This document shows positions 1 to 61,188 of a DNA stretch of 61,188 nt, piece after piece. Below the pieces are notes generated by a model, which saw only the letters and a program-made list of their open reading frames with translations, was not told where the DNA came from and searched no databases. The DNA is from Candidatus Hydrothermarchaeota archaeon. Lineage in GTDB: Archaea > Hydrothermarchaeota > Hydrothermarchaeia > Hydrothermarchaeales > BMS3B. Positions within the stretch are counted from its first letter, which is position 1. Every line of letters starts with the position of its first letter. The DNA lies in the NCBI GenBank assembly GCA_015521615.1, contig WANW01000096.1, positions 1 through 61,188 of the forward strand, given 5' to 3'. The translations under genes were made by a program, and so were the position numbers.

Positions 1-1
1 T

Positions 2-613
2 TCGGTGGTTACGCTGGAGCATGATGCGGAGGATGTACTTGGCTACTCCAAGGTTGTGTTTGTTGAAGGACCCAGTGTTGCCTCGGATGGCGATATCAAT
101 GGCACCAGCAACATAGTCGTGGAGTTCCGTGGGCCGACCCAGACCCTTGAGAAGGACGAGGTGCAGACCATCGAGGATACACTGTATACAATTGAGTGGG
201 ACTACGACAACAAGAAGCTCAAGATAAGGACATCGGAGGAGACCACAGTTGCCAGTGGCACCAAGCTGAAGGCTAAGAAGAAGCCGGGTAAGAACTTCCT
301 CGATGACACAAAGACATCATACATTATACTCACCTCAGGTGCTGGCGAGGAGAAGGTACCGGAGCTCGAGATAGTCGACGAGGACACTGCCAACAAGGAC
401 ATGAACCTTGTCCTCATAGGTGGTCCAGTGGCCAACAAGCTCGTGGCTGACCTGGTCAGCGCTGGCAAGAGCAAGGTTGACTGGTACACCAGCGATGGTG
501 ACATAGAGGTCATATCAGACGCCTTTGGCACAGGAAGCTACGGCATAATCGTTGCCGGTAAGACAAGGACAGAGACCCGTGCTGCTGCAGAGGCACTTGC
601 AGCTGCGCTGTAA
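2..613 (+). CDS. cell-surface / S-layer-type protein, C-terminal fragment (5' end outside window)
   Basis: The frame is open from the window edge to TAA 611-613; the track ORF 5..613 begins at an internal GTG. The sequence is acidic and Thr/Asp/Glu-rich. It ends in NLVLIGGPVANKLVADLVSAGK...GIIVAGKTRTETRAAAEALAAAL, a module I recall from archaeal S-layer C-termini (memory, not searched). A hairpin plus T-tract follows. Confidence 0.5.
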   Translation, partial: SVVTLEHDAEDVLGYSKVVFVEGPSVASDGDINGTSNIVVEFRGPTQTLEKDEVQTIEDTLYTIEWDYDNKKLKIRTSEETTVASGTKLKAKKKPGKNFLDDTKTSYIILTSGAGEEKVPELEIVDEDTANKDMNLVLIGGPVANKLVADLVSAGKSKVDWYTSDGDIEVISDAFGTGSYGIIVAGKTRTETRAAAEALAAAL

Positions 614-649
614 AGAGGCATAGCCTCTCTTTCCTTTCTTTTGTTTTTT
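614..649 (+). terminator. hairpin (AGAGGC-ata-GCCTCT) followed by a T-rich tract
   Basis: A 6-bp perfect stem lies at 614-619/623-628, directly after the stop codon. It is followed by ctttcctttcttttgttttttg. Archaeal termination at oligo-T is established; function here is inferred. Confidence 0.45.
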
Positions 650-706
650 GTAGCTTTCTTCCGAGTTTGGGTTTTGTTTTCAAGGTTAATTTGTGGTGTT
701 TGGGAG

Positions 707-1183
707 ATGAAGGATGCAATAAGGGAGGCGATAAAAGAGCTCATTCTCCCGGAGTTTGGCTCTCTCAGGGAGGAGGTTCGAGAGCTCAGGGGCCAGCAGC
801 GGGAGTTCAGCCAGAGACTGAGCGATGTAAACCAGCTTTTGATAGACCTGAATAGACGCATAGACGAGACCAACAAGCGCATCGACGAGACGAATGCCCG
901 CATAGATAACGTGCGTGAGGAGCTAACCGCCCGCATAGACGCGACCAACAAGCGCATAGACGCGACCAACAAGCGCATAGACAGCGTGCGCGAGGAGCTA
1001 ACTGCCCGCATAGACGCTCTAAGTGCCAGGGTGGACGGTCTCAATCTCAGAGTGGACAGCTTAACCCAAGAGGTGGCGAAGCTCAGAGAAGATTTTGCTG
1101 AGTTCAAGGGGAGGGAGAAGATTATTGCCGATGTGCTAAAGCGGGTGGAGAGGCTCGAGGGAAAGGTGTTTGCGGAAGGGTGA
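707..1183 (+). CDS. coiled-coil protein with heptad RID(E/A)TNK repeats
   Basis: ATG at 707. The track start at 641 lies in the T-rich spacer and adds a hydrophobic, improbable N-terminus. Consecutive 7-residue units read RIDETNK, RIDETNA, RIDNVREELTA, RIDATNK, RIDATNK, RIDSVREELTA, RIDALSA, RVDGLNL, RVDSLTQ. No catalytic motif is present. Confidence 0.65.
   Translation: MKDAIREAIKELILPEFGSLREEVRELRGQQREFSQRLSDVNQLLIDLNRRIDETNKRIDETNARIDNVREELTARIDATNKRIDATNKRIDSVREELTARIDALSARVDGLNLRVDSLTQEVAKLREDFAEFKGREKIIADVLKRVERLEGKVFAEG
932..982 (+). repeat. perfect 21-bp tandem repeat (cgcatagacgcgaccaacaag x2 plus a 9-bp partial third copy) inside the coiled-coil gene
   Basis: Units at 932-952 and 953-973 are identical, and 974-982 repeats the first 9 nt. 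A longer imperfect repeat (about 899-945 versus 974-1020) encodes RIDxVREELTARIDA twice. Confidence 0.85.
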
Positions 1184-1260
1184 AAGCCATAGGATGAGTG
1201 CCTCTTGTATATTCTCAAAAGCGATAGTATTATATATCCACTTGGCATTATATTGTAAGC

Positions 1261-2808
1261 ATGAGATGGGGAGTTTTACTGGTATTTGTTGTTTTATCAG
1301 TCCTGTTGCCTGCGGCATACGCTGAAGAACTTACAGAAGAGTTTGCCAAAGATTATACTTCAGTCTCATATGCAACAGTATCCGGCGAAGCGTATTTTTC
1401 CTATATTGACAGCGAGGGTGATGGAAGCATCGATGCGGTGGTTGTGGGAGATTCTGCAACCGGGAATGTGAGGATTGTTAAATTTGGCACATCAGAAATT
1501 TTCAAAAGTTTTAAGGTGACACTCGGGAGTACCTTTGCATTAGCCACTATAACCGTTAAAGGCTCGCCTTCAAAAATAGTAATAGGGAGTAAGTATCTGG
1601 AGGTGTATGACTCTGAGGGTAAACTACTCTGGGAAAATAAGACCCTTCCTAGTAGCGTTTTTTCAATTGCAATTGCAGATCTGAACAGAGACGGCAACGA
1701 AGATGAGATTGCAGTGGGACTTATGGACAGAATATTGGCTTTTGATAAGGATGGAGCATTGTTATGGGAAAAGGAAATATATGGAAGGGCCGATAACCTT
1801 GTAGCTCTGGATTTAAATGAAGACGGTGTAAGAGAAAGTTTGGCGGTTTCAGAAGGGGATCTGTTGTCCCTGTTATCTCCGGAAGGAAGACAGATTAACA
1901 AATTTGAAAGGGAGTACTTTAATTACAGGATTGTAAAGGTGGGCGCAGTCGATTTAAATCGTGATGGCTATTTGTCGGAGATAATTGTTATTGATTCTGG
2001 CGGGGAAGTTTTTGCTTTCAACAGGTCTGATATGATCTGGAAATCCGAAGTCAATTATGAAAGTGGTACAAATCTAAAAATATTCCAGCTGGATAAAGGA
2101 AATGATATCTTTATCCTTTCATCCTCCCTCTACCGTTTCTTCCCTGATGGAGAGAGACAGTTTTATTACATCGGAAAATTCAGGGATGCGGTGGCCATTG
2201 ACTTCAGCGGTGATGGTAGGACAGAGAGCATCGTCATGGGAAAGAGTGGTGAGATATATGCGATAAGAAATGGGAAACAGGTAGGCTACTACCTGGAAGA
2301 CGACGAAAAAATTTCGCCCTACAACAGGACAGGGGCTCGTGCTCTAACGCCTTTCGACTACGACGGTGACGGTGTGCTTGACGACCTGCTTGTGGTAAAC
2401 CCGGATAATCAGCTTTTGATAGTTTCTCATCTAAAGTCTCATGTCAGTGGTAAAATTATTGTTCTCGCCAACCTTATCGACTATGCGCTCGCTTCAGATT
2501 TCTTTGAATATCTGCGCAGCTCTGGTTATGAGGCTATCCACGTCCTGCCAGAGAATTTCGATTCCTATAAGACAGAGAAGAATATTATAATTCTGGGCGG
2601 GCACAAGGCACCCCAGGGGGTTGGGGAGATAGTCGGTGACCTGCTCAGCGCGGAGCAGAAGTCTGAGCTGGAGAAGCCGGGCGCCGTTGAGATGTTCACC
2701 TTTGAAGACATCTGGGCTCCCGGGCAGCACGTTATTGTGCTCGCGGGCAACACCAGAGAAGAGACAAAGCAGGCCCACAGGAAGTACCGGCAAGACCTGC
2801 AGTTTTAG
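1261..2808 (+). CDS. secreted FG-GAP/VCBS-repeat beta-propeller protein with an S-layer-like C-terminal module
   Basis: The N-terminus is a signal-like MRWGVLLVFVVLSVLLPAAYA. Repeated Ca-binding-type loops occur: DLNRDGNEDEIAVG, DLNEDGVRE, DLNRDGYLSEIIV, DFSGDGRTESIV, DYDGDGVLDDLLV. The C-terminus IIILGGHKAPQGVGEIVGDLL...VIVLAGNTREETKQAHRKY resembles the C-terminus of the upstream fragment. Confidence 0.7.
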   Translation: MRWGVLLVFVVLSVLLPAAYAEELTEEFAKDYTSVSYATVSGEAYFSYIDSEGDGSIDAVVVGDSATGNVRIVKFGTSEIFKSFKVTLGSTFALATITVKGSPSKIVIGSKYLEVYDSEGKLLWENKTLPSSVFSIAIADLNRDGNEDEIAVGLMDRILAFDKDGALLWEKEIYGRADNLVALDLNEDGVRESLAVSEGDLLSLLSPEGRQINKFEREYFNYRIVKVGAVDLNRDGYLSEIIVIDSGGEVFAFNRSDMIWKSEVNYESGTNLKIFQLDKGNDIFILSSSLYRFFPDGERQFYYIGKFRDAVAIDFSGDGRTESIVMGKSGEIYAIRNGKQVGYYLEDDEKISPYNRTGARALTPFDYDGDGVLDDLLVVNPDNQLLIVSHLKSHVSGKIIVLANLIDYALASDFFEYLRSSGYEAIHVLPENFDSYKTEKNIIILGGHKAPQGVGEIVGDLLSAEQKSELEKPGAVEMFTFEDIWAPGQHVIVLAGNTREETKQAHRKYRQDLQF

Positions 2809-2831
2809 AAGTTATGAAAGTTAACGGTTAA

Positions 2832-2906
2832 CGGGCCCGACGGGATTTGAACCCGCGACTAACTGGTTAAGAGCCAGCCACTCTAGCCAGACTGAGTTAC
2901 GGGCCC
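2832..2906 (-). tRNA. tRNA-Lys (anticodon CUU)
   Basis: The reverse complement folds as a cloverleaf: GGGCCCG-TA-ACTC-AGTCTGGCTA-GAGT-G-GCTGG-CTCTTAA-CCAGT-TAGTC-GCGGG-TTCAAAT-CCCGT-CGGGCCC-G. It is 75 nt, and no CCA is encoded. Confidence 0.9.
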
Positions 2907-2990
2907 GAGAAGCTGAGCTGAGCATAACCTTTGAAAATTTTTTGGAATTTTTCCCTTCGGTAACCTCAGATTAAGGGACGAGGCGTTGCC

Positions 2991-4682
2991 ATGGTGGAGC
3001 TGGTTGACGACGTTTATCAGTGCGATGTCCTGGTTATAGGTGGTGGTGGAGCAGGTGCAAGGGCTGCAATAGAGGCCAGGAAGCACAACGTTGAAGTGCT
3101 TCTTGTGGTTAAGGGTCTTTTTGGGAGGAGTGGATGCACCGTCATGGCAGAGGGCGGTTACAATGCGGCCTTTGGTTTTGTGGACCCGGAGGATACTCCT
3201 GAGCTCCACTTCGAGGATACAGTAATAGGCGGGCGCTTCCTGAACAATCAGAAGCTGGTGGAGATTCTCGTCAGAGACGCTCCAAAGCGCGTGCTGGAGC
3301 TGGAAAGCTTCGGTGCGACCTTTGACAGGATTGAGCCAGAGAAGTTTGACCAGCGCTACTTTGGCGGGCAACGATTTCGCAGAACTGTGCATCGCGGCGA
3401 CAGAACGGGACACGAGATGATGAATGCACTCAAAGAAGAGGCATACCGCCTTGGCATAGAGGTGCTTGAAGAGGTGGCAATCACGCGTCTGCTAACCAAT
3501 GAGGGCATTATTACGGGCGCCACAGGTCTTGACCTGATTCATGGGCGTTTTCTGCTCTTCAAGGCAAAGGCAGTTGTGCTCGCCACCGGTGGTGCGGGCA
3601 GGCTTTACTCAATAACCACAAACCCATATCAGAAAACCGGTGATGGCTACGCTCTAGCATACAATGCGGGGGCTGAGCTGATAGACATGGAGATGGTGCA
3701 GTTTCATCCCACCGGTATGGTCTACCCCCCCTCTGCGAGTGGACTCCTCGTAACAGAGGCGGTGCGCGGAGAGGGAGGCAAGCTCTACAATAGCCTGGGA
3801 GAGCGCTTCATGGCACGCTATGATCCCGAGAGAATGGAGCTCTCCACTCGTGATGTCGTAACGCGCGCAATATTCAGGGAGATAACCGAAGGGAGGGGGA
3901 CGGAGCACGGTGGGGTGTACCTTGACCTCACCCACGTGCCGGATGAAATCATAGAGCAGAAGCTGGGCACGATGCTCAAGCAGTTCCTCGACGTGGGTGT
4001 GGACATACGCCGTGAGCCCATGGAGGTTTCTCCAAGTGCTCATCACTTCATGGGAGGTGTGCGCACCCGCGAAGACTGCCGGAGCACAGTGATACCAAAC
4101 CTCTTTGCCTGCGGTGAGGTGAATGGTGGAGTGCACGGTGCGAACCGTCTGGGTGGCAACTCTCTGGCTGAGACACAGGTTTTCGGGGCAATCGCCGGAG
4201 AGAACGCTGCAAAAGAGGCCAAAAGGCATGGATATGCGAAAGTGGATTATAAAACTCTGGAAGAAGAGCACGAACGGATATTCCGCTTCGAGGCGGGTGA
4301 AGGCCTGTTACCCTACGAGGTGCGCTCGCAGCTTCAGCGGGTTATGTGGGAGAAGGTGGGAATAATGCGAAGCAGGCAGAGCCTGGAAGAGGCCCTCCGC
4401 ACCATTGCCATGCTCAGGAGCAAACTTGAGGAAGTAACTGTGGAAAGTGGGCTCAGATACAACCTTCAGCTGCTCGCTGCTGTGGAGCTGGACAACATGC
4501 TGCTCGTAGCTGAGATGATCGCAAGAAGTGCGCTGCTGCGTACCGAGAGCAGAGGAGCACACTTCCGCAGCGACTATCCCGAAGAAGACCCGCGCTGGGT
4601 TAAGAATATTGTGGTATCTAAGGCGGCCGATGGGATGCTTGTCAGGACGGTTGAGCCTGTGATAACCACTCTTGTGCCGTGA
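2991..4682 (+). CDS. succinate dehydrogenase / fumarate reductase flavoprotein subunit
   Basis: Motifs seen are the FAD dinucleotide fold DVLVIGGGGAGARAAIEA, plus HPTG, RGEGG and HFMGGV. The length is 563 aa, and an Fe-S subunit gene follows immediately. Confidence 0.85.
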   Translation: MVELVDDVYQCDVLVIGGGGAGARAAIEARKHNVEVLLVVKGLFGRSGCTVMAEGGYNAAFGFVDPEDTPELHFEDTVIGGRFLNNQKLVEILVRDAPKRVLELESFGATFDRIEPEKFDQRYFGGQRFRRTVHRGDRTGHEMMNALKEEAYRLGIEVLEEVAITRLLTNEGIITGATGLDLIHGRFLLFKAKAVVLATGGAGRLYSITTNPYQKTGDGYALAYNAGAELIDMEMVQFHPTGMVYPPSASGLLVTEAVRGEGGKLYNSLGERFMARYDPERMELSTRDVVTRAIFREITEGRGTEHGGVYLDLTHVPDEIIEQKLGTMLKQFLDVGVDIRREPMEVSPSAHHFMGGVRTREDCRSTVIPNLFACGEVNGGVHGANRLGGNSLAETQVFGAIAGENAAKEAKRHGYAKVDYKTLEEEHERIFRFEAGEGLLPYEVRSQLQRVMWEKVGIMRSRQSLEEALRTIAMLRSKLEEVTVESGLRYNLQLLAAVELDNMLLVAEMIARSALLRTESRGAHFRSDYPEEDPRWVKNIVVSKAADGMLVRTVEPVITTLVP

Positions 4683-4692
4683 GGTTGAGAAT

Positions 4693-5385
4693 ATGAAGAT
4701 TACAGTTTTCAGATACAATCCTCAAACTGAAGATGAGCCACGGTATGAGACCTATGAGATAGAGCACCATCCTCACATGAAGATAATCGATGCGCTTCAG
4801 CAGATCAACGAGCGCTATGGCGCAAACATCGCCTACAGGAGTTCCTGCAGGGCCGGGCAGTGCGGCTCCTGTGCGGTGCTTGCGAACCGCAAGCCAGTTT
4901 TAGCCTGCAGAACCGACGTTGTTGAAGGAATGCTACTTGAACCGCTGAGAAACTTCCCCGTTATAAAGGACCTGGTTGTAGCGACACAGAAAAACTACCC
5001 GAGGGTAAGGGCTCTGCGCCCATATCTGCACAGAGGTAAAAAGAGAGAGGCAAGAATAGAGAAGCTCCTCCCCGAGGAACTCAGGCGTCTTGAAAAGCTG
5101 AAGAGCTGTATAGAGTGCAGCTCCTGCATGAGTTCCTGCCCCTCGCACACCCACAGCAAGGAATTCGCAGGGCCGATGCTCTTCAGAATAATTGCACGCT
5201 TTGTGCACGACCCCCGTGACAAGCTGAACCGTCTGCCTATAGCCGTGGAAGAGGGACTATACCTCTGCACCACCTGCGGCACCTGCAGGGAAGTGTGCCC
5301 CGAGGAGATACCAACCAACGAGGAGATACAGGAGATGCGCCGCCTGGTGTATGAGGGGAGTAACTCACTGGGAGAGGCTGAGTAG
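4693..5385 (+). CDS. succinate dehydrogenase / fumarate reductase iron-sulfur subunit
   Basis: ATG 4693 is preceded by GAGGTTGAG. The 2Fe-2S motif is CRAGQCGSCAV, and the ferredoxin-type motifs are CIECSSCMSSCP and CTTCGTCREVCP. Confidence 0.85.
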   Translation: MKITVFRYNPQTEDEPRYETYEIEHHPHMKIIDALQQINERYGANIAYRSSCRAGQCGSCAVLANRKPVLACRTDVVEGMLLEPLRNFPVIKDLVVATQKNYPRVRALRPYLHRGKKREARIEKLLPEELRRLEKLKSCIECSSCMSSCPSHTHSKEFAGPMLFRIIARFVHDPRDKLNRLPIAVEEGLYLCTTCGTCREVCPEEIPTNEEIQEMRRLVYEGSNSLGEAE

Positions 5386-5904
5386 CATTAGTGCAGCAGC
5401 AACAAGCACACCCCATACAGCAAAGTTCCAGCGTATAACCTTTGAGCCGTCCAGGGGTGGGAAGGGGATCATGTTAAAAAGTGCGAGCCATGCATTTATT
5501 GCAGCGCCGAAGTTGAATCCTATAAGCAAAAACAGTATGGCGAGGGCTATGTTTGCTGTTGCGCCCGAGGCTGAGATTATGCCGTCCTCGCGTCGTGAGA
5601 TGCCAAAGTAGCCCGGGATTATGTAAACCGCACCCGGTGCAATAAACAACCATCCCGTTACCACCACCAGAAAAAGAGCGCCTATCAAACCCAGCTCCCA
5701 CATGCGGTACTCTGCCCAGCACCCAAAGCGCTGTGCCGTAACTTTGTGGGCGAGCTCATGGAAGACAAAACCCGTGCTCACAGCAATGAGGGAGACAAGG
5801 AGGAGACCAATGGAGGGAATCCCTCCCACCATGTTGTAGGCAAACACAAAGGCGATTACCACCGCTGAAATTGCAAGCTCCTTAATCTCTCGCGTGGTGA
5901 ACAC
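5365..5904 (-). CDS. M50 (site-2 protease) family membrane metalloprotease
   Basis: The sequence contains HELAHK (HExxH) within a TM segment and the downstream NMIPFPPLDGSK motif. It is a multi-TM protein of 179 aa with a GTG start. Confidence 0.75.
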   Translation of the reverse strand: MFTTREIKELAISAVVIAFVFAYNMVGGIPSIGLLLVSLIAVSTGFVFHELAHKVTAQRFGCWAEYRMWELGLIGALFLVVVTGWLFIAPGAVYIIPGYFGISRREDGIISASGATANIALAILFLLIGFNFGAAINAWLALFNMIPFPPLDGSKVIRWNFAVWGVLVAAALMLLSLSQ

Positions 5905-5909
5905 AAGAT

Positions 5910-6311
5910 TCAGAGCTCTCGCCTCCTCGTGGTGGGCATCTCCTCGTAATAAAGAAGACTAACTTCAGGAGGAAAAATAAATCCTCCGACGCTTCTCACC
6001 TCTCCTTTTGCCAGTCTGCCGACAAGCTCTACCTCTATCACATCACCCACCTTTCCGGAGGTAAGTGCCCTGCCAAGCTCCTTCTGCAGCAGTGTACCAA
6101 GCTCATTTTTGTGCGAGTATGAGACAAGTACCAGATCGCCCCTGCGCACACCTCTGAGCTTGAGAAACTCCTTAAAAAGTGAGGGTGAGACCAGCGAGGT
6201 TATAAGGAACAGCAGCACCTTCTGCTCTGTGCTGAAGCTGAAAAAACTCATCCCCAGGAAGAGCAGTGTAATAAGAACCAGGTAGAATTTCAGGAAGTCA
6301 ACCACTCGCAT
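5910..6311 (-). CDS. hypothetical membrane protein
   Basis: ATG 6311 lies 2 nt after the TraB stop; the track start is TTG 6323. There are two N-terminal hydrophobic segments and then a soluble domain I do not recognise. Confidence 0.5.
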   Translation of the reverse strand: MRVVDFLKFYLVLITLLFLGMSFFSFSTEQKVLLFLITSLVSPSLFKEFLKLRGVRRGDLVLVSYSHKNELGTLLQKELGRALTSGKVGDVIEVELVGRLAKGEVRSVGGFIFPPEVSLLYYEEMPTTRRREL

Positions 6312-6312
6312 T

Positions 6313-9753
<3,441 letters not shown>

Positions 9754-9760
9754 TGGTGTT

Positions 9761-10951
9761 TTACTCGCCGGAAGTTTCTCTGGATGGATACTCCTCCATG
9801 GCCCGCTTTATCTTCTCCATCCCGGCTTTGATGTTCTCCATGCTGGTTGCAAAGCTCAGCCTTATGTAGCCCTCGCCCTCTTCGCCAAAGGCTGCGCCCG
9901 GAACAACGGCCACACCGGCTTTCTCGAGAAGATAGTTTGCCAGTCTGAAGGAATCCTTATCATAGGCTGAGAAGTTGGCGAAAGCGTAGAAGGCTCCCCT
10001 GGGCTCAACACAGCTAACACCGGGAATACTTCTGAGTTCCTTCACAATATAATGCCGCCGCTCGTTGAAGGCTCTGACCATGTGCTCAATCTCCTCTCTG
10101 GGACCGCGCAATGCCGCTACCGCAGCCTTCTGCACAAAGCTGGTGACGTTGCTCACACTGTGCGCCTGTAGGCGCGTCATCGCCTTTATCACCTCTCTGG
10201 GGCCTGCGGCATAGCCCACGCGCCAGCCCGTCATGGAATACGCCTTTGAAAGTCCATTCACAGTAATCACACGCTCCTTCATGTTGTCCAGGCTGGCGAT
10301 GCTTACGTGCTCAGCATCATCGTAGATTATATATTCGTATATCTCGTCGGAGATTATGAAGATATCATGATCCTCACACACCTCGGCTATGCCCTTCAGG
10401 TCGCTCCTGTTCAACACCGCCCCTGTGGGGTTGTTTGGTGAATTTAGTATAAGGAGCTTTGTTCGCCGGGTAACCTTCTCAGCCACCGCATCGCTGAGAA
10501 GACGGAATCCGTCCTCTTCATATGTAGGCACAAACACAGGTTTGCCCTCGGCGAGATGCACCATCGCCGGATAGGACACCCACCAGGGCGCGGGGATGAG
10601 CACCTCATCTCCACGCTCCACAAGCACCATTATTGCAGCATAGAGTGCCATCTTTGCACCGGGTGTGATTACCACCTCCCCCTCGGGGTCATAGTTTATT
10701 CCGTTTTCCCTTTCCAGTTTTTCCGCCACAGCCTCGCGAAGTTCAGGAATACCTGCCGCTGGTGTATAGTATATGAAACCCTCATCCAGCGCTTTGCGTA
10801 GCGCCTGCTTGATGTGCTCAGGTGTCTGAAAATCAGGTTCACCTGCACCGAAGTTTATAATCTCCTTTCCCTGTGCGCGTAACGCCTTTGCCTTGGCAGT
10901 TATTTCAAGCGTTGCAGAGGGCTTAACCCTTTTAATCCTGTCCGAAAGCAT
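9761..10951 (-). CDS. class I pyridoxal-phosphate aminotransferase (aspartate aminotransferase-like)
   Basis: The protein is 396 aa and contains NFGAGEPDF, NSPNNPTG and the PLP-lysine motif SKAYSMTGWRVGY. Confidence 0.85.
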   Translation of the reverse strand: MLSDRIKRVKPSATLEITAKAKALRAQGKEIINFGAGEPDFQTPEHIKQALRKALDEGFIYYTPAAGIPELREAVAEKLERENGINYDPEGEVVITPGAKMALYAAIMVLVERGDEVLIPAPWWVSYPAMVHLAEGKPVFVPTYEEDGFRLLSDAVAEKVTRRTKLLILNSPNNPTGAVLNRSDLKGIAEVCEDHDIFIISDEIYEYIIYDDAEHVSIASLDNMKERVITVNGLSKAYSMTGWRVGYAAGPREVIKAMTRLQAHSVSNVTSFVQKAAVAALRGPREEIEHMVRAFNERRHYIVKELRSIPGVSCVEPRGAFYAFANFSAYDKDSFRLANYLLEKAGVAVVPGAAFGEEGEGYIRLSFATSMENIKAGMEKIKRAMEEYPSRETSGE

Positions 10952-10994
10952 TGCATCACCAGCTAAACCTTCGCCGCAGAGGTATTAAAACTTT

Positions 10995-12959
10995 CTAATT
11001 CCTCTTCTTAAGTAGCAGTTCCCTCTCGGTGCGGTAGTCGGCAATGAGCTTCTCCAGCCAGCTCTCGAGCTTCGCAGCCTGCTCCATCTCAAGCTTCGCC
11101 TTCTTCTTCTCTATGAGTTCCTCCAGCACGTCCTTCTCTGCAAGGGCGAAGTCGGCAACGTACCTGAGGTTTATCTCCTCTGGCTTAATTATAACCATGC
11201 CCTCAAGCACCTCTCTTGCAAGGTGGGAGGCTCTTTGCATATCCGCGATTATTGCTCTGGGCTTGAGCAGAGCGAGCTCTTCTGCGGCACTCTTTCCAGC
11301 GCCGCTTGTATCGGCGATGTAGACAACATCTCCCTCACCAAGGTGGAACCTCTCCTTTGCGGCGAGCACCTCCTCCCGTGTAAATTTATGTATAACCTTT
11401 ACCACCTCTAAATCAGCCCTTGCCCTGAGCTCCATCTCTCGCTTCATCTCTTCAAGTCTGCGCCTGAGCATGGAGTTTTCTCTCATCGCCTCGTCAAGCT
11501 TCCTTCTGAGTTCGGCGATCGCACGCTCCCTGCGCAGCACTTCTTCATCTCGAAGCACCTCTCTGCGTTCTTTTGCCAGCGCCTCACGCAGCCTGCGTTT
11601 TAGCGTGGCTATGGCGCGTTCCTTTCGCTCAATCTCCCGCTGCCTTTCCTCAAGTTCCTCCCTCAGCAGCTTGAGGTCATTTCTCAGCCTCTTAATTATC
11701 CCCCTGTACTCGTTGGGTATGCTCTCCAGCTTCTCTTCTTCCTCCTCTTCAGGCTCCCGTCTGGCGAGCAGCCTTTTCAACACGCGGTCCAGGCTTTCCC
11801 CGCGGAGTACCGCCAGCTTAATTTCGTCGCGCAGGTGCCATGCATTGACGCTCTGCAGGCGTCGGTCTATGTTCTCAAGCTTGCTCTTCACAGCATTGTA
11901 CGCTTTAAGCGCTGCTGCAATGGCATCCCGCTCATGGGGGTTGCGATAGGACCCCTTACCAAACTTTTCCTCCACAAGCTTTATTTTCTCCTCAACTGCG
12001 AGAGACTGGGAAGGGGTAAAGAGCACAGCATTGAGCTTTGATGCCACCTTTTCCACGAAACGTGGTGCGGGTGAGACGTCGCTCGCCACGATGGCCACGG
12101 CTTTGTATTTCGAAGCCAGGAGTAGCGACTCATGCAATGAGAAATCGCGAGCGCTTACAACCTCAAGGAGTTCACCCTCAAGGTTAATCGCAGCTATGGC
12201 CGTGGTTGTGCCCGGGTCGACGCCAAAGATTACAGTGGTCTTCTCAGCCCCGAGTGGTGTGAAGGTTAGCCTTTCTTTTTCCACTGGTGTTACTTTAATC
12301 TGAACATCACTCCCCCGGGCGCTTTTTATACCTCTGAGCTCAGAGCGTGGTGCATTCACAATAAACTCTCCCCTTGAATAGCCGCTATCTGCGCGCACCG
12401 CCTCCAGGCTGTAGTCGACTTTAAGTTCCTTGAGTTTTGCCTTTATCTCCTTGATGCTCATAGCAATGTTGTTGTGAACCTTCCTGCGGTAGCGGTCCTT
12501 GCTCTGCCCGCCCCGTGTTAGGCTTCTTGCCCTGCTCACAACTATCTTTGTTTTATTCTCAAAGAGTTCAACAACACAGCCGACATTCATGTACGCCAGC
12601 AAAGCGCAGGCTTCTGCCTCCTCCATTGAGCTGGCGTCCCTATGGAGCTTTACCCCATGGTTCTTTGCCACAATGTGCAGCGCCTTGGCTTCGCCAGGAG
12701 GACCGGTAACCTGCACCACCTGTGTTTCCTGGGGCAGTGAATAGAAGAAGGGCTTGAGCTTCTTTTTAGGAAAGAGTTCAAAAATGTTGTCTACCGCGAG
12801 GCGGTCCGGCTTAACCTCCCGAATAAGCTTGAGAAGCTTCCCCCGGGTGAACTCCTCACGCAGTGTTATTTTTCCGTCCTCCAGGAGCACTGCTGAATAG
12901 CGAGGCTGAGCCTTTGCGTGAGGCGAGCCAGCTAATATGTCAATGCCCAGAACTTTCAT
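10995..12959 (-). CDS. DUF460-like archaeal protein: two RNase H/RuvC-like segments plus an Arg/Glu-rich coiled coil
   Basis: The start MKVLGIDILAGS at 12959 is 41 codons inside the track ORF. A second motif VIFGVDPGTTTAIAA resembles the RuvC/YqgF GIDPG motif. A central REELEERQREIERKERAIATLKRRLREA coiled coil is present. Confidence 0.6.
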   Translation of the reverse strand: MKVLGIDILAGSPHAKAQPRYSAVLLEDGKITLREEFTRGKLLKLIREVKPDRLAVDNIFELFPKKKLKPFFYSLPQETQVVQVTGPPGEAKALHIVAKNHGVKLHRDASSMEEAEACALLAYMNVGCVVELFENKTKIVVSRARSLTRGGQSKDRYRRKVHNNIAMSIKEIKAKLKELKVDYSLEAVRADSGYSRGEFIVNAPRSELRGIKSARGSDVQIKVTPVEKERLTFTPLGAEKTTVIFGVDPGTTTAIAAINLEGELLEVVSARDFSLHESLLLASKYKAVAIVASDVSPAPRFVEKVASKLNAVLFTPSQSLAVEEKIKLVEEKFGKGSYRNPHERDAIAAALKAYNAVKSKLENIDRRLQSVNAWHLRDEIKLAVLRGESLDRVLKRLLARREPEEEEEEKLESIPNEYRGIIKRLRNDLKLLREELEERQREIERKERAIATLKRRLREALAKERREVLRDEEVLRRERAIAELRRKLDEAMRENSMLRRRLEEMKREMELRARADLEVVKVIHKFTREEVLAAKERFHLGEGDVVYIADTSGAGKSAAEELALLKPRAIIADMQRASHLAREVLEGMVIIKPEEINLRYVADFALAEKDVLEELIEKKKAKLEMEQAAKLESWLEKLIADYRTERELLLKKRN

Positions 12960-13056
12960 TTTATAACTCAGGGCAGTGTAACGTCTATATGAAAAACATC
13001 GAGGCCAGGAGGAATAAATTTTTAAAACCGCCTGGTGTAATATACCTGGCGATATT

Positions 13057-14367
13057 ATGAAGTACACCAGGCCCAGGGGCACAAGGGATTTTCTCCCCGG
13101 AGAAATGGCAGCCAGGCGTTATGTGGAGCAGAAGATACGCCGCGTGTTTATAAGGTTTGGTTACAAGGAAGTGGCGACACCAACCTTCGAGCACCTTGAG
13201 TTGATTACCGCCAAGTCTGGCGAGGATATTGTGGCGCACCTCTACCATTTTAAAGATAAGGGTGGCCGCGACCTTGCGCTCAGGCCTGAGTTGACCGCAC
13301 CGGTTATGCGCCTGTATGTGAATGAGCTTCAGAACCAGCAGAAGCCCCTGCGTCTGTACTATTTTGGAAACTGCTTCCGCTATGAGCGCCCCCAGGCAGG
13401 CAGGTACCGGGAGTTCTTCCAGGCGGGCGTGGAGCTAATAGGCTCAGCGTCACCTGAAGCGCAGGCGGAGGTTATCGCGCTTGCAAATACAGTGCTTGAG
13501 GAACTCGGTCTAAGGGAGTATGAGCTCCACATTGGCAACATAGGTATCCTCAGAAAAATTCTGGCTGAGAATGGTGTTGGCGAAGAGGATCAGACGCACA
13601 TAATGGGAGTTATAGATAAGGGGGATGAGGCACAGCTGGAAGAGGAGCTTCGCATACTTGGGCTTCCGGAGGAGGAGAAAAGGGTTATCCTTGGCGTGCT
13701 CGAGCTGAAGGGTCCACGCAGTGAGGTAATCGCCCGCGCTGAGGCTCTGCTCGCAGGAAGAGAGACAGTGCTGAGTGAGCTCCGCAGCTTTGAGGAAATC
13801 CTTAATGCTCTTGAGAGCTTCGGGGTTAGAAACTACCGCCTTAACCTAGGTATAGCTCGAGGTCTGGACTACTACACGGGCATGGTATTTGAGATATATG
13901 CCTATAAACTTGGTGCTGAGAAGCAGATATGCGGGGGCGGAAGTTACTCCCTGGCGGAGGTCTTTGGCGGCAAGCCCGTGGCCACAAGCGGCTTTGCTTT
14001 TGGATTTGATCGCATACTGTTAGCCCTTGAAAAGGAGGATGTGAAGCTCTCTGATTCTGAAAGGACGCTATTTATGGTCATACCCATGGGCAGGGAACTT
14101 GTACCGCAGGCGATTGAGATTGCATCTATTGTGAGGAAGAGTTATGCCTGTGAGCTTGAGGTTATGCGCAGAAAGGTTAAAAAAGCCCTTGCCTATGCAG
14201 ATGCCAGGGGGATACCATATGTTATCCTCGTAGGGGAAGAGATCAAGGCTGGAAAAGTGCTCCTTAAAGATATGCGTGCAAAGGAGCAGCGTGAGGTCAG
14301 GGTGGAGGAGCTCGAGAGTGTGCTCTCTGCCATAGCGGGAGACAACCACAATCCTGCGCTCGATTAG
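13057..14367 (+). CDS. hisS: histidine--tRNA ligase
   Basis: The N-terminus RPRGTRDFLPGEMAARRYVE, the motif 2 region FRYERPQAGRYREF, and the C-terminal anticodon-binding domain are all present. Confidence 0.9.
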   Translation: MKYTRPRGTRDFLPGEMAARRYVEQKIRRVFIRFGYKEVATPTFEHLELITAKSGEDIVAHLYHFKDKGGRDLALRPELTAPVMRLYVNELQNQQKPLRLYYFGNCFRYERPQAGRYREFFQAGVELIGSASPEAQAEVIALANTVLEELGLREYELHIGNIGILRKILAENGVGEEDQTHIMGVIDKGDEAQLEEELRILGLPEEEKRVILGVLELKGPRSEVIARAEALLAGRETVLSELRSFEEILNALESFGVRNYRLNLGIARGLDYYTGMVFEIYAYKLGAEKQICGGGSYSLAEVFGGKPVATSGFAFGFDRILLALEKEDVKLSDSERTLFMVIPMGRELVPQAIEIASIVRKSYACELEVMRRKVKKALAYADARGIPYVILVGEEIKAGKVLLKDMRAKEQREVRVEELESVLSAIAGDNHNPALD

Positions 14368-14380
14368 ATAGGGGGAGAGG

Positions 14381-15163
14381 ATGACGAAGTTTGCTGTCAA
14401 GGTGTACTATGACGGCACCGCCTTTTATGGTTCGCAGCGCCAGCCGGAGAAGCGTACAGTAGAGGGGGAGCTTCTCCGCGCCCTGAGCGCCTTTGGTGAG
14501 GTGAGGAACTTCAAGAGTGCGGGGAGAACTGACCGCGGGGTGAGTGCGCTGGGCAACGTGTTTGCCTTCGACATGGAACGCAAACCCGAGCCGCGTGCAA
14601 TAAATGCGCGGCTGAGCAGGGATATAAGGGTGCTCGCAATAAGAGAAGTGCCCGCGGACTTTCACCCGCGCTACGACGCACTCCACAGAACCTACAGGTA
14701 CTTCCTCTACGATGAGGGCTTTGACCTTGGAGCAATAAAGCAGGCGTGCAGTATCCTAGAAGGTGAACACAGCTTCCACAACTTTACCCGCGCCAGGGAG
14801 AAAAACTACACGCGAAGGCTCCTTGAGGTCACCGCTGACAGGAAGGGTGAGGTTATTGTGCTAACCTTCAAGGGGGAGAGCTTTCTCTGGGAGATGGTGC
14901 GCAGGCTGACGAGCGCGATAGCAATGGTGGGGAAGGGTGAGCTCAGCGTTGAGGCACTTGAAGAGGCTTTACACCCTGAAGTGGAGCGGAAATTTTCAGC
15001 GGCACCGCCTGAGTTTCTTGTGCTCTGGCACGTGGCCTATGAGTTTGAGTTTGAGCATGAAGAGTACTCCACGGCACAGCTTGTGGCGCAGCTCAGGGAA
15101 AGGTTCTCGTCGCTGTATGCGCAGGCTGCGCTTGCAAAGGCGATGTTTGAAGAGCTGGACTAA
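14381..15163 (+). CDS. truA: tRNA pseudouridine(38-40) synthase
   Basis: The sequence shows YDGTAFYGSQRQ and the catalytic-Asp motif AGRTDRGVSALGNV. An SD-like GGGGGAGAGG lies upstream. Confidence 0.9.
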   Translation: MTKFAVKVYYDGTAFYGSQRQPEKRTVEGELLRALSAFGEVRNFKSAGRTDRGVSALGNVFAFDMERKPEPRAINARLSRDIRVLAIREVPADFHPRYDALHRTYRYFLYDEGFDLGAIKQACSILEGEHSFHNFTRAREKNYTRRLLEVTADRKGEVIVLTFKGESFLWEMVRRLTSAIAMVGKGELSVEALEEALHPEVERKFSAAPPEFLVLWHVAYEFEFEHEEYSTAQLVAQLRERFSSLYAQAALAKAMFEELD

Positions 15164-16425
15164 ATGCTGAACTTCTCCCTCAGTGCCGACCTGCGAAGCA
15201 CATGCCAGGTGTCACCGCGCAAAATCACCCTGAAGGCATGCTCTATGACCTTCCTGTAAAAATCACAGTAGTAGCTCTTTTTGTACATGCTGCCGTCGGT
15301 GGAGTATATCTCCGCAGGACATGGGGCACCGCAGATGTTTTTGAATAGGCAGATATTGCACTCTGCTATCCATTCAACTGTTCGGCTCATCACCTTTCGG
15401 AAGCCATCTGAGTCTGAGATTTCCTCAATAGTGCTATTGAATATACTCCCTCCGGTGAACTCCTGCATGCCTATAAACTCACCGCAGGGGTAGCACTCAC
15501 CATTTGCAGTAACTGAAAAGAATCTCCTTCCAGCGCCACATGGTGAGATGTCGCACATAAGCACCCTTGCACCTGGAGCAATGATGCCAAGCAGGAGGTT
15601 GGCGAAGTCTCCTATAACTATCCTTCTCCCCTGTTTAGTCAGCTCAATTGCAGTGTCCACAGCTTTAATAAAATCTTTGGCCATCTCCTGCGGTTCAGGT
15701 CGCAGGGCGAGAGAGCCTTTCTGGGTTCCTCTAACAGGATTCATCAGGCAAAGTGAAACCTCCCTCTCATGCAGGAACCTGACCATGTCAGCAAGCTGCC
15801 TCTGGTTGTGCTTCGTTATGGTGGTCACCACATTCAAGCCTCTGTAACGTGAGAGCCACTCAAGTGCCTCGATGACCTTGCTGAAGTGTCCCTGCCCGCG
15901 CAGTGCGTCGTTGGTTACTTCATCAGGCGAGTCGAGTGAGATGCCTATGTTCACCCTCTTTTCCTTTATAAACTCAGCATCCTCCTCGGCTAGCAGCATA
16001 CCATTCGTCTGAATCCCGAAGTGAAGCTCGTTGTGATAATCCTCAATTACCCTGAAGATATTCTCCCTGTTCATCAGAGGCTCACTTCCATGGAATACTA
16101 TTGAGCCCTTTATCCCCCTGCTTTCAAAAAATTCAATTGCCTTCTCAATGACGGCATTCAACTCAGCGTAGCTCATGTTTTTTCCGCGTGACTTTATATT
16201 CTGAGGCAGGTAGCAGTATGGGCATGAGGCGTTGCATTTGTCGGTGGGGTTTACATAAAGCAGAATTATATCTTTGCAGAACCTCAGGTTTTGCATCTCC
16301 TCAATCAGCTCTTTTCTCACGCTGAAATACAGCCCTTCCAGTTTCTTCTGATCCCCAATTCCCCAGAAATTTGTCTCTGGGTCAATCTTAAACTCCACCT
16401 CGTCGATTGTGAGAGTCTGAAGCAT
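15160..16425 (-). CDS. radical SAM / SPASM-domain protein (peptide-maturase-like)
   Basis: The CxxxCxxC motif is CNASCPYC. The C-terminal Cys-rich part reads CDISPCGAGRRFFSVTANGECYPCGEF...CNICLFKNICGAPCP. ATG 16425 is preceded by GGTGGTGAGG; the track start is TTG 16437. Confidence 0.8.
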   Translation of the reverse strand: MLQTLTIDEVEFKIDPETNFWGIGDQKKLEGLYFSVRKELIEEMQNLRFCKDIILLYVNPTDKCNASCPYCYLPQNIKSRGKNMSYAELNAVIEKAIEFFESRGIKGSIVFHGSEPLMNRENIFRVIEDYHNELHFGIQTNGMLLAEEDAEFIKEKRVNIGISLDSPDEVTNDALRGQGHFSKVIEALEWLSRYRGLNVVTTITKHNQRQLADMVRFLHEREVSLCLMNPVRGTQKGSLALRPEPQEMAKDFIKAVDTAIELTKQGRRIVIGDFANLLLGIIAPGARVLMCDISPCGAGRRFFSVTANGECYPCGEFIGMQEFTGGSIFNSTIEEISDSDGFRKVMSRTVEWIAECNICLFKNICGAPCPAEIYSTDGSMYKKSYYCDFYRKVIEHAFRVILRGDTWHVLRRSALREKFSI

Positions 16426-16448
16426 CCTCACCACCAAAAAAGAAAGAA

Positions 16449-16559
16449 TTAGAAGGGCGAATCTTCACTCTGCATCACATAGTGGGTGAGTCCAGCCCCT
16501 CTGTATTTACACTCCATTCTGTAACTCATTTCTACTTTATGTTCATTTTTGTTGTTCAT
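16449..16559 (-). CDS. unannotated small ORF (36 aa; 42 aa if started at ATG 16577), candidate precursor peptide
   Basis: Hand translation of the minus strand gives MNNKNEHKVEMSYRMECKYRGAGLTHYVMQSEDSPF* with TAA at 16449-16451. The ORF ends 23 nt (11 nt if the rSAM gene starts at TTG 16437) upstream of the radical SAM/SPASM start. A TATA-like TTTTATAA lies about 33 nt upstream. It is below the 60-aa track cutoff. Confidence 0.45.
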   Translation of the reverse strand: MNNKNEHKVEMSYRMECKYRGAGLTHYVMQSEDSPF

Positions 16560-16592
16560 ATCTGCCACTCTCTGCATAATTTATACTATTTC

Positions 16593-16600
16593 TTATAAAA
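16593..16600 (-). promoter_or_regulatory. TATA-box-like element (TTTTATAA on the minus strand) upstream of the small ORF / radical SAM pair
   Basis: An AT-rich box lies about 33 nt upstream of ATG 16559. The usual -26 spacing places the transcription start about 11 nt before that ATG (inference). Confidence 0.35.
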
Positions 16601-16680
16601 GAAAGTAATATTTAAGCTTTTCCTCAAATAACATTGATTAGAAAATCAAGTTTGCTTGATTAGCACAAGAACCTGCCGGT

Positions 16681-17100
16681 TTATCTTGTGAGCAGGTACC
16701 CGGCGACAATTGCCAGAGCAATACCTGCGGCATTAACTGCCTTTATTTTCTCTCCCAGGACGAGCACTGCAAGTATGGCGCTCACAGCAGGGTAAAGGGC
16801 TGTAAGGGGTATAACGATGCTTCCAGGATATCTTTCCAGGGCGAGCATGAAAAGCAGTGAGGCGGTTACACCCACCACTGTTCCCAGCGTCAGCATTGCC
16901 GCCGGCTGTGAGACAGGGAAGCTTATTCCCCTGTAATAGAGGTAAGCGAGGATGATAAGGTTTGTAATCATATAAATCACGTTGGTCACAAAAAGAGCGC
17001 GAAATAAACCAAGTCTATCAACACCATACTTGTAGAGAAAACCCCACAGGCCCCAGAGGATAACTATCGCAAGACCAAGCACTGAAATCTCGAGTTTCAT
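16681..17100 (-). CDS. EamA-like (DMT superfamily) small transporter, single-domain
   Basis: The protein is 139 aa with 4-5 hydrophobic helices, and the pattern resembles half-size EamA proteins. Confidence 0.6.
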   Translation of the reverse strand: MKLEISVLGLAIVILWGLWGFLYKYGVDRLGLFRALFVTNVIYMITNLIILAYLYYRGISFPVSQPAAMLTLGTVVGVTASLLFMLALERYPGSIVIPLTALYPAVSAILAVLVLGEKIKAVNAAGIALAIVAGYLLTR

Positions 17101-17227
17101 GGCTCAGAAAGCGGGGTTAACGTTTTAAGATTATATAGGAACAAAGCATCACACCGGAAGCCTCGATTCGGATAACCGGCACAGGAAAATTTTTAAGCGT
17201 TGCCTCTTATTCAGATGACGTGGTACC

Positions 17228-18106
17228 ATGCTAGACGCCAGCATAGCGATGCAGGTGCTGTTCTGGGGCATATACGCTGGATGCATCTACATGCTTCTTG
17301 CCACAGGTTTAACCCTTATCTTCGGGGTAATGAAGGTTGTAAACTTCGCCCATGGCGAGTTTCTGATGCTTGGATCCTATATCACCTTCTGGATAGTCTC
17401 ACTTTTGGGGATAAATCCGTACGTCGCAATTTTGCCTTCCATGATTCTGCTTGGCTTACTCGGGATAGCCGTTGAGCGTCTGGCTTTTCGCCCAATCCTG
17501 GGCACGGGTAAGCTGAATGAGATCTTCGTCAGCCTCGGTTTAATCTACATCCTGCAGAATGGTGTTGCTTTTCTCTGGGGCGATGATTTCAGGAGCATGC
17601 ACAGCCCCTATGCGGCGAAAACCATACCCCTGGGCAGCATAAACCTGCCTCTTGATTATGTGATTCTTGTGTTCTTTACCGCGGTAATCCTCCTGGCACT
17701 TCACCTGTTTCTAAAAAAGACGAGCCTTGGCAGGGCGATGCGGGCGACAAGTCAGAATAGAAAGGCAGCAATGCTCATGGGTGTCAACGTAGAGCGCATA
17801 GACATGCTCTGCTTTGGTCTCGGCGTGGCTCTCGCAGCAGCAGCGGGCTCGCTATGGGCGATAAGCGGCCAGCTCTTCAACCCATACTCTGGCTCCCTCC
17901 CCGCAATCAAGGCCTTTGCAATAATAATACTCGGCGGGCTGGGGAGCATTCCAGGAGCAATAGTGGGAGGACTCATCTATGGCATAGCAGAGAACGCAGG
18001 CGGCTACCTTTTTGGTAACTACTGGAAGGACGCAATCTCTTTTCTGATACTTATTGCGGTGCTTGTGGTAAAGCCCCATGGCATATTCGGGGAGGGTGAG
18101 GAATGA
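17228..18106 (+). CDS. livH: branched-chain amino acid ABC transporter permease (LivH type)
   Basis: A typical LivH N-terminus is present (GCIYMLLATGLTLIFGVMKVVNFAHGEF). The protein is multi-TM and 292 aa. Confidence 0.8.
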   Translation: MLDASIAMQVLFWGIYAGCIYMLLATGLTLIFGVMKVVNFAHGEFLMLGSYITFWIVSLLGINPYVAILPSMILLGLLGIAVERLAFRPILGTGKLNEIFVSLGLIYILQNGVAFLWGDDFRSMHSPYAAKTIPLGSINLPLDYVILVFFTAVILLALHLFLKKTSLGRAMRATSQNRKAAMLMGVNVERIDMLCFGLGVALAAAAGSLWAISGQLFNPYSGSLPAIKAFAIIILGGLGSIPGAIVGGLIYGIAENAGGYLFGNYWKDAISFLILIAVLVVKPHGIFGEGEE

Positions 18107-19026
18107 GACAGGGACTTCTACTCTGGCTGGTGGCGCTTGCAATTGCCCTCCTTTTACCTCTCGTCGCTGGCAAAAGTCCCTACCTTATGAAGGTTCTCAT
18201 AATAATGATAATCTTCATAATCTACACCCATGCGTGGAATCTGCTGGCATACTCAGGGCAGGCATCTCTGGGCCATGCGGCATTTTTTGGTATCGGCGGC
18301 TATGCCTCAGCACTCCTCGCCTCAAAGTTTGGGGTGTCACCGTTTCTTACAATCTTTATAGGTGCTGCCTTTGCGGCCATCGCAGGTGTGTTTGTTGGTA
18401 TAATATGTGTTCGTCTGCGCGAGTGGTTCCTCGCGATGGTTACCTTCGGCTTTTCTATAATAGTGGGCACCATTTTCCTGAATCAGTTCACCTCCATATT
18501 TGGTGGTGTTGACGGTATGCCTGCGAAGCGCTTCTTCAGCGCCACCCTGGAGCACCGCTACATGTACGAGTACTACTTTATGCTGCTCATCGCCATTGCC
18601 ACCACCCTGCTCATCTACTTTATAATGCGCTCAAGGCTCGGCTTTGCCTTTGCGGCGATACGCGAGAATGAGCTCGAGGCAAAGGTGCTTGGAGTTAACA
18701 CCACCAAGTACAAGCTCATAGCTTTTCTGATAAGCACATACCTCGCTGGCTTGGCAGGGGCGCTTCAAACGCATAGCTTTGCTTACATTACGCCTGAGAT
18801 TTACAGTGTGCACAACTCCTTCTGGCCAGTGATTTATGCAATAGCCGGCGGCCTGGCGACGCTGGAGGGGCCGATAATAGGCACCGTGGCGATAACTCTA
18901 ATCTGGGAGGGGCTCAAGAATCTGGGGCTCAGCTTCGGACGCTTTGTGATTATTGGCCTGCTCCTGGTGGCAATGGTAATATTCAGGCCACGAGGTCTGG
19001 CAAGCATCCTTGACAGGTGGAGGTAG
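18103..19026 (+). CDS. livM: branched-chain amino acid ABC transporter permease (LivM type)
   Basis: An ATGA overlap with livH is present. The motif GQASLGHAAFFGIGGY is typical of LivM. Confidence 0.8.
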   Translation: MRQGLLLWLVALAIALLLPLVAGKSPYLMKVLIIMIIFIIYTHAWNLLAYSGQASLGHAAFFGIGGYASALLASKFGVSPFLTIFIGAAFAAIAGVFVGIICVRLREWFLAMVTFGFSIIVGTIFLNQFTSIFGGVDGMPAKRFFSATLEHRYMYEYYFMLLIAIATTLLIYFIMRSRLGFAFAAIRENELEAKVLGVNTTKYKLIAFLISTYLAGLAGALQTHSFAYITPEIYSVHNSFWPVIYAIAGGLATLEGPIIGTVAITLIWEGLKNLGLSFGRFVIIGLLLVAMVIFRPRGLASILDRWR

Positions 19027-19028
19027 TT

Positions 19029-19808
19029 TTACACCCTGGCTTCATCTAGCGCGGAAGCACAGCCGCATCGGCGCTCCTCGGGCACAAGCTTCACCGCCTC
19101 GAGTATTATTTTTTTAAGCTTCTCCTCGTTCTGCTTCACAACCTCAATTACCTCTGTGGCGGTGAGCTTTTCCTGCTTTATACCGGCGGCGTAGTTTGTT
19201 ACAGTTGCTATGCTTGCGTAGCAAATCTCCAGCTCCCTCGCGAGCACAACCTCCGGAAAGCCGGTCATCCCCACAATATCACATCCCAGCGTAGCTAGCA
19301 TGCGTATCTCAGCGGGGGTTTCAAAGCGTGGCCCCTCTGTTGCAGCGTACACTGCCTGCTCTTCCACCTCGCTAGCGGTGGCTTTCGCAGCATTTATAAG
19401 AACTTCTCTGAGCTCCGGGCAGTAGGGCTGGGTCATGTCCACATGCACCGCCTCGTTATCGTAGAAGGTGGTACTCCTAGTGCGCGTAAAATCTATGAAG
19501 TCGTGGGGCACGACAATGTCGCCAGGAGAGAGGCTGGGGTTTATACCCCCCACGGAGTTGGTGGCGATTATCCGGGTTACACCAAGCTGCTTGAGCGCAT
19601 AGATGTTGGCGCGGTAGTTTACCCTGTGCGGTGGCAGCTCGTGCCTTATCCCGTGGCGGGGCATAAATACGACGCTTCTCCTGCCCAGCTCTCCTATAAA
19701 TGCAGGTGAAGCCTCACCGTAGGGAGTTTCAATGACTTTTCTCTCCCGCTCCCTGAATACCTTTGGGTCGTATATTCCCGTCCCGCCTATAATAGCTATG
19801 CGCTGCAT
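19029..19808 (-). CDS. mtnP: S-methyl-5'-thioadenosine phosphorylase
   Basis: The sequence contains MQRIAIIGGTGIYDP, FMPRHG and a PNP/MTAP family signature. It is 259 aa. Confidence 0.8.
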   Translation of the reverse strand: MQRIAIIGGTGIYDPKVFRERERKVIETPYGEASPAFIGELGRRSVVFMPRHGIRHELPPHRVNYRANIYALKQLGVTRIIATNSVGGINPSLSPGDIVVPHDFIDFTRTRSTTFYDNEAVHVDMTQPYCPELREVLINAAKATASEVEEQAVYAATEGPRFETPAEIRMLATLGCDIVGMTGFPEVVLARELEICYASIATVTNYAAGIKQEKLTATEVIEVVKQNEEKLKKIILEAVKLVPEERRCGCASALDEARV

Positions 19809-19833
19809 AAGCTATGCTTTCTCTGGCGGTATA

Positions 19834-20889
19834 TTAAGCCTTCGCAGTCTTTTTACCCCGACCGCGGATGCCAAGGAAGGCCACCATCGTGAGCACCAGC
19901 CCCAGGGTGAGGGAGAGGGCAAACATGTCGTTGGCTATGTTGCCCCTGATGTAGAGTGCTACAGAATCCAGAATAAGCCTGAGAGCGATGACAAACACCA
20001 TAAGAATCATATACCTGCTGACACTCTCCTCTTCGAGCAGTGCGTCTATGCTCTTACCGAGGAGCGCAATTAGTGCGGCAAACATAAAAAAGTCAATAGA
20101 GGCGACGATGAAGTCGGGTACGCCCTCTGTAATGCTCACATATCCGTGGACCTCAACCTCACGCCAGCCTATGAAGGTGCCCAGAATTGCCAGAATTACG
20201 GCAACGAGGTACGTAAAGAAGGACAGCCTTCCGGCGATAAAGGAAGTCTTGAAGTCCTGAAAGCTTCTGAAAATTACGCCTTCGAGGTCGAAGCCCTTTA
20301 TTATTAGAAAAACACCCAGCACACCGCCGATGAGGCGCCAGCTGTGCGGTCCGAGTAGCATGTAAAGCACAAGTGCAATGCCGGGCAACCCTATTATTAT
20401 CCGGGAGAGCTTGGGGTCGTTTGCTATGCTCTTCATAAAGTCCAGAAGCAGGTAATATGTACTCTCAAGCTGTTCGCTCTGCTTCACAATCACCCTGCTT
20501 ATGGATATAACCTTCGCACGGGATTCGACTATGGGCAGGATGTGCTCATCCTCAGCACCATCTGTAACCAGGACGACGCCATCCGGTTTAAACTCGGCGA
20601 GGATTTCATCGAGCTGCCTTGCAATCGCCTCATCACTCACCACACCCACATTCTCATCGCCAACAAGTGTGGCTACTCTAACCTCTCGCCCCTGCTCGCG
20701 GTAGAAGTCGTATAATCTCACGGCCTCAAATATTGTGTTGGTGTCGCTCTCCGTGGGGTCAGCTAATCCCAACTTCACAGCCACACGCAGGTTCTCTTCC
20801 CTGCCTAAGATAGGCCCCTTCTCCCCTGTTTTACGGGTAATGTCTGCGTCGCGGTCGACGCAGATTACGTATATTCGCCTTATCTCCAT
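19834..20889 (-). CDS. DUF373 family archaeal membrane protein
   Basis: A soluble N-terminal domain (IYVICVDRDADITRKTGEKGPILGREENL) is followed by multiple TM helices, as in DUF373 (memory). Confidence 0.65.
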   Translation of the reverse strand: MEIRRIYVICVDRDADITRKTGEKGPILGREENLRVAVKLGLADPTESDTNTIFEAVRLYDFYREQGREVRVATLVGDENVGVVSDEAIARQLDEILAEFKPDGVVLVTDGAEDEHILPIVESRAKVISISRVIVKQSEQLESTYYLLLDFMKSIANDPKLSRIIIGLPGIALVLYMLLGPHSWRLIGGVLGVFLIIKGFDLEGVIFRSFQDFKTSFIAGRLSFFTYLVAVILAILGTFIGWREVEVHGYVSITEGVPDFIVASIDFFMFAALIALLGKSIDALLEEESVSRYMILMVFVIALRLILDSVALYIRGNIANDMFALSLTLGLVLTMVAFLGIRGRGKKTAKA

Positions 20890-20895
20890 AATCTT

Positions 20896-21735
20896 CTACA
20901 CGAGATTAAATCTCCTCAGCAGGTATATATCCTCCAGGTCGAGCTTCTCACCGCGCTTGAAGCGCTCATATATTGCCTTTGCCTCCTCACGCAGCTCCTT
21001 CTCGCTCTTCTCGCGGTGCAGCAGCTCAATACCCGTCTCAAGCTCCACAATCTCCTTCTCCAGCTCCTTCAGCTGAGGCACCTTCTCGTCCAGCTCTGCG
21101 TTGAGCCTGTCCAGCTCCTGTGTAAGGGCAAGCTTCTCCTTGTTAATCTCATCTATTTTCTGCTCCAGCTCCTTTATCTTCTCCACCGCCGCCACAAAGG
21201 CTTCGTGGTACTTCTGCGACTCGTCGCTGAGCTTTATAATCTTCTCATGAATCTTTCGTGATGCCTTGCGTTTCTTCTCAAGCTTCTTTGAAATCTCAAT
21301 AAGTTCTGCGTAATTCGCAAGCTCTTTCTCAATCTCAGCGATGCGCTTTACCAGTTCGTCCTCCTTCTTAATCTCAAGCACGCTGGTTTGAAGTTTCCAC
21401 TCCAGGCGATTTTTCTCCCTCTGAAGGCGCTTGAAATCGCCCTTGGGAGCACGCTCCTTTGCTGCGCGGTACTCTTCCAGAATCTTCTTTACCTCCGCAT
21501 TGGCCTCCTCGCGCTGCGCCTTGAGCTTCTTAATCTCTGCATTAAGCTTGTCCCGCTTCTCCCTCGCTCTATTCGCCTCCGTGTTCTTCTTCTTAATCGC
21601 CTCAATTATGTCACGTTTGCGCTTATTAAGCTCGCGCAGGCGCTTTCTCTTTGCCACCACCTGCTGCTTCATCTGCCTAATCTCAGCCTCGAGTTCGTCG
21701 CGCTTCGCTGTGAGCTCTTCTAACTTCGCTTCCAT
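20896..21735 (-). CDS. archaeal coiled-coil protein (COG1340-like)
   Basis: The protein is 279 aa and almost entirely heptad Lys/Glu-rich coiled coil. Confidence 0.6.
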   Translation of the reverse strand: MEAKLEELTAKRDELEAEIRQMKQQVVAKRKRLRELNKRKRDIIEAIKKKNTEANRAREKRDKLNAEIKKLKAQREEANAEVKKILEEYRAAKERAPKGDFKRLQREKNRLEWKLQTSVLEIKKEDELVKRIAEIEKELANYAELIEISKKLEKKRKASRKIHEKIIKLSDESQKYHEAFVAAVEKIKELEQKIDEINKEKLALTQELDRLNAELDEKVPQLKELEKEIVELETGIELLHREKSEKELREEAKAIYERFKRGEKLDLEDIYLLRRFNLV

Positions 21736-21882
21736 ACCAGACTCTCCAATAAGTAATGGCGATATAGGGAGTAAGCTTAACCTTTGTAAAGTGTTTTCCT
21801 ATTCCAGAATGCGAGCAACATGCTCGCGACTAATACCTCACACCCTTTTTCTATATTCATGTTTTTTCACGTCATAAGTTTT

Positions 21883-23163
21883 CTAAAAGAATTCAATATA
21901 CTCGTAAGCACTCCTCATACCATCGAAGCTATAGTGCACGCGGTTAAATTCTCTCCTCAATTCTGCAACGTCCTTTTTAACTTTTTCGGTGCTCTCACCC
22001 TTGATAGCCACTCTGGCAATGAGCTCTGCGATTGTGCGCATCTCACTCTCCTTCATACCCAGCCTGGTTACTTCCTGGGTTCCTATGCGTATCCCGCTCG
22101 GGTTTGCGCTCTTGCTTATATCATCCCAGGGCAGGAGGTTCTTGTTGAGGATGATGTTCGCCTTCTCAAGTGCTTCTGCCACACGGGTACCGCCACCCTG
22201 CTTTGCCACATCGACGAGCACCTGATGCGACTCAGTAAAGCCCTTGTGCTCGCACAGCACATCGAAACCCTCCTCACTCAGCGCCTGCGCCAGGGCTTTT
22301 GCGTTTTTAATAACCTGCCTGGCATAGGCCTCGCCGAACTCCAGCATTTCCGCAAGGGCCACTGCAAAGCCAGCCATGTGGTGGAGGTGGTGGTTTGAAA
22401 CAAGGCCTGGAAACACGGCACGGGAGAGCCGTTTTGAGTACTCCTCCTTTGCAAGAATCACACCACCCTGCGGCCCTGGAAATGTTTTGTGCCTTGAAGC
22501 TGAGACAACATCGGCACCCTCTTTAAGCGGCTGCTGGAATCTCTTGCCTGCGATTAGGCCGAGCACATGCGCACCATCGTACATTACCGTAGCTCCAACC
22601 TCCTTCGCAACTTCGCTGAGTTCGCGCACGGGGTGAGGGAAAAGGAAGATGCTTGCGCCGAAGAGCACAAGCTTTGGCTCAACCTCTCTAATCTTCTTCG
22701 TGGCTCTATCAACGTCTATGTTCATCTCCTGCTCGTCGAAGGGAAAGCTCTTAACCTTCAGTCCGCGCACCCCAGCGGCACTCAATTCTGCATGCGATAT
22801 GTGTCCGCCATGTGGCACCTGAAGTGCCATCATGGTATCTCCAGTATTTGTCAGCGCAAAGAAACACGCCAGATTGGCGACGGTGCCAGAAGTAGGCTGC
22901 ACATTTACATAGGGGGCTTCGAAAAGCTTCCTGGCAAGCTCTATGGCGAGAAACTCCACCTCATCTATATACCTGCAGCCCTGGTAGAAGCGCTTGCCTG
23001 GCTCGCCTTCAGCATAGCGATGCGAAAAGTCACTGGCGCACACCTCCCGCACAAGAAGGGAGGTAACGTTCTCACTTGCTATCAATGGCAAACTCTCGCT
23101 GAACCAGCGGTGGTGTGCCTTGAGAATATTTCTAACCTTGAACGCACTCTCGCGATTTTCCAT
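21883..23163 (-). CDS. glyA: serine hydroxymethyltransferase
   Basis: The sequence contains LIASENVTS, the PLP site [14 protein letters not shown], and VSNHHLHH. The start MENRESAF (23163, GGTG at -10) matches the N-terminal length of archaeal SHMTs as I recall them. The track start at 23244 adds 27 residues. Confidence 0.9.
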
Positions 23164-23429
23164 CTGCAACACCACGGTCAACTCTTCATCACATTTCTGT
23201 AACGATGGAAAAGGCTGTATGAGCTTGCTTAGGTTGTTGCACATTAAAAAATTATCCTTGCGCTCTGGTTAGTGTACTCCTCAGGCATCTCACCCACATC
23301 CCAGTCTTCGCCGGGGTAGTTTCCAGTGGTCTCACAGTAATAGTATCTTTTTCCATCAACCTCAAAGAAGGCCGCACCTCTGAAGGGTTTCTTAAAATAC
23401 GATATTTTATAATTGCCATGTTATAAAAA

Positions 23430-23942
23430 TTAGGTCTGAGCATGCTCCATCAGGTGTTCCAACGCTCTGCGCAGAAGTTTTTCATACCCCCTCTCTGTGG
23501 TCTGTGCCTCGATAAAGAGCACATCGTTTACCACTATCTTTGGCACCGCCGTCACATCGTACTGCGCCGCCAGCTCGTTGAACTCAGTGGCATCGTAGAT
23601 TCTAAGCCTCAATCCTCCTTTGCTGGCTATCAGTTTTGCCGCCGCCACAACCGCCTTTTTGCAGAACCTGCACGTTGGGGTGGTGAAAATCTTTATCTCC
23701 ACCTCCGCTGGCTCATCTTTTGCGTCACCGGCGATTTTCAAAATTTCCTCAAAAGCCTGAGCCTCCAGATGTTGGGGAATGCCATGGTAGAAGATGTTTC
23801 CTATGCGCAGCGCAGGTGTCGGCCTGAGCTCAGGGTCCTCTACCACCTCAACCTCAAACCTCTCCTTCAGGTGGTTGAGAAATTTCTCCAGGCGCTCTCC
23901 GTCTTTCACCCTTAGGATGGGTTTCTTCTCTGTGCCTCTCAT
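23430..23942 (-). CDS. thioredoxin-fold protein (protein-disulfide-oxidoreductase/glutaredoxin-like), single CxxC
   Basis: The C-terminal half reads IKIFTTPTCRFCKKAVVAAAKL...VTAVPKIVVND, a small redox-active disulfide protein pattern. The N-terminal half lacks CxxC. An ATGA overlap links it to the response regulator gene. Confidence 0.65.
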   Translation of the reverse strand: MRGTEKKPILRVKDGERLEKFLNHLKERFEVEVVEDPELRPTPALRIGNIFYHGIPQHLEAQAFEEILKIAGDAKDEPAEVEIKIFTTPTCRFCKKAVVAAAKLIASKGGLRLRIYDATEFNELAAQYDVTAVPKIVVNDVLFIEAQTTERGYEKLLRRALEHLMEHAQT

Positions 23943-24583
23943 GAACCCTTCCCAAGCACTTCCAGGGTTTCCCTCCCTGTGGTGGTCAGGAAATACTTCC
24001 TTTCCTGATCCTGGTCCACCAGCCCTGCCTGCTTAAGTATCTTCAGATGGAAGCTGAGCTTCGCAGGGTCTTCAATACCCAGGTGATCGCGGATATCCCT
24101 GAATCTCACTTTCCCCCTGGAGTAGAGATATTCAAGTGCCTGCCGCCTTATCGGGTTGGAAAGCGCCTTTATTATCTCATCGGAAATTTTGCCTGTAAGC
24201 GCACTGCTGCGCCTTTCAAACTTCGCCTCCTCAAGAACGCGGCGAATTGTATTCTGCACCTCATTTATCTTAAAGGGCTTTTCTATATAGTCACTTGCTC
24301 CCTTCTTAATAGCCTCCACAGCGCTGTCTATTGTAGCAAAGGCTGTGATTATTATCACCTTAACCTCCGGTTTTATTCTCTTGACCTCTGTAAGCAGCTC
24401 CATTCCGCTCATCTTCGGCATTACTAGGTCGGTGAGTAACACATCGAAGTCCTCGTTCTTTATCTTCTCCAGGGCCTCCTCGCCATTTTCAACGCTCTCA
24501 ACTTCATACCCCTCCTCCTGCAGCATTTCTTCAAGCCCCGTCCTCAAACCTTCATCGTCCTCCGCTATCAATATCCTTGCCAT
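23939..24583 (-). CDS. response regulator: receiver domain + ArsR-type winged-helix DNA-binding domain
   Basis: REC motifs are ILIAEDDEGLR, DVLLTDLVMPKMSG and IIITA. The C-terminus reads IIKALSNPIRRQALEYLYSRGKVRFRDIRDHLGIEDPAKLSFHLKILKQAGLV. ATG 24583 lies 1 nt after the kinase stop; a GTG at 24592 is the alternative start. Confidence 0.8.
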   Translation of the reverse strand: MARILIAEDDEGLRTGLEEMLQEEGYEVESVENGEEALEKIKNEDFDVLLTDLVMPKMSGMELLTEVKRIKPEVKVIIITAFATIDSAVEAIKKGASDYIEKPFKINEVQNTIRRVLEEAKFERRSSALTGKISDEIIKALSNPIRRQALEYLYSRGKVRFRDIRDHLGIEDPAKLSFHLKILKQAGLVDQDQERKYFLTTTGRETLEVLGKGS

Positions 24584-24584
24584 C

Positions 24585-26021
24585 TCAATCACCCAGTGGA
24601 AGTATTACCTTGAAAGTGCTCCCGACACCAACTTCACTCTCCACCTCTATCCTGCCACCGTGTCGCTCCACTATGCCATAGCTCACACTGAGCCCCAAAC
24701 CGGTGCCCTTACCCACACCCTTGGTGGAGAAGAAGGGGTCGAAGATCTTGCTGAGGTTCTCCTCCGGGATACCCTCGCCGGTATCGGTGATGCCAATCTC
24801 CACCTCACCATCTCTCTGCTTTGTCTCTATTATAAGAGTACCTCCTTCAGGCATGGCTTCAATTGCATTGTTTATTATATTCACCAGCACCTGCTGAATC
24901 TGTGCGGGGTCAGCTTTTACCTCTGGCAGGTCTTTATTCAAATTTTTTATTACCTTTATGTTATTTATAGATATCTGAGGCTGGAGTATCTCCAGAGTCT
25001 TGTTAACCACATCATTTAGATTCACCTTTCTGAATTTGGGTTCCATCTGCCTGGAAAATTCCAGAAGACTCTTAACTATCCTCGCAGCCTGTGTCGCCTG
25101 TTCCTCGATTATTTTAAGCTTCTTTCTCGCCTCACCATCTTTAATCTTCTGGGAGAGCATCTGGGCATATAGGGATATATTGCCCAGCGGGTTGTTGATT
25201 TCGTGTGCCACGCCTGCAGCGAGCTTACCCACTGTGGCAAGCTTTTCACTTCTTATAATCTGTCTCTCCTTGTTGCGCAGGTCGCGGACCATCTGATTAA
25301 AGCTCTGGGCCAGGTCGCCGATCTCGTCGTTACGCTTTATCTCTATAGCGACGTTATAATCGCCCTTTCCTACCCTGCTCAGCGCATCTTTGAGGATGTT
25401 TATGGGCATAATAATCGTCCCATTCAGTATGAAGTACAGGAGAACGATAATGCTCCAGAGGAGGACAAGCGCCGATAATGCGAGTGTCCTCCTGGTCTCG
25501 CGCAGGTTCTGCACCGCCTCATCCATAGGTATGGTCACGACGATTGCACCGTGTATATCTCCGGGCCGGTAGCCCTGATCGATGTGGCAGCGCAGGCATG
25601 GCTCCTCCATTATTATAGGGCCTGCATATTCAAAGTACTTCCTTCCATTTACCTCGTATATGCGGTAAACATCACGGGGCTCCTTGTGGAAAGAGTCAAT
25701 GGCACGACTCTGAAATTCGTTCTCAGGCAGGTTCTCAGTACCTATTGGCTTTTTGGAAACCATTTTCCACTTGTATGAGAATTTTCTGTTTGAAAGTACA
25801 GATAACACTGGCTCAATGCGCTCCTTATTCTGGGCATTCCACAGCCTTACAAGTATGACCTGGTCGGCGATGCTCTTTGCCTGCTCCTTCAGCAACGTTT
25901 CCATATGCTTCTCATTAATCACATATATCCATGAGAACAGGCCGAAAATGAGCATTATCATTACAAAGCCAACCAGGAGCATTACCTTTGTTCCGACGCT
26001 AAGTCTTCTAATCGTCGGCAC
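24585..26021 (-). CDS. sensor histidine kinase with an extracytoplasmic CxxCH-containing (DUF3365-like) sensor domain, HAMP, HisKA, HATPase
   Basis: The domain order is TM, a ~150-aa outside domain with CLRCH (25584-25598), a second TM, a HAMP-like region ([13 protein letters not shown]), the H-box [12 protein letters not shown], and the G-boxes DTGEGI / GTGLGLS. The start is uncertain (GTG 26021 or ATG 25982). Confidence 0.8.
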
Positions 26022-27009
26022 CCCCTGGAATCATAAAGTGGGATACGAGCAGTGGTGAGGTGGGGTCTGAAATATCAAGTACAATCAGGCCGTTATCAAA
26101 GTCTACTAGGTAGAGGTATTTTCCGTCTATGAAGAAGCCAAAGGCATTGCCGGGGGTATCATAGTGGGACAGTAACCTTGGCATTGCTGGTGAGGTTATG
26201 TCAAACACGTATAACCCGTGGCTTCCCGTGGTAACAAAGGCGATAGTTCCAAGAAGCTTTACCTTTATGGCATATCCCAGGGTATTGAATTTACCAATTT
26301 TCTCAGGTTCTGCGGGCTGTGAAATGTTTATCACATCCACACCTGCATCACTATCTGCAAGCAGGGCAATGTTATCCTTCACAGCAACAGAGTAGGCCAC
26401 ACCTCTGCTCCTGTAAGTTGCCACTAGGCTCAGATTCTTTTTATCGACTATCTGCATACCACCGGTAAAGTCGGCGAGATATACATAATTCTCGCCCACA
26501 AAGAGGTCACGCACATGCTCATAGCCGGGAGGGTCGAATTTTCCTATCAGGGTGATGTTTTTTATATCAGAGATGTCAAGCACAAGAAGCCCATCCACGT
26601 CATCGAAGTTGGCTATATAGGCTGTGCTGTCCTCTATCCTTATCTGCTTAAGGTTTCCGCCAAAGGAGAAGTTGGCCACAATTCTGGGTTTCTCTGGGTT
26701 TGATACGTCGATAACCTTAAGTCCGTCGAGCCCATCACACACAAAGGCGTAGCCATCCTTTACAACTACTCCCTCTGCCTGTCCGGGTGTTCTCACCATG
26801 CCGACAAGGCGTGGATGGTTAAAATCTGAGAAGTCGACTATGCTCAGCCCCCAGTTAGAGGTTACATAGGCGTAGGGGTAGTCAACAAAAACGTCGAGGA
26901 AGCCGGTGGACTGCTCTAAGGTCTCACCTGGAGAATGTGTCTCTTCAATACTTCCTTTTCCTGTACACCCTGCGAATAGGATTATGAGCAACAGCACATG
27001 CTTGCGCAT
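26008..27009 (-). CDS. LVIVD-repeat beta-propeller lipoprotein
   Basis: A lipobox LLIILFAGC is present. Seven repeats occur: GLSIVDFSDFNHP, GLKVIDVSNPEKP, GLLVLDISDIKN, GMQIVDKKN, GVDVINISQPAEP, GLYVFDITSPAMP, GLIVLDISDPTSP. Confidence 0.8.
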   Translation of the reverse strand: MRKHVLLLIILFAGCTGKGSIEETHSPGETLEQSTGFLDVFVDYPYAYVTSNWGLSIVDFSDFNHPRLVGMVRTPGQAEGVVVKDGYAFVCDGLDGLKVIDVSNPEKPRIVANFSFGGNLKQIRIEDSTAYIANFDDVDGLLVLDISDIKNITLIGKFDPPGYEHVRDLFVGENYVYLADFTGGMQIVDKKNLSLVATYRSRGVAYSVAVKDNIALLADSDAGVDVINISQPAEPEKIGKFNTLGYAIKVKLLGTIAFVTTGSHGLYVFDITSPAMPRLLSHYDTPGNAFGFFIDGKYLYLVDFDNGLIVLDISDPTSPLLVSHFMIPGGADD

Positions 27010-27086
27010 TTTCTATGCCTTCACCATCTGAATAATAATTCTACCATCAATTAAACTTTTCTTTGTTAGAGCAAGGGGTGATAGTA

Positions 27087-27836
27087 ATGGACAAGCTGTC
27101 AGAGCTTAAGATTCTCCTAAGAGAGAAGGACGGCATTGTGCTCGGTTTCTCAGGCGGGCTTAGCAGTATATTTCTCGCTCATGTGTTGAAGGAGATGGGC
27201 AAGGATTTTGTGGCTGTTACAGTTGACCATGGTTTGCTACCATGTGTGGCTGACATAGTCGAAGCTGCCCGTGCCCTTGAAATAGAACATGAGGTTGTGA
27301 AGATAGACCTCTTGGGCGACAGGTGCTTCATCGAGAACAGCTCAGAGAGGTGCTACCTCTGCAAGAAGGCGATGATCGCAGCACTCAGGCGCTTCGCAGA
27401 GGCCAGGGGCTACACCAGCGTGATGGACGCGAGCGATGAGAGTGACCTCCGCAGCTACCGCTCGGCAATAGTTGCCCTGCATGAAGAAGGCGTAGAAACG
27501 CCGCTCATAGAGGCGGGACTGAGCAGAGAGGAGATAGCAGAGTACGCAAGGCGGAAGGGGCTGCCATTACCGGCGCCTGAAAGCTGCCTTGCAACACGGA
27601 TACCATATGAGGTGTGGATAAGGCGCGAGGTAATTGAGAGGGTGCGTGCCTTTGAAGGCGAGCTCCTCAAGCTCGGGTTTGCCGCGGTCAAAGCGAGGGT
27701 TCACGACTCCCTGCTCAGGGTTCAGTTCCTCGAGGACGAGCTGGAGCGTGCCCTGAAAAAGAGGGGAGAGATACTTGATGCAGCAAGGAGGCACGGGTTT
27801 GCGTATGCCACCATAGACTTAGAGAGTCTGAGTTAG
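27087..27836 (+). CDS. PP-loop ATP pyrophosphatase family protein (LarE / TIGR00268-like)
   Basis: ATG 27087 follows AAGGGGTGA. The PP-loop is LGFSGGLSS, and CYLCKK and SCLATRIPY motifs are present as in LarE-type sulfur transferases. Confidence 0.65.
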   Translation: MDKLSELKILLREKDGIVLGFSGGLSSIFLAHVLKEMGKDFVAVTVDHGLLPCVADIVEAARALEIEHEVVKIDLLGDRCFIENSSERCYLCKKAMIAALRRFAEARGYTSVMDASDESDLRSYRSAIVALHEEGVETPLIEAGLSREEIAEYARRKGLPLPAPESCLATRIPYEVWIRREVIERVRAFEGELLKLGFAAVKARVHDSLLRVQFLEDELERALKKRGEILDAARRHGFAYATIDLESLS

Positions 27837-29561
27837 TTGCTCCAGCCCAAGCTCTCTGAGCTTCTCGCGTGTTGGTACGCCGGTGTTGCTCCAGCCACGC
27901 AGCGAGTAGTACTCCTCCAGAATTTCCAGCTCCGCCTTCATCCCCTTACTCGGGCCTTCCGGAATTGGCTGTGCTAGGAGCTTCTTGGGCAGGGCGTCAT
28001 CTCTTCTGGAGAACCCTTCCCTCAGGTTGAACAGCCTCTCTAGGTTGAAAATTCTCTCCCCAGCGGTTACTAAATCCCCGGCAGTGAACTCAATGCCGGT
28101 GGCGAGGCTCAGGAGCTCCGCATAGTCCTGCGCCGTAAGCGCGCGGGCCGTGAACTTGCAGAGGATGAGCGAGTCCAGCGCAGAGTGCAGGTCCTGGAGC
28201 TGCTTCACCAGCGCGGCTTTGCTCTCTCTGCTGCGTCGATCCACACTCTGGGTGAGTATCTCCTCGATATAGACGGGAGCGCGCAGGTGGCATGCGCCGC
28301 GGTTTGAGGTTGCATAGGCGAGGGCCACTCCACGAGCACCTCTGGGATCATAGCCGGGAAGTTCGAGCCTCTTCACGCTTACTGAATACTCCGGCAGAGC
28401 ACGGGCGCTTCCCTCTGCCAAAGCTCCTCCCTCGCCACGGCGGTGGGCGATATCCTCAAGCAGAGCGTATATCCTCCCTGCATCACCCCAGGCGATGGCG
28501 CCCTGCTGCGATTCAATATAGGCGGCGATGGTGCAGCCTGCGGAGATGGTGTCCATGCCCAGATCGTTGCAGAGTTCATTGAACTTAACCAGCCATCTTA
28601 AGTTTGCCACGCCGACATTCGCTCCGAGCGCAAAGAGGGTCTCATACTCTAAGCTGGAGGTTCTTATTCCTTCGACCTCAACCACCTTGCCGCATCGAAT
28701 GGCGCAGGCGTAGCAGCCATAGGAGCCCTTTATGTGCTTCGCAAGCGCATCGGCGGAAATTTTTTCAGCCCCCTCGAACACACCCTCGCTGAAGTTGCGC
28801 GTGGGAAGCAGCCCCGCATAGTTCACCTTAGCAAGCACATTCGGCGTACCGTAGAGCTTCAGCACCTTCCCCGTAGTCGGGTGCTCAGCAAGCTTCGCGT
28901 GGCACTCCCTCACCTTCCTTTTAAACTCCTCTGGCCGGGCAACCCTCACCGTGCCTTTACCCTTAATCGCCAGCGCCTTCAGGTTCTTCGAGCCCATCAC
29001 CGCCCCGAGGCCGCCTCTCCCGAAGGCGCGGTGACCCTCGTGGATTATGCTGGCGAAGCGCACCAGGCGCTCGCCGGCAATGCCTATGCATGCGACACTG
29101 CAGCGCTCCCAGCCAGGCCTGCGCTTTATTTCCCGTTCCGTCTCGCGGGTGCCCCTGCCCCAGAGCGCTGAAGCGTCCTCAAACTCCACACCGCCTGGAG
29201 AGACTCTCAGCACCACTCTCCTCGCTGCCCTGCCTTTTATTGCTATTGCGAGGTAGCCCGCCCTCCTGAGCTCATAGCCTATCTTACCGCCGCAGTGGGA
29301 CTCAAAAATTGTGCCCGTGAGCGGCGACTTCGCCGAGGCACTCGCGCGCCCTGAAGAGGGGGCGGGCGTGCCTGTCAGAGGGCCGCCGGCGAAGATTAAA
29401 ATATTCTCAGGAGAAAGGGGCTCGACTTGAGGAGGGAGGTGCTCATACAGAAGCCTTGCCGCAAGGCCCTTGCCGCCGATAAATTCCCTGAGAACCTCCT
29501 CCTCAATCTCCTCCTCCCAGAACCGCTCCCCTTCCAGGTCCACCCAAAGAATGCGGTACAT
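27819..29561 (-). CDS. aldehyde:ferredoxin oxidoreductase family (tungstopterin) enzyme
   Basis: The N-terminus MYRILWVDLEGERF...GGKGLAARLLYE is typical of AOR. The protein is about 580 aa. The start overlaps the upstream stop (TGATG). Confidence 0.85.
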   Translation of the reverse strand: MYRILWVDLEGERFWEEEIEEEVLREFIGGKGLAARLLYEHLPPQVEPLSPENILIFAGGPLTGTPAPSSGRASASAKSPLTGTIFESHCGGKIGYELRRAGYLAIAIKGRAARRVVLRVSPGGVEFEDASALWGRGTRETEREIKRRPGWERCSVACIGIAGERLVRFASIIHEGHRAFGRGGLGAVMGSKNLKALAIKGKGTVRVARPEEFKRKVRECHAKLAEHPTTGKVLKLYGTPNVLAKVNYAGLLPTRNFSEGVFEGAEKISADALAKHIKGSYGCYACAIRCGKVVEVEGIRTSSLEYETLFALGANVGVANLRWLVKFNELCNDLGMDTISAGCTIAAYIESQQGAIAWGDAGRIYALLEDIAHRRGEGGALAEGSARALPEYSVSVKRLELPGYDPRGARGVALAYATSNRGACHLRAPVYIEEILTQSVDRRSRESKAALVKQLQDLHSALDSLILCKFTARALTAQDYAELLSLATGIEFTAGDLVTAGERIFNLERLFNLREGFSRRDDALPKKLLAQPIPEGPSKGMKAELEILEEYYSLRGWSNTGVPTREKLRELGLEQLTQTL

Positions 29562-30157
29562 CAGCTCCACCTCAGAAGCAGGTATATCCCCACGATTTCC
29601 CAGACCGCGCCCAGAAGAAGGAGGGCCGCCACCACCACGTAGCCCCTGATTATTCTCTCAAGAGCGTGCCTTACATTGCCCCGGCGCACAATCTCAATAC
29701 CAAGCGCTGTGCCAAGCGCTGAAGAAACGCTGTATGCTCCGAACTCCAGGAGCACTGTACCGGTGATAAGCACTAGGTGTTCTGTGCTCGCGATATTGTC
29801 ATAGAAGGCAAGCCCCACATAAAAGGCGCGGAAGGAGCTTACCAGCGCCGGCAGAAACAGCAGCACGCCTGTGAGCGTTGTGCTCAGAAAGGCACCATAG
29901 CTCAGGTTATACGCAAAGGTTATGCCCATTGCCATTATCAGGCTGCCGGCATGCACATTCGCCGCAACCATTTCAAGGGGCATGTACCCCCTCAGCGAGG
30001 TGAGAAACTCCTCCCTCATTGAAATCGCCCAGGGGAGGTGCACCGCAGCAACCGCATATCCTGCAAGCAGAAAGAAGGCATGCACCCCAGCCATTGCGAG
30101 TACAATGCCCTTAATCTCCCGCACGGCCTCAAGGCACTCGATGAGCTTCCTCATCAT
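29561..30157 (-). CDS. integral membrane protein (SpoIIM/DUF95-like)
   Basis: The protein is 198 aa with 5-6 TM helices, and its general pattern resembles stage II sporulation protein M-type proteins (weak call). It is translationally coupled on both sides. Confidence 0.4.
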   Translation of the reverse strand: MMRKLIECLEAVREIKGIVLAMAGVHAFFLLAGYAVAAVHLPWAISMREEFLTSLRGYMPLEMVAANVHAGSLIMAMGITFAYNLSYGAFLSTTLTGVLLFLPALVSSFRAFYVGLAFYDNIASTEHLVLITGTVLLEFGAYSVSSALGTALGIEIVRRGNVRHALERIIRGYVVVAALLLLGAVWEIVGIYLLLRWS

Positions 30158-30858
30158 GGCTCCACCAGGCGCTTTAAGTGTCTCACCCTCTCAGCCACAA
30201 TCCTCCCGTGTTCTCTGTCGCCGGAGGAGCAGGCTGCTCCCCTTACGCCCACTATATCCGTGCCAGTCTCCCTGAGCTTTTCTATATCTTCTGCTGAGAG
30301 GCTTCCTGCTAGGGCGCAGATCAGCCCGCTGGAGTGAGAACGCTCAACAAAGCTGGCAAGCTCCTGTACGCCGAGGTATGTGAGCAGCCCGCCTCTGCCT
30401 TTGACTGCGGTATCTATCATAACACCATCCGCATCAGCGCGGAGAGCCACGTCAATGAGGGAAAAGGGGGAGATTGCACCTATAAGCGAGTAGTCAGCAT
30501 AGCCAGCGAGCACCACTTTCGCATCGAAGCTACGGGCAGCACCAACAATCGCTTCAGCTATGCTGAGCGCCTGCTCCTCAGTTTTTATGTCGTAAAACCC
30601 TGCTTTGATATAATCAACACCCAGCGAGGCGAGGCCATACGCAGCCAGGCTTGCGGTGCCAGGCTTAAAGTCAAGGTCCCCCAGTGTGGCGCTGGTCTCA
30701 ACGCTCGAAGGCAGGGCCTCGAGCACGCGGCGAATAACCCAGGGGAAGCTCGCCCCGAGGGAGCCCTCAGCGGGGTTCTTGACGTCTATAATATCTGCTC
30801 CGCCCTTCACAGCCTCCCTGGCCTCGTCTGCATCAACCGGGCTTACAAGCAGCTTCAT
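30154..30858 (-). CDS. mfnB: (5-formylfuran-3-yl)methyl phosphate synthase (methanofuran biosynthesis)
   Basis: The N-terminus MKLLVSPVDADEAREAVKGGADIIDVKNPAEGSLGASFPWVI closely matches the MJ1099/MfnB family N-terminus as recalled. Confidence 0.75.
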   Translation of the reverse strand: MKLLVSPVDADEAREAVKGGADIIDVKNPAEGSLGASFPWVIRRVLEALPSSVETSATLGDLDFKPGTASLAAYGLASLGVDYIKAGFYDIKTEEQALSIAEAIVGAARSFDAKVVLAGYADYSLIGAISPFSLIDVALRADADGVMIDTAVKGRGGLLTYLGVQELASFVERSHSSGLICALAGSLSAEDIEKLRETGTDIVGVRGAACSSGDREHGRIVAERVRHLKRLVEP

Positions 30859-30933
30859 CGCCTTCTACTTCTCCTGGGCAAATAAAAAATTACCGGCGCA
30901 GATGTTAAATGGAAGCGAGGTGGAGTATTATCC

Positions 30934-33396
30934 ATGAGGTGCCCCTCCTGCGGTGAGGAGATACTTGTGATGCGCTGGGGAGAGGAGTACGGCGTCGTGT
31001 GCCTGAGGTGCAGGATTAGAACAAGGGTGCGCGCCGGGAGCGAGGAGGAGGCGTACAGGAAATTTGTGGACTCCTACAGGAGGGGCGAGGCCGGAGTTCC
31101 GCCGCAGGTCAGGCGTGAGATTGAGCGTGAGGGGGTGAGCTTTGAGGAGCTCCCTCCCGTGCTTCAGCGCATCCTCAGGCTGCGCGGCATTAAGCTTGCC
31201 AGATACAGGCTGCTTCGCGGGGCAGGGTTAGAGCCTGGAAGGCGCATTGAGGAGCTCGGTCTAAGGCGGGAGATACTCGCATATCTCAGGTCGAGGGGGA
31301 TACGGAGGCTGTACCGCTTCCAGGAGGAGGCGCTGGAGAAGGTGCTCTCTGGAAAGAACGTGGTTATCTCTGCCCCAACGGCGAGCGGCAAGACAGAAGC
31401 ATTTACCCTGCCGGTGGTGCAGAGGATTCTCGAGGAGGGGGGAAGGGCGCTCTTCATATATCCCACCAAAGCCCTGGCAAGGGACCAGCTCTCCAAGTTT
31501 AAGGAGGTGGAGGCCGCCACGGGGGTGCGCTTCGCTGTACTGGACGGCGATACCCCACGGGAGGAGAGGCAGAGGATCTACGACTCCCCGCCGGAGGTGG
31601 TTATAACCAACCCCGACATGCTGCACCTCCACATGACCATGCCCTGGAGTGAGTTTCGCTTGCTTCTGCGCGGCGTGCGCTTTGTGGTGCTGGACGAGAT
31701 TCACGAGTACACTGGCGCCTTCGGGACGAGCATCCACTTCATTCTGCGCAGGCTGCGCAGGTTCGCCAGCTTCCAGCTTATCGGTGCGAGCGCAACCCTC
31801 GCCAACCCCCAGGAGTTCGCCTCGCAGCTCTTCGCCCGCGAGGTTGAGGCGGTGGTTGAGCATGGTCGGAGGGGGAAGCTGCACCTGGCGCTGCTCTACC
31901 CCGCGGAGGGCAGCGACACCTCTCTTATCCTGGCCATAATGCGGGAGCTGTATGCGCAGGAGCTTAAGACGCTGGTCTTTGCCAACACCCACAGAAATGC
32001 GGAGGTGCTCCTCAGGCTGGCGAGGAGGAGAGGGATAAAAGCCGAGATCCACCGCGCGGGTCTGACAAAGAGTCACCGCCTGCGTGTGGAGCAGGCCTTC
32101 CGCAGGGGAGCGCTGCGCTGCCTAGTTGCGACGCCCACGCTGGAACTGGGCATAGACATAGGCGACCTGGATGCGGTGGTGACAATGCTGACCAGCTTCT
32201 CGCGGGTGCAGCAGCGCATAGGCAGAGCGGGACGCAAGGGACAGGAGAGCATTGCGCTGGTGGTGCTCCGCAGCAACGACCCGATAAGCTCCTACTACCT
32301 GGAGCACCCGGACGACTACTTCGCAGACGTGGGGGAGGGCTACGTGGAGCCCCGCAACGAGGTGGTGGCACGCTACCAGCTGCTTGCGGCGGCGCTGGAC
32401 ATGCCCATAGCAGAGGAGGAGTTCCCAGAGTTTGAGCCCGTGCTCAGCCAGCTCCTTGCGGAGGGGCTGCTGGTGGAGAGGCGTGGGAGGCTATATCCCG
32501 ACTACAGCAGGGCGAGGCGCGCCCTCGCGGAGTTCAGCCTCCGCGGCGCCGGTGATGAGGTTGTAATTCGGGAGGGCAGGCGCAGGATAGGCACGCGGAG
32601 CATGCCCATGGCGGCAAGGGAGCTTTTTCCAGGGGCGATATACCTGCACGGCGGCAGGGCGTACATAAGCAGGAGCTTCCACTTCTCTCATGGCAGGGGC
32701 GTAGCACAGGTGGAGCGCTATAGCGGGGAGGAGAACATTAAAACCGAGGCGCTGCGCTTCTCCATGCCGGAGGTGGTGGAGGTGCTCGAGAGGCGCAGCG
32801 CTCTTGGCGCCGAGCTGGTGTATGCGAAGCTGCGCATCACAGAGGTGGTGCACGGCTACGTGGTCAAGGACATCTTCTCAGAGAGGAGGCTGGCGCAGGA
32901 GGAGCTTCCAGAGCCGATAGAGTACACCTTCACCACCTATGGTGTTGCCTTTCGTGCACCGGAGCCGGAGCCCATACCCGAGCCGAAGAGCGTCACGCTG
33001 AGCCACGAGGAGCTCCTCGCGGGCAGCTTCCACGCACTGGAGCACGTGCTCATCGAGGGGAACAACATGCTCCTCGGAGGTGGAGCGGGAGAGCTCGGAG
33101 GAATAGCCATGGGAGGTTCGGGGGTTATATTCATCTACGACGGCTCTCCGGGAGGCAATGGTCTTGCCAAGCTGCTCTTCGCCCGCTTTGAGGCGGGGGT
33201 AAAGCGCGCCAGGGAGATTCTCAGGCTCTGCCCCTGCCAGCGCGACGACGGCTGTCCGAGATGCACCTACTCCTATCAGTGCGGGAACAACAACCGCATG
33301 CTCTTCAAAGCCGGTGCACTGGCTGCAGCTGAGGCGATGCTGAGCGGAAGGGCTCGCGAAATAGGTGAGTATGAGGGCGAGAGACCGTACGTTTAG
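30934..33396 (+). CDS. DExH-box helicase with an N-terminal zinc ribbon and a C-terminal DUF1998 (MrfA/YprA-type 4-Cys) domain
   Basis: The zinc ribbon is CPSCG...CLRC. Walker A is APTASGKT and motif II is VLDEIHEY. The RecA2 motifs ATPTLELGIDIG and QRIGRAGR are present. The C-terminus reads CPCQRDDGCPRCTYSYQCGNNN. Confidence 0.8.
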   Translation: MRCPSCGEEILVMRWGEEYGVVCLRCRIRTRVRAGSEEEAYRKFVDSYRRGEAGVPPQVRREIEREGVSFEELPPVLQRILRLRGIKLARYRLLRGAGLEPGRRIEELGLRREILAYLRSRGIRRLYRFQEEALEKVLSGKNVVISAPTASGKTEAFTLPVVQRILEEGGRALFIYPTKALARDQLSKFKEVEAATGVRFAVLDGDTPREERQRIYDSPPEVVITNPDMLHLHMTMPWSEFRLLLRGVRFVVLDEIHEYTGAFGTSIHFILRRLRRFASFQLIGASATLANPQEFASQLFAREVEAVVEHGRRGKLHLALLYPAEGSDTSLILAIMRELYAQELKTLVFANTHRNAEVLLRLARRRGIKAEIHRAGLTKSHRLRVEQAFRRGALRCLVATPTLELGIDIGDLDAVVTMLTSFSRVQQRIGRAGRKGQESIALVVLRSNDPISSYYLEHPDDYFADVGEGYVEPRNEVVARYQLLAAALDMPIAEEEFPEFEPVLSQLLAEGLLVERRGRLYPDYSRARRALAEFSLRGAGDEVVIREGRRRIGTRSMPMAARELFPGAIYLHGGRAYISRSFHFSHGRGVAQVERYSGEENIKTEALRFSMPEVVEVLERRSALGAELVYAKLRITEVVHGYVVKDIFSERRLAQEELPEPIEYTFTTYGVAFRAPEPEPIPEPKSVTLSHEELLAGSFHALEHVLIEGNNMLLGGGAGELGGIAMGGSGVIFIYDGSPGGNGLAKLLFARFEAGVKRAREILRLCPCQRDDGCPRCTYSYQCGNNNRMLFKAGALAAAEAMLSGRAREIGEYEGERPYV

Positions 33397-33444
33397 CAAA
33401 AGATTTTTACCTACCCGCAGACAAAGGAGCAGAAGGTGTGGAAA

Positions 33445-34146
33445 ATGAAGCTGCTGTACGCTGGCAAGGCAAAGAGCCTTTACGAGCTGGACGAAGGACG
33501 CGTGCTCATGGAGTTCCGGGACGACCTCACCGCAGGCGACGGCGCGAAGAGGGCGACTAAGGCCGGCAAGGGGGCGCTTAACGCCGAGATTTCGGCAAAG
33601 TTCATGGAACTGCTCAGGAAGAAGGGGATACCCACCCACTACCTGGGCTTTGAGCCGCCAAACAGGCATGTGGTAAAGCGCGTTAAAATAGTGCCCCTGG
33701 AGGTAATAGTGCGCAATATAGCGACGGGTAGCCTGGTGAGGCGCTATCCCTTCAAGGAGGGCACGGAGCTTTCGCCGCCCATTGTGGAGTTCTGTCTCAA
33801 GAGCGACGAGTACCACGACCCGATGGTAAACGAGGACATAGCCCTCGCCCTTGGTGCGGTATCCTCGCGGGAGGAGCTTTCAAGGATGCGTGAGATTGCG
33901 CTCAGGGTAAACGAGGTGCTCCGCGAATTTCTTCTTAAAAAGGGAATAATCCTAGTAGACTTCAAGCTGGAGTTCGGTTACGACGATGAGGGCAACCTGG
34001 TGGTGGCGGACGAAATCTCACCCGACACCTGTCGTTTCTGGGACGCAGAAACCAGGGAGGTTATGGATAAGGATCGCTTCCGTCGCGATATGGGCGACGT
34101 ACTAAAATACTACGAGGAGGTAAAACGGAGAATCTCAGAAAATTAG
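33445..34146 (+). CDS. purC: phosphoribosylaminoimidazole-succinocarboxamide synthase
   Basis: The sequence MKLLYAGKAKSLYE...LEVIVRNIATGS...DEISPDTCRFWD is a SAICAR synthase signature. ATG 33445 follows AAGGTG. Confidence 0.9.
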   Translation: MKLLYAGKAKSLYELDEGRVLMEFRDDLTAGDGAKRATKAGKGALNAEISAKFMELLRKKGIPTHYLGFEPPNRHVVKRVKIVPLEVIVRNIATGSLVRRYPFKEGTELSPPIVEFCLKSDEYHDPMVNEDIALALGAVSSREELSRMREIALRVNEVLREFLLKKGIILVDFKLEFGYDDEGNLVVADEISPDTCRFWDAETREVMDKDRFRRDMGDVLKYYEEVKRRISEN

Positions 34147-34149
34147 AAA

Positions 34150-34361
34150 CCGGATTTGAGGTCAAGCGGTTATACCTTAAGGCACGCCTCAAAGACCTGT
34201 CCTTTTTACGGGACAGATCTCTTTAGCATTGCCTCTCAGGTATACAGCCCGGCGAACAGGTTGCTGTCCTGCACCTTCACTCCCTTCCCAGGTTTCCCCG
34301 GGAGAGAGTGTCGGGCAAGGACGAGCGCCCTGCCGAACTGCCCGCTTGATTTCCTCTCCGG
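34150..34361. ncRNA. candidate structured RNA in a convergent intergenic spacer (identity unknown)
   Basis: A possible closing helix pairs CCGGA..GAGG (34150-34161) with CCTC-TCCGG (34353-34361). A 14-bp hairpin at 34278-34310 has a GAAA tetraloop if read on the minus strand. Further hairpins are CTGTCC-N7-GGACAG (34197-34216) and one at about 34311-34336. No ORF with a start/SD is present. Confidence 0.3.
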
Positions 34362-34429
34362 TAGAATATGATATTATATTAATAACATAAATAGTTTTCG
34401 GTGGATTACCGTGGGTAATTTAAGGCCAT

Positions 34430-34711
34430 TTAACCTGGAAGCAGCAGGAAGTTCTGGCCCTCCTCCAGCTTCACCTTTCTGAAAAAATCGCAGTTCATGC
34501 AGGACATTCGCTTTTCAGCAAAGGTTCCCTGCACCTCGCCGTTGCAGAAGGTGCCACTTACTGCCCAGCAAATCCTTCCACCATTTTTGCCACCGTTTAA
34601 CCCATCGCTTGAAGAGTCCACAGTTGCAGGGCATACACCAAGTTCCTCAACCTTCGCTCCTCCCGGTTGCCTGCCACAATTCTTAAATTCCCAGCAATTT
34701 AATTTTGCCAT
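34430..34711 (-). CDS. two-CW domain protein (stand-alone, Cys-rich)
   Basis: The sequence reads MAKLNCWEFKNCGRQPGGAKVEELGVCPA...NGGKNGGRICWAVSGTFCNGEVQGTF...CMNCDFFRK. It has two CW dipeptides and 7 Cys, matching my recollection of the two-CW domain family. Confidence 0.7.
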   Translation of the reverse strand: MAKLNCWEFKNCGRQPGGAKVEELGVCPATVDSSSDGLNGGKNGGRICWAVSGTFCNGEVQGTFAEKRMSCMNCDFFRKVKLEEGQNFLLLPG

Positions 34712-34817
34712 TTTTTACCCCTCCTTTTAACCTATGCGTTACTTATCTGTAACAGGCTCATGTTTGCTATTTTTTAAATATAAAAATTTTGTTTAATATT
34801 TGGAAAAACGAATTACT

Positions 34818-36821
34818 CTATCTCACTCTGCTGCCCTCTTTAACATCCCTGTCAAGAGTTACCGCCCTCGCTTTGCCATTCGAAACACTGCGCAGGATGA
34901 GAACCTCACTCCTCTCCCCAGCCACCTCGAAGGGCTCAACGTTCGCCAGCACCGCCACCAGCCCGCCTTTGAGCCCCTGCGCATCGGTAAGCTTCGCCAC
35001 CGCCTGCTTCTTAGCGTTGCCCAGGCTCAGGCTGAGCTTCCAGTACCCCCCGCCGAGACTCTCCACCTCCTCAACCCTCGCCACGCGGAAGTCGAAACGA
35101 GAGAAGAAGTCGTAGGTTATCTCGGGCTTGGAGGCGAACATCTCCTCAAACTTTGTAACCCTCGATGTTATGCGGCGCAGCCTCTCTATGTCCTCCTCGC
35201 CCAGCTTGGGGAAAAGCGGCTCTGGCTTTGCTATCTTTGTACCCGGCCTTATACTCTCCCTGCCAATGTCCTCAAGGGTGCCCAGCTCCGTGCCGAGGAG
35301 GCGGGCAACCTCAGCTGCACTCCTGGGCAGGAAGGGGCTCATGAGTATAGCCAGGTCGTAGCACAGGTTGGCGCACACGTAGAGCGCAGCCTTTGCCCGC
35401 TCGGGCTCTGCTTTAACCTTCTTCCAGGGCTCCTGTGCCTGGAAGTAGGCGTTGCCTGTATCCGAGAGCTCAAGCACCTTGCGCAGGCCGTCTCTTAGCC
35501 TGACGTCCCACATGAGGGAGCGGTACTCCTGCGCAATCCGCTTGCTCTCCTCCAGAGTGCGCCTGTCCTTCTCGCCAAGCTCAGCCTCCGGCACCTCCCC
35601 GGAAAAGTAGCGGTGGATGAAGCTCAGCGTACGATAGATGAAGTTGCCCAGGTTGCCAACCAGCTCGCGATTAACGCGCTCCTGGAACTCCCTCCACTTC
35701 CACTCGGTGTCGCTGGTCTCCGGGATTATCAGTGTAAGGTAGAAGCGCCAAACGTCGCTGCTGAGCTGCGCCTTCGGCAGGTTCTCGCAGAATATCCCCC
35801 AGCCTCTTGACTTTGAAATCTTGTCCCCCTCGTAGTTCAGGTACTGCAGCCCAGCCACGCGGTAGGGTAAAGCGTACTCGCCGTTCGCGAGCAGCATGCC
35901 CGGCCAGAAGATGGTGTGGAAGGGTATGTTGTCCTTGCCTATAAAGTGGAATATCTTTGCCTCGCCCTTCCAGTATGGCTTCCAGGCGTGAGGCTCGCCT
36001 TTAAGCTCAGCCCACTCCTTTGTGGAGGAGATGTAGCCGATTGGTGCGTCGAACCAGACGTAGAACACCTTGTCCTCGTAGCCTTCCAGAGGTACCTTAA
36101 CCCCCCACTCTAAATCGCGGGTGATGCATCTTGGCTTCAAACCTTCCTTAATCCAGCCCATCGCCATGTTGTAAACCTGTGGGCTCCACACTCCGCGTCT
36201 GGACTCTATCCACTCCTTGAGCTTCGGCTCAAGCTTGTCAAGGTTCAGAAAGAGATGCTTCGTCTCTTTGAACACAGGTTTATTGCCGCAGAGCACACAG
36301 CGCGGCTCCACGAGTTCATCCGGGTTGAGAAGCGTGGAGCAGCGCTCGCACTGGTCCCCCCTCGCTGACTCGTAGCCGCAGCTGGGGCAGGTGCCTTCGA
36401 CATAGCGGTCAGGGAGAAAGCGACGGTCGTGCTCGCAGTAGGGTAAAAGAAGCACCCCCTCGGTTACATAGCCGTTCTCGTATATCTTCATAAAGAACTC
36501 CTTCGTTGTACGGTGATGTATCTCCCGCGAAGTTCGGGAGAAGTTGTCGTAGCTTATGTCCAGCCAGTCATATATTTCCTTGTGTACCCTGTAGTACTTA
36601 TCCGTCAGCTCTTTTGGCGAGACCCCGAGCTTTCGTGCGGCAACCTCTATGGGCGTGCCGTGCTCGTCGCTCCCGCCTATGAAAACCGTTTCGTAGCCAG
36701 CTAGGCGGCAAAAGCGAGCGAATATGTCCGCAGGCAGATGCGAGCCCGCGATATTGCCTATGTGGGGCACATTGTTCACATAGGGCAATGCGCAGGTGAC
36801 GAGAACTTTTTCTGCTATGAT
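34818..36821 (-). CDS. metG: methionine--tRNA ligase with a divergent C-terminal tRNA-binding domain (start codon uncertain)
   Basis: The sequence shows ALPYVNNVPHIGN (HIGH), a Zn knuckle CPSCG...CERC, KISKS (KMSKS), and a C-terminal OB-type domain. The only in-frame upstream start is TTG 36884. A strong AGGAGGT lies 3-6 nt before ATC 36821 / ATA 36818. Confidence 0.85.
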   Translation of the reverse strand: MIAEKVLVTCALPYVNNVPHIGNIAGSHLPADIFARFCRLAGYETVFIGGSDEHGTPIEVAARKLGVSPKELTDKYYRVHKEIYDWLDISYDNFSRTSREIHHRTTKEFFMKIYENGYVTEGVLLLPYCEHDRRFLPDRYVEGTCPSCGYESARGDQCERCSTLLNPDELVEPRCVLCGNKPVFKETKHLFLNLDKLEPKLKEWIESRRGVWSPQVYNMAMGWIKEGLKPRCITRDLEWGVKVPLEGYEDKVFYVWFDAPIGYISSTKEWAELKGEPHAWKPYWKGEAKIFHFIGKDNIPFHTIFWPGMLLANGEYALPYRVAGLQYLNYEGDKISKSRGWGIFCENLPKAQLSSDVWRFYLTLIIPETSDTEWKWREFQERVNRELVGNLGNFIYRTLSFIHRYFSGEVPEAELGEKDRRTLEESKRIAQEYRSLMWDVRLRDGLRKVLELSDTGNAYFQAQEPWKKVKAEPERAKAALYVCANLCYDLAILMSPFLPRSAAEVARLLGTELGTLEDIGRESIRPGTKIAKPEPLFPKLGEEDIERLRRITSRVTKFEEMFASKPEITYDFFSRFDFRVARVEEVESLGGGYWKLSLSLGNAKKQAVAKLTDAQGLKGGLVAVLANVEPFEVAGERSEVLILRSVSNGKARAVTLDRDVKEGSRVR

Positions 36822-36899
36822 TAAACCTCCTGAAGGAGATGTTCTGGGGTTCCTATCCCGGCAAGAATATTTATAGGTTAACAATATAAGATTTCTTGC

Positions 36900-37223
36900 A
36901 TGGGAGGCGAGAAGGTTACCCTTGAAGACTTTGAGAAGCTGGACCTGCGTGTCGGCGTGGTGAAGGAGGCGGAGGAGATTAAGGGCTCCGAGAAGCTGCT
37001 CAAGCTACTCGTTGACATAGGTGAGGAGAGGCAGCTTGTGGCTGGAATAAAGAAGTGGTACTCCTGCGAGGATCTGGTGGGGAAGCGCATAGTGGTGCTG
37101 GCAAATTTAAAGCCGGCAAAGCTTTTCGGTGTTCTCAGCCAGGGTATGCTCCTGGCGGCGCAGGACGAGAACACTGTGGCGTTGCTGGTGGCGGAAGGTG
37201 AACCCGGCGCGAGGGTGCGCTGA
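36900..37223 (+). CDS. stand-alone tRNA-binding domain protein (Trbp111/CsaA / MetRS C-terminal-domain type)
   Basis: The 107-aa sequence contains [44 protein letters not shown]...[23 protein letters not shown]. It closely resembles the canonical C-terminal domain of archaeal MetRS. Confidence 0.8.
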
Positions 37224-40200
37224 ATGGCGATAAAAAAGATAAGAAAGCGGGACGGACGCCTTGAAGACTTCAACCCCGAGAAGATACGCAACGCAATATT
37301 AAAGGCCTTCATCGCCACAGGCGAGGGCAACGGCGAGGTTGCGGGCGACATAGCGAGGGAGGTGGTTGCCCGCGTTGAGGAGCGCTTCCCCAGGGCGATC
37401 CCTGGTGTGGAGGATGTGCAGGACATAGTGGAGGAGACGCTTATAAAGCGGGGCTACGCCAAGGTTGCGAAGGCGTACATACTCTACAGGAAGGAGCGCG
37501 AGCAGATTCGCGCCGCGAAGAGCTTCATCGGCGTGCGTGACGATTTAAAGCTGAGCGTCAACGCCACGCAGGTGCTGCAGAAGCGCTACCTGCTAAAGAA
37601 CGACAGGGGCGAGGTGATTGAAACCCCTGCGCAGATGTTCAGGCGTGTTGCGAGGGCGATAGCGAGGGTGGAGAAGCGCTACGGCGGAGACGTTTCCGGG
37701 GCCGAGAAGCGCTTCTACTCCGCCATGGTCAGGCTGGACTTCCTGCCCAACTCGCCCACGCTGATGAACGCAGGCACCCGCCTGGGGCAGCTCAGCGCGT
37801 GTTTCGTCCTCCCGGTGGAGGACTCGCTGGATAGCATCTTCGATGCGCTGAAGCACATGGCGCTGGTGCAGCAGAGCGGCGGGGGCACGGGCTTCAGCTT
37901 CTCAAAGCTGCGCCCGCGCGGCGACATAGTGCGCTCCACAAAGGGCGTCGCCTCTGGCCCGGTTTCCTTTATCCGCATCTTCGACGTTACCACAGATGTT
38001 ATAAAGCAGGGGGGAAAGCGCCGCGGGGCGAACATGGGCATTCTGCGCGTTGACCACCCGGACATAATAGAGTTTATCACAGCCAAGCAGCAGGAGGGCG
38101 TGCTTGAGAACTTCAACCTGAGCGTTGGCGTGACCGACGCCTTTATGCGAGCGGTGCGCAGGGATGAGGAGTACCCGCTGGTGAACCCGAGGAACGGCGA
38201 GGTGGTGCGCCACGTCAGGGCAAGAGACGTGTTCGACATGATTGTAACCGCCGCCTGGCGCACCGGCGATCCTGGGCTGGTTTTCCTGGACGAGGTGAAC
38301 CGCCACAACCCCACGCCGGAGCTGGGCGAGATAGAGAGCACAAACCCGTGCGTAACCGGCGACACGCTGGTTGCAACTTCACAAGGACTTGAGAGGATTT
38401 CAGAGATCGTCGGGAAGAGGCGGGAGGTGCTCGTTGACCCTCGCCTCAACGGCGGCAGAGCAGAGCTCAGGCATGCTCTGAGGATTTTTAAGACGGGGAT
38501 AAAGAGGGTTTACAGGCTGCGCACCCGCGCGGGCTATGAGCTCCGTGCCACGGCAGAGCACCCTGTTCTAACACCCAGAGGCTGGCGAAGGGTTGGCGAG
38601 CTCAGGAAGGGCGACAGGGTGCTGATCCAGAGCGCTGGTGTGTTTAACAGGAGCTACGAGCTTCCTTTTGATGTTGAGGAGCTCAACAACCTGACGAAGC
38701 GGAGGAGGCTGCGCCTGCCTTCTAAATGGTCCCGCGAGCTGGGGCAGGTGCTCGGCTGGCTCATCGGCGACGGCGCTCTAACAGAGGAGAAGGCGATATT
38801 CTACTTCGGGAAGGATGAGGCAGAGCTACTGCCCTACTTCGCCAGAATACTGAACCGCTGGAACGCGTGCGAAGTAAGACCGCAGGAGTACGGCGGCGTT
38901 AAGAGGCTGCAGTACCATGCGAGGGGGATGGTGGAGTTCTTCGCAAAGCTCGGGGTTAAGCGGGCGAAGACCATGGAGAAAGAGGTTCCCAAGGCGCTGT
39001 TCACGGCTCCAAGAGAGGCGGTTGCTGGCTTCCTTCAGGCGCTTTTCACAGCCGACGGTACCATAGGCACGGGAAAGAACCGCGGACAGGTGAGGCTGAC
39101 CACCGCCTCGGAGAAGCTCGCGAAGCAGGTGCAGCTCCTCCTGCTGAACTTTGGCATAAAGGCAAAGATGTACAAGCGGAGGTACAGCAGGTCAAAGGCT
39201 TTTGTTTACAGCACCGTGGGAGGAGAGCGAAGGCGGTATGAGAGCAGGGCTGAGCACTACTACGAGCTTGTGATCACCAGGCAGAGCCTGGGCAGGTTTG
39301 CCGGGGAGATAGGCTTCCTGCCCTGCAGGAAGCGAAGCGCCTTCATGGAGAGGATGCCAAACAGGCGTGGAGCCTTTTACCGGGATACCTTTGTGGACGA
39401 AGTTGAGGAGGTTGTGGAAGAGGGTGAGGAGGAGGTTTATGACCTGACAGAACCCTGCTACCACTCTTTCATAGCCAACGGGATAGTGGTGCACAACTGC
39501 GGCGAGGTGCCTCTTTTGCCATACGAGTCCTGCAACCTGGGCTCAATCAACCTCTCGCATTTTGTCAGGAAGGGCGAGGTCGACTGGGAGCGTCTTCGCG
39601 AGGCAGTCCGCCTGGGCGTTCACTTCCTGGACAACGTTATAGATGCGAACCGCTACCCCCTCAAAGCGATAGAGCGCATGACAAAAGGCAACCGCAAGAT
39701 TGGCTTGGGCGTGATGGGCTGGGCTGAGATGCTGATAATGCTGGGGCTGCGCTACGATACCAAAGAGGCGGTGAGCTTTGCGGAGAAGCTCATGGGCTTC
39801 ATCCAGCGCGAGGCAAAGCAGGCCTCGAGAGAGCTCGCGGAGCAGAGGGGCTCCTTCCCGAACATAGACAAGAGCATCTACGCGGGCGAAGCGATGCGCA
39901 ACGCCACGGTTACCACGATAGCCCCGACGGGCACGATAAGCATAATCGCGGGCACGAGTTCCGGAATAGAGCCGCTCTTCGCGATATCCTTCATACGCAA
40001 TGTGATGGAGGGCACAAAGCTGCTGGAGGTGAACCCCCTCTTCGAGCGCATCGCGAGGGAGAGGGGCTTCTACTCCACCTCGCTGATGATGAAGATAGCC
40101 AAGAGCGGCTCAATCCAGGATATCAAGGAGATACCCCGAGACGTGCGCGAGCTCTTTGTCACCGCCCTGGATATAGCGCCGGAGTGGCATGTGCGCATGC

Positions 40201-40463
40201 AGGCGGCCTTCCAGAAGCACGTGGACAATGCGGTGAGCAAGACCATAAACCTGCCCCACGACGCCAGCTTGGAGGACGTGCGAAGAGCGTTTATGCTCGC
40301 CTACGAGCTTAAATGCAAGGGGATTACGGTCTATCGCTACGGGAGCAAGCGGGAGCAGGTGCTCTACATCGGGCCAATCTTCAAGAGGGAGACGGGCGAG
40401 GAGCACATCAGCGCGGATGCGGAATACTCGGGAGGCTGCCCCACGAGAGAGTGCATAGTGTGA
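37224..40463 (+). CDS. nrdJ: adenosylcobalamin-dependent (class II) ribonucleotide reductase with an N-terminal ATP-cone, interrupted by one intein
   Basis: The ATP-cone is IRKRDGRLEDFNPEKIRNAILKA. Class II motifs are SPTLMNAG and TNP|CGE...ESCNLGSINL. A C-terminal Cys pair is present. The extein is about 696 aa and the intein 383 aa. Confidence 0.9.
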   Translation: MAIKKIRKRDGRLEDFNPEKIRNAILKAFIATGEGNGEVAGDIAREVVARVEERFPRAIPGVEDVQDIVEETLIKRGYAKVAKAYILYRKEREQIRAAKSFIGVRDDLKLSVNATQVLQKRYLLKNDRGEVIETPAQMFRRVARAIARVEKRYGGDVSGAEKRFYSAMVRLDFLPNSPTLMNAGTRLGQLSACFVLPVEDSLDSIFDALKHMALVQQSGGGTGFSFSKLRPRGDIVRSTKGVASGPVSFIRIFDVTTDVIKQGGKRRGANMGILRVDHPDIIEFITAKQQEGVLENFNLSVGVTDAFMRAVRRDEEYPLVNPRNGEVVRHVRARDVFDMIVTAAWRTGDPGLVFLDEVNRHNPTPELGEIESTNPCVTGDTLVATSQGLERISEIVGKRREVLVDPRLNGGRAELRHALRIFKTGIKRVYRLRTRAGYELRATAEHPVLTPRGWRRVGELRKGDRVLIQSAGVFNRSYELPFDVEELNNLTKRRRLRLPSKWSRELGQVLGWLIGDGALTEEKAIFYFGKDEAELLPYFARILNRWNACEVRPQEYGGVKRLQYHARGMVEFFAKLGVKRAKTMEKEVPKALFTAPREAVAGFLQALFTADGTIGTGKNRGQVRLTTASEKLAKQVQLLLLNFGIKAKMYKRRYSRSKAFVYSTVGGERRRYESRAEHYYELVITRQSLGRFAGEIGFLPCRKRSAFMERMPNRRGAFYRDTFVDEVEEVVEEGEEEVYDLTEPCYHSFIANGIVVHNCGEVPLLPYESCNLGSINLSHFVRKGEVDWERLREAVRLGVHFLDNVIDANRYPLKAIERMTKGNRKIGLGVMGWAEMLIMLGLRYDTKEAVSFAEKLMGFIQREAKQASRELAEQRGSFPNIDKSIYAGEAMRNATVTTIAPTGTISIIAGTSSGIEPLFAISFIRNVMEGTKLLEVNPLFERIARERGFYSTSLMMKIAKSGSIQDIKEIPRDVRELFVTALDIAPEWHVRMQAAFQKHVDNAVSKTINLPHDASLEDVRRAFMLAYELKCKGITVYRYGSKREQVLYIGPIFKRETGEEHISADAEYSGGCPTRECIV
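38349..39497 (+). mobile_element. intein (383 aa) with a LAGLIDADG homing-endonuclease domain, inserted in the NPCGE active-site motif
   Basis: It starts with CVTGDTLV (block A) and has TAEHPVL (block B). The two dodecapeptide motifs are LGWLIGDGAL and VAGFLQALFTADGTIG. Block G is GIVVHN, followed by the +1 Cys (CGEVPL). Confidence 0.9.
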
Positions 40464-40468
40464 TTCCC

Positions 40469-40987
40469 ATGCGGGGTCTGGTTTACCTCTACACGGGCGA
40501 GGGCGAGGGGAAAACCACCAACGCCATAGGCCTTGCGGTTCGCGCCGTGGGGCACGGGTTTAAGGCTATAGTGGTACAGTTCCTGAAGGGCAACCCGGAC
40601 ATAGGGGAGTACAAGGTGCAGAAGAAGCTTGCGCCTCTCTATGAGGTGCACCAGTTCGGAAGCAGGCACTACATCGACCTTCTCCACCCGCGTGCAGAGG
40701 ACAGGGAGCACGCCCGCAAGGCGCTCGCCTTTGCGAAGCAGGCTTTAAAGCAGAAGCCCCGCATCCTCGTGCTGGACGAGGTAAACCTTGCCGCCGCCTT
40801 CGGGCTTGTGCCCAAGGAGGAGGTTCTCGAGCTTATGGAGCGCGTACCCCCGGAGACTGTGCTGGTGCTCACCGGCAGGCGGGCTCCGAAGGAGTTCATA
40901 GAAAAGGCCGACCTGGTGACTGAGATGAAGCTTGTGAAGCACCCCTACCAGCGTGGATTTATGGGGAGGCGAGGTGTGGAGTATTAA
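40469..40987 (+). CDS. cobO: ATP:cob(I)alamin adenosyltransferase (CobA/CobO/BtuR type)
   Basis: The sequence MRGLVYLYTGEGEGKTTNAIGLAVRAVGHGFKAIVVQFLKG is P-loop-like. The motifs VLDEVNLA and VLTGR are present. The real start lies 52 codons inside the track ORF. Confidence 0.8.
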   Translation: MRGLVYLYTGEGEGKTTNAIGLAVRAVGHGFKAIVVQFLKGNPDIGEYKVQKKLAPLYEVHQFGSRHYIDLLHPRAEDREHARKALAFAKQALKQKPRILVLDEVNLAAAFGLVPKEEVLELMERVPPETVLVLTGRRAPKEFIEKADLVTEMKLVKHPYQRGFMGRRGVEY

Positions 40988-41613
40988 AGCAGACGCTCGT
41001 ACCTCTCAACCTTCTTCATCAAATCCTCCCTCTCCAGCTCCAGCTTGCCGATTCTCTCTTTAAGCAGGAAAATTTCCTTTTCCTGTTCCTCCAGCTTTCT
41101 ATCCTTCTTCTCAATCTCCTTCTCCTTCTCCGCCAGGTACCTTGTAAGAGTTTTGACCTCTGCCTCAAGTTCTGCACTCTTGCGCATAACCTCGCGCAGC
41201 TCACGCTCCTTTTCGAGGAGCTGCACCTTCTTCTCTTCTATGTCCTCGCGGTAGCCCTCCACCTTGGCCTTGAAGGCGGCCCTCTCGTTGGTTAGGTCGA
41301 GGATAATACGTTCCTTCTCTTCCAGCTCCTTTTTAAGCCCTTCAAGCTCACTTTCCATCTTCACAAGCAGGTTTGTTTTCTCATCCAGCATTACCTTCAA
41401 CGCCTTTATTTCGCTCTCAGCTTTCTTGTAGAGCTCTTTAAGCTCATCCCTCTCCTTTCTGTACTTCTCCAGCTGGGTTCTCTCCCCCTCCAGCTCCTGA
41501 AGAAGCTGCTCCTTCTCCTTTAGCTGCTTCAGCAGCGACTCTTCATGCTGCTTCAGCTTGTTTATTTTGTCCTCGTAAAACTCCTTTTCCGTCGCATGCA
41601 TAATGTTACGCAT
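40984..41613 (-). CDS. coiled-coil protein (Lys/Glu-rich)
   Basis: The protein is 209 aa of continuous heptad-like EK-rich sequence, and I recognise no domain. Confidence 0.55.
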   Translation of the reverse strand: MRNIMHATEKEFYEDKINKLKQHEESLLKQLKEKEQLLQELEGERTQLEKYRKERDELKELYKKAESEIKALKVMLDEKTNLLVKMESELEGLKKELEEKERIILDLTNERAAFKAKVEGYREDIEEKKVQLLEKERELREVMRKSAELEAEVKTLTRYLAEKEKEIEKKDRKLEEQEKEIFLLKERIGKLELEREDLMKKVERYERLL

Positions 41614-41623
41614 CCTTTAAAAG

Positions 41624-41697
41624 TGGAGTGGGGGAGATTTGAACTCCCGACCACTCGATCTTCAGTCGAGCGCTCTCCCAGGCTGAGCTACCACTCC
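41624..41697 (-). tRNA. tRNA-Phe (anticodon GAA)
   Basis: The reverse complement folds as GGAGTGG-TA-GCTC-AGCCTGGGA-GAGC-G-CTCGA-CTGAAGA-TCGAG-TGGTC-GGGAG-TTCAAAT-CTCCC-CCACTCC-A. All stems are Watson-Crick. It is 74 nt, and no CCA is encoded. Confidence 0.92.
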
Positions 41698-41844
41698 TGG
41701 GTAATATCATAATCTAAGCACGAACTTAAATATTTTACTCCGCTCTGTATTTTTAACATCATAAATCAGGTATAACCCCGGCGCCGGTTAAGTCCCCGCA
41801 AGTTATTTATAGCCTCTATTATAAAAATTGTTGGAGGGCGTGAT

Positions 41845-43056
41845 ATGAAAAGCGGATTAATTCTATTAACGTGCCTGATATTCTTCATTCCACCTGCTTT
41901 TGCGGATAATGTAGATTTCTACATAATGAAAATCTCTCCAGAAGAAGTTGCTCCGGGTGAAACCACAACTCTGACCATAACAATTGCGAATCTGGGCATA
42001 GATTATGCTGCATATGTACATGCGGTGCTCGACCCTGAGTCAACCTCGCCTCTCTCAGTGCTCGGGGCAAAGAAGATATATGTAACGAAGTACGCTGCAG
42101 AGGGGCAGCCAACCAAGTACTTCGGGGTGATACTTCAGAATGAGAGATTTACTGTGAGATACCGGGTGCATGTGGATAAGGATACAGCATTTGGGACGTA
42201 TACGGTCCCCCTGAAGCTGGTCTGGCGGGATGAGTACAATAATGTGCAGAGCGAGACCCTTGAGTTCGGCCTGAAGGTGGCCGGTGACCCAGAGATTGTT
42301 ATTTCTGGGGTTAACAAAACCCCTGCAAGGATTTACCCGGATACAGAATTTACACTTGTAATCGCCTTTGAGAACATAGGCACAGCGAAGGCCGAAAATG
42401 TTAAAGTTGAGCTTTCATTGCCTCAGGGGATAACCGGTGAGAGGGTCGCATTTCTTGGGACACTGGAGAGGAACAGACAGGCGGCTGCAGCATTCTCCCT
42501 GAAGGCTGAAAAGGAGGCCGAGGCAGGGGCAAGGAAGATTGGGGTGAAGTTGAGCTATACCACAGAAGAGAAGGCACGTGAAGAGTTTGATAAAGAGGTG
42601 GAGATATTTATTTACGAGAAGGAGCCGGCGAAGCTTGAGGTTGCTGGCTTGGATACTTCTCCGGCAAAGCTCACACCAGGTAAAGCCTTCACCCTCTCAA
42701 TTCAGCTTGAGAACATAGGCAAGCAGGACGCAAAGGCGGTGAAGGTTGAGCTTTCCCTGCCAGAGACATTCTCAGGTGCAAGAACCTCTTACCTGGGCAC
42801 AATAAAACAGGACGATACCTCCACTGCGATTTTTGACCTGGAAGTTTTACCCCTCGCAGAGCCAAAGAGCTACAGTCTGCCTGTGAAGATCTACTACCTC
42901 GACGAGAAGGGCAGGCTCCACGAGGAGGAAAGGGAGATAGCACTAACCGTAACCAGACCCGAAAAGCGTATGCCGCTGAAACTGCTCGCAGGCATCGGGA
43001 TACTGCTGATTGCTGGTATTGTCTGGTGGCGCAGGCGGAAAAGCGCCCAGCTCTAG
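41845..43056 (+). CDS. secreted multi-domain surface protein (COG1361 / CARDB-like repeats) with a C-terminal TM anchor
   Basis: A signal peptide is present. Repeated modules read LTITIANLGIDYAAYVHAVL, LVIAFENIGTAKAENVKVELSLPQGITG and LSIQLENIGKQDAKAVKVELSLPETFSG. The C-terminus is LLAGIGILLIAGIVWWRRRK. Confidence 0.7.
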   Translation: MKSGLILLTCLIFFIPPAFADNVDFYIMKISPEEVAPGETTTLTITIANLGIDYAAYVHAVLDPESTSPLSVLGAKKIYVTKYAAEGQPTKYFGVILQNERFTVRYRVHVDKDTAFGTYTVPLKLVWRDEYNNVQSETLEFGLKVAGDPEIVISGVNKTPARIYPDTEFTLVIAFENIGTAKAENVKVELSLPQGITGERVAFLGTLERNRQAAAAFSLKAEKEAEAGARKIGVKLSYTTEEKAREEFDKEVEIFIYEKEPAKLEVAGLDTSPAKLTPGKAFTLSIQLENIGKQDAKAVKVELSLPETFSGARTSYLGTIKQDDTSTAIFDLEVLPLAEPKSYSLPVKIYYLDEKGRLHEEEREIALTVTRPEKRMPLKLLAGIGILLIAGIVWWRRRKSAQL

Positions 43057-43066
43057 GGGGCGTTAG

Positions 43067-43753
43067 ATGGTAATTAGGCTCGAGAATGTGGTTAAGATAT
43101 ACCGCCTGGGCAAGGTTGAGGTGCCCGCACTGAGAGGGGTAAACCTGGAAATACCCAAAGGTGAGTACGCCTCTATTATGGGCCCTTCGGGTTCTGGAAA
43201 GAGTACCCTGATGAATTTAATAGGAGCCCTGGACAGGCCAACCAGCGGGAAGGTCTACATTGATGGTGTGGATATAGCAAAGCTGAACGACGAGCGCCTT
43301 GCAATGCTCAGGAGGAAGAAGATTGGATTTGTATTCCAGCAGTTCAATCTTATAAACAAGCTTACGGCGCTGGAGAATGTGGCGCTGCCAATGTGGTTCG
43401 CCGGTGTTAGCAGGGCTGCGAGAATGCGCCGTGCCAAAGAACTGCTTGAGCTTGTTGGGCTTGGGGAAAGGCTGCACCACAAGCCGGCGGAGCTAAGCGG
43501 TGGTGAACGGCAGCGCGTGGCTATAGCGAGGGCGCTCGCCAATGACCCGGAGATAATTCTCGCTGATGAGCCCACCGGTAACCTGGACACCGCCTCAGGC
43601 ATGGTGGTTATTGAGCTCCTGGAGAAATTAAACAAACTCGGGAAAACCCTTGTTGTAGTGACCCATGACCCGGATTTTGGAAAGCGTGCGAGGATGAGGG
43701 TAAAGCTGAGAGACGGGATTGTACGGGAGATAGAGAGGGACGAAAATGCTTGA
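43067..43753 (+). CDS. ABC transporter ATP-binding protein (MacB/LolD family)
   Basis: Walker A is GPSGSGKST, the signature is LSGGERQRVAIARAL, and Walker B is ILADEPTGNLD. Confidence 0.9.
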   Translation: MVIRLENVVKIYRLGKVEVPALRGVNLEIPKGEYASIMGPSGSGKSTLMNLIGALDRPTSGKVYIDGVDIAKLNDERLAMLRRKKIGFVFQQFNLINKLTALENVALPMWFAGVSRAARMRRAKELLELVGLGERLHHKPAELSGGERQRVAIARALANDPEIILADEPTGNLDTASGMVVIELLEKLNKLGKTLVVVTHDPDFGKRARMRVKLRDGIVREIERDENA

Positions 43754-44933
43754 TTACATCCTATTTTCTGTTAAGAATCTCAGCCATCATAAAGTTCGGA
43801 GTTTTCTCACACTACTGGGGGTTATTATTGGAATAATGGCAGTTGTGTCCATGATCTCCATTGGCTCCGGGATGAAGGCTGCTCTAAAGGAGCAGCTGGA
43901 GCAGCTGGGCAGTGATAAGATTTTTATTATTCCAAGGCTGGCCTACGGTACGGCTGCGACTACCTTAACAGACGAGGATGCAGATGCAATTGAGCGCGTT
44001 GCGGGCGTTGCCTTTGTGTCGCCGCTCTACAGCGTTGCAGGCGATGTAGGCTTTCGCAATGAACGCAGAATTGTCAAGATATACGGGATTGACCCTGAGA
44101 AGGCAGAGGCCACTTTCGGCGGCGGCGCGAGTGGTTACCGCCTGCTGAAGGGGCGGTGGCTGCAGCGTGGAGACAGGTACAAGGTGGTTGTTGGTTATGG
44201 AGTTGCCAGTGATGTTTTTTCCAGGGACGTGAATGTGGGCAACACGCTTAAAATTCACGGCGTGGGATTTGAGGTGGTGGGTGTATTCAAGAAGACGGGC
44301 GACCGTGAGAAGGACTATACCATATACACCAACCTGGACACCATCCGGGATATCTTTGGCGCGGGCAATAAAGTTACACTGATAATAGCAAGGATAGATA
44401 AGGGTGCTGATATAGACGACGTGAGGCTGAGAATAGAGAATGAGCTTGAGAAGAGGAAAGGTTCCAAGGAGAACTTCTTTGTTATGACACAGAAGGAGAT
44501 CATTGAGCGCGTGGGTGAGGCATACCGTGTTGTGCAGGTCGTTTTTGGGGGCCTGGCTGCGGTTTCACTTATCGTTGGGGCAATAGGTATAGCAAATACC
44601 ATGATTATGAATGTCACAGAGCGTACCCGGGAAATCGGCATACTGAAGGCTACAGGGGCGAGTAATGCCCAGGTTATGAAGATTTTTCTGACGGATGCGG
44701 CATTTCTTGGCCTGGCTGGCGGGTGTATAGGTGTGGCCATGGGGTATCTCATCTCCCTGGCGATTAACACAGCAGCAGCACGCTATCTTGGCGAAGGGGT
44801 GTTAACCACAGCGGTGACACCTGAGCTGGTGCTTTTTGCACTGATCTTCTCCCTGGTGATAGGTGTGGTCGCCGGTCTGTATCCGGCATACCGTGCGCTC
44901 AGGCTTAATCCCGTGGAGGCGCTCCGGGCATGA
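43746..44933 (+). CDS. ABC transporter permease, FtsX/MacB type
   Basis: The layout is an N-terminal TM, a large extracytoplasmic domain and a C-terminal FtsX 3-TM bundle (TREIGILKATGAS). It overlaps the ATPase gene. Confidence 0.85.
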   Translation: MLDYILFSVKNLSHHKVRSFLTLLGVIIGIMAVVSMISIGSGMKAALKEQLEQLGSDKIFIIPRLAYGTAATTLTDEDADAIERVAGVAFVSPLYSVAGDVGFRNERRIVKIYGIDPEKAEATFGGGASGYRLLKGRWLQRGDRYKVVVGYGVASDVFSRDVNVGNTLKIHGVGFEVVGVFKKTGDREKDYTIYTNLDTIRDIFGAGNKVTLIIARIDKGADIDDVRLRIENELEKRKGSKENFFVMTQKEIIERVGEAYRVVQVVFGGLAAVSLIVGAIGIANTMIMNVTERTREIGILKATGASNAQVMKIFLTDAAFLGLAGGCIGVAMGYLISLAINTAAARYLGEGVLTTAVTPELVLFALIFSLVIGVVAGLYPAYRALRLNPVEALRA

Positions 44934-46117
44934 TTGAGGAGCTGAGCTATGCGATTAAGAACATGACCCAGGCAAAGCTGCGAACCTTCCTCACGGTGCT
45001 TGGTATAGTTATAGGCATTGCCATAATCGTGGCGATGGTGTCCATTGGTGAGGGTATGCGCACCAGCATAACCCAACAGCTGGATGCACTGGGTGGAGAT
45101 AAGATAATGATAACCCCGCCGCAGGCTTTTGCAGCCAGGGGTACGCCGATGGAGTTCAAGCCCTTCGACCAGGCAGACCTCCGTGCGATAAAAAGTCTGC
45201 CGAATGTCAAGGATGTGCTCCCCATCTTCTATCGCCCTGGAACAATAGAGTACATGGGTGAGAAGAAGGAGATCTATGTCACGGGTGTGGAGAGGAGAGG
45301 GGCGGAGTACTTCAGACAGTTCTATAGCATCCGCAAGGGCAGGTATTTTAACGACAATGAGTTGAAAAGTGTTAATCTGGGCTACCGTGTGGCCGAGAAG
45401 TTTTTCGACAAAAAGATAAGCGTTGGCGAGGTTGTGAAGATAAATCAGCGCCGCTTCAAGGTTGTGGGCGTCTTTGAGGAGATAGGCAATGCAGAGGATG
45501 ATTCCAGCGTATACATGCCCCTGAAGGCAGCACAGGACCTCTACGATGCGGGTGATGAAATAACAATGCTGTGGGTCATTGCCGAGAATGAGAATGCTGT
45601 GAAAACCCTGGCAAAGAAGATAGAGGACGTGCTGGAAAAGCGGCGCGGGGGTAAGGACTTTGAGGTTTTTACCACGGAGCAGCTTGCAGAGCAAATTGCC
45701 ACAGTGATAACAATAATAACCTTTGTACTTGGCGGAATAGCGGGCATCTCAATAATTGTGGGTGGGGTGATTATAATGAACACCATGCTTACGTCAGTGC
45801 TCGAGCGTACCCGTGAGATAGGGGTGATGAAGGCTATTGGCGCAACTGATGCCATGGTTCTGAGGATATTTCTTGTGGAGTCTGCACTCATAGGCGCCCT
45901 CGGAGGCGGCATTGGTCTGGTTCTGGGGGCGATTATCTCTAAGGCAATTGAATATGTGGGGCAGGTATACATAGGTTCGAGTTTCATAACAGTAATCGAC
46001 AGGAAGCTGGTGCTTGGAGCGCTTGGATTCTCCCTTCTGGTGGGAGTGCTGTCAGGTGTTTATCCGGCGTACAAGGCGGCGAAGCTTAATCCTATAGAGG
46101 CGCTTAGGTACGAGTAA
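44930..46117 (+). CDS. ABC transporter permease, FtsX/MacB type (second copy)
   Basis: The architecture is the same as the first permease (TREIGVMKAIGAT). An ATGA overlap links it to the preceding permease. Confidence 0.85.
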   Translation: MIEELSYAIKNMTQAKLRTFLTVLGIVIGIAIIVAMVSIGEGMRTSITQQLDALGGDKIMITPPQAFAARGTPMEFKPFDQADLRAIKSLPNVKDVLPIFYRPGTIEYMGEKKEIYVTGVERRGAEYFRQFYSIRKGRYFNDNELKSVNLGYRVAEKFFDKKISVGEVVKINQRRFKVVGVFEEIGNAEDDSSVYMPLKAAQDLYDAGDEITMLWVIAENENAVKTLAKKIEDVLEKRRGGKDFEVFTTEQLAEQIATVITIITFVLGGIAGISIIVGGVIIMNTMLTSVLERTREIGVMKAIGATDAMVLRIFLVESALIGALGGGIGLVLGAIISKAIEYVGQVYIGSSFITVIDRKLVLGALGFSLLVGVLSGVYPAYKAAKLNPIEALRYE

Positions 46118-46195
46118 CCAGGGGAGGACGACGGTCAAACCGTCTGCGGTTTGCGTAGAGCAAAATTCTTAAGCTATAAGGGTGATGCCTAAGCC

Positions 46196-47047
46196 ATGCT
46201 CCAGAAGCTCAGGATTATACTGGAGATGATAAAAATAGAGCATACCCTGTTTGCAATGCCCTTCCTCTACTCCGGGGCAATACTTGCTGCGCAGGGTCTG
46301 CCAAGTGCATGGACTCTCTTCTGGATAACCCTGGGCTTGTTCTCGGCGCGCACTGCCGCGATGTGTCTCAACCGCTTAATAGACCGGGAGATAGATGCGA
46401 GGAATCCGAGGACTGCTGACAGGGCATTGCCCCGTGGATTAGTCTCACCGCGGGAGGTCTGGGTTATTGTGGTCATTTCTCTGGCCCTGCTCCTGCTGGC
46501 GGCGGTGATGCTTAATGAACTCTGTGTAAAGCTCTACCCCATTGCAGTGGCGATAATCTGGGGTTATCCTTACATGAAGCGCTTTACATGGCTGAGTCAT
46601 CTTGTCCTGGGCTCGGCGCTTGCGATCGCTCCCTTTGGAGCGTGGGTAGCGGTGCGTGCAAGCATCGATTTGCCGGCGATTCTCCTTGCGGCGGCGGTAA
46701 TCTTCTGGGTTGCGGGCTTTGATATAATCTATGCAACGCAGGACCTGGAGTTTGACCGGCGCGAAGGGCTACACTCGATCCCTGTGCGCTTTGGCATAGC
46801 AAATGCCCTGAAAATCTCGTCGCTTTTCCATGGTGCTACCCTGTTATTCCTGCTCCTTCTCTATTTCTTTTCATCGCTGGGCAGGATTTACCTTCTCGGT
46901 CTCACGGTGATGTCAGCGCTTCTCGCCTATGAGCATGCAATAGTAAAACCAGAGAACCTTAAAAGGGTGGGTGTCGCCTTCTTTAACATAAATGTGCTCT
47001 TCAGCATCTGCCTCTTTACTTTCATAACCCTGGATGTTTTTATCTAA
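46196..47047 (+). CDS. UbiA family aromatic prenyltransferase (4-hydroxybenzoate polyprenyltransferase-like)
   Basis: The protein is multi-TM. The first Asp-rich motif is NRLIDREIDARNPRTADRALP and the second is YATQDLEFD. Confidence 0.75.
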   Translation: MLQKLRIILEMIKIEHTLFAMPFLYSGAILAAQGLPSAWTLFWITLGLFSARTAAMCLNRLIDREIDARNPRTADRALPRGLVSPREVWVIVVISLALLLLAAVMLNELCVKLYPIAVAIIWGYPYMKRFTWLSHLVLGSALAIAPFGAWVAVRASIDLPAILLAAAVIFWVAGFDIIYATQDLEFDRREGLHSIPVRFGIANALKISSLFHGATLLFLLLLYFFSSLGRIYLLGLTVMSALLAYEHAIVKPENLKRVGVAFFNINVLFSICLFTFITLDVFI

Positions 47048-47111
47048 TTTCCAGACTTTGCCCAGAACAATAAAAGAACAATAAAAAAAGAGAGAAGGCG
47101 GGTAGACGGGG

Positions 47112-47139
47112 CTATGGCAAATTAACCTTTTTGCCATAG
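47112..47139. repeat. perfect 10-bp inverted repeat (CTATGGCAAA-N8-TTTGCCATAG) between convergent genes
   Basis: Seen directly in the sequence. It lies downstream of both the UbiA gene (+) and the small Zn-ribbon ORF (-). It could be a bidirectional terminator hairpin or a protein-binding palindrome. Confidence 0.6.
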
Positions 47140-47168
47140 GATAAATTCTTTTATGCGAACATGTTCGC

Positions 47169-47303
47169 CTAGCCCTCCCCGACATCAGAAAAGAACTTCT
47201 CTTCGCAATCTTTGGAGCAGAAGTCCCTGTGCGAAGGAATCGCTGTGCCGCAGTTGAGGCACCGGAACTGGTAGAAAACCCCAAAGGAGTTCGCCCTTCT
47301 CAT
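47169..47303 (-). CDS. unannotated small zinc-ribbon protein (44 aa)
   Basis: Hand translation gives MRRANSFGVFYQFRCLNCGTAIPSHRDFCSKDCEEKFFSDVGEG*, with a CxxC-N10-CxxxC pattern. A GGTGAG SD lies 2 nt (nt C and ATG follow) upstream of the ATG. It is in a different frame from the low-complexity track ORF 47185..47370. Confidence 0.6.
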   Translation of the reverse strand: MRRANSFGVFYQFRCLNCGTAIPSHRDFCSKDCEEKFFSDVGEG

Positions 47304-47418
47304 GCTCACCACTTCCGCCACTCCGGAAGTGAAAACTTCCGGGTAACTCCGCCATTATATTGCAATTCATCCATATTAACTTTATCCCATTACGAGATGC
47401 ACAGTCCCGGAAGATGGA

Positions 47419-47835
47419 CTAACTCTGCTTTATCAGTTTCTCTGCCTCTCTGACAAGTTTCTCCAGCACTTTTGTAGAGATGCCCGACTTTTCAGAAACT
47501 TCTTTGAGATTCGCTTTGAGCAGGTCATTGGCGGTTTTGATACCAGCTTTCGCAAGCTGCTGGGCTTTTTTCGGCCCTACTCCTTTTATCTCCTCCAGCT
47601 TAACGACCTTCTCCACCTTCTTTTCCTTCTTCTCTGGAGCTGGCTTCTGCGTGGCGATCCTCTTCAGCTCTTCAACATTCTCCTTATGGAGACTCTTTCT
47701 GCGCCTGTCTATGGCAATACCCAGCTTTTTTGCCTGGATGAGACTGATCCCTGCTCCCTGAAGCTCTCTTAGGCTGAACCCTCTCCCTTTTCTCTTTCCA
47801 TCAGCTTTTTTAACAACGGGACGATGCATCATCAT
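47419..47835 (-). CDS. ribosomal protein L13e-like domain fused to a C-terminal helix-hairpin-helix module
   Basis: GRGFSLRELQGAGISLIQAKKLGIAIDRRRKSLHKENVEELKRI parallels eukaryotic L13e (GRGFSLEEL...GISVDPRRRNKS...NVQRLKEY). The C-terminus IKGVGPKKAQQLAKAGIKTANDLL is HhH-like. Confidence 0.65.
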   Translation of the reverse strand: MMMHRPVVKKADGKRKGRGFSLRELQGAGISLIQAKKLGIAIDRRRKSLHKENVEELKRIATQKPAPEKKEKKVEKVVKLEEIKGVGPKKAQQLAKAGIKTANDLLKANLKEVSEKSGISTKVLEKLVREAEKLIKQS

Positions 47836-47890
47836 AACCTCCTTGAGAAATTATAATGTGTTATGCCTCTTGCCCCGTGGGCAAGAATAA

Positions 47891-48277
47891 TTAGAGCCTC
47901 TCCTCCGCCCACCAGGGCGTGGCAGGATTCTCATCTATGTACAGAGCCACCCACTCTCTTCTGCTGCCAAGGTCGCGGAGATAGTAGAGCCTTATGAAGC
48001 ATGCGCTCATCTCTGCATAGTCATAAAATTCGAGGAGCCTCCCCCTCAGTATTTTGAATTGCTCCCTGCGGGAATCGAAGATTGCGCCAGAGGAAATTCT
48101 GCAGGATATAAGCTCACCCTCATCGCGTGCCTCCAGGCGGGATAGGATGAGCCTCTCGACCTCATCATATCTCCCCTTCTCAAAAAAGGCGCTCGCTGCA
48201 AGGTAGCCGGAGTACTCCTTCACGCTCTTTCTCTCCGCTATCTCCTCCACTGCATCGAGAAGCTCCCGGGTGAGCAT
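47891..48277 (-). CDS. hypothetical protein
   Basis: The start MLTRELLDAVEEIAERK (48277) is preferred. The longer track ORF would overlap the start of the divergent gene at 48358 (extending to 48481) and adds a Pro/Arg/Ser-rich low-complexity N-terminus. I recognise no family. Confidence 0.45.
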   Translation of the reverse strand: MLTRELLDAVEEIAERKSVKEYSGYLAASAFFEKGRYDEVERLILSRLEARDEGELISCRISSGAIFDSRREQFKILRGRLLEFYDYAEMSACFIRLYYLRDLGSRREWVALYIDENPATPWWAEERL

Positions 48278-48357
48278 ACAGTATTCCTTTACGCCGCGAG
48301 CTTTTAATGTATTTATGTTCATATATGTGTAACACATAAAAACATAGAGGTGAGAAA

Positions 48358-48744
48358 ATGGAAGAGTTTCACTATACCAAAGAAGCGAAAGGCGACTTCG
48401 AGGTGGTTGTGGAGAAGGTGCAGACCCTCGCGAAGGAGGAGGGTTTTGGCGTGCTCGCAGTGCACGACCTGCAGAAGTCACTCGCCAGAAAGGGTATTGA
48501 CTTCACGCCCTTCAAGATGGTGGAGATCTGCAATCCAGCACTGGCAGCTGAGGCGCTGAAAAGGGACATAAACCTGGGGCTCTTCATGCCGTGCAAGGTG
48601 AACGTCTATGAAAAAGACGGCAGGGTGGTGGTGAGCGGTATCTTGGCAGGCGTGCTCGCAAACTTCACCGACGCCGACCTGGGAGAGCTCCCCGAAAGGG
48701 TGACTGAGGCAATAAAGAGGATAGTGGATGGCGCCTCAGCCTAG
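48358..48744 (+). CDS. DUF302 domain protein
   Basis: A strong SD GAGGTGAgaaaATG precedes the start. The sequence contains GFGVLAVHDLQKSLARKGIDFTPFKMVEICNPALA, typical of DUF302. Confidence 0.7.
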   Translation: MEEFHYTKEAKGDFEVVVEKVQTLAKEEGFGVLAVHDLQKSLARKGIDFTPFKMVEICNPALAAEALKRDINLGLFMPCKVNVYEKDGRVVVSGILAGVLANFTDADLGELPERVTEAIKRIVDGASA

Positions 48745-49536
48745 CCTTGTGCCAGACTTGAGCTCTGCGGCAAAGCTTCGCAACTCATCGCAGGCTTCGC
48801 TGCCCTTCTCCTCCACAATCTTGACAAAGGCGCTCCCAACAACCGCACCGGAGGCACCCGCCTCAATAACCGCGCGCACATGCTCCGGCTTTGAGATTCC
48901 AAAGCCCACCGCAAGGGGCAGGTCCGTCACATACTGAAGCGCCCACTTCGTCTTTTCTATGGTTAACTCACTCAGCTTTTCCCTCGCACCTGTGGTGCCC
49001 AGAAGCGAGACCAGGTAGACGAAGCCCGAGGCGTTCCTCAGAATCTTTTTCATCCTCTCCTCGGTGGTGGTGGGCGCTATTAAGAATATCATATCCACGC
49101 CATGCTTTCTGCAGATTTTTACGAGATGAGAGGCTTCTTCTACAGGAAGATCGCTCACCAGCAAACCATCCACACCCACCTCGCGGCACCTGGCGACGAA
49201 GCGCTCCTCACCGTACTGGAGAACTATGTTGTAGTAGGTCATGAACACCAGCGGTATTTCTACACCCCTCCTCCGGAGTTCTAACGCAATTTCAAAGCAG
49301 TGGTCGGTGTTGGTGCCTGCGCGCAGGGCCCTGTCGATTGCACCCTGAATCGTGGGTCCGTCGGCAATGGGATCGGAAAAGGGTATCCCCAGCTCCAGGA
49401 TGTCCACCTCCTCTGCGAGGCAGAGGGCGAGCTTAAGGGAGTCCTCCGGTGTGGGATCGCCGAGGGTTAAATAGCCTATCAGCGCGCCCTCGTTGCGTCG
49501 CTTCAGCTCAGCGAACTTCTCTGCAATTCTGCTCAT
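48736..49536 (-). CDS. trpA: tryptophan synthase alpha chain
   Basis: The motifs ILELGIPFSDPIADGPTIQ, GFVYLVSLLGTTG and AVGFGIS are present. Confidence 0.88.
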   Translation of the reverse strand: MSRIAEKFAELKRRNEGALIGYLTLGDPTPEDSLKLALCLAEEVDILELGIPFSDPIADGPTIQGAIDRALRAGTNTDHCFEIALELRRRGVEIPLVFMTYYNIVLQYGEERFVARCREVGVDGLLVSDLPVEEASHLVKICRKHGVDMIFLIAPTTTEERMKKILRNASGFVYLVSLLGTTGAREKLSELTIEKTKWALQYVTDLPLAVGFGISKPEHVRAVIEAGASGAVVGSAFVKIVEEKGSEACDELRSFAAELKSGTRLG

Positions 49537-49575
49537 AAGCTTAAGTGAAGCATCATCTTAAAAAGCTTTATCCCC

Positions 49576-50532
49576 TCACTCTAAAGTTACCCTCACTTCT
49601 CCCGCAGGAGGAACCTCGGGGAATACCACGTATAGCCTGCCGCTCGCGGGGTCATGCCAGGTTTCCACCGCGCCCTCTGCACCCTTCGCGGTCCTCGCAG
49701 CCACGATTGCGGTTGCACCCCTTACCGCCCTAGCGTTGTGGTTGCGCAGGATTAGAGTGCTGCCCTCTTGGGTAAGCTCGAGGTTCTCCCTCACCAGCCA
49801 CCACTCCGCAAGCTCCCCTGCGGATGGGAACCACACCCTGCGCTCCCTCATGTAGTCCAGAAAGGCTGTGAAGTTCTCAAGATTTCTGGAGGCTGTCTGA
49901 ACGTGAGTTAGCAGGGTGAAAACCTCACCGGCATCATAGGCGCGCTGGAAGGCCAGGTAGGTTGGCAGAAGGGTGAAGCTCATCTTCTCCTCGTCCCAGA
50001 AGGCGTCGAAGTTCATGCTAACAGGAATCTCAAGCACACCCCCAACGGTGTAGGGCTCAAAGCCGTAGAAGAGGGATGAGTCATAGGCATAGCCCATCTC
50101 TGCCACAAGCTCAAGCGTAGCTCTGCTCGCGTTGAGGTAGGGCGCCCTGAATCCACGAATCTTAAAGCCGTGCCGCTCAAACCATTCATGGGCTCTCAAA
50201 ATCTGCTGCATTCTCTCCTCTTCTGATGCATTAACCCATGCAGGCTGCGACCACCCCATGCTTGCCACCTCAAAGCTTCTCAGCGGTGTCAGCACCTCTG
50301 CATTGTTCTGAAAGTACCCTGCCACTACGAAAAAAGTGGCATTCATCTCCCTCTGCCTGAGCACCTCTGCTATGGCTTCAAGCTCGCCCCCGCGCAAAAC
50401 CTCGGTGTCGAAGGTAACAACAACTGCAGCTTTATAACCATTGGGGTATTTTGAGAGGTATACACCTCGCTCAGGCTGGGTGAGACAGGCAGAAAACAGC
50501 ATTAGCAGTAGCAGGAACTTCAGGGGCCTCAT
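49576..50532 (-). CDS. polysaccharide deacetylase (CE4/NodB)-like lipoprotein, atypical metal-ligand motifs
   Basis: The start MRPLKFLLLLMLFSAC (lipobox) is at 50532. The sequence has VVVTFDT, FFVVAG and RGFRAPYL. NodB motif 2 reads EVASMGWSQ and has no His. Confidence 0.6.
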   Translation of the reverse strand: MRPLKFLLLLMLFSACLTQPERGVYLSKYPNGYKAAVVVTFDTEVLRGGELEAIAEVLRQREMNATFFVVAGYFQNNAEVLTPLRSFEVASMGWSQPAWVNASEEERMQQILRAHEWFERHGFKIRGFRAPYLNASRATLELVAEMGYAYDSSLFYGFEPYTVGGVLEIPVSMNFDAFWDEEKMSFTLLPTYLAFQRAYDAGEVFTLLTHVQTASRNLENFTAFLDYMRERRVWFPSAGELAEWWLVRENLELTQEGSTLILRNHNARAVRGATAIVAARTAKGAEGAVETWHDPASGRLYVVFPEVPPAGEVRVTLE

Positions 50533-50849
50533 TTTAACCTGTTTATAAACTGCATCTCCTTCAGTAATAAGCTTTCGTAGAAGAAGGGAATAGGGAGGAG
50601 GTGGGGGGAGGGGGAACCCATGAGTCGTATAAAAGAAGCTCAACGCCTCATGGGTTCAACCTAACTTATAAAATTTACATCACCAAACATTATTATAAAA
50701 ACATATCCCGATAAAAGTCATTAATTTAGTTAATCCTCTTTGAGCATATATAAGTAAAATAACCCCTCTTTAATTACATTATTAGAAAATGACAATATCC
50801 CATGTTTTAAATTAAATTTTAATAATTTTAAAAACGACTAAAAATTAAT

Positions 50850-51878
50850 TCAATCATTTTCAACCTCGCGTATTGCGAGTACGCACCTCCTCAACACCAG
50901 CTGTGCTGCCTCCTGAGAGGGCCAGCTTCCCAGACCGCAGTCTGGACCTGCGAATAGCAGGCGCTCACCGAATTTCTCCCTGAGCTTCAGGTAGAGTGCC
51001 TTAATCTCATCCACACTGTCGGCGAGCTGCTCCGGCGATGGGTGCTTTATCCCGCGCTCAATGAAGCTGCCAAGCTTGCGGTCAATGCTGGTGCTTGCAA
51101 CCCCTCCCCTAAGAAACTTGTCGTGGTTCTCGAGGTCGCGCTTTGAGATGAAGTTTATGTTTTCAGGTGAAGAGGCAAACTCGCCAGTAAGGATGTGTAT
51201 GCCTCTCGCCTCAAGCGGATACTCAGCCGCCTTCAGGGTGTGCAGATGCACCTGCACCTTTGCATTAACCCCGCGCACGCTCTCCTCCAAGGCTCTGATT
51301 ATCCCATCGCTGTCTATGTTGAGAAGGTCCACAAAACCCAGGCTGGGCTCGTCTATGCTCACCACCTCTGTTACCACGTGCTTTGTGTTGAGCAGAGAGT
51401 TTTTCAGGAAGCTGTTGACGCTCCTTGCGATGTTCATGAGCACCTCCTCGTAGACATTGAAGCCGAAGGGAGTCTTCAGGTAGAGCTCAATCGCGCCCGT
51501 GACGCACACTCGCACGCGCAGGCGCTCGCCCTGCTCCTCGTAGTAGCGCTCTGCCTCCCTCCTCACAACGTAGAGCTCCGGGATTACGGCGTACTTCTTC
51601 TGGATTAGGTAAGGCTCCTGCTGATACCTCTCAATGGGCTCCATGAACTGGCGGTGCATGTCGTAGTGCTGGGGGTAGGTCACCACCTCTAAGCCGGTCT
51701 CGAGCTTGGCGTGGAGCGACGCTGCTACGGCGCTGCAGAAGGGCTTGAGCGCAGGTACCTCTTCCAGCCTCTTTCCCTCGGCGAAGGCTGTGAGGGCGTC
51801 TAGGTAAACCCTCTCGAACTCCTCCCTGCTTACCCCTGCGGGCAGCGGAAAGCTGCCTATGTCGTCTATTATAACCAT
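50850..51878 (-). CDS. MetE-like (cobalamin-independent methionine synthase, COG0620) family protein
   Basis: The start MVIIDDIGSFPLP is at 51878; the rest of the 443-aa track ORF overlaps the divergent gene. The motifs SIDEPSL, VHLH and GPDCGLGS are present. Confidence 0.65.
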   Translation of the reverse strand: MVIIDDIGSFPLPAGVSREEFERVYLDALTAFAEGKRLEEVPALKPFCSAVAASLHAKLETGLEVVTYPQHYDMHRQFMEPIERYQQEPYLIQKKYAVIPELYVVRREAERYYEEQGERLRVRVCVTGAIELYLKTPFGFNVYEEVLMNIARSVNSFLKNSLLNTKHVVTEVVSIDEPSLGFVDLLNIDSDGIIRALEESVRGVNAKVQVHLHTLKAAEYPLEARGIHILTGEFASSPENINFISKRDLENHDKFLRGGVASTSIDRKLGSFIERGIKHPSPEQLADSVDEIKALYLKLREKFGERLLFAGPDCGLGSWPSQEAAQLVLRRCVLAIREVEND

Positions 51879-51944
51879 ATTCCTAGCTGGGCTCCACCTC
51901 TTATAAATTTTTACTCGGGACGCTTTGGTGTAAAAGGAGATACT

Positions 51945-52136
51945 ATGTGCGAATCCAAGCTCTACCTTCTGGAAAATGGGCAGCGAACCAAGGTGATGGA
52001 CGAGGCAATACTGGTGCGTGAGAAGGAGGGGAAGGTTGTCGCAGTAGGCGTGCTCGGCGAGCGGCGTGAGTTTGAGGGTGCGCGCATTGTGGAGATAGAC
52101 ATGGACAGGCACAGCATAACTATTGCGAGGGAGTGA
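51945..52136 (+). CDS. CooT-like small protein (putative nickel-binding, Cys2)
   Basis: The sequence MCESKLYLLENGQRTKVMDEAILVREKEGKVVAVGVLGERREFEGARIVEIDMDRHSITI matches the MCEANAYL... pattern of the CooT family as recalled. An AAAGGAG SD is present. Confidence 0.6.
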   Translation: MCESKLYLLENGQRTKVMDEAILVREKEGKVVAVGVLGERREFEGARIVEIDMDRHSITIARE

Positions 52137-52137
52137 G

Positions 52138-52440
52138 ATGATAGTCGCTGAGCTCAGCGTCGTGCCCATAGGTACAGGCAAAACCAGCGTGGGAGAGTAC
52201 GTCAGGGCAGCAATAGAGGCGCTTGAGCAAGCAGATGTGCGGGCGGTGCCCAGGGCGATGGCTACCGAGATAGAGGCAAAGGATTTAGAGACGTTACTCT
52301 TTGCTGTAAAATTAGCTCATGAGGCGGTCCTCAAGAAGGGAGCGAAACGCGTAGTAACGACACTTCGCATAGATCACCGTCTTGATAAGGAGGCGAGTAT
52401 TGAAACCAAGCTGCGCAGCATCGGTTCCTATGATGAGTGA
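52138..52440 (+). CDS. MTH1187/YkoF (DUF77) family thiamine-binding-type protein
   Basis: MIVAELSVVPIGTGKTSVGEYVRAAIEAL... is typical of this family. ATG 52138 follows GAGGGAGTGAG. Confidence 0.7.
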   Translation: MIVAELSVVPIGTGKTSVGEYVRAAIEALEQADVRAVPRAMATEIEAKDLETLLFAVKLAHEAVLKKGAKRVVTTLRIDHRLDKEASIETKLRSIGSYDE

Positions 52441-52512
52441 ACCCAAGTATGACCCCGCGGGATGATATCCGTCTGGAGCACTGAGGAACCGCATTTTTAA
52501 TTGGGAGGTGTT

Positions 52513-52917
52513 ATGGTGAGAGCGGGTGATGTGATGAATAAGAGGGTGGTTACTGTTCCCCCTCATGCCAGTGTGAGGGAGGCAGCTCGCTTAATGAGGG
52601 AGCACAACATCGGCACCCTCGTGGTGGTGGATGAGGGATATCCTGTTGGGATAATCACAGAGCGCGACCTTGCCACGCGCGTTGTGGCACAGGGCCTTGG
52701 AGGAGACACCCGGGTGGAGGATGTGATGAGCACAGAGCTTATTACTGTGAGCGAGTCCACGAGCATTGAGAATGTGCTCGCGACCATGCAGAGGCACGGC
52801 TTCAGGAGACTGCCCGTGCTGAAGGAGGGCAAGCTTGTGGGCATCCTCACCCTCCGCGACATACTCGGGATAAAAAAGCTGGACAGGCGGGTGCTCAGGA
52901 AAATTATAGGTGTGTGA
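52513..52917 (+). CDS. CBS domain pair protein
   Basis: ATG 52513 follows GGGAGGTG. Two CBS motifs are present (VVTVPPHASVREAARLMREHNIGTLVVV and LITVSESTSIENVLATMQRHGFRRLPVL). Confidence 0.85.
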   Translation: MVRAGDVMNKRVVTVPPHASVREAARLMREHNIGTLVVVDEGYPVGIITERDLATRVVAQGLGGDTRVEDVMSTELITVSESTSIENVLATMQRHGFRRLPVLKEGKLVGILTLRDILGIKKLDRRVLRKIIGV

Positions 52918-53090
52918 GCCTCATCCCTGTTTTTATTTTGCAAAGAAAAGTCCTGTTTTTAACATTAGTATTTTGTAAAATAAATTTTACATTCATGAGG
53001 GCGTAAAAAAATAAGCAAAACATACTTTTTCTGAGAAAGCGAAAATATTATATCCTGCCAATCCAAAGACTATAAAAGGAGGTGAAAGGA

Positions 53091-53441
53091 ATGGGTGAGA
53101 AGACAAGCACCGGTTTAGACGAGAATATTGCAGGTTTGCTCTGTTATCTTCTGTTTGTTATAACCGGTATCATTTTCTATGTAATTGAAAAGGAGAATAA
53201 ATTTGTGCGCTTCCATGCAATGCAGAGCATTGTGGTATTTGGGACGCTGCTGATTATAAACTGGGTGGTTATACCGATAATAATGATGATTCCCTTCCTG
53301 GGCTGGATAATCGGCGGACTTCTGGGCCTTGTGGTGTTTATAGCCTCGGTTGTGCTCTGGGTGCTCCTGATGTACAAAGCTTATAAGGGAGAGAGGTACA
53401 AGGTACCCTTCGCAGGAGACATCGCCGAGAGGTATGTGTGA
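53091..53441 (+). CDS. DUF4870-like small membrane protein
   Basis: ATG 53091 follows AAGGAGGTGA. The sequence reads ENIAGLLCYLLFVITGIIFYVIEKENKFVRFHAMQSIV... and has 3 TM helices. Confidence 0.65.
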   Translation: MGEKTSTGLDENIAGLLCYLLFVITGIIFYVIEKENKFVRFHAMQSIVVFGTLLIINWVVIPIIMMIPFLGWIIGGLLGLVVFIASVVLWVLLMYKAYKGERYKVPFAGDIAERYV

Positions 53442-53450
53442 GGTGGAGTA

Positions 53451-53948
53451 ATGAGGTGGATGGTGGCTCTTGTAGCACTGGTGTTGCTGGCCGGCTGCAC
53501 CGGCGGTGGAAGCGGTGCTGGAGAGGCTGTTGGAGAGAAGGTGGCAGAGAAGGTCAAAGAGGAGGTCGCACCTGAGGAGTGGTGTATCAGGGGCTCCTAC
53601 TGGCAGTGGATGAACCCCACCACCGGAGAGAGCGCAAGGCTAATGGTTAAAGGCGTAGTGGAGCACGAGGGCAGGCAGACCTGCAAGGCGGTGCTCGAGG
53701 GAAAGACGGGTGAGGAGTATGCCCGCTGGGAGGGCTACTTTACCAAAGAGGGTGATTATACCCACATGCTATTCTACGACGACCAGGGCAGGCTGCGAGC
53801 GGAGTGGAGGATTGAAGAGGGCAAGTTCAGTTTTAAGGAGTACGATGAGCAGGGTAACGTGGTGAATGAGTTCAGCATGGGCGAGGGCGGCATGCCAATG
53901 CCGGGAATGGGAGGCATACCACAGATGCCGGCAATGCCCGGTCAGTAA
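53451..53948 (+). CDS. hypothetical lipoprotein with a Met/Pro/Gly-rich C-terminal tail
   Basis: A lipobox LVLLAGCTGG is present. A strong SD GAGGTGGAG precedes the start. The tail reads MGEGGMPMPGMGGIPQMPAMPGQ. Confidence 0.6.
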   Translation: MRWMVALVALVLLAGCTGGGSGAGEAVGEKVAEKVKEEVAPEEWCIRGSYWQWMNPTTGESARLMVKGVVEHEGRQTCKAVLEGKTGEEYARWEGYFTKEGDYTHMLFYDDQGRLRAEWRIEEGKFSFKEYDEQGNVVNEFSMGEGGMPMPGMGGIPQMPAMPGQ

Positions 53949-54051
53949 GGGCTCTTTTTTCTTTTATTCTTTTGCAAGTAGAGGGTTGGAGGCTTTGTAT
54001 AGGGCTGGTGAGTAGAATACTTTGCCCTCGCCAGCCTTGGCAATAAAGGCT

Positions 54052-55620
54052 ATGCAGACCTGGCGACTTCTCGATACAGGTAAGCGCAGTGCTGCCGAGA
54101 ATCTTGCCCTCGACGAGGCGCTGCTTCTTGCAAGGGCGAGGCATTCAACGCCCAACACGCTACGCTTCCTCCAGTTTTCGCCTCATGCCGCGCTGGTGGG
54201 CTTTCATCAGAGCGTTGAGCTTGAGATACGCGAGGAATTCTGCAGGCAGGCGGGTATAGACATAAACCGTCGTATCACCGGCGGGGGGGCACTGTACTTT
54301 GATGAGTCGCAGCTTGGGTGGGAGCTTATCGCACCTCGTGGCTACGAGGCCTTTCCAAAGCGGGTGGAGGAACTTTACGAGGTTATATGCCGCGCCGCTG
54401 CTCGTGGCCTGAGAAAGCTTGGTATAGAGGCGAGCTTTCGCCCCAAGAACGACATAGAGGTCAATGGGAGAAAAATCTCGGGTACAGGAGGGGCGCTGGA
54501 AGAGGATGTATTCCTCTTTCAGGGCACGCTGCTCATGGACTTCGACGTTGAAACCATGCTCAGGGCGCTGCGCATCCCCACGGAGAAGCTCAAGGACAAG
54601 GAGATAGAGTCGGTAAAGGAGCGTGTCACCTGCGTTAAGTGGGAGTTGGGCCACTTACCTGAGCTGGATGAGGTGAAGCAGGCGCTGATGCAGGGCTTTT
54701 CTGAGGAATTTAATCTGCGCTTTGAGGAAGGGGAGCTCCTTCCTGAGGAGAGGGACCTGTACAAAAAGCTCCTGCCAAAGTTCAAATCTCGCGCCTGGGT
54801 GTACAGCACGCGGCGCGCGCCGGAGCAGCGCACCACACTTCGAGCAGCGAAAAAGACGCCCGGCGGGCTCATTCGCGTTCAGCTTGTCGTAGACGCGAAG
54901 AATGAGCGCATCCATTTTGCCTTAATTACAGGAGATTTCTTCGCCTACCCCAAGAGGGCGATATTCGACCTTGAAGCCAGGCTCAAAGACGCGAGCGCGG
55001 CGCCGGAGGAGGTTGAGAGGGTGATAAGACGCTTCTTCTCAGAGCGGGAGGTGGAGATTCCTGGAGCGAGTGTTGATGATTTCGTTGAAGTTGTGCTTGC
55101 CGCACTGGCAAAGCTCAGACTTAAGAAATACGGCATCGGCATAGAAGAGGCGAACCGCGTATTCACAGTGCTCGGTGACTTTGAAGATGTGCGCGCACCT
55201 CGCGCCCTGCTTTTGCCCTACTGCGCCAAGGCAAAGGATTGCGACCTGCGCTACAAGAATGACTGTAGAAAGTGCGGGCGCTGCACTGTGGGCAGAGCCT
55301 ACGAGCTTGCGGAGGAGCTGGGCCTAGAGGCAATTACAATTGTGAATTACGAGCATCTGGAGGAGACGCTGCGCAGTCTGCGCGAGCGGGGCATCTCCTC
55401 GTTTATAGGTACCTGCTGTGAGAGCTTCTTCATAAAGCACCAGCGCGACTTTGAGCGTCTTGGTCTAAGGGGTGTGCTTGTGGATATAGACAACACCACC
55501 TGCTATGACCTTGGAAAAGTTAGAGAGGCGAAGAAGGGCAGGTTCAGGGAGGAGACAACACTCAAGCTGGAGCTTCTCGAGAAGGTGCTCAGGCTGAAGG
55601 TAGACAGGAGCAACTCATAA
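54052..55620 (+). CDS. lipoate-protein ligase-like protein: LplA catalytic domain + LplB-type accessory domain + C-terminal Cys-rich DUF116-like domain
   Basis: The sequence begins MQTWRLLDTG...LRFLQFSPHAALVGFHQ...RRITGGGALYFD...NDIEVNGRKISGTGGA, a BPL_LplA_LipB pattern. ITGDFFAYPKRAIFDLEARL is the LplA C-terminal domain. LLPYCAKAKDCDLRYKNDCRKCGRCTVG...GTCCESFF is DUF116-like (memory). Confidence 0.7.
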   Translation: MQTWRLLDTGKRSAAENLALDEALLLARARHSTPNTLRFLQFSPHAALVGFHQSVELEIREEFCRQAGIDINRRITGGGALYFDESQLGWELIAPRGYEAFPKRVEELYEVICRAAARGLRKLGIEASFRPKNDIEVNGRKISGTGGALEEDVFLFQGTLLMDFDVETMLRALRIPTEKLKDKEIESVKERVTCVKWELGHLPELDEVKQALMQGFSEEFNLRFEEGELLPEERDLYKKLLPKFKSRAWVYSTRRAPEQRTTLRAAKKTPGGLIRVQLVVDAKNERIHFALITGDFFAYPKRAIFDLEARLKDASAAPEEVERVIRRFFSEREVEIPGASVDDFVEVVLAALAKLRLKKYGIGIEEANRVFTVLGDFEDVRAPRALLLPYCAKAKDCDLRYKNDCRKCGRCTVGRAYELAEELGLEAITIVNYEHLEETLRSLRERGISSFIGTCCESFFIKHQRDFERLGLRGVLVDIDNTTCYDLGKVREAKKGRFREETTLKLELLEKVLRLKVDRSNS

Positions 55621-55679
55621 GCTACATAAAGAGTACCCGGGGGCAACATATTTATTTCCCATCTGCATCTCTTTAAGCT

Positions 55680-57419
55680 ATGACAGCAATGGAGGAAGAC
55701 CACCTGGAGTTCCAGCTGAAGCAGGTTAATCCTGAGGAGACGCTGGAGGAGCAGTTTGTTAAACAGAGACAGACCTATCTGTTCTACAAGTTAGCGTGGA
55801 TACAGGAGTTCTTTGACAGAAAGAAGCTCGCACAGGAGCTTGCCTTTCTTGTGATGATGATATATATCTACGACTTTATAGATCGCCTTGGCATGCGCTT
55901 TGCCGACCGAATTCTCAACTTTTTATCCTTTACCGGCTGGCCGCTGGAAAAGTTTCGCTCCCTTATGGGGCTCAACCTGGAGGCCAAGATAGCCATGGCG
56001 GTGGCGCTTGAGTATCCCGAGAAAACTCAGGAGGAGCAGGAGAAGATTGTGGAGCTGGTAACCACCGCCTACTCTTGGCTTGGCCTTGCAAGAGAGCAGG
56101 AGTGGGAGATAGCGCGTGTTGTGAAGCAGAAGCGCTGGCTTTACTCACTCCTCAACTCAGAGCCGGAGCAGAAACGCCGTGAGCTGATTGAGAGACTGCG
56201 CGAAGGCGACGGAAAGCGAGTAGAGCTCAACCTTGTGAACATCGGTATTGTTCCAACTGAGCTCTGCCCCAACAGGTGCCGCTTCTGTCTCGCAGCCTGG
56301 AAGACGAGCTGCGAGGAGAGAATAGGGCGGAGCATAAGCGAGGAGGAGTTCGAGGTTATAGCGGATGAGGTTATAAACTTCGCAGATGAGCGTGGGCTTA
56401 TTATTACAGTGACAGGGGGTGAGCCCTTCCTGGAGCTGGAGCGCGTGCTCTACCTGGTGAAGCATGCTCGCTCCCGCCTGGACATAACCACCAGCGCCTA
56501 CTGGGCACGTGATATTGGCAAAGCCAAGGAGATTCTTTCAAAGCTCAGTGACGCAGCGAAGGAGAACCACAATGAAAACTTCAAGTTTACACTGCAGGTT
56601 AGCCTGGACGCCTTCCACCAGGAGGTGTTCTTTGAGAAGGGTGAGTTTGTGCAGAATGTGCCCATAGAGTGCATAATAAATCTGCTGAAGCTGACGCAGG
56701 AGGAGTTTCCGGAGATTGAGGTAGTTCTCCTCACAAAGCTAACGTCCTACGAGGATCCCCTCGCACGGCTCATAAAGCTGCTGGAGAAGCAGGGGATGAA
56801 GGTCAGGCTTACGCGGAAGGTGACGCAGCCAGGTGTTACGGTGAACCTCTTGGACGAAAATCGCAATCTCGTGGCAAAGCCGGCGCTGCTCAAGGCTTAC
56901 CTGGAGTTTGAGGGGACGCCTGGAAAGCCGGTGCTTATCTTCTATACAGTGGTGGAGAGCATGGGCAAGGCTTCAGCACTCGACGCCTTTGAGTTTCCGG
57001 GCTTCAGAGAACAGGTGCAGGAGCTTCTCAGGGGTAAGAGTGAGATTAAGCTTCCGCTTATAGGCCTCGAGGTGAGTGATGATGGCAATGTTTATCCAGG
57101 GGCACATTCTCTCTATGCCTGGAGCGCTGGAAACCTCCTTGAAGAAGGGCTGGAAGATATATATGAGCGTCTGAGCTACGACCCTCTCATAGTCACCCTT
57201 GCAGAAGAACCCGCAAAGATCTTCGAGATAGCGCGGGAGGTTGAAGGCGAGCGCGTTGATGCGGTAGCTATAAAGGAATCCTCACCTTTAGCTGCGGTGT
57301 ATAAGATTCTGGAAGCTCCCTGGATGCGTCTGTACATTACGCGGCGCCTTCTCGGTGAGTCCCAGGAAAAGGCAAAGGAGGAGTACCAGAAATACAGAGA
57401 GGAGTATCGCCCTGAATAA
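55680..57419 (+). CDS. radical SAM protein with a ~190-aa N-terminal helical extension
   Basis: CPNRCRFC lies at residues 196-203 and TVTGGEPF is the SAM-binding GGE motif. There is no second Cys cluster. An ATATTTAT box lies about 30 nt upstream with no SD, which suggests a leaderless start (inference). Confidence 0.75.
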   Translation: MTAMEEDHLEFQLKQVNPEETLEEQFVKQRQTYLFYKLAWIQEFFDRKKLAQELAFLVMMIYIYDFIDRLGMRFADRILNFLSFTGWPLEKFRSLMGLNLEAKIAMAVALEYPEKTQEEQEKIVELVTTAYSWLGLAREQEWEIARVVKQKRWLYSLLNSEPEQKRRELIERLREGDGKRVELNLVNIGIVPTELCPNRCRFCLAAWKTSCEERIGRSISEEEFEVIADEVINFADERGLIITVTGGEPFLELERVLYLVKHARSRLDITTSAYWARDIGKAKEILSKLSDAAKENHNENFKFTLQVSLDAFHQEVFFEKGEFVQNVPIECIINLLKLTQEEFPEIEVVLLTKLTSYEDPLARLIKLLEKQGMKVRLTRKVTQPGVTVNLLDENRNLVAKPALLKAYLEFEGTPGKPVLIFYTVVESMGKASALDAFEFPGFREQVQELLRGKSEIKLPLIGLEVSDDGNVYPGAHSLYAWSAGNLLEEGLEDIYERLSYDPLIVTLAEEPAKIFEIAREVEGERVDAVAIKESSPLAAVYKILEAPWMRLYITRRLLGESQEKAKEEYQKYREEYRPE

Positions 57420-57485
57420 TAAAATTATTCTGTTTTGTATTACTATTTCCTAAACTTTGCCATTTCTATATGTAATGGCACAAAG

Positions 57486-57493
57486 TTATAAAT
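57486..57493 (+). promoter_or_regulatory. TATA-box-like element (TTATAAAT) upstream of the small ORFs / SPASM gene
   Basis: It lies about 38 nt upstream of ATG 57528. It is immediately followed by ATATCCTGCCGATTCAAA, a motif also present downstream of the TATA of the gene at 53091. Confidence 0.35.
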
Positions 57494-57527
57494 ATCCTGC
57501 CGATTCAAAAATAGTCAGGGTGATTAA

Positions 57528-57596
57528 ATGAAAATCGTGAAGAAGGAAAAGAAAGTTGCATATGCGACATGTAAGTGCCATAAGAGCTGCATGTAG
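57528..57596 (+). CDS. unannotated 22-aa Lys/Cys-rich ORF, candidate precursor peptide
   Basis: Hand translation gives MKIVKKEKKVAYATCKCHKSCM*, with 7 Lys and a C-x-C-x3-C tail. The SD GGTGA lies 4 nt before the ATG. Frame indexing was cross-checked against track ORF 57556. Confidence 0.55.
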   Translation: MKIVKKEKKVAYATCKCHKSCM

Positions 57597-57627
57597 CTCT
57601 TTTTCTTTTATTTTTGAGGTGATTCTA

Positions 57628-57768
57628 ATGGACCTAACCGAGGAGATTCGAGCGAGGGTGTGCAGACGTTGCGACTTTTACAAGGAGGGCGAGACCCTGG
57701 AGTGTGCCGCCTTCAAGACAGCGAAGCGCCTTGTTGAACAGGGGAAGGTCAGCCTGGATGAAATATAA
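57628..57768 (+). CDS. small 46-aa CxxC protein (accessory protein or second precursor)
   Basis: The sequence is MDLTEEIRARVCRRCDFYKEGETLECAAFKTAKRLVEQGKVSLDEI. The SD GAGGTGA lies 5 nt before the ATG. The track ORF 57556..57768 starts at a TTG that overlaps the 22-aa ORF. Confidence 0.6.
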   Translation: MDLTEEIRARVCRRCDFYKEGETLECAAFKTAKRLVEQGKVSLDEI

Positions 57769-57779
57769 TCTGAATCGCC

Positions 57780-58961
57780 ATGTATCCCAGACTTAAGAAC
57801 TGTGTGCTACGCGCTGGTGAGGGCTATTTTCTTTACAATTATGTTGAGGATGTGGTTTATGAGCTTGACCTTGAGGCGCTGGAGCTGCTGCGCTGCTTCA
57901 CAGGTAAAAACAGCCTTGAAGCTCTGGCATGCGAATTTGGAGAGGGGAAGGTAAGGGAGGTGGTGGAGTACCTCCTGGGCGAGGGTTGTCTCGTCGATGA
58001 GCATAACGAAGATGCGCCGCAGAGCTTTATTGTAGAGCACTTTACGCCGTCGCTGCGCTACCTTCAGCTTCACATCACAGAACGGTGCAACCTCGCGTGC
58101 AGGCACTGCTACCTGGGTGAGAAGTCATGCATAGACCTGCCCAGAGAACTCGCCTTTAAGGCGGTGGAGGAGTTCTCACGCTTCGGGTGGAAGCTTTTAA
58201 TCACCGGCGGAGAGCCCATGCTCTCTCCCTACTTCTGGGAGCTGGTGAGCTTCGCTTCTCAACTTGGTGTACGCTTGGTGGTGCTCACCAATGGTACGCT
58301 TATCAGCGAAGCCACCGCAAAGCGCCTCGCCGAGCATGTTCATGAGGTGCAAATTAGTTTAGATGGCATTAAGCACGGACATGAGGCGCTCCGCGGGGAG
58401 GGAAGCTTCGCTAAAACACTTCGCGGAATAGAGGCAGCCGCCAAATACATGAGGGTGAGTATTGCTACAATGATTCATCGTGAGAATTTAAAAGAGTTCC
58501 CGCAGCTTGAGAAGCTTATTAAAAGCTTGGGTGTAGAGGAGTGGAGCCTGGATGTGCCCTCCCCCAAGGGGAGCTTACTGGAGAACGCGGAGCTTCTCCC
58601 GCCCCTTGAAGAGGCTGCAAGGATATACTCGAAGTATGGCTTCTCCTCCGGTGTGCATGAGGGTAGCGCTGAATATGCTTGCGGCGCTCACCTCTGCTCA
58701 GTTAATGTAAAAGGCGAAGTGACAAAGTGCGGATTCTTTGAGCATGGGGTGGGCAATCTTGCAGAAATTTCACTTAAAGAAGGCTGGAAGAGGATAGTTG
58801 AGAGCTATCTGCCAAAGCTGAGCGAACTCGCTTGTGCAGATTGCAAATACCTCAGCGCCTGTAGAGGTGGGTGTAGATTCAGAGCACTAAGCGAGGGAGA
58901 CTTTCTGGGCAAAGATAGCTTTCTATGCCTGCTCTACTCAAAGGTTCACAATCTTCAGTGA
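57780..58961 (+). CDS. radical SAM / SPASM-like peptide maturase with an N-terminal PqqD-type (RRE-like) domain
   Basis: The N-terminal ~85 aa (YFLYNYVEDVVYELDLEALELLRCFTGKNSLEALACEFGEGKVREVVEYLLGEGCLVDE) reads like a PqqD/RiPP-recognition element. CNLACRHC is CxxxCxxC. The C-terminus is CGAHLCSVNVKGEVTKCGFF...CADCKYLSACRGGCRF. Confidence 0.8.
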   Translation: MYPRLKNCVLRAGEGYFLYNYVEDVVYELDLEALELLRCFTGKNSLEALACEFGEGKVREVVEYLLGEGCLVDEHNEDAPQSFIVEHFTPSLRYLQLHITERCNLACRHCYLGEKSCIDLPRELAFKAVEEFSRFGWKLLITGGEPMLSPYFWELVSFASQLGVRLVVLTNGTLISEATAKRLAEHVHEVQISLDGIKHGHEALRGEGSFAKTLRGIEAAAKYMRVSIATMIHRENLKEFPQLEKLIKSLGVEEWSLDVPSPKGSLLENAELLPPLEEAARIYSKYGFSSGVHEGSAEYACGAHLCSVNVKGEVTKCGFFEHGVGNLAEISLKEGWKRIVESYLPKLSELACADCKYLSACRGGCRFRALSEGDFLGKDSFLCLLYSKVHNLQ

Positions 58962-59335
58962 CCCCTCATAGTCACCGCTTTTTTGAACTCCTCCCATCCT
59001 ATAGCAACATCCAGCGTATACCCCTCACCTGCCATTGCCTTCATCATGTTCATAACCCTCTCCCTGAGCTTTTCCTTCCCGAACTCTTCCACCTCATCAT
59101 GCTTTTCCGGGAAGTAGTACACCATAAGCCTCTCCCCCATGTCATGGTAAAGCAGGGGAATTTCATAGCGATTGAGCTTCCCGCACCTCTCACAAATGGC
59201 CATGTTAAGCTCGTTATTTAAGAGTTTGCCCTTCAGCTCAGGATCGAGAGTAACATTTACACTGTGGTAGAGTGCAGCTTCAACATCACCCCCACACCAA
59301 CCGCATTTCAGTTTGTAAATACCCACCTGAGTCAT
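58955..59335 (-). CDS. CpXC-like zinc-ribbon domain protein
   Basis: The start MTQVGIYKLKCGWCGG is at 59335. The sequence continues ...SVNVTLDPELKGKLLNNELNMAICERCGK..., and the pattern resembles the CpXC domain family. Confidence 0.55.
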   Translation of the reverse strand: MTQVGIYKLKCGWCGGDVEAALYHSVNVTLDPELKGKLLNNELNMAICERCGKLNRYEIPLLYHDMGERLMVYYFPEKHDEVEEFGKEKLRERVMNMMKAMAGEGYTLDVAIGWEEFKKAVTMRGH

Positions 59336-59475
59336 ATCCCTGCCCCCATATATGCTACATACCATAAAAATACCGTCCTCTGATATAGTTGTTATTATTT
59401 GTGGTGTTTATATAAATTTATAAAGGAGTTTGCCACAACACCAGCTTTTAAAAAGCATGAGAAAAACAAAGACGG

Positions 59476-61095
59476 TTAAAACTCCGGCATCGATGGCATC
59501 TCTGGTTTCTCACCTTCCTGCTCTTTCTCAAGTTTGCCTGCGGCGATTATGTCGTCTATGCGGAGAATCATCACCGCAACTTCACTCGCTGAGGAGATTG
59601 CCTGTGTTTTTACATTTACAGGTGTTATAAGCCCTGCCTTGAAGGTATCCTTGAGCTCACCGGTTGTTACGTCATAACCGTAGTCAGGACTCTTCTCATG
59701 GGCCTTTCTCAGCTCCACCAGCACATCGATGGGGTCCAGGCCAGCGTTCTCTGCCAGAGCGCGTGGAATTGCTTCAATGGCATCCGCAAAAGCTTCAATT
59801 GCGAGCTGCTCTCTACCCCCGACTGTGACAGCGTACTCCCTGAGCTTCCTTGCAACCTCCACTTCAGGTGCCCCGGCTCCAGCTACCACTTTGCCTGCGC
59901 GTATTGCTGCAGTTACAACACCTATCGCATCCTCAATGGCGCGCTCCGCTTCGTTCACCACATGCTCAGTACCGCCACGCACAAGTATTGTCACTGCCTT
60001 TGGGTCCCTGCACTCGCGTACAAACACCATCTCGTCATCGCCTATCTTTACCTCCTCCACCACGCCAGCATAGCCTAAATCGGAGCTGCTCAGGTTCTCA
60101 AGGCTTGAGACTATCTTAGCTCCCGTTGCCTTGGCAAGTTTTTTAATATCGCTCTGCTTAACCCTGCGCACCGCAAAAATACCCTCCTTGGCGAGGAAGT
60201 GCTGCGCCAGGTCGTCTATACCCTTCTGACATAGAACAACATTGGCCCCGCTCGCCTTAATCTTCTCCACCATGCTGCGGAGCATGCGCTCCTCCTCATC
60301 CATAAATGCCTGAAGCTGGTCGGGGGCGGTTATGTTGATTTTAGCATCAACCTCAGTCTTCTTAACTTCCAGTGCAGTTTTGAGCAGTGCAATCTTTGCG
60401 TCCTTCACCGAGCGGGGCATTCCAGCATGCACCTTCTCTTTGTCCAGGACAATACCATTCACCAGCTGGGTGTCCTCTATACCGCCGCCGGCCTTCTTTT
60501 CTATCTTTATCAAATCCCTGTCAACCACACTATTCTCACGCACCCTCTGCACAGCTTCCACGACTATGCTCGCCAGGTGCTCCTTCGCCTTTTCCGCTCC
60601 CTTACCAGTCATTGCCATTATGGCGACCTTCTTCAGCATTTCTGCGTCATCTGGGGAAATCTCATGCGCCATTTCATTGAGAATCTCCCTCGCCTTTTCA
60701 GCGGCCATGCGGTAACCCCTTGCAATAAGCGTTGCGTGCACTTCTTGGTCGAGGAGCTCTTCTGCTCGCTTGAGAAGTTCACCTGCAAGCACCACTGCCG
60801 TTGTGGTACCGTCGCCGACCTCGCTCTCCTGGGTTTTGGCTATCTCCACTATCATCTTGCCCACAGGATGTTCTATGTCCATCTCCTTGAGTATTGTGAC
60901 GCCATCGTTGGTTATTGTGACATCGCCCAGGCTATCGACAAGCATCTTGTCCATCCCTTTAGGTCCGAGCGTAGTTCGCAGAGTCTCAGCTATTATCCTC
61001 GCCACCATTATATTTGTGCGCCTCGCCTCACTACCACGGGTGCGCTGTGTACCCTCCTTAAGAATAAGCACAGGCTGCCCTCCCATCGTTGCCAT
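59476..61095 (-). CDS. ths: thermosome subunit (group II chaperonin)
   Basis: The sequence contains [29 protein letters not shown]...[10 protein letters not shown]...ITNDGVTIL...VGDGTTT...VAGAGAPE. The C-terminal tail is [12 protein letters not shown]. Confidence 0.92.
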
Positions 61096-61188
61096 CACAT
61101 CAGACACCTCCATCTCCATTATAGTAAGTAATGGTTAGAAAAATATTAACGGCGTGGCTTTTATTTTTTGCGCTTCTTACAGCTTCAA

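Follow-up and report, generated by a model that had tools for sequence, protein, structure and literature searches.

On the minus strand of the window (the whole 61-kb stretch of DNA that was analyzed), a 36-codon open reading frame (ORF) and the radical SAM/SPASM gene that follows it constitute, with a probability that we put at about 0.8, a cbpA-cbpB module, i.e., a ribosomally made peptide of 36 residues and the enzyme predicted to modify it. The pair adds a member to a family that had already been defined computationally, CbpA/CbpB (NCBIfam/TIGRFAMs models TIGR04164 cobo_pep and TIGR04163 rSAM_cobopep), with which it shares the order of peptide and then enzyme and whose names have been given to relatives by NCBI and JGI annotation. 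The original prediction, that a precursor or substrate peptide lies directly 5′ of a SPASM peptide-modifying enzyme, is borne out by passage of the CbpB model and by conservation of the ORF beside orthologues of the enzyme, although it overlooked that the family already had a name. Every element that it described was found in the sequence where it had been placed. The features of the locus, in the direction of transcription, are as follows.

17100..16681, minus strand: gene for a one-domain EamA membrane protein of 139 aa (Pfam EamA, 53.5 bits, residues 7 to 138).
16661..16644, minus strand: hairpin AATCAAG-caaa-CTTGATT, then TTTTC, 20 nt past the EamA stop.
16632..16608, minus strand: promoter-like block GTTATTTGAGGAAAAGCTTAAATAT, with the look of a BRE and TATA box; AAAGCTTAAATA is invariant.
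16572..16565, minus strand: degenerate Shine-Dalgarno sequence GAGAGTGG of cbpA, 5 nt ahead of the ATG at 16559 (relatives have GAGGTGG or GGAGGT).
16559..16449, minus strand: cbpA, predicted modified-peptide precursor gene of 36 codons (TIGR04164 match, upstream conservation, and pN/pS).
16448..16436, minus strand: T-rich stretch TTCTTTCTTTTTT, located after the cbpA stop and ahead of the cbpB Shine-Dalgarno sequence; six to seven T's are kept in four of five relatives.
16435..16426, minus strand: Shine-Dalgarno-like GGTGGTGAGG of cbpB; GGTGGT is invariant in five relatives (alignment).
16425..15160, minus strand: cbpB, predicted peptide-modifying radical SAM/SPASM enzyme of 421 aa (TIGR04163, Pfam Radical_SAM and SPASM).

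On the equivalog model TIGR04163 (“peptide-modifying radical SAM enzyme CbpB”), the enzyme scores 509.1 bits, over the cutoff of 375, in an alignment covering model positions 1 to 425 of 428, and the next-best family model is DynA (140 bits; cutoff, 450). The SAM-cluster motif CX3CX2C comprises C64, C68, and C71, and the SPASM cysteines (C291, C296, C314, C356, C359, C365, C369, and C387) are spaced as C296-x12-G-x4-C314, C356-x2-C359-x5-C365-x3-C369, and C387, which fits CX9-15GX4C … CX2CX5CX3C … C; all of these cysteines are invariant in 19 homologues. Classification by hidden Markov model (HMM), which had been suggested as a check, placed the enzyme with CbpB and not with the anaerobic sulfatase-maturating enzymes (anSMEs), whose models it failed (122 bits against 349.45 and 109 bits against 441). 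An anSME is the best PDB match by sequence (4K37; E = 3.7e-25) and has a close fold (TM 0.74 to 0.81), but no sulfatase lies near the window pair and the C/S-x-P/A-x-R motif is missing from its peptide.

The ORF product is MNNKNEHKVEMSYRMECKYRGAGLTHYVMQSEDSPF, in which 11 variable N-terminal residues precede a conserved core of 25 (16526..16452) containing the invariant Cys17 (codon 16511..16509) and GLTHY at residues 23 to 27. Its stop codon (16451 to 16449) is separated by 23 nt from the cbpB ATG at 16425; cbpA-cbpB gaps in archaea are 12 to 30 nt. The peptide matches the core of the TIGR04164 model (“modified peptide precursor CbpA”), but its score of 25.9 bits (E = 4.8e-6) is under the cutoff of 35, and cbpA is unannotated for that reason. 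The cutoff was reached by only 1 of 10 peptides scored, and since most peptides adjoining bona fide CbpB genes also fall under it (the bacterial ones at 0 to 19 bits), the model is narrow; it barely reaches the archaeal clade ending in …QS(E/D)(E/D)SPF, to which the window peptide belongs. Membership of the window peptide in CbpA rests on motif and context, not on the model score.

The core pattern, SYRxEC-x6-GLTHYVM…, is nearly invariant between archaea and bacteria. The window sequence SYRMECKYRGAGLTHYVMQSED fits every conserved column of an alignment of 78 peptides and matches [SA]-[YF]-x-x-[EK]-C-x5,6-G-L-[TS]-H-[YF]-[VI]-M plus a subsequent acidic residue. All 78 peptides have the cysteine and a hydrophobic C terminus, 77 have an aromatic residue four positions ahead of the cysteine (Tyr13 in the window), and 73 have an acidic residue six positions past the histidine; G-L-[TS]-H-[YF] is likewise invariant, which is partly a product of the search pattern, as this included it. 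At 78 of 81 archaeal and bacterial loci, pattern search found a corresponding small ORF immediately 5′ of the gene for the CbpB homologue; the count is 79 of 81 when one recognized by eye (L072) is added. Relatives have genes for 36 to 50 aa called at the equivalent position, and JGI uses the name CbpA for the peptide of one close relative. At least 575 CbpA/CbpB loci were confirmed among species-representative genomes. The 61-kb window holds no second CbpA-like ORF, and the small ORFs at 57.5 kb are unrelated.

The core has a pN/pS of 0 to 0.43, which indicates purifying selection; against the 86%-identical relative, the value is 0.04 (six synonymous changes and one nonsynonymous change), and among 12 archaeal sequences variation affects 24 of the 25 third codon positions, 14 first positions, and 9 second positions. 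The proposed comparison of synonymous and nonsynonymous change beside orthologues of the enzyme thus found an ORF that is conserved and evolves as coding sequence, and on all three counts by which the original prediction was to be judged (conservation of the ORF, noncoding-like evolution of the spacer, and grouping of the enzyme with anSMEs or other non-RiPP enzymes) the outcome was in the prediction's favor. Judged by sequence comparison, the small ORF is a genuine gene that has been conserved, far beyond what chance would give. It is very improbable that the ORF is anything other than a substrate gene, whether it arose by chance, acts as a regulatory upstream ORF within the leader of cbpB, or specifies a small enzyme subunit that stays unmodified. 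Selection at the amino acid level and conservation between archaea and bacteria at 45 to 100% enzyme identity rule out a chance or regulatory ORF, even though the window Shine-Dalgarno sequence is weak and the peptide is under the curated CbpA cutoff. CbpA is a putative substrate, and its sequence leaves some room for a subunit instead, but all solved structural neighbors with a bound partner peptide treat that peptide as a substrate.

Comparison with relatives also settled the start sites. The ATG at 16577, which would give a 42-aa version of the peptide, is present in the window but is ATA and out of frame in the closest (86%-identical) relative, whereas conservation covers both the Shine-Dalgarno sequence and the 16559 start. 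The Shine-Dalgarno sequence had rightly been called weak: in the alignment, GAGAGTGG is a one-base-deleted form of the GAGGTGG of relatives, whose starts there are ATG or TTG, and because of this deletion the expression of cbpA in the window organism may be low. The alternative cbpB start TTG at 16437 (11-nt gap) is not conserved, whereas GGTGGT-N4-ATG is, and the start was set at ATG 16425 because GGTGGT is invariant. The T-rich run TTCTTTCTTTTTT between the two genes may be a partial archaeal oligo-T terminator.

Farther upstream, the block GTTATTTGAGGAAAAGCTTAAATAT is invariant in five genomes at 68 to 100% CbpB identity while its flanks diverge, occurs once in the window, and is a putative promoter. 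The box TTTTATAA that had been singled out is present at 16600..16593, but a role as TATA box or other promoter element is not upheld, as it is not conserved in three Hydrothermarchaeota relatives (L089, L091, and L002); the invariant AAAGCTTAAATA is preferred. The 7-bp hairpin just past the EamA stop is weak when considered alone (−5.1 kcal/mol; z = −1.26; 25 of 200 shuffled sequences fold equally well). It is kept in four relatives, where all three changes in its arms lead to G·U pairs on the sense strand, and together with TTTTC it probably marks the point at which the EamA transcript ends.

The EamA gene had been seen as the half-size transporter of a classic minimal cassette, and with it the locus could encode a secreted RiPP, antimicrobial or signal, whose core is cross-linked by CbpB, whose leader is removed, and whose product is exported by EamA. 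The same-strand adjacency of EamA, cbpA, and cbpB in all Hydrothermarchaeota relatives (68 to 100% CbpB identity) and the variable 11 N-terminal CbpA residues, as expected of a leader, would agree with this. Those relatives, however, are syntenic across the whole region (MTAP, LivHM, TruA, and HisRS), so that the adjacency is hardly informative. EamA homologues were found only in these syntenic genomes (L002, L085, and L089 to L091) and the window's own contigs and at none of the other 79 genome loci, and as they occur in no other lineage, EamA as a component of the system is unsupported. The putative promoter block and the hairpin with its T-run stand between EamA and cbpA. No transporter, exporter, or protease recurs among the neighbors in any set of CbpB loci examined, which do not have the composition of a classical exported-RiPP cassette. 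Finally, the cores of competitive RiPPs are variable, whereas the core of CbpA hardly varies between archaea and bacteria, and bacterial copies are located within B12 operons. A secreted RiPP is therefore improbable, and the EamA gene is most likely an unrelated, lineage-specific neighbor.

The surroundings of bacterial cbpA-cbpB genes point elsewhere. Genes for cobalt transport or cobalamin biosynthesis (CbiM/N/Q/O, CbiD, CbiE/T, CbiL, CbiB, CobT, and similar) lie within 4 kb at 54 of 58 bacterial loci, and a cobalamin riboswitch was found at 8 of the 29 bacterial loci scanned, in two of them (L020 and L022) directly 5′ of cbpA. The family name is presumably a hint at such cobalt or cobalamin gene surroundings. 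CobT, the lower-ligand activating enzyme, adjoins 4 of 23 archaeal loci, some of them from the window's own peptide clade, and wherever an archaeal locus has a single adjacent cob gene, it is CobT. Most archaeal loci have unrelated neighbors and are usually a bare two-gene module. The window pair, unlike most bacterial ones, is away from any cobalamin gene and adjoins the one-domain EamA gene; a search of the 61-kb window for cob/cbi genes gave no match apart from an aminotransferase and an ABC ATPase of generic type, and no cobalamin riboswitch was found there. For the window organism the link to cobalamin is therefore indirect. A housekeeping or cofactor-type role would fit CbpA/CbpB better than a secreted natural product, because the core is almost invariant between archaea and bacteria and bacterial copies reside in cobalamin operons.

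One form of such a role would be that of PQQ or mycofactocin, in which CbpB would alter one or two residues of the core and peptidases encoded elsewhere would excise a small product serving as a peptide-derived cofactor or cobamide building block for cobalamin metabolism. The PqqA/PqqE and MftA/MftC systems resemble CbpA/CbpB in pairing a tiny, highly conserved peptide with a SPASM enzyme and in being tied to a metabolic pathway rather than to immunity or export genes. Precursors of the PqqA and MftA types typically show such extreme conservation of the core; PqqE (by structure) and the mycofactocin maturase model (by HMM) are among the relatives of CbpB; and the pair is embedded in a cofactor biosynthesis operon, under its riboswitch, and in archaea a lone adjacent cob gene is always CobT. 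In contrast to those systems, however, CbpB has no Pfam match to a PqqD-like chaperone (PqqD/RRE) domain, and no peptidase, tailoring, or other follow-up gene accompanies the pair. Conservation extends over 25 residues instead of a short terminal motif, suggesting that the peptide is important in its entirety, and the acceptance of phenylalanine in place of tyrosine at the aromatic positions makes hydroxyl-dependent chemistry at these sites unlikely. Excision of a small cofactor from CbpA is thus unlikely, though slightly less so than a secreted RiPP.

Among enzymes of solved structure, the closest fold to the AF2 model of CbpB (pLDDT, 90.2) is that of the thioether-forming CteB (Foldseek E = 3e-20), and the best structural matches comprise CteB, anSME, TigE, ChlB, SuiB, and PqqE. 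Like SCIFF/CteB and QhpD-type ranthipeptide enzymes, CbpB has a SPASM domain with two auxiliary clusters, and like SCIFF, CbpA is a short, conserved, housekeeping-like peptide encoded beside its enzyme and containing an invariant cysteine. There are differences: SCIFF has six cysteines and CbpA one; CbpB is well under the cutoffs for the SCIFF maturase (114 against 425) and PapB (129 against 340); and CteB has a full peptide recognition domain where the CbpB model has a short N-terminal three-stranded sheet and one helix ahead of the barrel. The HMMs nearest to CbpB cover thioether, C-C, N-C, and oxidation reactions, and SPASM family likeness gives no prediction of its chemistry, which, unlike that of CteB, we can only infer, as with its substrate and modification site.

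We propose that cbpA and cbpB would be cotranscribed from the conserved TATA-like element and that CbpB would bind the peptide chiefly through the front of the core, [IV]-[SA]-[YF]-x-[LMF]-[EK]-C; a classical leader would not be required, because some Archaeoglobaceae peptides have just two to four residues ahead of the core. Reductive cleavage of SAM by CbpB would yield a 5′-deoxyadenosyl radical, to which a residue of the core would lose a hydrogen; the pair of auxiliary clusters could support oxidative cross-linking. Our preferred chemistry, put forward with considerable reserve, is a single thioether from Cys17 to the downstream Thr/Ser25 or to the conserved acidic residue 32/33, which would staple the Gly-rich loop; the main alternative is an aromatic or His cross-link inside GLTHYVM. 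Since the genes are accompanied by neither a protease nor an exporter and the core hardly varies, the modified peptide is probably retained inside the cell, where it would act as a small functional peptide or in the manner of a cofactor. The odds are roughly even that it serves cobalt or cobalamin metabolism, e.g., by holding cobalt or a corrinoid through its Cys, His, and Met residues. More tentatively, and at somewhat less than even odds, modified CbpA could be an unrecognized accessory factor of anaerobic cobalt/cobalamin metabolism in archaea and bacteria, either a stapled cobalt or corrinoid carrier or a substrate or partner of CobT, with the module having become separated from cob genes in the window's Hydrothermarchaeota lineage.

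A full-text search of a literature library found no paper or experiment on the CbpA/CbpB system, its chemistry, or its role. A genuine 36-codon gene is absent from the annotation of this genome and probably from those of many others. The CbpA/CbpB system is widespread, and the conservation of its core, its cobalamin operons, and its riboswitches point to a conserved cellular role in B12 or cobalt metabolism over one as a competitive natural product. The modification, once solved, would enlarge the repertoire of SPASM reactions and might fill a gap in anaerobic cobalamin metabolism.

The small ORF and the radical SAM/SPASM gene that follows it form a cbpA-cbpB pair, a further member of a curated family and thus no novel type of system. 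Reading of the minus strand from 17300 to 14900 and ORF listing recovered every element that the original prediction had named, and a five-genome DNA alignment of the window with four syntenic Hydrothermarchaeota relatives (L085, L002, L089, and L091) added a promoter-like block. The features are as follows.

17100..16681, minus strand: EamA ORF, 139 aa; residues 7 to 138 make up its one EamA domain (Pfam PF00892; 53.5 bits)
16661..16644, minus strand: hairpin AATCAAG-caaa-CTTGATT, then TTTTC, 20 nt past the EamA stop
16632..16608 (25 nt), minus strand: promoter-like block, which holds AAAGCTTAAATA; GTTATTTGAG(G/A)AAAAGCTTAAATA is at 16632..16609 (five-genome alignment)
16600..16593, minus strand: TTTTATAA box (sequence reading)
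ATG 16559 (or ATG 16577) to stop 16451..16449, minus strand: cbpA ORF (ORF listing)
ATG 16425 to 15160, minus strand: cbpB, 421 aa, with GGTGGTGAGG before the start; its end shares four bases with the stop of TruA, a convergent gene

The identity of CbpB is established by NCBIfam: TIGR04163 (“peptide-modifying radical SAM enzyme CbpB”; cut-off, 375) matches it over the full model length with 509.1 bits. It falls far below the cut-offs for the next families, DynA (140 bits; cut-off, 450), PapB (129; 340), the SCIFF maturase (114; 425), and the anaerobic sulfatase maturase (122; 349), which settles the HMM classification proposed in the original prediction. A large protein collection holds 1547 relatives at E <= 1e-20, several of them named CbpB by NCBI; the closest of these (80% identity) is from “Candidatus Pyrohabitans,” a genus of Hydrothermarchaeota. 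Pfam detects Radical_SAM and SPASM domains in CbpB and no PqqD-type domain. All of 19 homologues keep the CX3CX2C motif (C64, C68, and C71) and eight further downstream cysteines, which are spaced as is canonical for SPASM. In the AlphaFold model (pLDDT 90.2; pTM 0.91), residues 1 to 49 form three short strands and a long helix before the barrel, and confidence is low only in the cluster loop at 289 to 296. Foldseek ranks CteB first (E = 3e-20), followed by anSME, TigE, ChlB, SkfB, SuiB, and PqqE; among solved structures, the closest in sequence are anSME and CteB.

In its 36-aa form, the small ORF matches a single NCBIfam family, TIGR04164 (“modified peptide precursor CbpA”; E = 4.8e-6), with 25.9 bits against a cut-off of 35. 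This model is narrow, because only 1 of 10 CbpA-type peptides encoded beside bona fide CbpB genes (one from Archaeoglobaceae) reaches 35 bits, and the bacterial peptides among the 10 score 0 to 19; cbpA is therefore unannotated in the window, and CbpA genes have probably been missed across many annotated genomes. A protein search with the 42-aa translation returned five small proteins, to one of which JGI has given the name “modified peptide precursor CbpA.” At the position of cbpA, gene callers predict genes of 36, 47, and 50 aa in close relatives and of 37 aa in archaea that are less closely related.

One rival explanation, that the small ORF is not a substrate of CbpB, has to be weighed against its occurrence and evolution. 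A scan with one genome per species confirmed at least 575 CbpB loci, the best 80 of which were retained for comparison with the window. All upstream ORFs were listed and then searched with the pattern G-[LIVM]-[TS]-H-[YFW], which gave, at 78 of these 81 loci, a small ORF on the same strand immediately 5' of the CbpB gene; another was seen by eye at locus L072, and of the remaining two loci, one has too little upstream DNA and one is ambiguous. The peptides are of three types, ...SYRLECKYKGAGLTHYVMQSDESPF in archaeal relatives of the window, ...AFQFECEVGGGLTHYIMGEDSPF in Archaeoglobaceae, and ...ISYHLKCAKTANGLTHFVMYGDVPKKKMPL in Nitrospirota, Omnitrophota, and Planctomycetia. All 78 aligned peptides share the Cys and a hydrophobic C-terminal residue, 77 have an aromatic residue four positions ahead of the Cys, and 73 have an acidic residue at His +6; invariance in the GL[TS]H[YF] columns is partly by construction, as these were the search pattern. 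The 25 core codons were compared among twelve sequences from archaea: pN/pS is 0 to 0.43, there are 14, 9, and 24 variable columns at positions 1, 2, and 3, respectively, and the core differs from that of an 86%-identical relative by six synonymous changes and one nonsynonymous change. Judged by these substitutions, the cbpA core is under protein-level purifying selection, with silent sites nearly saturated. The conservation check suggested in the original prediction thus supports a coding gene paired with cbpB.

The alignment also refines the gene model. The cbpA start at 16559 is conserved, as ATG in L085 and L002 and as TTG in L089 and L091; the alternative ATG at 16577, which would give a 42-aa form, is unsupported, being ATA and out of frame in L085. 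The relatives have GAGGTGG or GGAGGT ahead of the cbpA start, and the window has GAGA-GTGG; the Shine-Dalgarno sequence had correctly been called weak, and the cause is a one-base deletion. For cbpB, GGTGGT-N4-ATG is conserved and TTG 16437 is not, and the start is therefore 16425. The predicted TTTTATAA box, considered as a TATA element, is not conserved. Present in single copy in the window, the block GTTATTTGAG(G/A)AAAAGCTTAAATA is almost invariant in the five genomes amid diverged intergenic DNA; this block is probably an archaeal BRE and TATA box serving as the cbpA promoter, and its placement would put the transcript start ~25 nt before ATG 16559. A T6-7 run directly past the cbpA stop, kept in four of the five genomes, could be a partial oligo-T terminator. 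By itself, the hairpin does not stand out (-5.1 kcal/mol; z = -1.26; equally good folding in 25 of 200 shuffles). Its core is kept, with three substitutions in the arms, each of which leaves a G.U pair on the sense strand; an RNA element ending the EamA transcript is thereby modestly favored.

A second rival is a secreted RiPP exported by EamA. The adjacency of EamA and cbpA is of little diagnostic value, because the whole order MTAP, LivM, LivH, EamA, cbpA, cbpB, TruA ... HisRS is common to all relatives with 68 to 100% CbpB identity, and protein BLAST of EamA against all fetched loci found homologues only in these. At the other archaeal loci, there is no recurring transporter or protease beside cbpA-cbpB, a bare pair among unrelated genes. 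The exporter part of the “minimal cassette” is therefore unsupported.

Neighboring ORFs were clustered, and representatives were named with NCBIfam. Bacterial cbpA-cbpB pairs sit in cobalt-transport and cobalamin biosynthesis operons, usually with CbiM, putative CbiN, CbiQ, and CbiO upstream and with CbiD (~42 nt past cbpB in 18 cases), CobT, CbiB, CbiE/T, and CbiL downstream. At least one such gene lies within 4 kb at 54 of the 58 bacterial loci in the best 80 of at least 575, and a lone cob gene, always CobT, adjoins the pair at 4 of 23 archaeal loci, including Methanoliparum, Methanolliviera, and one Hydrothermarchaeota genome with the window's peptide type. Rfam detects a same-strand cobalamin riboswitch at 8 of 29 scanned bacterial loci. 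At locus L020, the aptamer (1538-1667) is directly followed by cbpA (1741-1911), cbpB, and a CbiX-CbiC fusion, and at locus L022 the aptamer (3357-3547) lies immediately ahead of cbpA. Neither cob genes nor a cobalamin riboswitch was found in the window. The cbpA-cbpB spacer is 12 to 30 nt at most archaeal loci (49 nt at L044) and 29 to 420 nt in bacteria (L015-L080); a repeat element occupies part of the long spacer at L061.

Further elements accompany individual lineages. Two Nitrospirota genomes (L042, 4663-4710 and 6068-6115; L061, 1594-1641, 3834-3881, and 4029-4076) carry a ~48-nt repeat, GGGGACTGTCCCGGATTTACGGGCGCAGCCGTAGAATCGGGACTGTCC, that resembles a REP or miniature mobile element. 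It is present both in the cbpA-cbpB spacer and, in frame, within CbiD (L061) and CbiE/T (L042), where it reads GDCPGFTGAAVESGLS. A Dph6-like ATP pyrophosphatase (TIGR03679; 147 bits, below cut-off) is encoded ~36 nt past cbpB at eight loci (e.g., L047, 5287-5973) and could be a lineage-specific extra tailoring enzyme. A divergent CbpA C terminus, GLSHYVP(A/N)EKK(A/S)LV, without M-Y-G-D, is found at L018, L047, L050, and L062; overlap with the Dph6-like loci was checked for L047 only. A ~300-aa protein with an N-terminal ribbon-helix-helix and a weak aCcr1-family match (28.9 bits), which could be a regulator, adjoins cbpAB at four archaeal loci, is divergent from it in three, and is not in the window. 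The neighbor listing places it as follows.

L004, 17-922, minus strand: ribbon-helix-helix protein
L008, 2903-3823, minus strand: ribbon-helix-helix protein
L044, 2841-3794, minus strand: ribbon-helix-helix protein
L030, 4891-5748, minus strand: ribbon-helix-helix protein

A separate cassette at 55680-58961 on the plus strand of the window, which holds the 57.5-kb peptides of the original prediction, is unrelated to CbpA. It encodes a protein of 579 aa that has a CPNRCRFC motif and matches no NCBIfam family, small Cys-rich ORFs at ~57.5 kb (e.g., MKIVKKEKKVAYATCKCHKSCM), and a 393-aa radical SAM/SPASM protein (best family, AhbD; 125 bits against a 500-bit cut-off). The plus-strand gene at 54022-55620, immediately 5' of the 55.7-kb radical SAM-like gene, encodes a protein that resembles lipoate-protein ligase (TIGR00545; 170 bits, below cut-off) and has an extra Cys-rich C-terminal region of ~170 residues.

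The conserved front of the CbpA core is probably the part that CbpB binds, since some family peptides are almost without a leader; the enzyme would then use the 5'-deoxyadenosyl radical to cross-link or oxidize a core residue. One thioether is the likeliest chemistry, at about one chance in three, given that the fold resembles that of CteB and that the peptide has one invariant Cys; the alternative is a cross-link within GLTHYVM that involves an aromatic residue or His. A third rival, an excised small-molecule cofactor, would have to be read with both the cobalamin operons and the lack of a recurring protease at the other archaeal loci.

No publications on cbpA or cbpB were found in the literature searched, and their chemistry and role are undescribed within that scope. 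This analysis provides a corrected gene model with its signals, shows that most members escape the curated peptide model and that the EamA neighbor is lineage specific, and quantifies the links to cobalamin operons and riboswitches. Together, the absence of an exporter or protease, the near-invariant core, and the B12-operon context suggest that the CbpB product is an intracellular peptide or cofactor-like molecule linked to cobalt/cobalamin metabolism.

Follow-up and report, generated by a model that had tools for sequence, protein, structure and literature searches.

Organization of the locus

The window, the whole stretch of 61,188 nucleotides that we analyzed, carries at 54.0-59.0 kb a ligase gene followed on the same strand by a four-gene cassette (Table 1). 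Its genes encode two radical SAM proteins, one EpeE-like and one of the SPASM type, and between them a 22-aa peptide and a Cys protein of 46 aa. This combination is found only in Hydrothermarchaeota. A gap of 59 nt separates the ligase stop codon, which ends at 55620, from the following ATG at 55680. The best explanation of the whole is probably that the ligase and the cassette are two functionally separate gene sets lying side by side.

Table 1. Coordinates of the genes, domains and signals at the locus.
Feature	Position	Strand	Description and evidence
Ligase gene, lipoate:protein ligase paralogue	54052..55620	+	522 aa; LplA catalytic, LplB accessory and Cys-rich DUF116 tail; Pfam, NCBIfam and PDB matches
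LplA catalytic domain	54091..54699	+	Residues 14-216; PF21948 (LplA-B_cat), E 1.2e-48
LplB-type accessory domain	54835..55089	+	Residues 262-346; PF10437 (Lip_prot_lig_C), E 1.1e-5, 25.7 bits, cutoff 24
DUF116 domain	55177..55509	+	Residues 376-486 (Pfam match); PF01976, E 3.3e-13, 49.8 bits, cutoff 25
TATA-like box ATATTTAT	55648..55655	+	24 nt upstream of the radical SAM ATG at 55680; sequence
N-extended radical SAM protein	55680..57419	+	579 aa; helical N-domain (~1-175), radical SAM core, Cys-less C-terminal domain; Pfam Radical_SAM
TATA-like box TTATAAATAT	57486..57495	+	Upstream of the peptide gene; position inferred from sequence
Shine-Dalgarno GGTGAT of the peptide gene	57519..57524	+	Sequence
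22-aa Cys-rich peptide gene MKIVKKEKKVAYATCKCHKSCM, presumed precursor	57528..57596	+	Conserved ORF
T-rich tract, possible archaeal terminator or attenuator (inferred)	57599..57615	+	After the peptide stop; conserved in L002 and L001
46-aa protein	57628..57768	+	Conserved C-x2-C ... C pattern
Radical SAM/SPASM protein	57780..58961	+	393 aa; CNLACRHC; C-terminal CADCKYLSACRGGC (CX2CX5CX3C); Pfam Radical_SAM, E 5.8e-22

The fused ligase

The ligase has more than 3,500 homologues, and those aligned with it share its start at MQTWRLLDTG. The earlier note had read the 522-aa product as a fusion of LplA, LplB and DUF116. The Pfam, NCBIfam and PDB matches agree with this reading, and the three Pfam models PF21948, PF10437 and PF01976 were all matched. 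The LplA structures 1vqz and 2ars align with the catalytic domain in the PDB comparison. Likewise, the motifs NRR-TGGG and RK141ISGTGG, the second with the catalytic Lys141, are invariant in an alignment of 20 diverse homologues. The LplB part is further supported by NCBIfam NF053749 (E 5.5e-14) and by the Thermoplasma acidophilum LplB chain 3r07_C (residues 268-348, E 9e-7). Judged from its sequence, the product of 54052-55620 appears to be an Lpl(AB)-type lipoate:protein ligase. Its scores do not reach the equivalog cutoffs of NCBIfam (170 with TIGR00545, cutoff 280; 133 with NF053751, cutoff 550). The fused-ligase family is tight, with 50-65% identity across Archaea and Bacteria.

LplA/LplB domains convert octanoate or lipoate to acyl-AMP and then transfer the acyl group to the lipoyl-lysine of an acceptor. 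The ligase of the window would do the same, with a GcvH-like or LbpA-like protein as the acceptor. Compared with T. acidophilum LplA/LplB (PDB 2ars, 3r07), residues 14-250 align to LplA and 268-348 to LplB, and the catalytic Lys aligns. However, the T. acidophilum enzyme is bipartite, and here the two parts are fused in one chain that carries an extra tail. The fusion of LplA with LipA described by NF053790 also has a C-terminal, Fe-S-related sulfur-insertion module, and its ligase part matches (E 1e-34). There, the fused module is a radical SAM lipoyl synthase instead of DUF116, and only residues 46-348 of our ligase match the model.

Lipoate genes around the fused ligase

Lipoate assembly by LipS1, LipS2 and LipT with an sLpl(AB) or Lpl(AB) ligase was described by Tanabe et al. 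2023 (PMC10332631), and the biochemistry of LipS1/LipS2 is also known (PMC9585515). We fetched 63 ligase loci from GTDB species genomes. LipS1 and/or LipS2 lie within 6 kb of the full-length fused ligase in 44 of 54 loci, in both Archaea and Bacteria. Where at least 4 kb were available downstream of the ligase (n=39), LipS2 was present in 34 loci, LipS1 in 30 and LipT in 31. The lipT gene usually comes directly after the fused ligase, and stop and start codons overlap in most bacterial loci. The identity of the neighbors was checked with NCBIfam models. LipS1 gave 231-238 bits with NF053742 (cutoff 230). The other radical SAM neighbor is named LipS2-like, since its 243 bits with NF053743 are below the cutoff of 270. 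The geranylgeranyl-reductase family TIGR02032 gave 195 bits in the same check.

In most genomes, then, the ligase gene is the first gene or an inner member of a lipT-lipS2-lipS1 cluster for lipoate assembly, sometimes with a gcvH-like gene. The survey of neighborhoods proposed in the earlier note finds this cluster to be the usual setting. The family thus resembles sLpl(AB)/Lpl(AB) (PMC10332631), both in its LplA and LplB domains on a single chain and in its clustering with lipS1, lipS2 and lipT in most genomes. As in the sLpl(AB) clusters, Hdr-like genes and an acceptor similar to GcvH or LbpA sometimes occur as well. On the other hand, the ~150-aa Cys-rich DUF116 is unmentioned in PMC10332631. 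The archaeal clusters of the fused ligase also differ by having a second, short ligase, only 34% identical.

The ligase gene of the window differs from sLpl(AB) genes in being detached from lipS1 and lipS2. In Pyrohabitans, these genes sit on another contig. The MAG GCA_054014795.1 has the ligase-cassette arrangement (L078) and a separate contig (L074) with the operon order LipS1, short ligase Lpl (334 aa), GcvH-like protein and LipS2-like protein. The GcvH-like protein, with the motif FESAKF, is a putative lipoyl acceptor in this genus. The lipT gene is absent beside either Pyrohabitans ligase. The window itself encodes no GcvH or lipoyl-domain acceptor: HMMs of LipS1, LipS2 and GcvH against its six-frame translation gave nothing at E<=1. 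This agrees with the earlier statement that no GcvH/E2-type acceptor is encoded there.

The DUF116 tail

The tail is about 150 aa long and Cys-rich, and the match to PF01976 above its cutoff confirms its proposed assignment to DUF116. Eight Cys (391, 397, 405, 408, 411, 455, 456 and 484) are invariant in the alignment of homologues. The AF2 model (pLDDT 86.8) is alpha/beta, with a flavodoxin/Rossmann-like predicted fold, and found no structural match in the PDB at E<=0.001. A phmmer search with the tail retrieved only 196 representative clusters. All tail-bearing representatives of at least 450 aa (86/86) also have an LplA domain. The tail forms its own subfamily.

Stand-alone DUF116 proteins (arCOG02078, COG1852) resemble the tail in three respects: both exceed the gathering score of PF01976, both have conserved Cys (CxxCxxC among them), and the fold predicted for both is alpha/beta and flavodoxin-like. 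They differ in their N-terminus, which has two transmembrane helices (Makarova et al. 2015, PMC5898192) where the tail has a soluble ligase. Their genes lie near those for sulfite/nitrite reductase or oxyanion-translocating ATPase (PMC5898192).

The tail is a predicted Fe-S module. It may bind one or more Fe-S clusters and serve the sulfur-insertion step of LipS1/LipS2. Most likely, it would pass electrons from LipT, a flavoprotein, on to the clusters of the radical SAM enzymes. Alternatively, it could re-supply the sacrificial auxiliary clusters of LipS1/LipS2. A different reading is a structural or regulatory Zn or redox-sensing domain that supplies LipS1/LipS2 with neither electrons nor clusters. 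The eight invariant Cys also fit Zn sites or disulfides, and no ferredoxin or flavodoxin of established function matched the tail structurally in the PDB search. Moreover, proteobacterial sLpl(AB)-LipS1/S2-LipT clusters function without such a tail (PMC10332631). Nevertheless, we consider a Zn or redox-sensing role rather unlikely. The overlap of ligase and lipT genes in most bacterial loci speaks against it, and so do the natural ligase-DUF116-LipT fusions. One of them is P0323 (LipT HMM, 355 bits over residues 460-810), and P0421 is a second fragment of this type. A metal-binding electron-transfer role was inferred for stand-alone DUF116 by comparative analysis (PMC5898192), and NF053790 is an earlier case in which a ligase and an Fe-S enzyme are joined.

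The lipoate-related context for DUF116 is what is new here; no paper linking DUF116 to lipoate was found in the literature library that we searched. The earlier note had remarked that the fusion gives the domain a functional context. The neighborhoods in most other genomes and the natural fusions with LipT bear this out, and the remark now has stronger support than sequence alone could show.

The N-extended radical SAM protein

The description of this protein in the earlier note was correct as to the 59-nt gap, the 579 aa, the CPNRCRFC motif, the helical N-extension and the lack of auxiliary-cluster Cys. Its family is rare (46 hits). Residues C196, C200 and C203 of CPNRCRFC are the sole invariant Cys among 34 homologues. 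With only the radical SAM triad conserved, the protein would have neither an auxiliary sulfur-donor cluster nor a Cys hydrogen donor. The family is conserved over its full length, including the N-terminal ~175 residues, which AF2 models as nine helices with high confidence (whole model, pLDDT 93.8).

The best PDB match of the model is the peptide epimerase EpeE (YydG, PDB 8ai1-8ai6; E 1e-8, target-normalised TM 0.72-0.76), followed by CteB, anSME and ChlB. As in the EpeE system, a small peptide gene adjoins. However, identity to EpeE is only 15-16%, and the EpeE-family model TIGR04078 matches weakly (22.7 bits, cutoff 300 in NCBIfam). EpeE also lacks the extra helical N-domain, and the 579-aa protein has no conserved Cys beyond the triad.

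The start of the gene looks leaderless, as was proposed before. No GGTGAT-type Shine-Dalgarno sequence was found before the ATG, and a similar TATA-like box stands at equal distance from the ATG in L001, L002, L064 and L071 (five lineages with the window). The box suggests that the gene is transcribed separately, and its mRNA is probably leaderless.

In most lineages the protein may also modify the peptide. This assignment is uncertain, because the gene is found without the peptide in four genomes and is missing from the L084 cassette locus. In L066, L070, L072 and L073, full-length orthologues (41-48% identity) lie between mobA-moeA and a moeA-PBP fusion, with neither peptide nor SPASM gene. 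A molybdopterin oxidoreductase operon also adjoins the orthologue in L070, L072 and L073. These neighborhoods and the gene's own promoter would fit a maturation role for Mo/W enzymes or their cofactor instead of a peptide maturase, with lineage-specific proximity to the peptide. Such a role seems doubtful to us: the gene is directly upstream of the peptide gene in five cassette lineages, the closest solved structures are a RiPP epimerase and then other peptide-modifying radical SAM enzymes, and its surroundings in the window contain no Mo-cofactor genes.

The peptide and the SPASM enzyme

A/T-rich boxes stand in the same place before the peptide gene in other lineages. The GGTGAT of this gene precedes the ATG by 3-5 nt in L001, L002, L064, L071, L084 and the window. 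Seven peptide variants are known, all of 22 aa, with K5 and K8 invariant. The window and L002 differ in this gene by six synonymous and zero nonsynonymous codons. An intact peptide ORF was not found in L083. Six lineages keep the peptide gene together with the 46-aa ORF and the SPASM gene. The 46-aa protein (55-93% identity) is present in every cassette locus and has no Pfam or NCBIfam match.

The 393-aa protein matches many SPASM maturase models of NCBIfam, all below cutoff, and the Cys of its CX2CX5CX3C motif are invariant. It shares its radical SAM and CX2CX5CX3C motifs with SPASM RiPP maturases of sactipeptides and ranthipeptides (e.g. CteB, PapB, StsB), and shortly upstream of its gene is that of a tiny Cys-rich peptide. 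Unlike them, it reaches no family cutoff, and Pfam detects no RRE/PqqD domain in it. The cassette also differs from SPASM RiPP systems in its unusually short 22-aa precursor and the constant presence of the 46-aa Cys protein.

We propose that the cassette (55680-58961) is an independent RiPP-like unit of peptide modification. The peptide gene has its own Shine-Dalgarno sequence and T-rich tract and a probable promoter of its own, and the SPASM enzyme would modify the peptide, for example with Cys-derived cross-links.

Relationship between the ligase and the cassette

One reading of the earlier note joined the whole of 54.0-59.0 kb in a single pathway, where the ligase attaches an acyl group to a peptide Lys and both radical SAM proteins modify the acyl-peptide. 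The ligase is indeed directly upstream of the cassette on the same strand in the window, L001, L002, L078 and L080, all Pyrohabitans-type loci and the only ones with this arrangement, and the peptide has two invariant Lys. In L064 and L083, two other Hydrothermarchaeota lineages, it lies within 8 kb (3.8-7.5 kb), so some functional link is conceivable. Nevertheless, we regard a single pathway as very improbable. By tblastn, L001 and L002 alone among the 63 ligase loci have cassette genes beside the ligase, and none of the 61 outside the genus has any. The earlier note had named a lack of co-conservation of the ligase and radical SAM genes in other genomes as refuting, and these counts show such a lack. 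No ligase lies near the cassette in L084, nor in L071, where 10 kb on the upstream side and 4 kb on the downstream side were covered. ABC-transporter genes stand between the cassette and the ligase in L064 and L083, with the ligase on the opposite strand, and a thermosome gene also intervenes in L083. This thermosome gene adjoins the cassette in seven fetched loci and the window, more consistently than the ligase does, so the proximity of the ligase looks like inherited gene order. A TATA box also separates the ligase from the radical SAM gene, and the genus has its GcvH-like acceptor. The 50-65% identity of the ligase to bacterial members in lipS1/lipS2/lipT clusters implies a conserved function, which argues against peptide acylation. 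LplA enzymes also recognize lipoyl domains in folded form rather than short peptides.

Still less credible is the other reading, that the neighboring radical SAM proteins are divergent enzymes of sulfur insertion and act as LipS1/LipS2-type partners of the ligase: they adjoin it in Pyrohabitans and its family truly partners LipS1/LipS2 in other genomes, but neither protein has the NCBIfam LipS1/LipS2 models among its matches, the HMMs built for the purpose found nothing in the window at E<=1, one protein conserves only three radical SAM Cys, the other is a SPASM enzyme, and genuine LipS1/LipS2 are elsewhere in the congeneric MAG with the ligase-cassette arrangement. At the level of sequence families, the pair is rejected as LipS1/LipS2.

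Domain composition of the fused ligase

The ligase encoded in the window combines three domains in one product, as the earlier note had proposed, and both its domain description and its coordinates were right. Pfam places LplA-B_cat (PF21948) at residues 14-216 (E 1.2e-48), Lip_prot_lig_C (PF10437) at residues 262-346 (25.7 bits against a cutoff of 24), and DUF116 (PF01976) at residues 376-486 (E 3.3e-13; profile positions 32-143 of 155). The assignment of the C-terminal, Cys-rich tail to DUF116 is upheld at 49.8 bits, with a gathering score of 25. The LplB part is also matched by NCBIfam NF053749 (E 5.5e-14), but at 52 bits it stays below the cutoff of 65. The Thermoplasma acidophilum LplB chain 3r07_C aligns with residues 268-348 (E 9e-7), and the catalytic domain aligns to the LplA structures 1vqz and 2ars.

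The LplB accessory domain is needed for acyl-adenylate formation, and the lysine of the RKxSG motif binds acyl-AMP. This lysine, K141 (RKISGTGG), is invariant in 20 diverse homologues, and so are N72-R73-R74/T76-G79 (NRR-TGGG). In the alignment with T. acidophilum LplA, K141 falls on the lysine of its KKIMG motif (GEKKIMGAAGA). The fused ligase does not reach the NCBIfam equivalog cutoffs of TIGR00545 (169.7 against 280), NF053751 (133 against 550) or NF053750 (130 against 480). Judged by sequence, it is a distinct Lpl(AB) subfamily without an NCBIfam model of its own.

Coordinates of the features in the window and in loci fetched from other genomes (L numbers)
Feature	Sequence	Coordinates	Strand	Remark
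Fused ligase ORF	window	54052-55620	+	522 aa
TATA-like box ATATTTAT	window	55648-55655		24 nt 5' of the 579-aa gene ATG; no SD
579-aa radical SAM gene	window	55680-57419	+	ATG at 55680, 59 nt after ligase
22-aa peptide ORF	window	57528-57596	+	own SD
46-aa ORF	window	57628-57768	+	starts MDLTEEIRARVCRRCDFYKEGETLECAAFK...
SPASM radical SAM gene	window	57780-58961		
Ribonucleotide reductase large subunit	window	37224-40463	+	1079 aa
CARDB protein, ABC ATPase, two MacB/FtsX permeases	window	41845-46117		~8 kb upstream of ligase
tRNA gene	window	2832-2906	-	
tRNA gene	window	41624-41697	-	
Weak LipT-HMM match	window	2964-4679		rejected
LipT-LipS1 fusion	L039	2560-4728	+	722 aa
MacB/FtsX-type ABC and NosL-like genes	L064	11248-16499		3' of cassette
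579-aa family orthologue	L066	8001-9734		
579-aa family orthologues	L070, L072, L073	10001-117xx		
Dimeth_Pyl as two ORFs	L066	6599-7987		351 + 100 aa
Interval with peptide remnant	L083	1860-1990		no intact 22-aa ORF

Gene neighbourhoods of the ligase family

Such fusions are not uncommon: over 3,500 of the scored candidates matched, and the best 120 of these are full-length and 54-92% identical to the window ligase. Fused ligases are hosted by Thermoplasmata, Desulfobacterota, Chloroflexota, Bacillota, Nitrospirota and Altiarchaeales. We took 63 ligase loci from the genomes of GTDB species and grouped the ORFs in them into clusters. One cluster was split into LipS1 (radical SAM lipoyl synthase) and LipT (flavoprotein) families, which a natural LipT-LipS1 fusion in L039 had joined. 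This protein has a LipT-like N-terminus of the geranylgeranyl-reductase family and a LipS1-like radical SAM C-terminus. Clusters c19 and c33 were discarded as antisense ORFs of high-GC genomes.

The survey of LplA-DUF116 fusions shows a LipS1/LipS2/LipT context. LipS1 and/or LipS2 lie within 6 kb of the ligase in 44 of the 54 loci with a full-length fused ligase. Where at least 4 kb of downstream sequence was present (39 loci), LipS2 was found in 34, LipT in 31 and LipS1 in 30. The LipS1 neighbour scores 231-238 bits with NCBIfam NF053742 (cutoff 230). The LipS2-like neighbour reaches 243 bits with NF053743, whose cutoff is 270, and the LipT-like one, of the geranylgeranyl-reductase family, 195 bits with TIGR02032. 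The GcvH-like and HdrB-like (TIGR03288) neighbours score under the respective cutoffs. Two more clusters are HdrC-like and HdrA-like by sequence appearance only.

The usual bacterial order is ligase-DUF116, LipT, LipS2 and LipS1, with LipT overlapping the ligase stop codon. In archaea it is usually a short ligase, a GcvH-like gene, LipS2 and ligase-DUF116, often followed by Hdr-like genes. This gene set is that of the sLpl(AB)-LipS1/LipS2-LipT pathway (PMC10332631), in which LipS2 sulfurates C8 and then LipS1 C6, each with an auxiliary [4Fe-4S] cluster (PMC9585515). In four Thermoplasmata loci (L005, L006, L010, L047), the HdrB-like genes and the HdrC- and HdrA-looking neighbours stand directly 3' of the fused ligase, and they recall the sHdr-LbpA sulfur-oxidation context of sLpl(AB).

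A putative role for the DUF116 tail

DUF116 (COG1852) is an old orphan domain, widespread in anaerobes. Eight Cys of the tail are invariant in 20 diverse homologues (C391, C397, C405, C408, C411, C455, C456 and C484). The AlphaFold model of residues 350-522 (pLDDT 86.8) has strands alternating with helices, and the predicted fold is of the alpha/beta class. With the tail model as query, Foldseek returned no PDB relative at E<=0.001. Type II dehydroquinase, Mog and designed Rossmann folds came out on top among the matches that missed this threshold, at a TM no higher than about 0.45. An alpha/beta fold is in line with earlier work on stand-alone DUF116 proteins, which predicted a flavodoxin-like fold for them and inferred a role in metal-binding electron transfer (PMC5898192). 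The arCOG02078 proteins typically carry two N-terminal transmembrane helices (PMC5898192), and the fused ligase has a soluble LplA-LplB N-terminus instead.

When all 1.84 billion representative proteins were scanned with the tail by itself, just 196 clusters came back. All 86 tail matches of at least 450 aa have an LplA domain. In P0323 (825 aa), a tail-bearing representative, the ligase-DUF116 part runs into a complete LipT-like domain (LipT HMM 355 bits, residues 460-810), and a 198-aa fragment, P0421, is a second fusion of this type. NCBIfam NF053790, which covers LplA-LipA fusions, is a precedent for a ligase joined to sulfur-insertion machinery. From the co-occurrence with LplA, the LipT fusions, this precedent and the agreement with the DUF116 fold prediction, we infer for the tail a putative function as an Fe-S module in the service of LipS1/LipS2. 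Two other representatives have a different architecture. P0406 (1117 aa) contains two LplA-like modules, then DUF116 and a C-terminal domain of about 250 aa without a family; in P0410 (670 aa), one LplA-like region precedes DUF116 and the extra domain that it shares with P0406.

A more specific proposal, possible rather than probable, is that the tail is an Fe-S 'doxin' dedicated to lipoyl synthesis. Through its tether to the ligase, it would supply electrons from LipT, or a replacement cluster, to LipS2 and LipS1 during their action on the newly octanoylated acceptor. We favour the electron relay from LipT; the tail might alternatively be a cluster donor. If true, the 'doxin' reading would be the first function for the DUF116 family, and it would answer what reduces or repairs LipS1 and LipS2.

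The fusion gives the orphan domain a functional context, as the earlier note had expected, now at the level of the family. A large DUF116 subfamily exists only as the C-terminus of lipoate ligases, in lipS1/lipS2/lipT clusters and sometimes fused to LipT, and this suggests a concrete, testable role. It also directs attention to a part still missing from the LipS1/LipS2 pathway, the physiological reductant or the system for auxiliary-cluster repair. The tail is unmentioned in the pathway survey of Tanabe et al. 2023 (PMC10332631) and in the LipS1/LipS2 biochemistry (PMC9585515). Our literature search found only two papers that mention DUF116, neither of them on lipoate, and the later literature searched did not link LipS1 with an Fe-S domain of a ligase. 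The family-level connection of DUF116 with LipS1/LipS2/LipT lipoate assembly appears to be undescribed, and it is directly testable.

The lipoate operon of Pyrohabitans

The window belongs to a Ca. Pyrohabitans-like archaeon of the Hydrothermarchaeota. Among the long-flank loci, all LipS/LipT-type partners are missing only in L001 and L002, the close relatives of the window. LipS1, LipS2 and GcvH were not found in the window by tblastn with cluster representatives or with locus-derived HMMs (E<=1), and an E. coli AceF lipoyl-domain probe, a weak test, had no match there. The absence of a GcvH/E2-type acceptor from the window is borne out by these searches. A weak LipT-HMM match in the window is a generic FAD protein.

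The test for LipS1, LipS2 and an acceptor was made on a congeneric MAG, GCA_054014795.1, standing in for the genome of the window. With the LipS1 of a related archaeon as query, we found a Pyrohabitans LipS1 on its contig L074. The gene order there is LipS1, a 334-aa ligase, GCV_H (148 aa, with the lipoyl-lysine motif FESAKF) and a LipS2-like gene. A GcvH-like acceptor is, in this way, encoded in the congeneric MAG. Locus L078 of the same assembly carries ligase-DUF116, the 579-aa radical SAM gene, the 46-aa ORF and the SPASM gene. Its fused ligase is 88% identical to that of the window, and the fused and short ligases share only 34% identity. The genus accordingly has a predicted complete lipoate assembly operon with its acceptor, in addition to which the fused ligase is a second paralogue that has become detached.

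These results do not support the suggestion that the two radical SAM neighbours of the ligase form a LipS1/LipS2-type module with it. The LipS1 (NF053742) and LipS2 (NF053743) models are absent from the NCBIfam matches of both window radical SAM proteins, and the genuine pair is on another contig of the congeneric MAG. LipS1 and LipS2 have a BioB-like core with auxiliary-cluster Cys, and the 579-aa protein conserves only three Cys.

The peptide cassette

The peptide gene, the 46-aa ORF and the SPASM gene recur together in six lineages. Seven peptide variants were seen, each of 22 aa.

Variants of the 22-aa peptide
Source	Peptide
Window	MKIVKKEKKVAYATCKCHKSCM
L078	MKIVKKEKKTAYATCKCHKSCM
L001	MRIVKKEKKKGYATCKCHRSCM
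L081	MKIVKREKRRSYATCKCHRSCM
L064	MMVKKLEKKKVYATCKCGKSCM
L071 and L082	MKISKINKKVLYSCAQCHKGCM
L084	MKIRKIKKEIRYGACDCKMTCM

Between the window and L002, the peptide gene has six synonymous and no nonsynonymous codon differences. Every lineage examined has a GGTGAT SD ahead of this gene, and in Pyrohabitans a T-rich tract comes after it. The CX2CX5CX3C motif of the SPASM enzyme, CADCKYLSACRGGC, is invariant. Together with the TATA-like box of the 579-aa gene, these features argue for a genuine peptide gene with expression of its own. In L083, the stretch from the radical SAM gene to the 46-aa ORF holds no intact 22-aa ORF, only a start-less remnant (...SCSQCHKK*). Decay of the gene or an error in the assembly could explain this.

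The 46-aa protein is present in every cassette locus (55-93% identity), always between the peptide and SPASM genes, and its ORF is directly 5' of the SPASM gene except in L084. It has no match in Pfam, also at E<=10, or in NCBIfam. A search of residues 1-95 of the SPASM enzyme for an RRE (PqqD-like) domain gave no Pfam match at E<=10; a weak phmmer alignment to CteB, beginning at residue 25, is the one hint of it. Rfam had no match at the ligase-cassette locus. The cassette would be a small RiPP-like archaeal peptide-modification system, in these searches only in Hydrothermarchaeota.

The relationship between ligase and cassette

The earlier note had also considered that the ligase acylates the 22-mer, in one pathway encoded by the whole locus. 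The comparison argues against this. By tblastn, the four downstream genes adjoin the ligase only in L001 and L002 among the 63 ligase loci. The position of the ligase differs between lineages. In Pyrohabitans it lies directly upstream of the cassette on the same strand. In L064 it is 7.5 kb downstream on the opposite strand, behind MacB/FtsX-NosL ABC genes, and in L083 it is 3.8 kb downstream, also on the opposite strand, past a thermosome gene and two further genes (one ABC-like). In L071, 10 kb of sequence upstream and 4 kb downstream of the cassette contain no fused ligase, and the 10.3-kb locus L084 lacks one as well. In L004, from the same metagenome as L071 (GC 37% and 38%), the fused ligase stands beside LipS1, a short ligase, a GcvH-like gene and LipS2.

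The thermosome gene directly adjoins the cassette on its 3' side in the window and in seven of the loci fetched, and it is thus at least as faithful a neighbour as the ligase. The proximity of ligase and cassette is most simply explained by inheritance of the gene order in this region rather than by a pathway in common. It is a caution for annotation that tight adjacency inside one genus misled here. The genes 3' of the cassette in L064 are of the MacB/FtsX-type ABC transporter and NosL-like copper-chaperone families; similar transporter genes, with a CARDB protein, lie upstream of the ligase in the window.

The 579-aa radical SAM protein

The length of this protein, its CPNRCRFC motif at residues 196-203 and the gap to the ligase were all confirmed. 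So was the box without SD ahead of the gene, its end being slightly nearer to the ATG than the ~30 nt first estimated. A TATA-like box occurs about 24 nt before the ATG in five lineages. It is kept whatever lies upstream, the ligase in the window, Asn synthase in L064 or ThiDN in L071, and this fits a separate, leaderless transcript for the gene.

The family is rare, with 46 matches among 5.8 billion proteins, 43 of which cover at least 93% of the query, at 41-100% identity. The model (pLDDT 93.8) has nine N-terminal helices, which agrees with the helical N-extension described before, followed by the radical SAM core and a C-terminal domain. At E<=10, Pfam matches nothing in the N-domain, and in the C-terminal part it picks up a faint SPASM-like match that lacks the Cys. 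Among PDB structures, the RiPP epimerase EpeE matches best (E 1e-8, target-normalised TM 0.72-0.76), ahead of CteB, anSME and ChlB. However, only the fold is similar to the YydG/EpeE family, since TIGR04078 gives only 22.7 bits against a cutoff of 300. EpeE-type enzymes have an auxiliary [4Fe-4S] cluster and a Cys hydrogen donor, whereas C196, C200 and C203 of the CX3CX2C triad are the only invariant Cys in 34 homologues of the 579-aa protein. An auxiliary-cluster Cys motif is lacking, as had been noticed from the sequence.

In four loci (L066, L070, L072 and L073), a family member 41-48% identical stands alone between mobA-moeA and a moeA-PBP fusion, and no peptide or SPASM gene is present at these loci. 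A molybdopterin oxidoreductase operon lies alongside in L070, L072 and L073; L066 has a gene for an AFOR-type tungsten enzyme instead. This context hints at a function in the maturation of Mo/W enzymes, an unlikely but not negligible explanation. The 22-mer may then not be the substrate of the 579-aa protein, because its orthologues are in a Mo context and because L084 has the cassette without the 579-aa gene.

Three further observations were made. The dimethylamine methyltransferase (Dimeth_Pyl) of L066 appears as two adjacent ORFs beside a corrinoid protein, the outcome expected of an in-frame UAG pyrrolysine codon, in a Hydrothermarchaeota genome. The only Rfam matches in the window are two tRNA genes. 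Finally, an intein that carries a LAGLIDADG homing-endonuclease domain splits the ribonucleotide reductase large subunit of the window, and Pfam places Intein_splicing and LAGLIDADG_3 inside the barrel domain of this subunit.

Follow-up and report, generated by a model that had tools for sequence, protein, structure and literature searches.

What do two very short, cysteine-containing open reading frames encode when they lie directly upstream of the gene for a radical SAM enzyme in an archaeon? The question is raised by a contig of Candidatus Hydrothermarchaeota archaeon, of which we analysed a stretch of 61,188 nucleotides (hereafter, the window). A previous sequence-only reading of this DNA had proposed an undescribed archaeal cassette for the maturation of a peptide or a cofactor, and a direct check showed that all its coordinates and sequence strings match the window. 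The locus contains the following features:

57486-57493, forward strand: TATA-like box TTATAAAT, about 35-42 nt 5' of the peptide start codon (direct reading)
57519-57523, forward strand: Shine-Dalgarno-like GGTGA, 4 nt ahead of the peptide ATG
57528-57596, forward strand: putative precursor peptide gene, 22 aa, MKIVKKEKKVAYATCKCHKSCM, with ATG start at 57528, 22 codons and 7 Lys; the basic leader portion, MKIVKKEKKVAY, is followed by a C-x-C-x3-C C-terminal core
57597-57615, forward strand: T-rich tract CTCTTTTTCTTTTATTTTT, immediately 3' of the peptide stop codon
57616-57622, forward strand: Shine-Dalgarno-like GAGGTGA preceding the 46-aa ORF, inside the 31-nt gap after the peptide ORF
57628-57768, forward strand: mini-protein of 46 aa with three Cys, ATG at 57628, C12-x2-C15-x-F-Y ... 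L-E-C26-A-A-F-K
57780-58961, forward strand: putative maturase gene, 393 aa, after an 11-nt gap from the 46-codon ORF

We consider it probable, with moderate confidence at best and taking our explanation as a whole, that positions 57486-58961 are a single transcription unit encoding a self-contained, three-part peptide maturation system of the RiPP type; there is no experimental support for translation, binding or modification.

Putative signals for expression of the small ORFs

A spacer of 108 nt separates the end of a first radical SAM gene (57419) from the 22-codon ORF. A/T-rich, TATA-like elements occur at an equal distance 5' of the peptide ORF in six other loci (L001, L003, L009, L095, L096 and L030); that the box at 57486-57493 is a promoter is an inference and has not been shown. 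Both small ORFs are preceded by a GGTGA-type signal; the window has 32 occurrences of the arrangement GGTGA-N3-8-ATG where 8.5 are expected, and none of 100 shuffles reached this count. The bacterial copies of the peptide gene have strong GGAGG ribosome-binding sites, and the archaeal ones a TATA-like box whose distance is fixed. A non-coding RNA in the spacer was considered and rejected, as Rfam gave only sub-threshold chance matches there (isrF, 20 bits versus 40, and two plant/animal miRNA models).

Neither small ORF was thought to figure among the ORFs of at least 60 codons. Their coordinates hold, with the minor correction that the 46-aa frame has a TTG-started extension of 70 aa (57556-57768) that could be listed; homologues show that the ATG at 57628 is the start kept in the family.

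Predicted architecture of the 393-aa enzyme

From its sequence and structural models, the enzyme is composed of a RiPP recognition element (RRE), a radical SAM core and a full SPASM domain:

57780-58034, forward strand: RRE domain, residues 1-85 (AF2 model, Foldseek and profile match to PqqD)
58059-58649, forward strand: radical SAM core, residues ~94-290, with C103-x3-C107-x2-C110 at 58086-58109
58662-58961, forward strand: SPASM domain, residues ~295-393 plus the stop codon, with Cys 301, 306, 317, 352, 355, 361, 365 and 383

The isolated N-terminal domain was modelled by AF2 with a pLDDT of 94.7 and a beta-beta-beta-alpha-alpha-alpha topology. It meets the definition of an RRE, a winged helix-turn-helix of ~85 aa with a three-stranded sheet and then three helices; leader binding is inferred. 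Foldseek searches retrieved first leader-bound lasso B1 proteins (6jx3_B, TM 0.73, rmsd 1.8 Å) and TbiB1, and then the RREs of SuiB, CteB and TigE. The best PDB sequence match of the domain profile was PqqD (5sxy, E 0.018), and the Pfam PqqD model did not match the domain. The suggestion that the first ~85 residues form a PqqD-type RRE is thus supported at the level of the fold, with PqqD also as the best sequence match of known structure.

In the radical SAM superfamily, a CX3CX2C motif inside a partial TIM barrel ligates the [4Fe-4S] cluster to which SAM binds. The motif here, C103-N-L-A-C107-R-H-C110 (CNLACRHC, residues 103-110), is invariant in 34 homologues, and the match of the core to Pfam PF04055 (E 5.8e-22, 79 bits versus a cutoff of 29.5 bits) secures membership in the superfamily. 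Likewise, C301, C317-G, C352-x2-C355-x5-C361-x3-C365 and C383 are invariant in these homologues, and C306 is conserved in at least 90%. The C-terminus, described earlier as Cys-rich and SPASM/twitch-like, thus has the full SPASM cysteine set, the one expected for two auxiliary [4Fe-4S] clusters, which together with the fold meets SPASM membership; the Pfam SPASM model is sub-threshold (17.3 bits versus 21.5) and cluster binding is inferred.

The model of the whole enzyme (pLDDT 93, pTM 0.91) retrieved SkfB, CteB and SuiB as the top Foldseek matches, aligned over about 400-450 columns. SkfB was also the best PDB sequence match (6.8e-25), and the alignments with CteB and TigE span the N-terminal domain. 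These closest solved relatives are all peptide maturases, the role that had been foreseen for the enzyme. No NCBIfam equivalog cutoff was reached.

A different role would be suggested by the top NCBIfam scores, which are those of AhbD, NirJ and NirJ2 (110-125 bits): the enzyme might act on a tetrapyrrole or another small, non-peptide substrate, with the small ORFs being incidental or regulatory. These scores are, however, four to five times below the cutoffs (125 bits at best versus at least 500) and come from two stretches of the shared core only (residues ~98-272), so that AhbD/NirJ membership is not met. The enzyme has a bona fide RRE, which AhbD and NirJ lack, its whole-fold matches favour peptide maturases, no heme-pathway neighbours were found and the peptide is co-conserved with it, which leaves a non-peptide substrate very unlikely.

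A family of peptides of 20-22 amino acids adjoins the enzyme

Using a profile made from all the peptides, we found the peptide next to an orthologous enzyme gene in 26 of 33 loci. Both Archaea and Bacteria are represented, with Hydrothermarchaeota, Nitrospirota, Desulfobacterota, Actinomycetota, Dehalococcoidia and Rokubacteria. With the same profile, it was absent (none at E <0.5) from 56 control loci containing more distant radical SAM genes. Members of the family have 20-22 aa; they begin with a basic leader, MKIxK[IV]xKK, and close with a C-x-C-x3-C motif that hardly varies, finishing in C, CM, CG or CL. The family can be searched for with the signature M-K-I-x-K-[IV]-x-[KR]-[KR]-x3-4-C-x-C-x2-[ST]-C. 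Each locus has a single precursor copy. Its distance from the enzyme gene exceeds 500 nt only in L095 (866 nt), and L010 is the only locus in which the two genes are on opposite strands. No peptide gene was seen in the fetched flanks of seven family loci (L005, L007, L008, L013, L016, L019 and L025), indicating either that adjacency is not obligatory or that the peptide gene lies elsewhere.

A profile built from bacterial peptides alone ranked the window 22-mer first of 2,436 inter-stop segments (E 0.012). Moreover, the 22-mers of the window and of its 89%-identical relative L001 differ in six codons, all six synonymous and none non-synonymous. The proposal would have been refuted by small ORFs that were not conserved in syntenic loci, and both turned out to be co-conserved with the enzyme; as far as sequence conservation can tell, they are more than chance.

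There is no match to the 22-aa peptide in Pfam or NCBIfam, a full-text search with six core strings (CKCKSSC and others) found no publication that contains them, and keyword searches yielded generic rSAM-RiPP literature only, in agreement with the initial impression that the 22-mer fits no named precursor family. A genome scan gave the bacterial family, from at least six phyla, Hydrothermarchaeota genomes not being among the matches listed; a metagenome scan with a single enzyme sequence gave five loci, three of them usable. The core of the proposal holds, and the restriction of the cassette to archaea does not. In all, comparative data indicate that the cassette, which anaerobic archaea share with six or more bacterial phyla, fits no catalogued peptide family.

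The position of the peptide gene also bears on whether it is a substrate at all. In archaeal and Desulfobacterota loci it lies 5' of the enzyme operon, and in the window a T-rich tract follows it, as could be expected from a regulatory upstream leader peptide such as a Cys-sensing attenuator. The tract at 57597-57615, possibly a leaky archaeal oligo-T terminator (a function that is only inferred), is identical in L001 and T-rich in L095; nevertheless, it is not conserved, being absent from L003, L009 and L096, whose genes abut or overlap. Furthermore, the peptide gene is 3' of the enzyme gene in Nitrospirota, Actinomycetota, Dehalococcoidia and Rokubacteria, and on the opposite strand in L010, and its basic N-terminal motif and exact Cys spacing are kept at the amino acid level. 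We therefore give hardly any credence to a leader peptide.

A mini-protein with three cysteines

The 46-aa product has no match in Pfam or NCBIfam and is labelled 'hypothetical protein' by its sources. A narrow profile retrieved homologues forming 41 clusters at 50% identity, and a word-indexed search with the 46-aa protein found only seven close relatives; its 90% cluster has an unrelated RlmN as representative, which is a database artefact. Three Cys and one Phe are invariant in the family alignment. The earlier reading had evoked PqqD and MftB as precedents for this protein, an analogy that fails because the RRE sits within the enzyme, the 46-aa protein being a separate module with three Cys. 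Its C-x2-C-x-[FY]-[YF] ... C-[AG]-[AG] pattern can be aligned to cluster ligands one to three of HiPIP, yet the fourth ligand is lacking and the spacing is shorter; the matches to Pfam HIPIP (E 0.035, with the L014 homologue) and PDB 3h31 (E 0.4) are weak and statistically insignificant. At most, the HiPIP-like spacing hints that the mini-protein might bind a metal or Fe-S centre.

The mini-protein is present in 20 of the 33 loci, and in many of them its gene overlaps or is translationally coupled to the enzyme gene. The possibility exists that this protein is the true substrate, and the 22-mer an unrelated small protein, e.g. metallothionein-like: in the archaeal loci the gene of the mini-protein directly adjoins or overlaps that of the enzyme, three loci without a visible 22-mer (L005, L007 and L008) retain the mini-protein, and its three Cys are invariant. 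Against this, it is missing from most Nitrospirota loci, which retain peptide and enzyme, and is thus not universally required, whereas the 22-mer tracks the enzyme in the 26 loci mentioned above, even where it has moved to the 3' side. The mini-protein is also conserved over its full length like a folded domain, without a leader/core split, occurs in Desulfobacterota as a tandem, two-domain form, and is fused to the enzyme N-terminus in one Syntrophaceae genome (L020, an ORF of 513 aa). We find it unlikely that the 46-aa protein is the substrate, and treat the 22-mer as the putative precursor.

Genomic context and the fate of the product

Apart from antisense shadow ORFs, all-against-all clustering of the neighbourhoods recovered nothing but the three cassette genes. 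Of the 122 proteins encoded in the flanks of 19 bacterial or archaeal loci, no more than four had a Pfam family in common, and no conserved protease, exporter/transporter or immunity gene was linked to the cassette. The upstream radical SAM gene (579 aa) is outside the conserved unit and does not belong to the cassette. The presence of an LplA-DUF116 gene upstream led us to consider LipS1/LipS2, which are proteins annotated as biotin synthases (PMC9585515), for this 579-aa product; this was rejected, as there were no BioB- or LipA-like matches and its homologues adjoin MoeA and Mo/W genes, not lipoate genes. Anti-phage defence was also discarded, PADLOC giving generic viperin-core matches for both radical SAM proteins and none for the small proteins.

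The cassette could work as we propose and still produce a classical secreted RiPP, an antimicrobial sactipeptide or ranthipeptide processed and exported by generic proteases and transporters encoded elsewhere. SkfB, CteB and SuiB, the closest solved enzymes, make secreted or signalling peptides, and genome mining generally bins archaeal rSAM-RiPP clusters as ranthipeptides or sactipeptides (PMC12144867). Several traits of the cassette, however, point to a physiological product and away from an antibiotic: the full precursor has just 20-22 aa and is comparable in length to PqqA, its core hardly varies between Desulfobacterota and Hydrothermarchaeota, each locus has one precursor copy, and no linked peptidase, transporter or immunity gene was found. 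The cores of antimicrobial RiPPs are normally hypervariable. We regard a secreted RiPP as unlikely; because the core is near-invariant across phyla, the precursor single-copy and no protease or exporter linked, the still unidentified product would more plausibly stay inside the cell and serve its physiology, for example as a redox or metal-binding peptide or as the precursor of a cofactor, than be exported as an antibiotic.

Proposed mechanism

In the three-part maturation system that we favour, the basic N-terminal half of the precursor (MKIxK[IV]xKK) would be the leader and the C-terminal seven or eight residues the core (C-K-C-x-x-S-C, to which this lineage adds M). Inferring from its fold, the RRE would bind the leader as an added beta-strand. 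By analogy with family chemistry, the radical SAM cluster would then cleave SAM, and the resulting 5'-deoxyadenosyl radical would take a hydrogen atom from the C-terminal core. The two SPASM auxiliary clusters may assist, with formation of at least one intramolecular cross-link, likeliest a thioether between Cys sulfur and carbon, as in sactipeptides or ranthipeptides; both the cross-link and its type are inferred without chemical data. The core has few obvious thioether acceptors, which makes the type of cross-link a guess. The mini-protein is envisaged to work with the maturase and, because of the natural L020 fusion, to dock at the N-terminal side of the enzyme. More speculatively, its three invariant Cys would probably bind a metal or Fe-S centre, making it an electron-transfer or substrate-handling partner.

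A bolder reading of the analysis, which we put forward only tentatively and consider improbable as it stands, is that the peptide might be the ribosomal precursor of an unknown peptide-derived cofactor or metal/redox-active prosthetic molecule, similar to PQQ or mycofactocin, common to strictly anaerobic Archaea and Bacteria and made by the RRE-rSAM-SPASM enzyme with a dedicated Fe-S or metal mini-protein. Its proposed carriers would be Hydrothermarchaeota, methanogen- or ANME-related archaea, sulfate reducers, Nitrospirota, Dehalococcoidia and Actinomycetota.

Several points count against our overall explanation. The peptide gene was not seen at seven loci and the mini-protein is missing in most Nitrospirota loci; the top NCBIfam scores are those of heme enzymes, and Pfam PqqD and SPASM are below threshold.

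Peptide-derived cofactors are rare. The established ones that are made by radical SAM/SPASM enzymes are PQQ and mycofactocin, and each of the two opened a field. The cassette introduces an uncatalogued mini-protein with three Cys, sometimes fused to the enzyme, and a family of 20-22-codon precursors overlooked by gene callers because of their length. Even if the product were an ordinary thioether peptide, there would be a defined precursor family, a searchable signature and a set of three genes for direct co-expression.

Comparison with known systems

Sactipeptides contain thioethers from Cys sulfur to an alpha-carbon, installed by RRE-rSAM-SPASM/twitch enzymes, and in ranthipeptides the bond is to a non-alpha carbon; the SCIFF precursor has six Cys in about 45 residues. 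The cassette shares with these systems (SkfA/SkfB, CteA/CteB including SCIFF, and PapA/PapB) the RRE, the radical SAM core and a C-terminus of the SPASM or, for SkfB, a related auxiliary-cluster type, as well as a short Cys-rich precursor with a leader and a C-terminal core. Unlike them, its precursor, with C-x-C-x3-C at the extreme C-terminus, fits no catalogued precursor model, and it has an extra mini-protein and no linked ABC transporter or peptidase. It is found in Archaea as well as in many anaerobic bacterial phyla, its core being almost unchanged among them; thioether chemistry is not shown. SCIFF/ranthipeptide membership is not met, there being neither an NCBIfam precursor match nor a maturase equivalog (PapB, 73 versus 340 bits). 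For sactipeptides, the enzyme architecture fits, with SkfB as the closest solved relative, but StsB scores 100 bits versus 625 and there are no bond data. Membership in anSME (TIGR03942), the anaerobic sulfatase maturases, which have no RRE and act on sulfatases with a C/S-x-P/A-x-R motif, is likewise not met, with 62.7 bits versus a cutoff of 349 and a peptide without this motif.

PqqA has about 22-24 aa, with a conserved Glu-x3-Tyr. The cassette differs from PqqA/PqqD/PqqE in that the RRE is fused to the enzyme and the 46-aa protein is not an RRE, in that the peptide lacks the Glu/Tyr pair, and in the absence of pqqB, pqqC and pqqF; PqqE is only a mid-ranking Foldseek match to the enzyme (rank 13) and there is no PqqE-level NCBIfam score. 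PQQ membership is consequently not met. Both systems nevertheless have in common a very short precursor, its recognition (inferred for the cassette) by an RRE plus a radical SAM/SPASM enzyme and a core conserved across taxa, and the product of the PQQ pathway is intracellular.

Membership in the mycofactocin system is not met either: the score with MftC (TIGR03962) is 94 bits versus a cutoff of 265, the peptide does not have the C-terminal Gly-Val-Tyr in which MftA ends, the accessory protein is a module with three Cys instead of an RRE, and there are no mftD, mftE or mftF. MftC is, however, among the few NCBIfam models whose alignment extends from the core into the SPASM domain (residues 97-365), and MftA/MftB/MftC follow the same logic of a small peptide, a small accessory protein and a radical SAM/SPASM enzyme, with chemistry at the extreme C-terminus of the peptide and an intracellular cofactor as the product.

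Organization of the cassette and its expression signals

Re-reading of the window sequence agreed with all the coordinates that the sequence-only reading had given for the cassette at 57486-58961, whose elements and upstream neighbour are arranged as follows:

55680-57419 (+), 579-aa radical SAM gene, followed by a spacer of 108 nt
57486-57493 (+), TATA-like element TTATAAAT, inside the spacer
57519-57523 (+), SD-like GGTGA, inside the spacer and before the peptide ATG
57528-57596 (+), predicted 22-codon ORF MKIVKKEKKVAYATCKCHKSCM (ATG at 57528, stop at 57594-57596)
57616-57622, GAGGTGA, preceded by a T-rich tract in the 31-nt gap between the peptide and mini-protein genes
57628 (+), ATG of the predicted 46-codon ORF MDLTEEIRARVCRRCDFYKEGETLECAAFKTAKRLVEQGKVSLDEI
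57780-58961 (+), gene for the 393-aa enzyme (maturase), beginning 11 nt past the 46-codon ORF

The SDs of both small ORFs had been likened to those of genuine genes, which is a fair comparison because the window has far more GGTGA-N3-8-ATG sites than expected, 32 against 8.5, and none of 100 shuffles reached 32. An A/T-rich TATA-like element ca. 35–45 nt before the peptide start, together with an SD-like motif, is found in all archaeal loci, and in two relative loci without an adjacent peptide (L007 and L008) the TATA-like element lies directly before the mini-protein gene. The T-rich tract past the window peptide is not general, being common to loci L001 and L095 only, and an Rfam search of the spacer yielded no credible RNA.

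The statement that the small ORFs lie outside the track of ORFs of at least 60 aa was slightly inaccurate as regards the 46-aa frame, which could be listed there because of a TTG-started extension of 70 aa (57556-57768, +), overlapping the peptide ORF at its 3' end. Judging from its homologues, the true start of the 46-aa ORF is the ATG at 57628, and the TTG-started extension is a likely source of mis-annotation. Two public proteins, P0121 (70 aa) and P0123 (68 aa), look like extended calls of this kind.

The 22-aa peptide defines a conserved family of probable precursors

Enzyme identity to the window and peptide found in loci of archaeal relatives
L001/L002/L090: 89%, peptide identical to that of the window
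L003/L004: 57%, MKISKINKKVLYSCAQCHKGCM
L009: 52%, MKIRKIDKKTSYGACKCGNSCM
L095: 53%, MKIRKIKKEMRYGACDCKMTCM
L096: 55%, (V/L)KIKKVKKVQRYAACKCHKSCL

Scanning a genome collection with the enzyme alignment retrieved, among the matches listed, full-length orthologues of 36–44% identity from Nitrospirota, Desulfobacterota, Syntrophaceae, Dehalococcoidia, Rokubacteria, Thermoleophilia and other Actinomycetota, Methanobacteriota and Ca. Mnemosynella. Searches of all short inter-stop segments with a regular expression, and then with an HMM, located peptides of 20–21 aa adjoining these orthologues (e.g. MKIKKVKRVSRGMCKCKSSC, MRITKIPRRKGGTCKCNKSCG and MTIKKVTRKMATTCKCKSSC), the bacterial copies having GGAGG-type ribosome-binding sites. 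The cassette, first described as archaeal, is thus not specific to archaea, because orthologous enzymes and peptides occur in Nitrospirota, Desulfobacterota, Actinomycetota, Dehalococcoidia and Rokubacteria. In Desulfobacterota and archaea the peptide gene precedes that of the enzyme; in Nitrospirota, Actinomycetota, Dehalococcoidia and Rokubacteria it follows it.

The small ORFs are co-conserved with the enzyme in syntenic loci of relatives, as the original proposal requires; the peptide was present in 26 of the 33 loci with an orthologous enzyme (one of them cut by the contig end), and its HMM found no match at E < 0.5 in 56 control loci whose radical SAM genes are more distant. Members share the signature M-[KRT]-[IV]-x-[KR]-[IVKM]-x-[KR]-[KR]-x3-4-C-[KEDQ]-C-x2-[STG]-C, to which M, L, G or S may be added at the end. 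Six of the 22 codons differ between the window and L001, all of them synonymously, and a profile built from the bacterial peptides alone ranked the window ORF first of 2,436 segments (E 0.012). Because of both results, translation of the 22-mer is supported, and on these sequence tests we consider it a real, conserved gene. As the sequence-only reading had noted, it resembles no named precursor family: Pfam and NCBIfam models did not match it, and a full-text search for the peptide core strings found no paper in the literature collection covered.

No peptide gene appeared in the fetched flanks of L005/L006, L007 and L008 (archaea) or L013, L016, L019 and L025 (bacteria); of these, L005, L007 and L008 keep the mini-protein and the maturase. 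In these genomes the peptide must be encoded at some other place, or else the mini-protein/maturase pair has a different substrate.

The enzyme resembles peptide maturases and carries its own RRE

Pfam recognized only the radical SAM core in the 393-aa enzyme (PF04055, 5.8e-22), its SPASM model matching only below threshold. Comparison with maturase families, suggested as a check, reached no NCBIfam equivalog cutoff: all 76 matches were sub-threshold, with AhbD on top (125 bits vs a cutoff of 500) and MftC at 94 vs 265. In an alignment of 34 homologues, C103-x3-C107-x2-C110 is invariant and the SPASM cysteine set is complete (C301, C306, C317, C352-x2-C355-x5-C361-x3-C365 and C383). Foldseek placed the AlphaFold2 model derived from this alignment (pLDDT 93.2, pTM 0.91) closest to SkfB, CteB and SuiB in the PDB, over ca. 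400–450 columns, all three of which are peptide maturases. SkfB was also the top match in a profile-to-PDB sequence search (6.8e-25), where the alignments of CteB and TigE extend through the N-terminal domain.

Residues 1-85, modelled alone (pLDDT 94.7), form strands 8-12, 16-20 and 25-29 and then three helices. Their top structural matches are the leader-bound lasso-peptide B1 proteins 6jx3_B (TM 0.73, rmsd 1.8 Å, 84 columns) and TbiB1, followed by the RREs of SuiB, CteB, TigE and McbB. Against PDB sequences the domain profile matched PqqD best (5sxy, E 0.018), in the stretch from beta3 to alpha2 (beta3-alpha1-alpha2). Fold and PqqD match thus support the original view of this domain, even if Pfam's own PqqD model fails to hit the enzyme; by its predicted fold the domain is an RRE, whose leader binding is inferred.

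The 3-Cys mini-protein is a probable accessory partner

The mini-protein gene, labelled 'hypothetical protein' in the source databases, is conserved directly before the enzyme gene and frequently overlaps its start codon. Three Cys and one Phe are invariant in its product, which follows the pattern [IV]-C-x2-C-[DEQ]-F-[YF]...L-E-C-[AG]-[AS]-[FY]-[KR]-[IL]-[LI]. Searching 1.8 billion representatives with a narrow profile gave 41 clusters at the 50% identity level. A two-domain version occurs in Desulfobacterota and in one Nitrospirota locus, L029, where it is divergently transcribed. L020, a locus of a Syntrophaceae MAG, joins the two-domain version in frame to the enzyme N-terminus (513-aa ORF, 7602-9143, +), 31 nt downstream of the peptide gene (7508-7570, +); mini-protein and maturase here form a naturally occurring Rosetta-stone fusion.

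The mini-protein was not detected in most Nitrospirota loci. Those without a detectable gene (L011, L013, L016-L019, L021, L022, L026 and L031, mostly Nitrospirota) have the peptide, where found, downstream of the maturase, or upstream in L026; these lineages may do without the mini-protein or encode it elsewhere. From its conservation next to the enzyme, the L020 fusion and the lack of a detectable copy in most Nitrospirota loci, we conclude that the mini-protein is an accessory partner of the enzyme and unlikely to be its substrate. Nor is it a PqqD/MftB analogue, as the precedent cited in the sequence-only reading would imply, because it is not an RRE and that function falls to the enzyme N-terminal domain. 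Two weak, non-significant HiPIP matches align its three Cys with cluster ligands, and are only a hint of possible metal or Fe-S binding. The representative of its 90%-identity cluster (window 57628-57765) is an unrelated 373-aa RlmN-like protein, which is a clustering artefact of the protein collection and not biology.

Genes around the cassette

Clustering of all flanking ORFs identified no conserved gene beyond those of the cassette, nor did Pfam when applied to 122 proteins encoded nearby in 19 loci; no peptidase, transporter or immunity gene is conserved there. The 579-aa radical SAM gene is not part of the cassette, which it accompanies only in the window, L001 and L003. Its family is small, with 46 proteins found (e.g. 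L097 5001-6734, L098 5001-6668 and L099 5001-6680), and its neighbours elsewhere include MoeA, a MoeA-PBP fusion, a MobA-like gene, aldehyde:ferredoxin oxidoreductase, molybdopterin oxidoreductase and tungstate/molybdate-type ABC transporters. No NCBIfam equivalog matched the protein, possibly an uncharacterised Mo/W-cofactor-related radical SAM enzyme. An assignment as LipS1/LipS2 was rejected, these being BioB-like and annotated as biotin synthases (PMC9585515).

A CpXC-family gene (PF14353, 5.8e-23; 58955-59365, -) converges on the maturase gene, overlapping its last 7 nt including the stop codon, and is common to L001 only, not to L003, L009 or other family loci. The window also encodes (54022-55620, +) a 532-aa fusion of lipoate-protein ligase catalytic, LplB-like C-terminal and Cys-rich DUF116 domains; L001 has this fusion too, and L004 carries it further off and in the opposite orientation. 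In L001, the closest relative, the region past the thermosome gene (9384-13182), which lies to the right of where the window ends, contains a MOT1/sulfate-transporter-type permease, a TFX-family regulator and a PBP_like_2/SBP_bac_11 ABC system (molybdate/tungstate type). Together with the context of the 579-aa family, these genes give the window lineage a loose Mo/W theme that may be coincidental.

Proposed mechanism and comparison with known systems

The domain architecture, RRE fold, SPASM cysteines, co-conservation of the three genes and L020 fusion were established computationally; the chemistry is inferred from family knowledge. The RRE would bind the conserved basic leader, hydrogen abstraction by the radical SAM centre would take place within the C-terminal C-x-C-x3-C core, and the auxiliary clusters would assist cross-link formation. 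The bond type is speculative; the Cys-rich core and the kinship with SkfB and CteB make a thioether most likely. Cys apart, conservation in the core is strongest for Lys at -6 and Ser/Thr at -2, counted back from the final Cys. What the mini-protein does in this mechanism is likewise speculative. The nearly invariant core across phyla, the single copy per locus, the PqqA-like size of the precursor and the lack of linked export or processing genes favour a physiological product that acts inside the cell over a secreted antimicrobial.

Overall, the finding is real and the sequence-only interpretation holds for the most part, once corrected on three points: the taxonomic scope, the PqqD/MftB analogy of the mini-protein, and the first radical SAM gene. 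Reports of new rSAM-RiPP families are frequent, which lessens the surprise; conservation across domains and cofactor-like features nevertheless make the cassette a clean candidate, open to direct testing, for something more fundamental. Like sactipeptide/ranthipeptide, PQQ and mycofactocin systems, the cassette points to RRE-dependent radical SAM/SPASM peptide maturation. By the criteria that could be tested, it is a member of none of the named families: equivalog scores are not reached, no catalogued precursor model matches, the signature residues of PqqA and MftA are missing from the peptide, and the pathway partners are absent. We thus rate its precursor family and its accessory-protein family as new, in a system that spans two domains of life.
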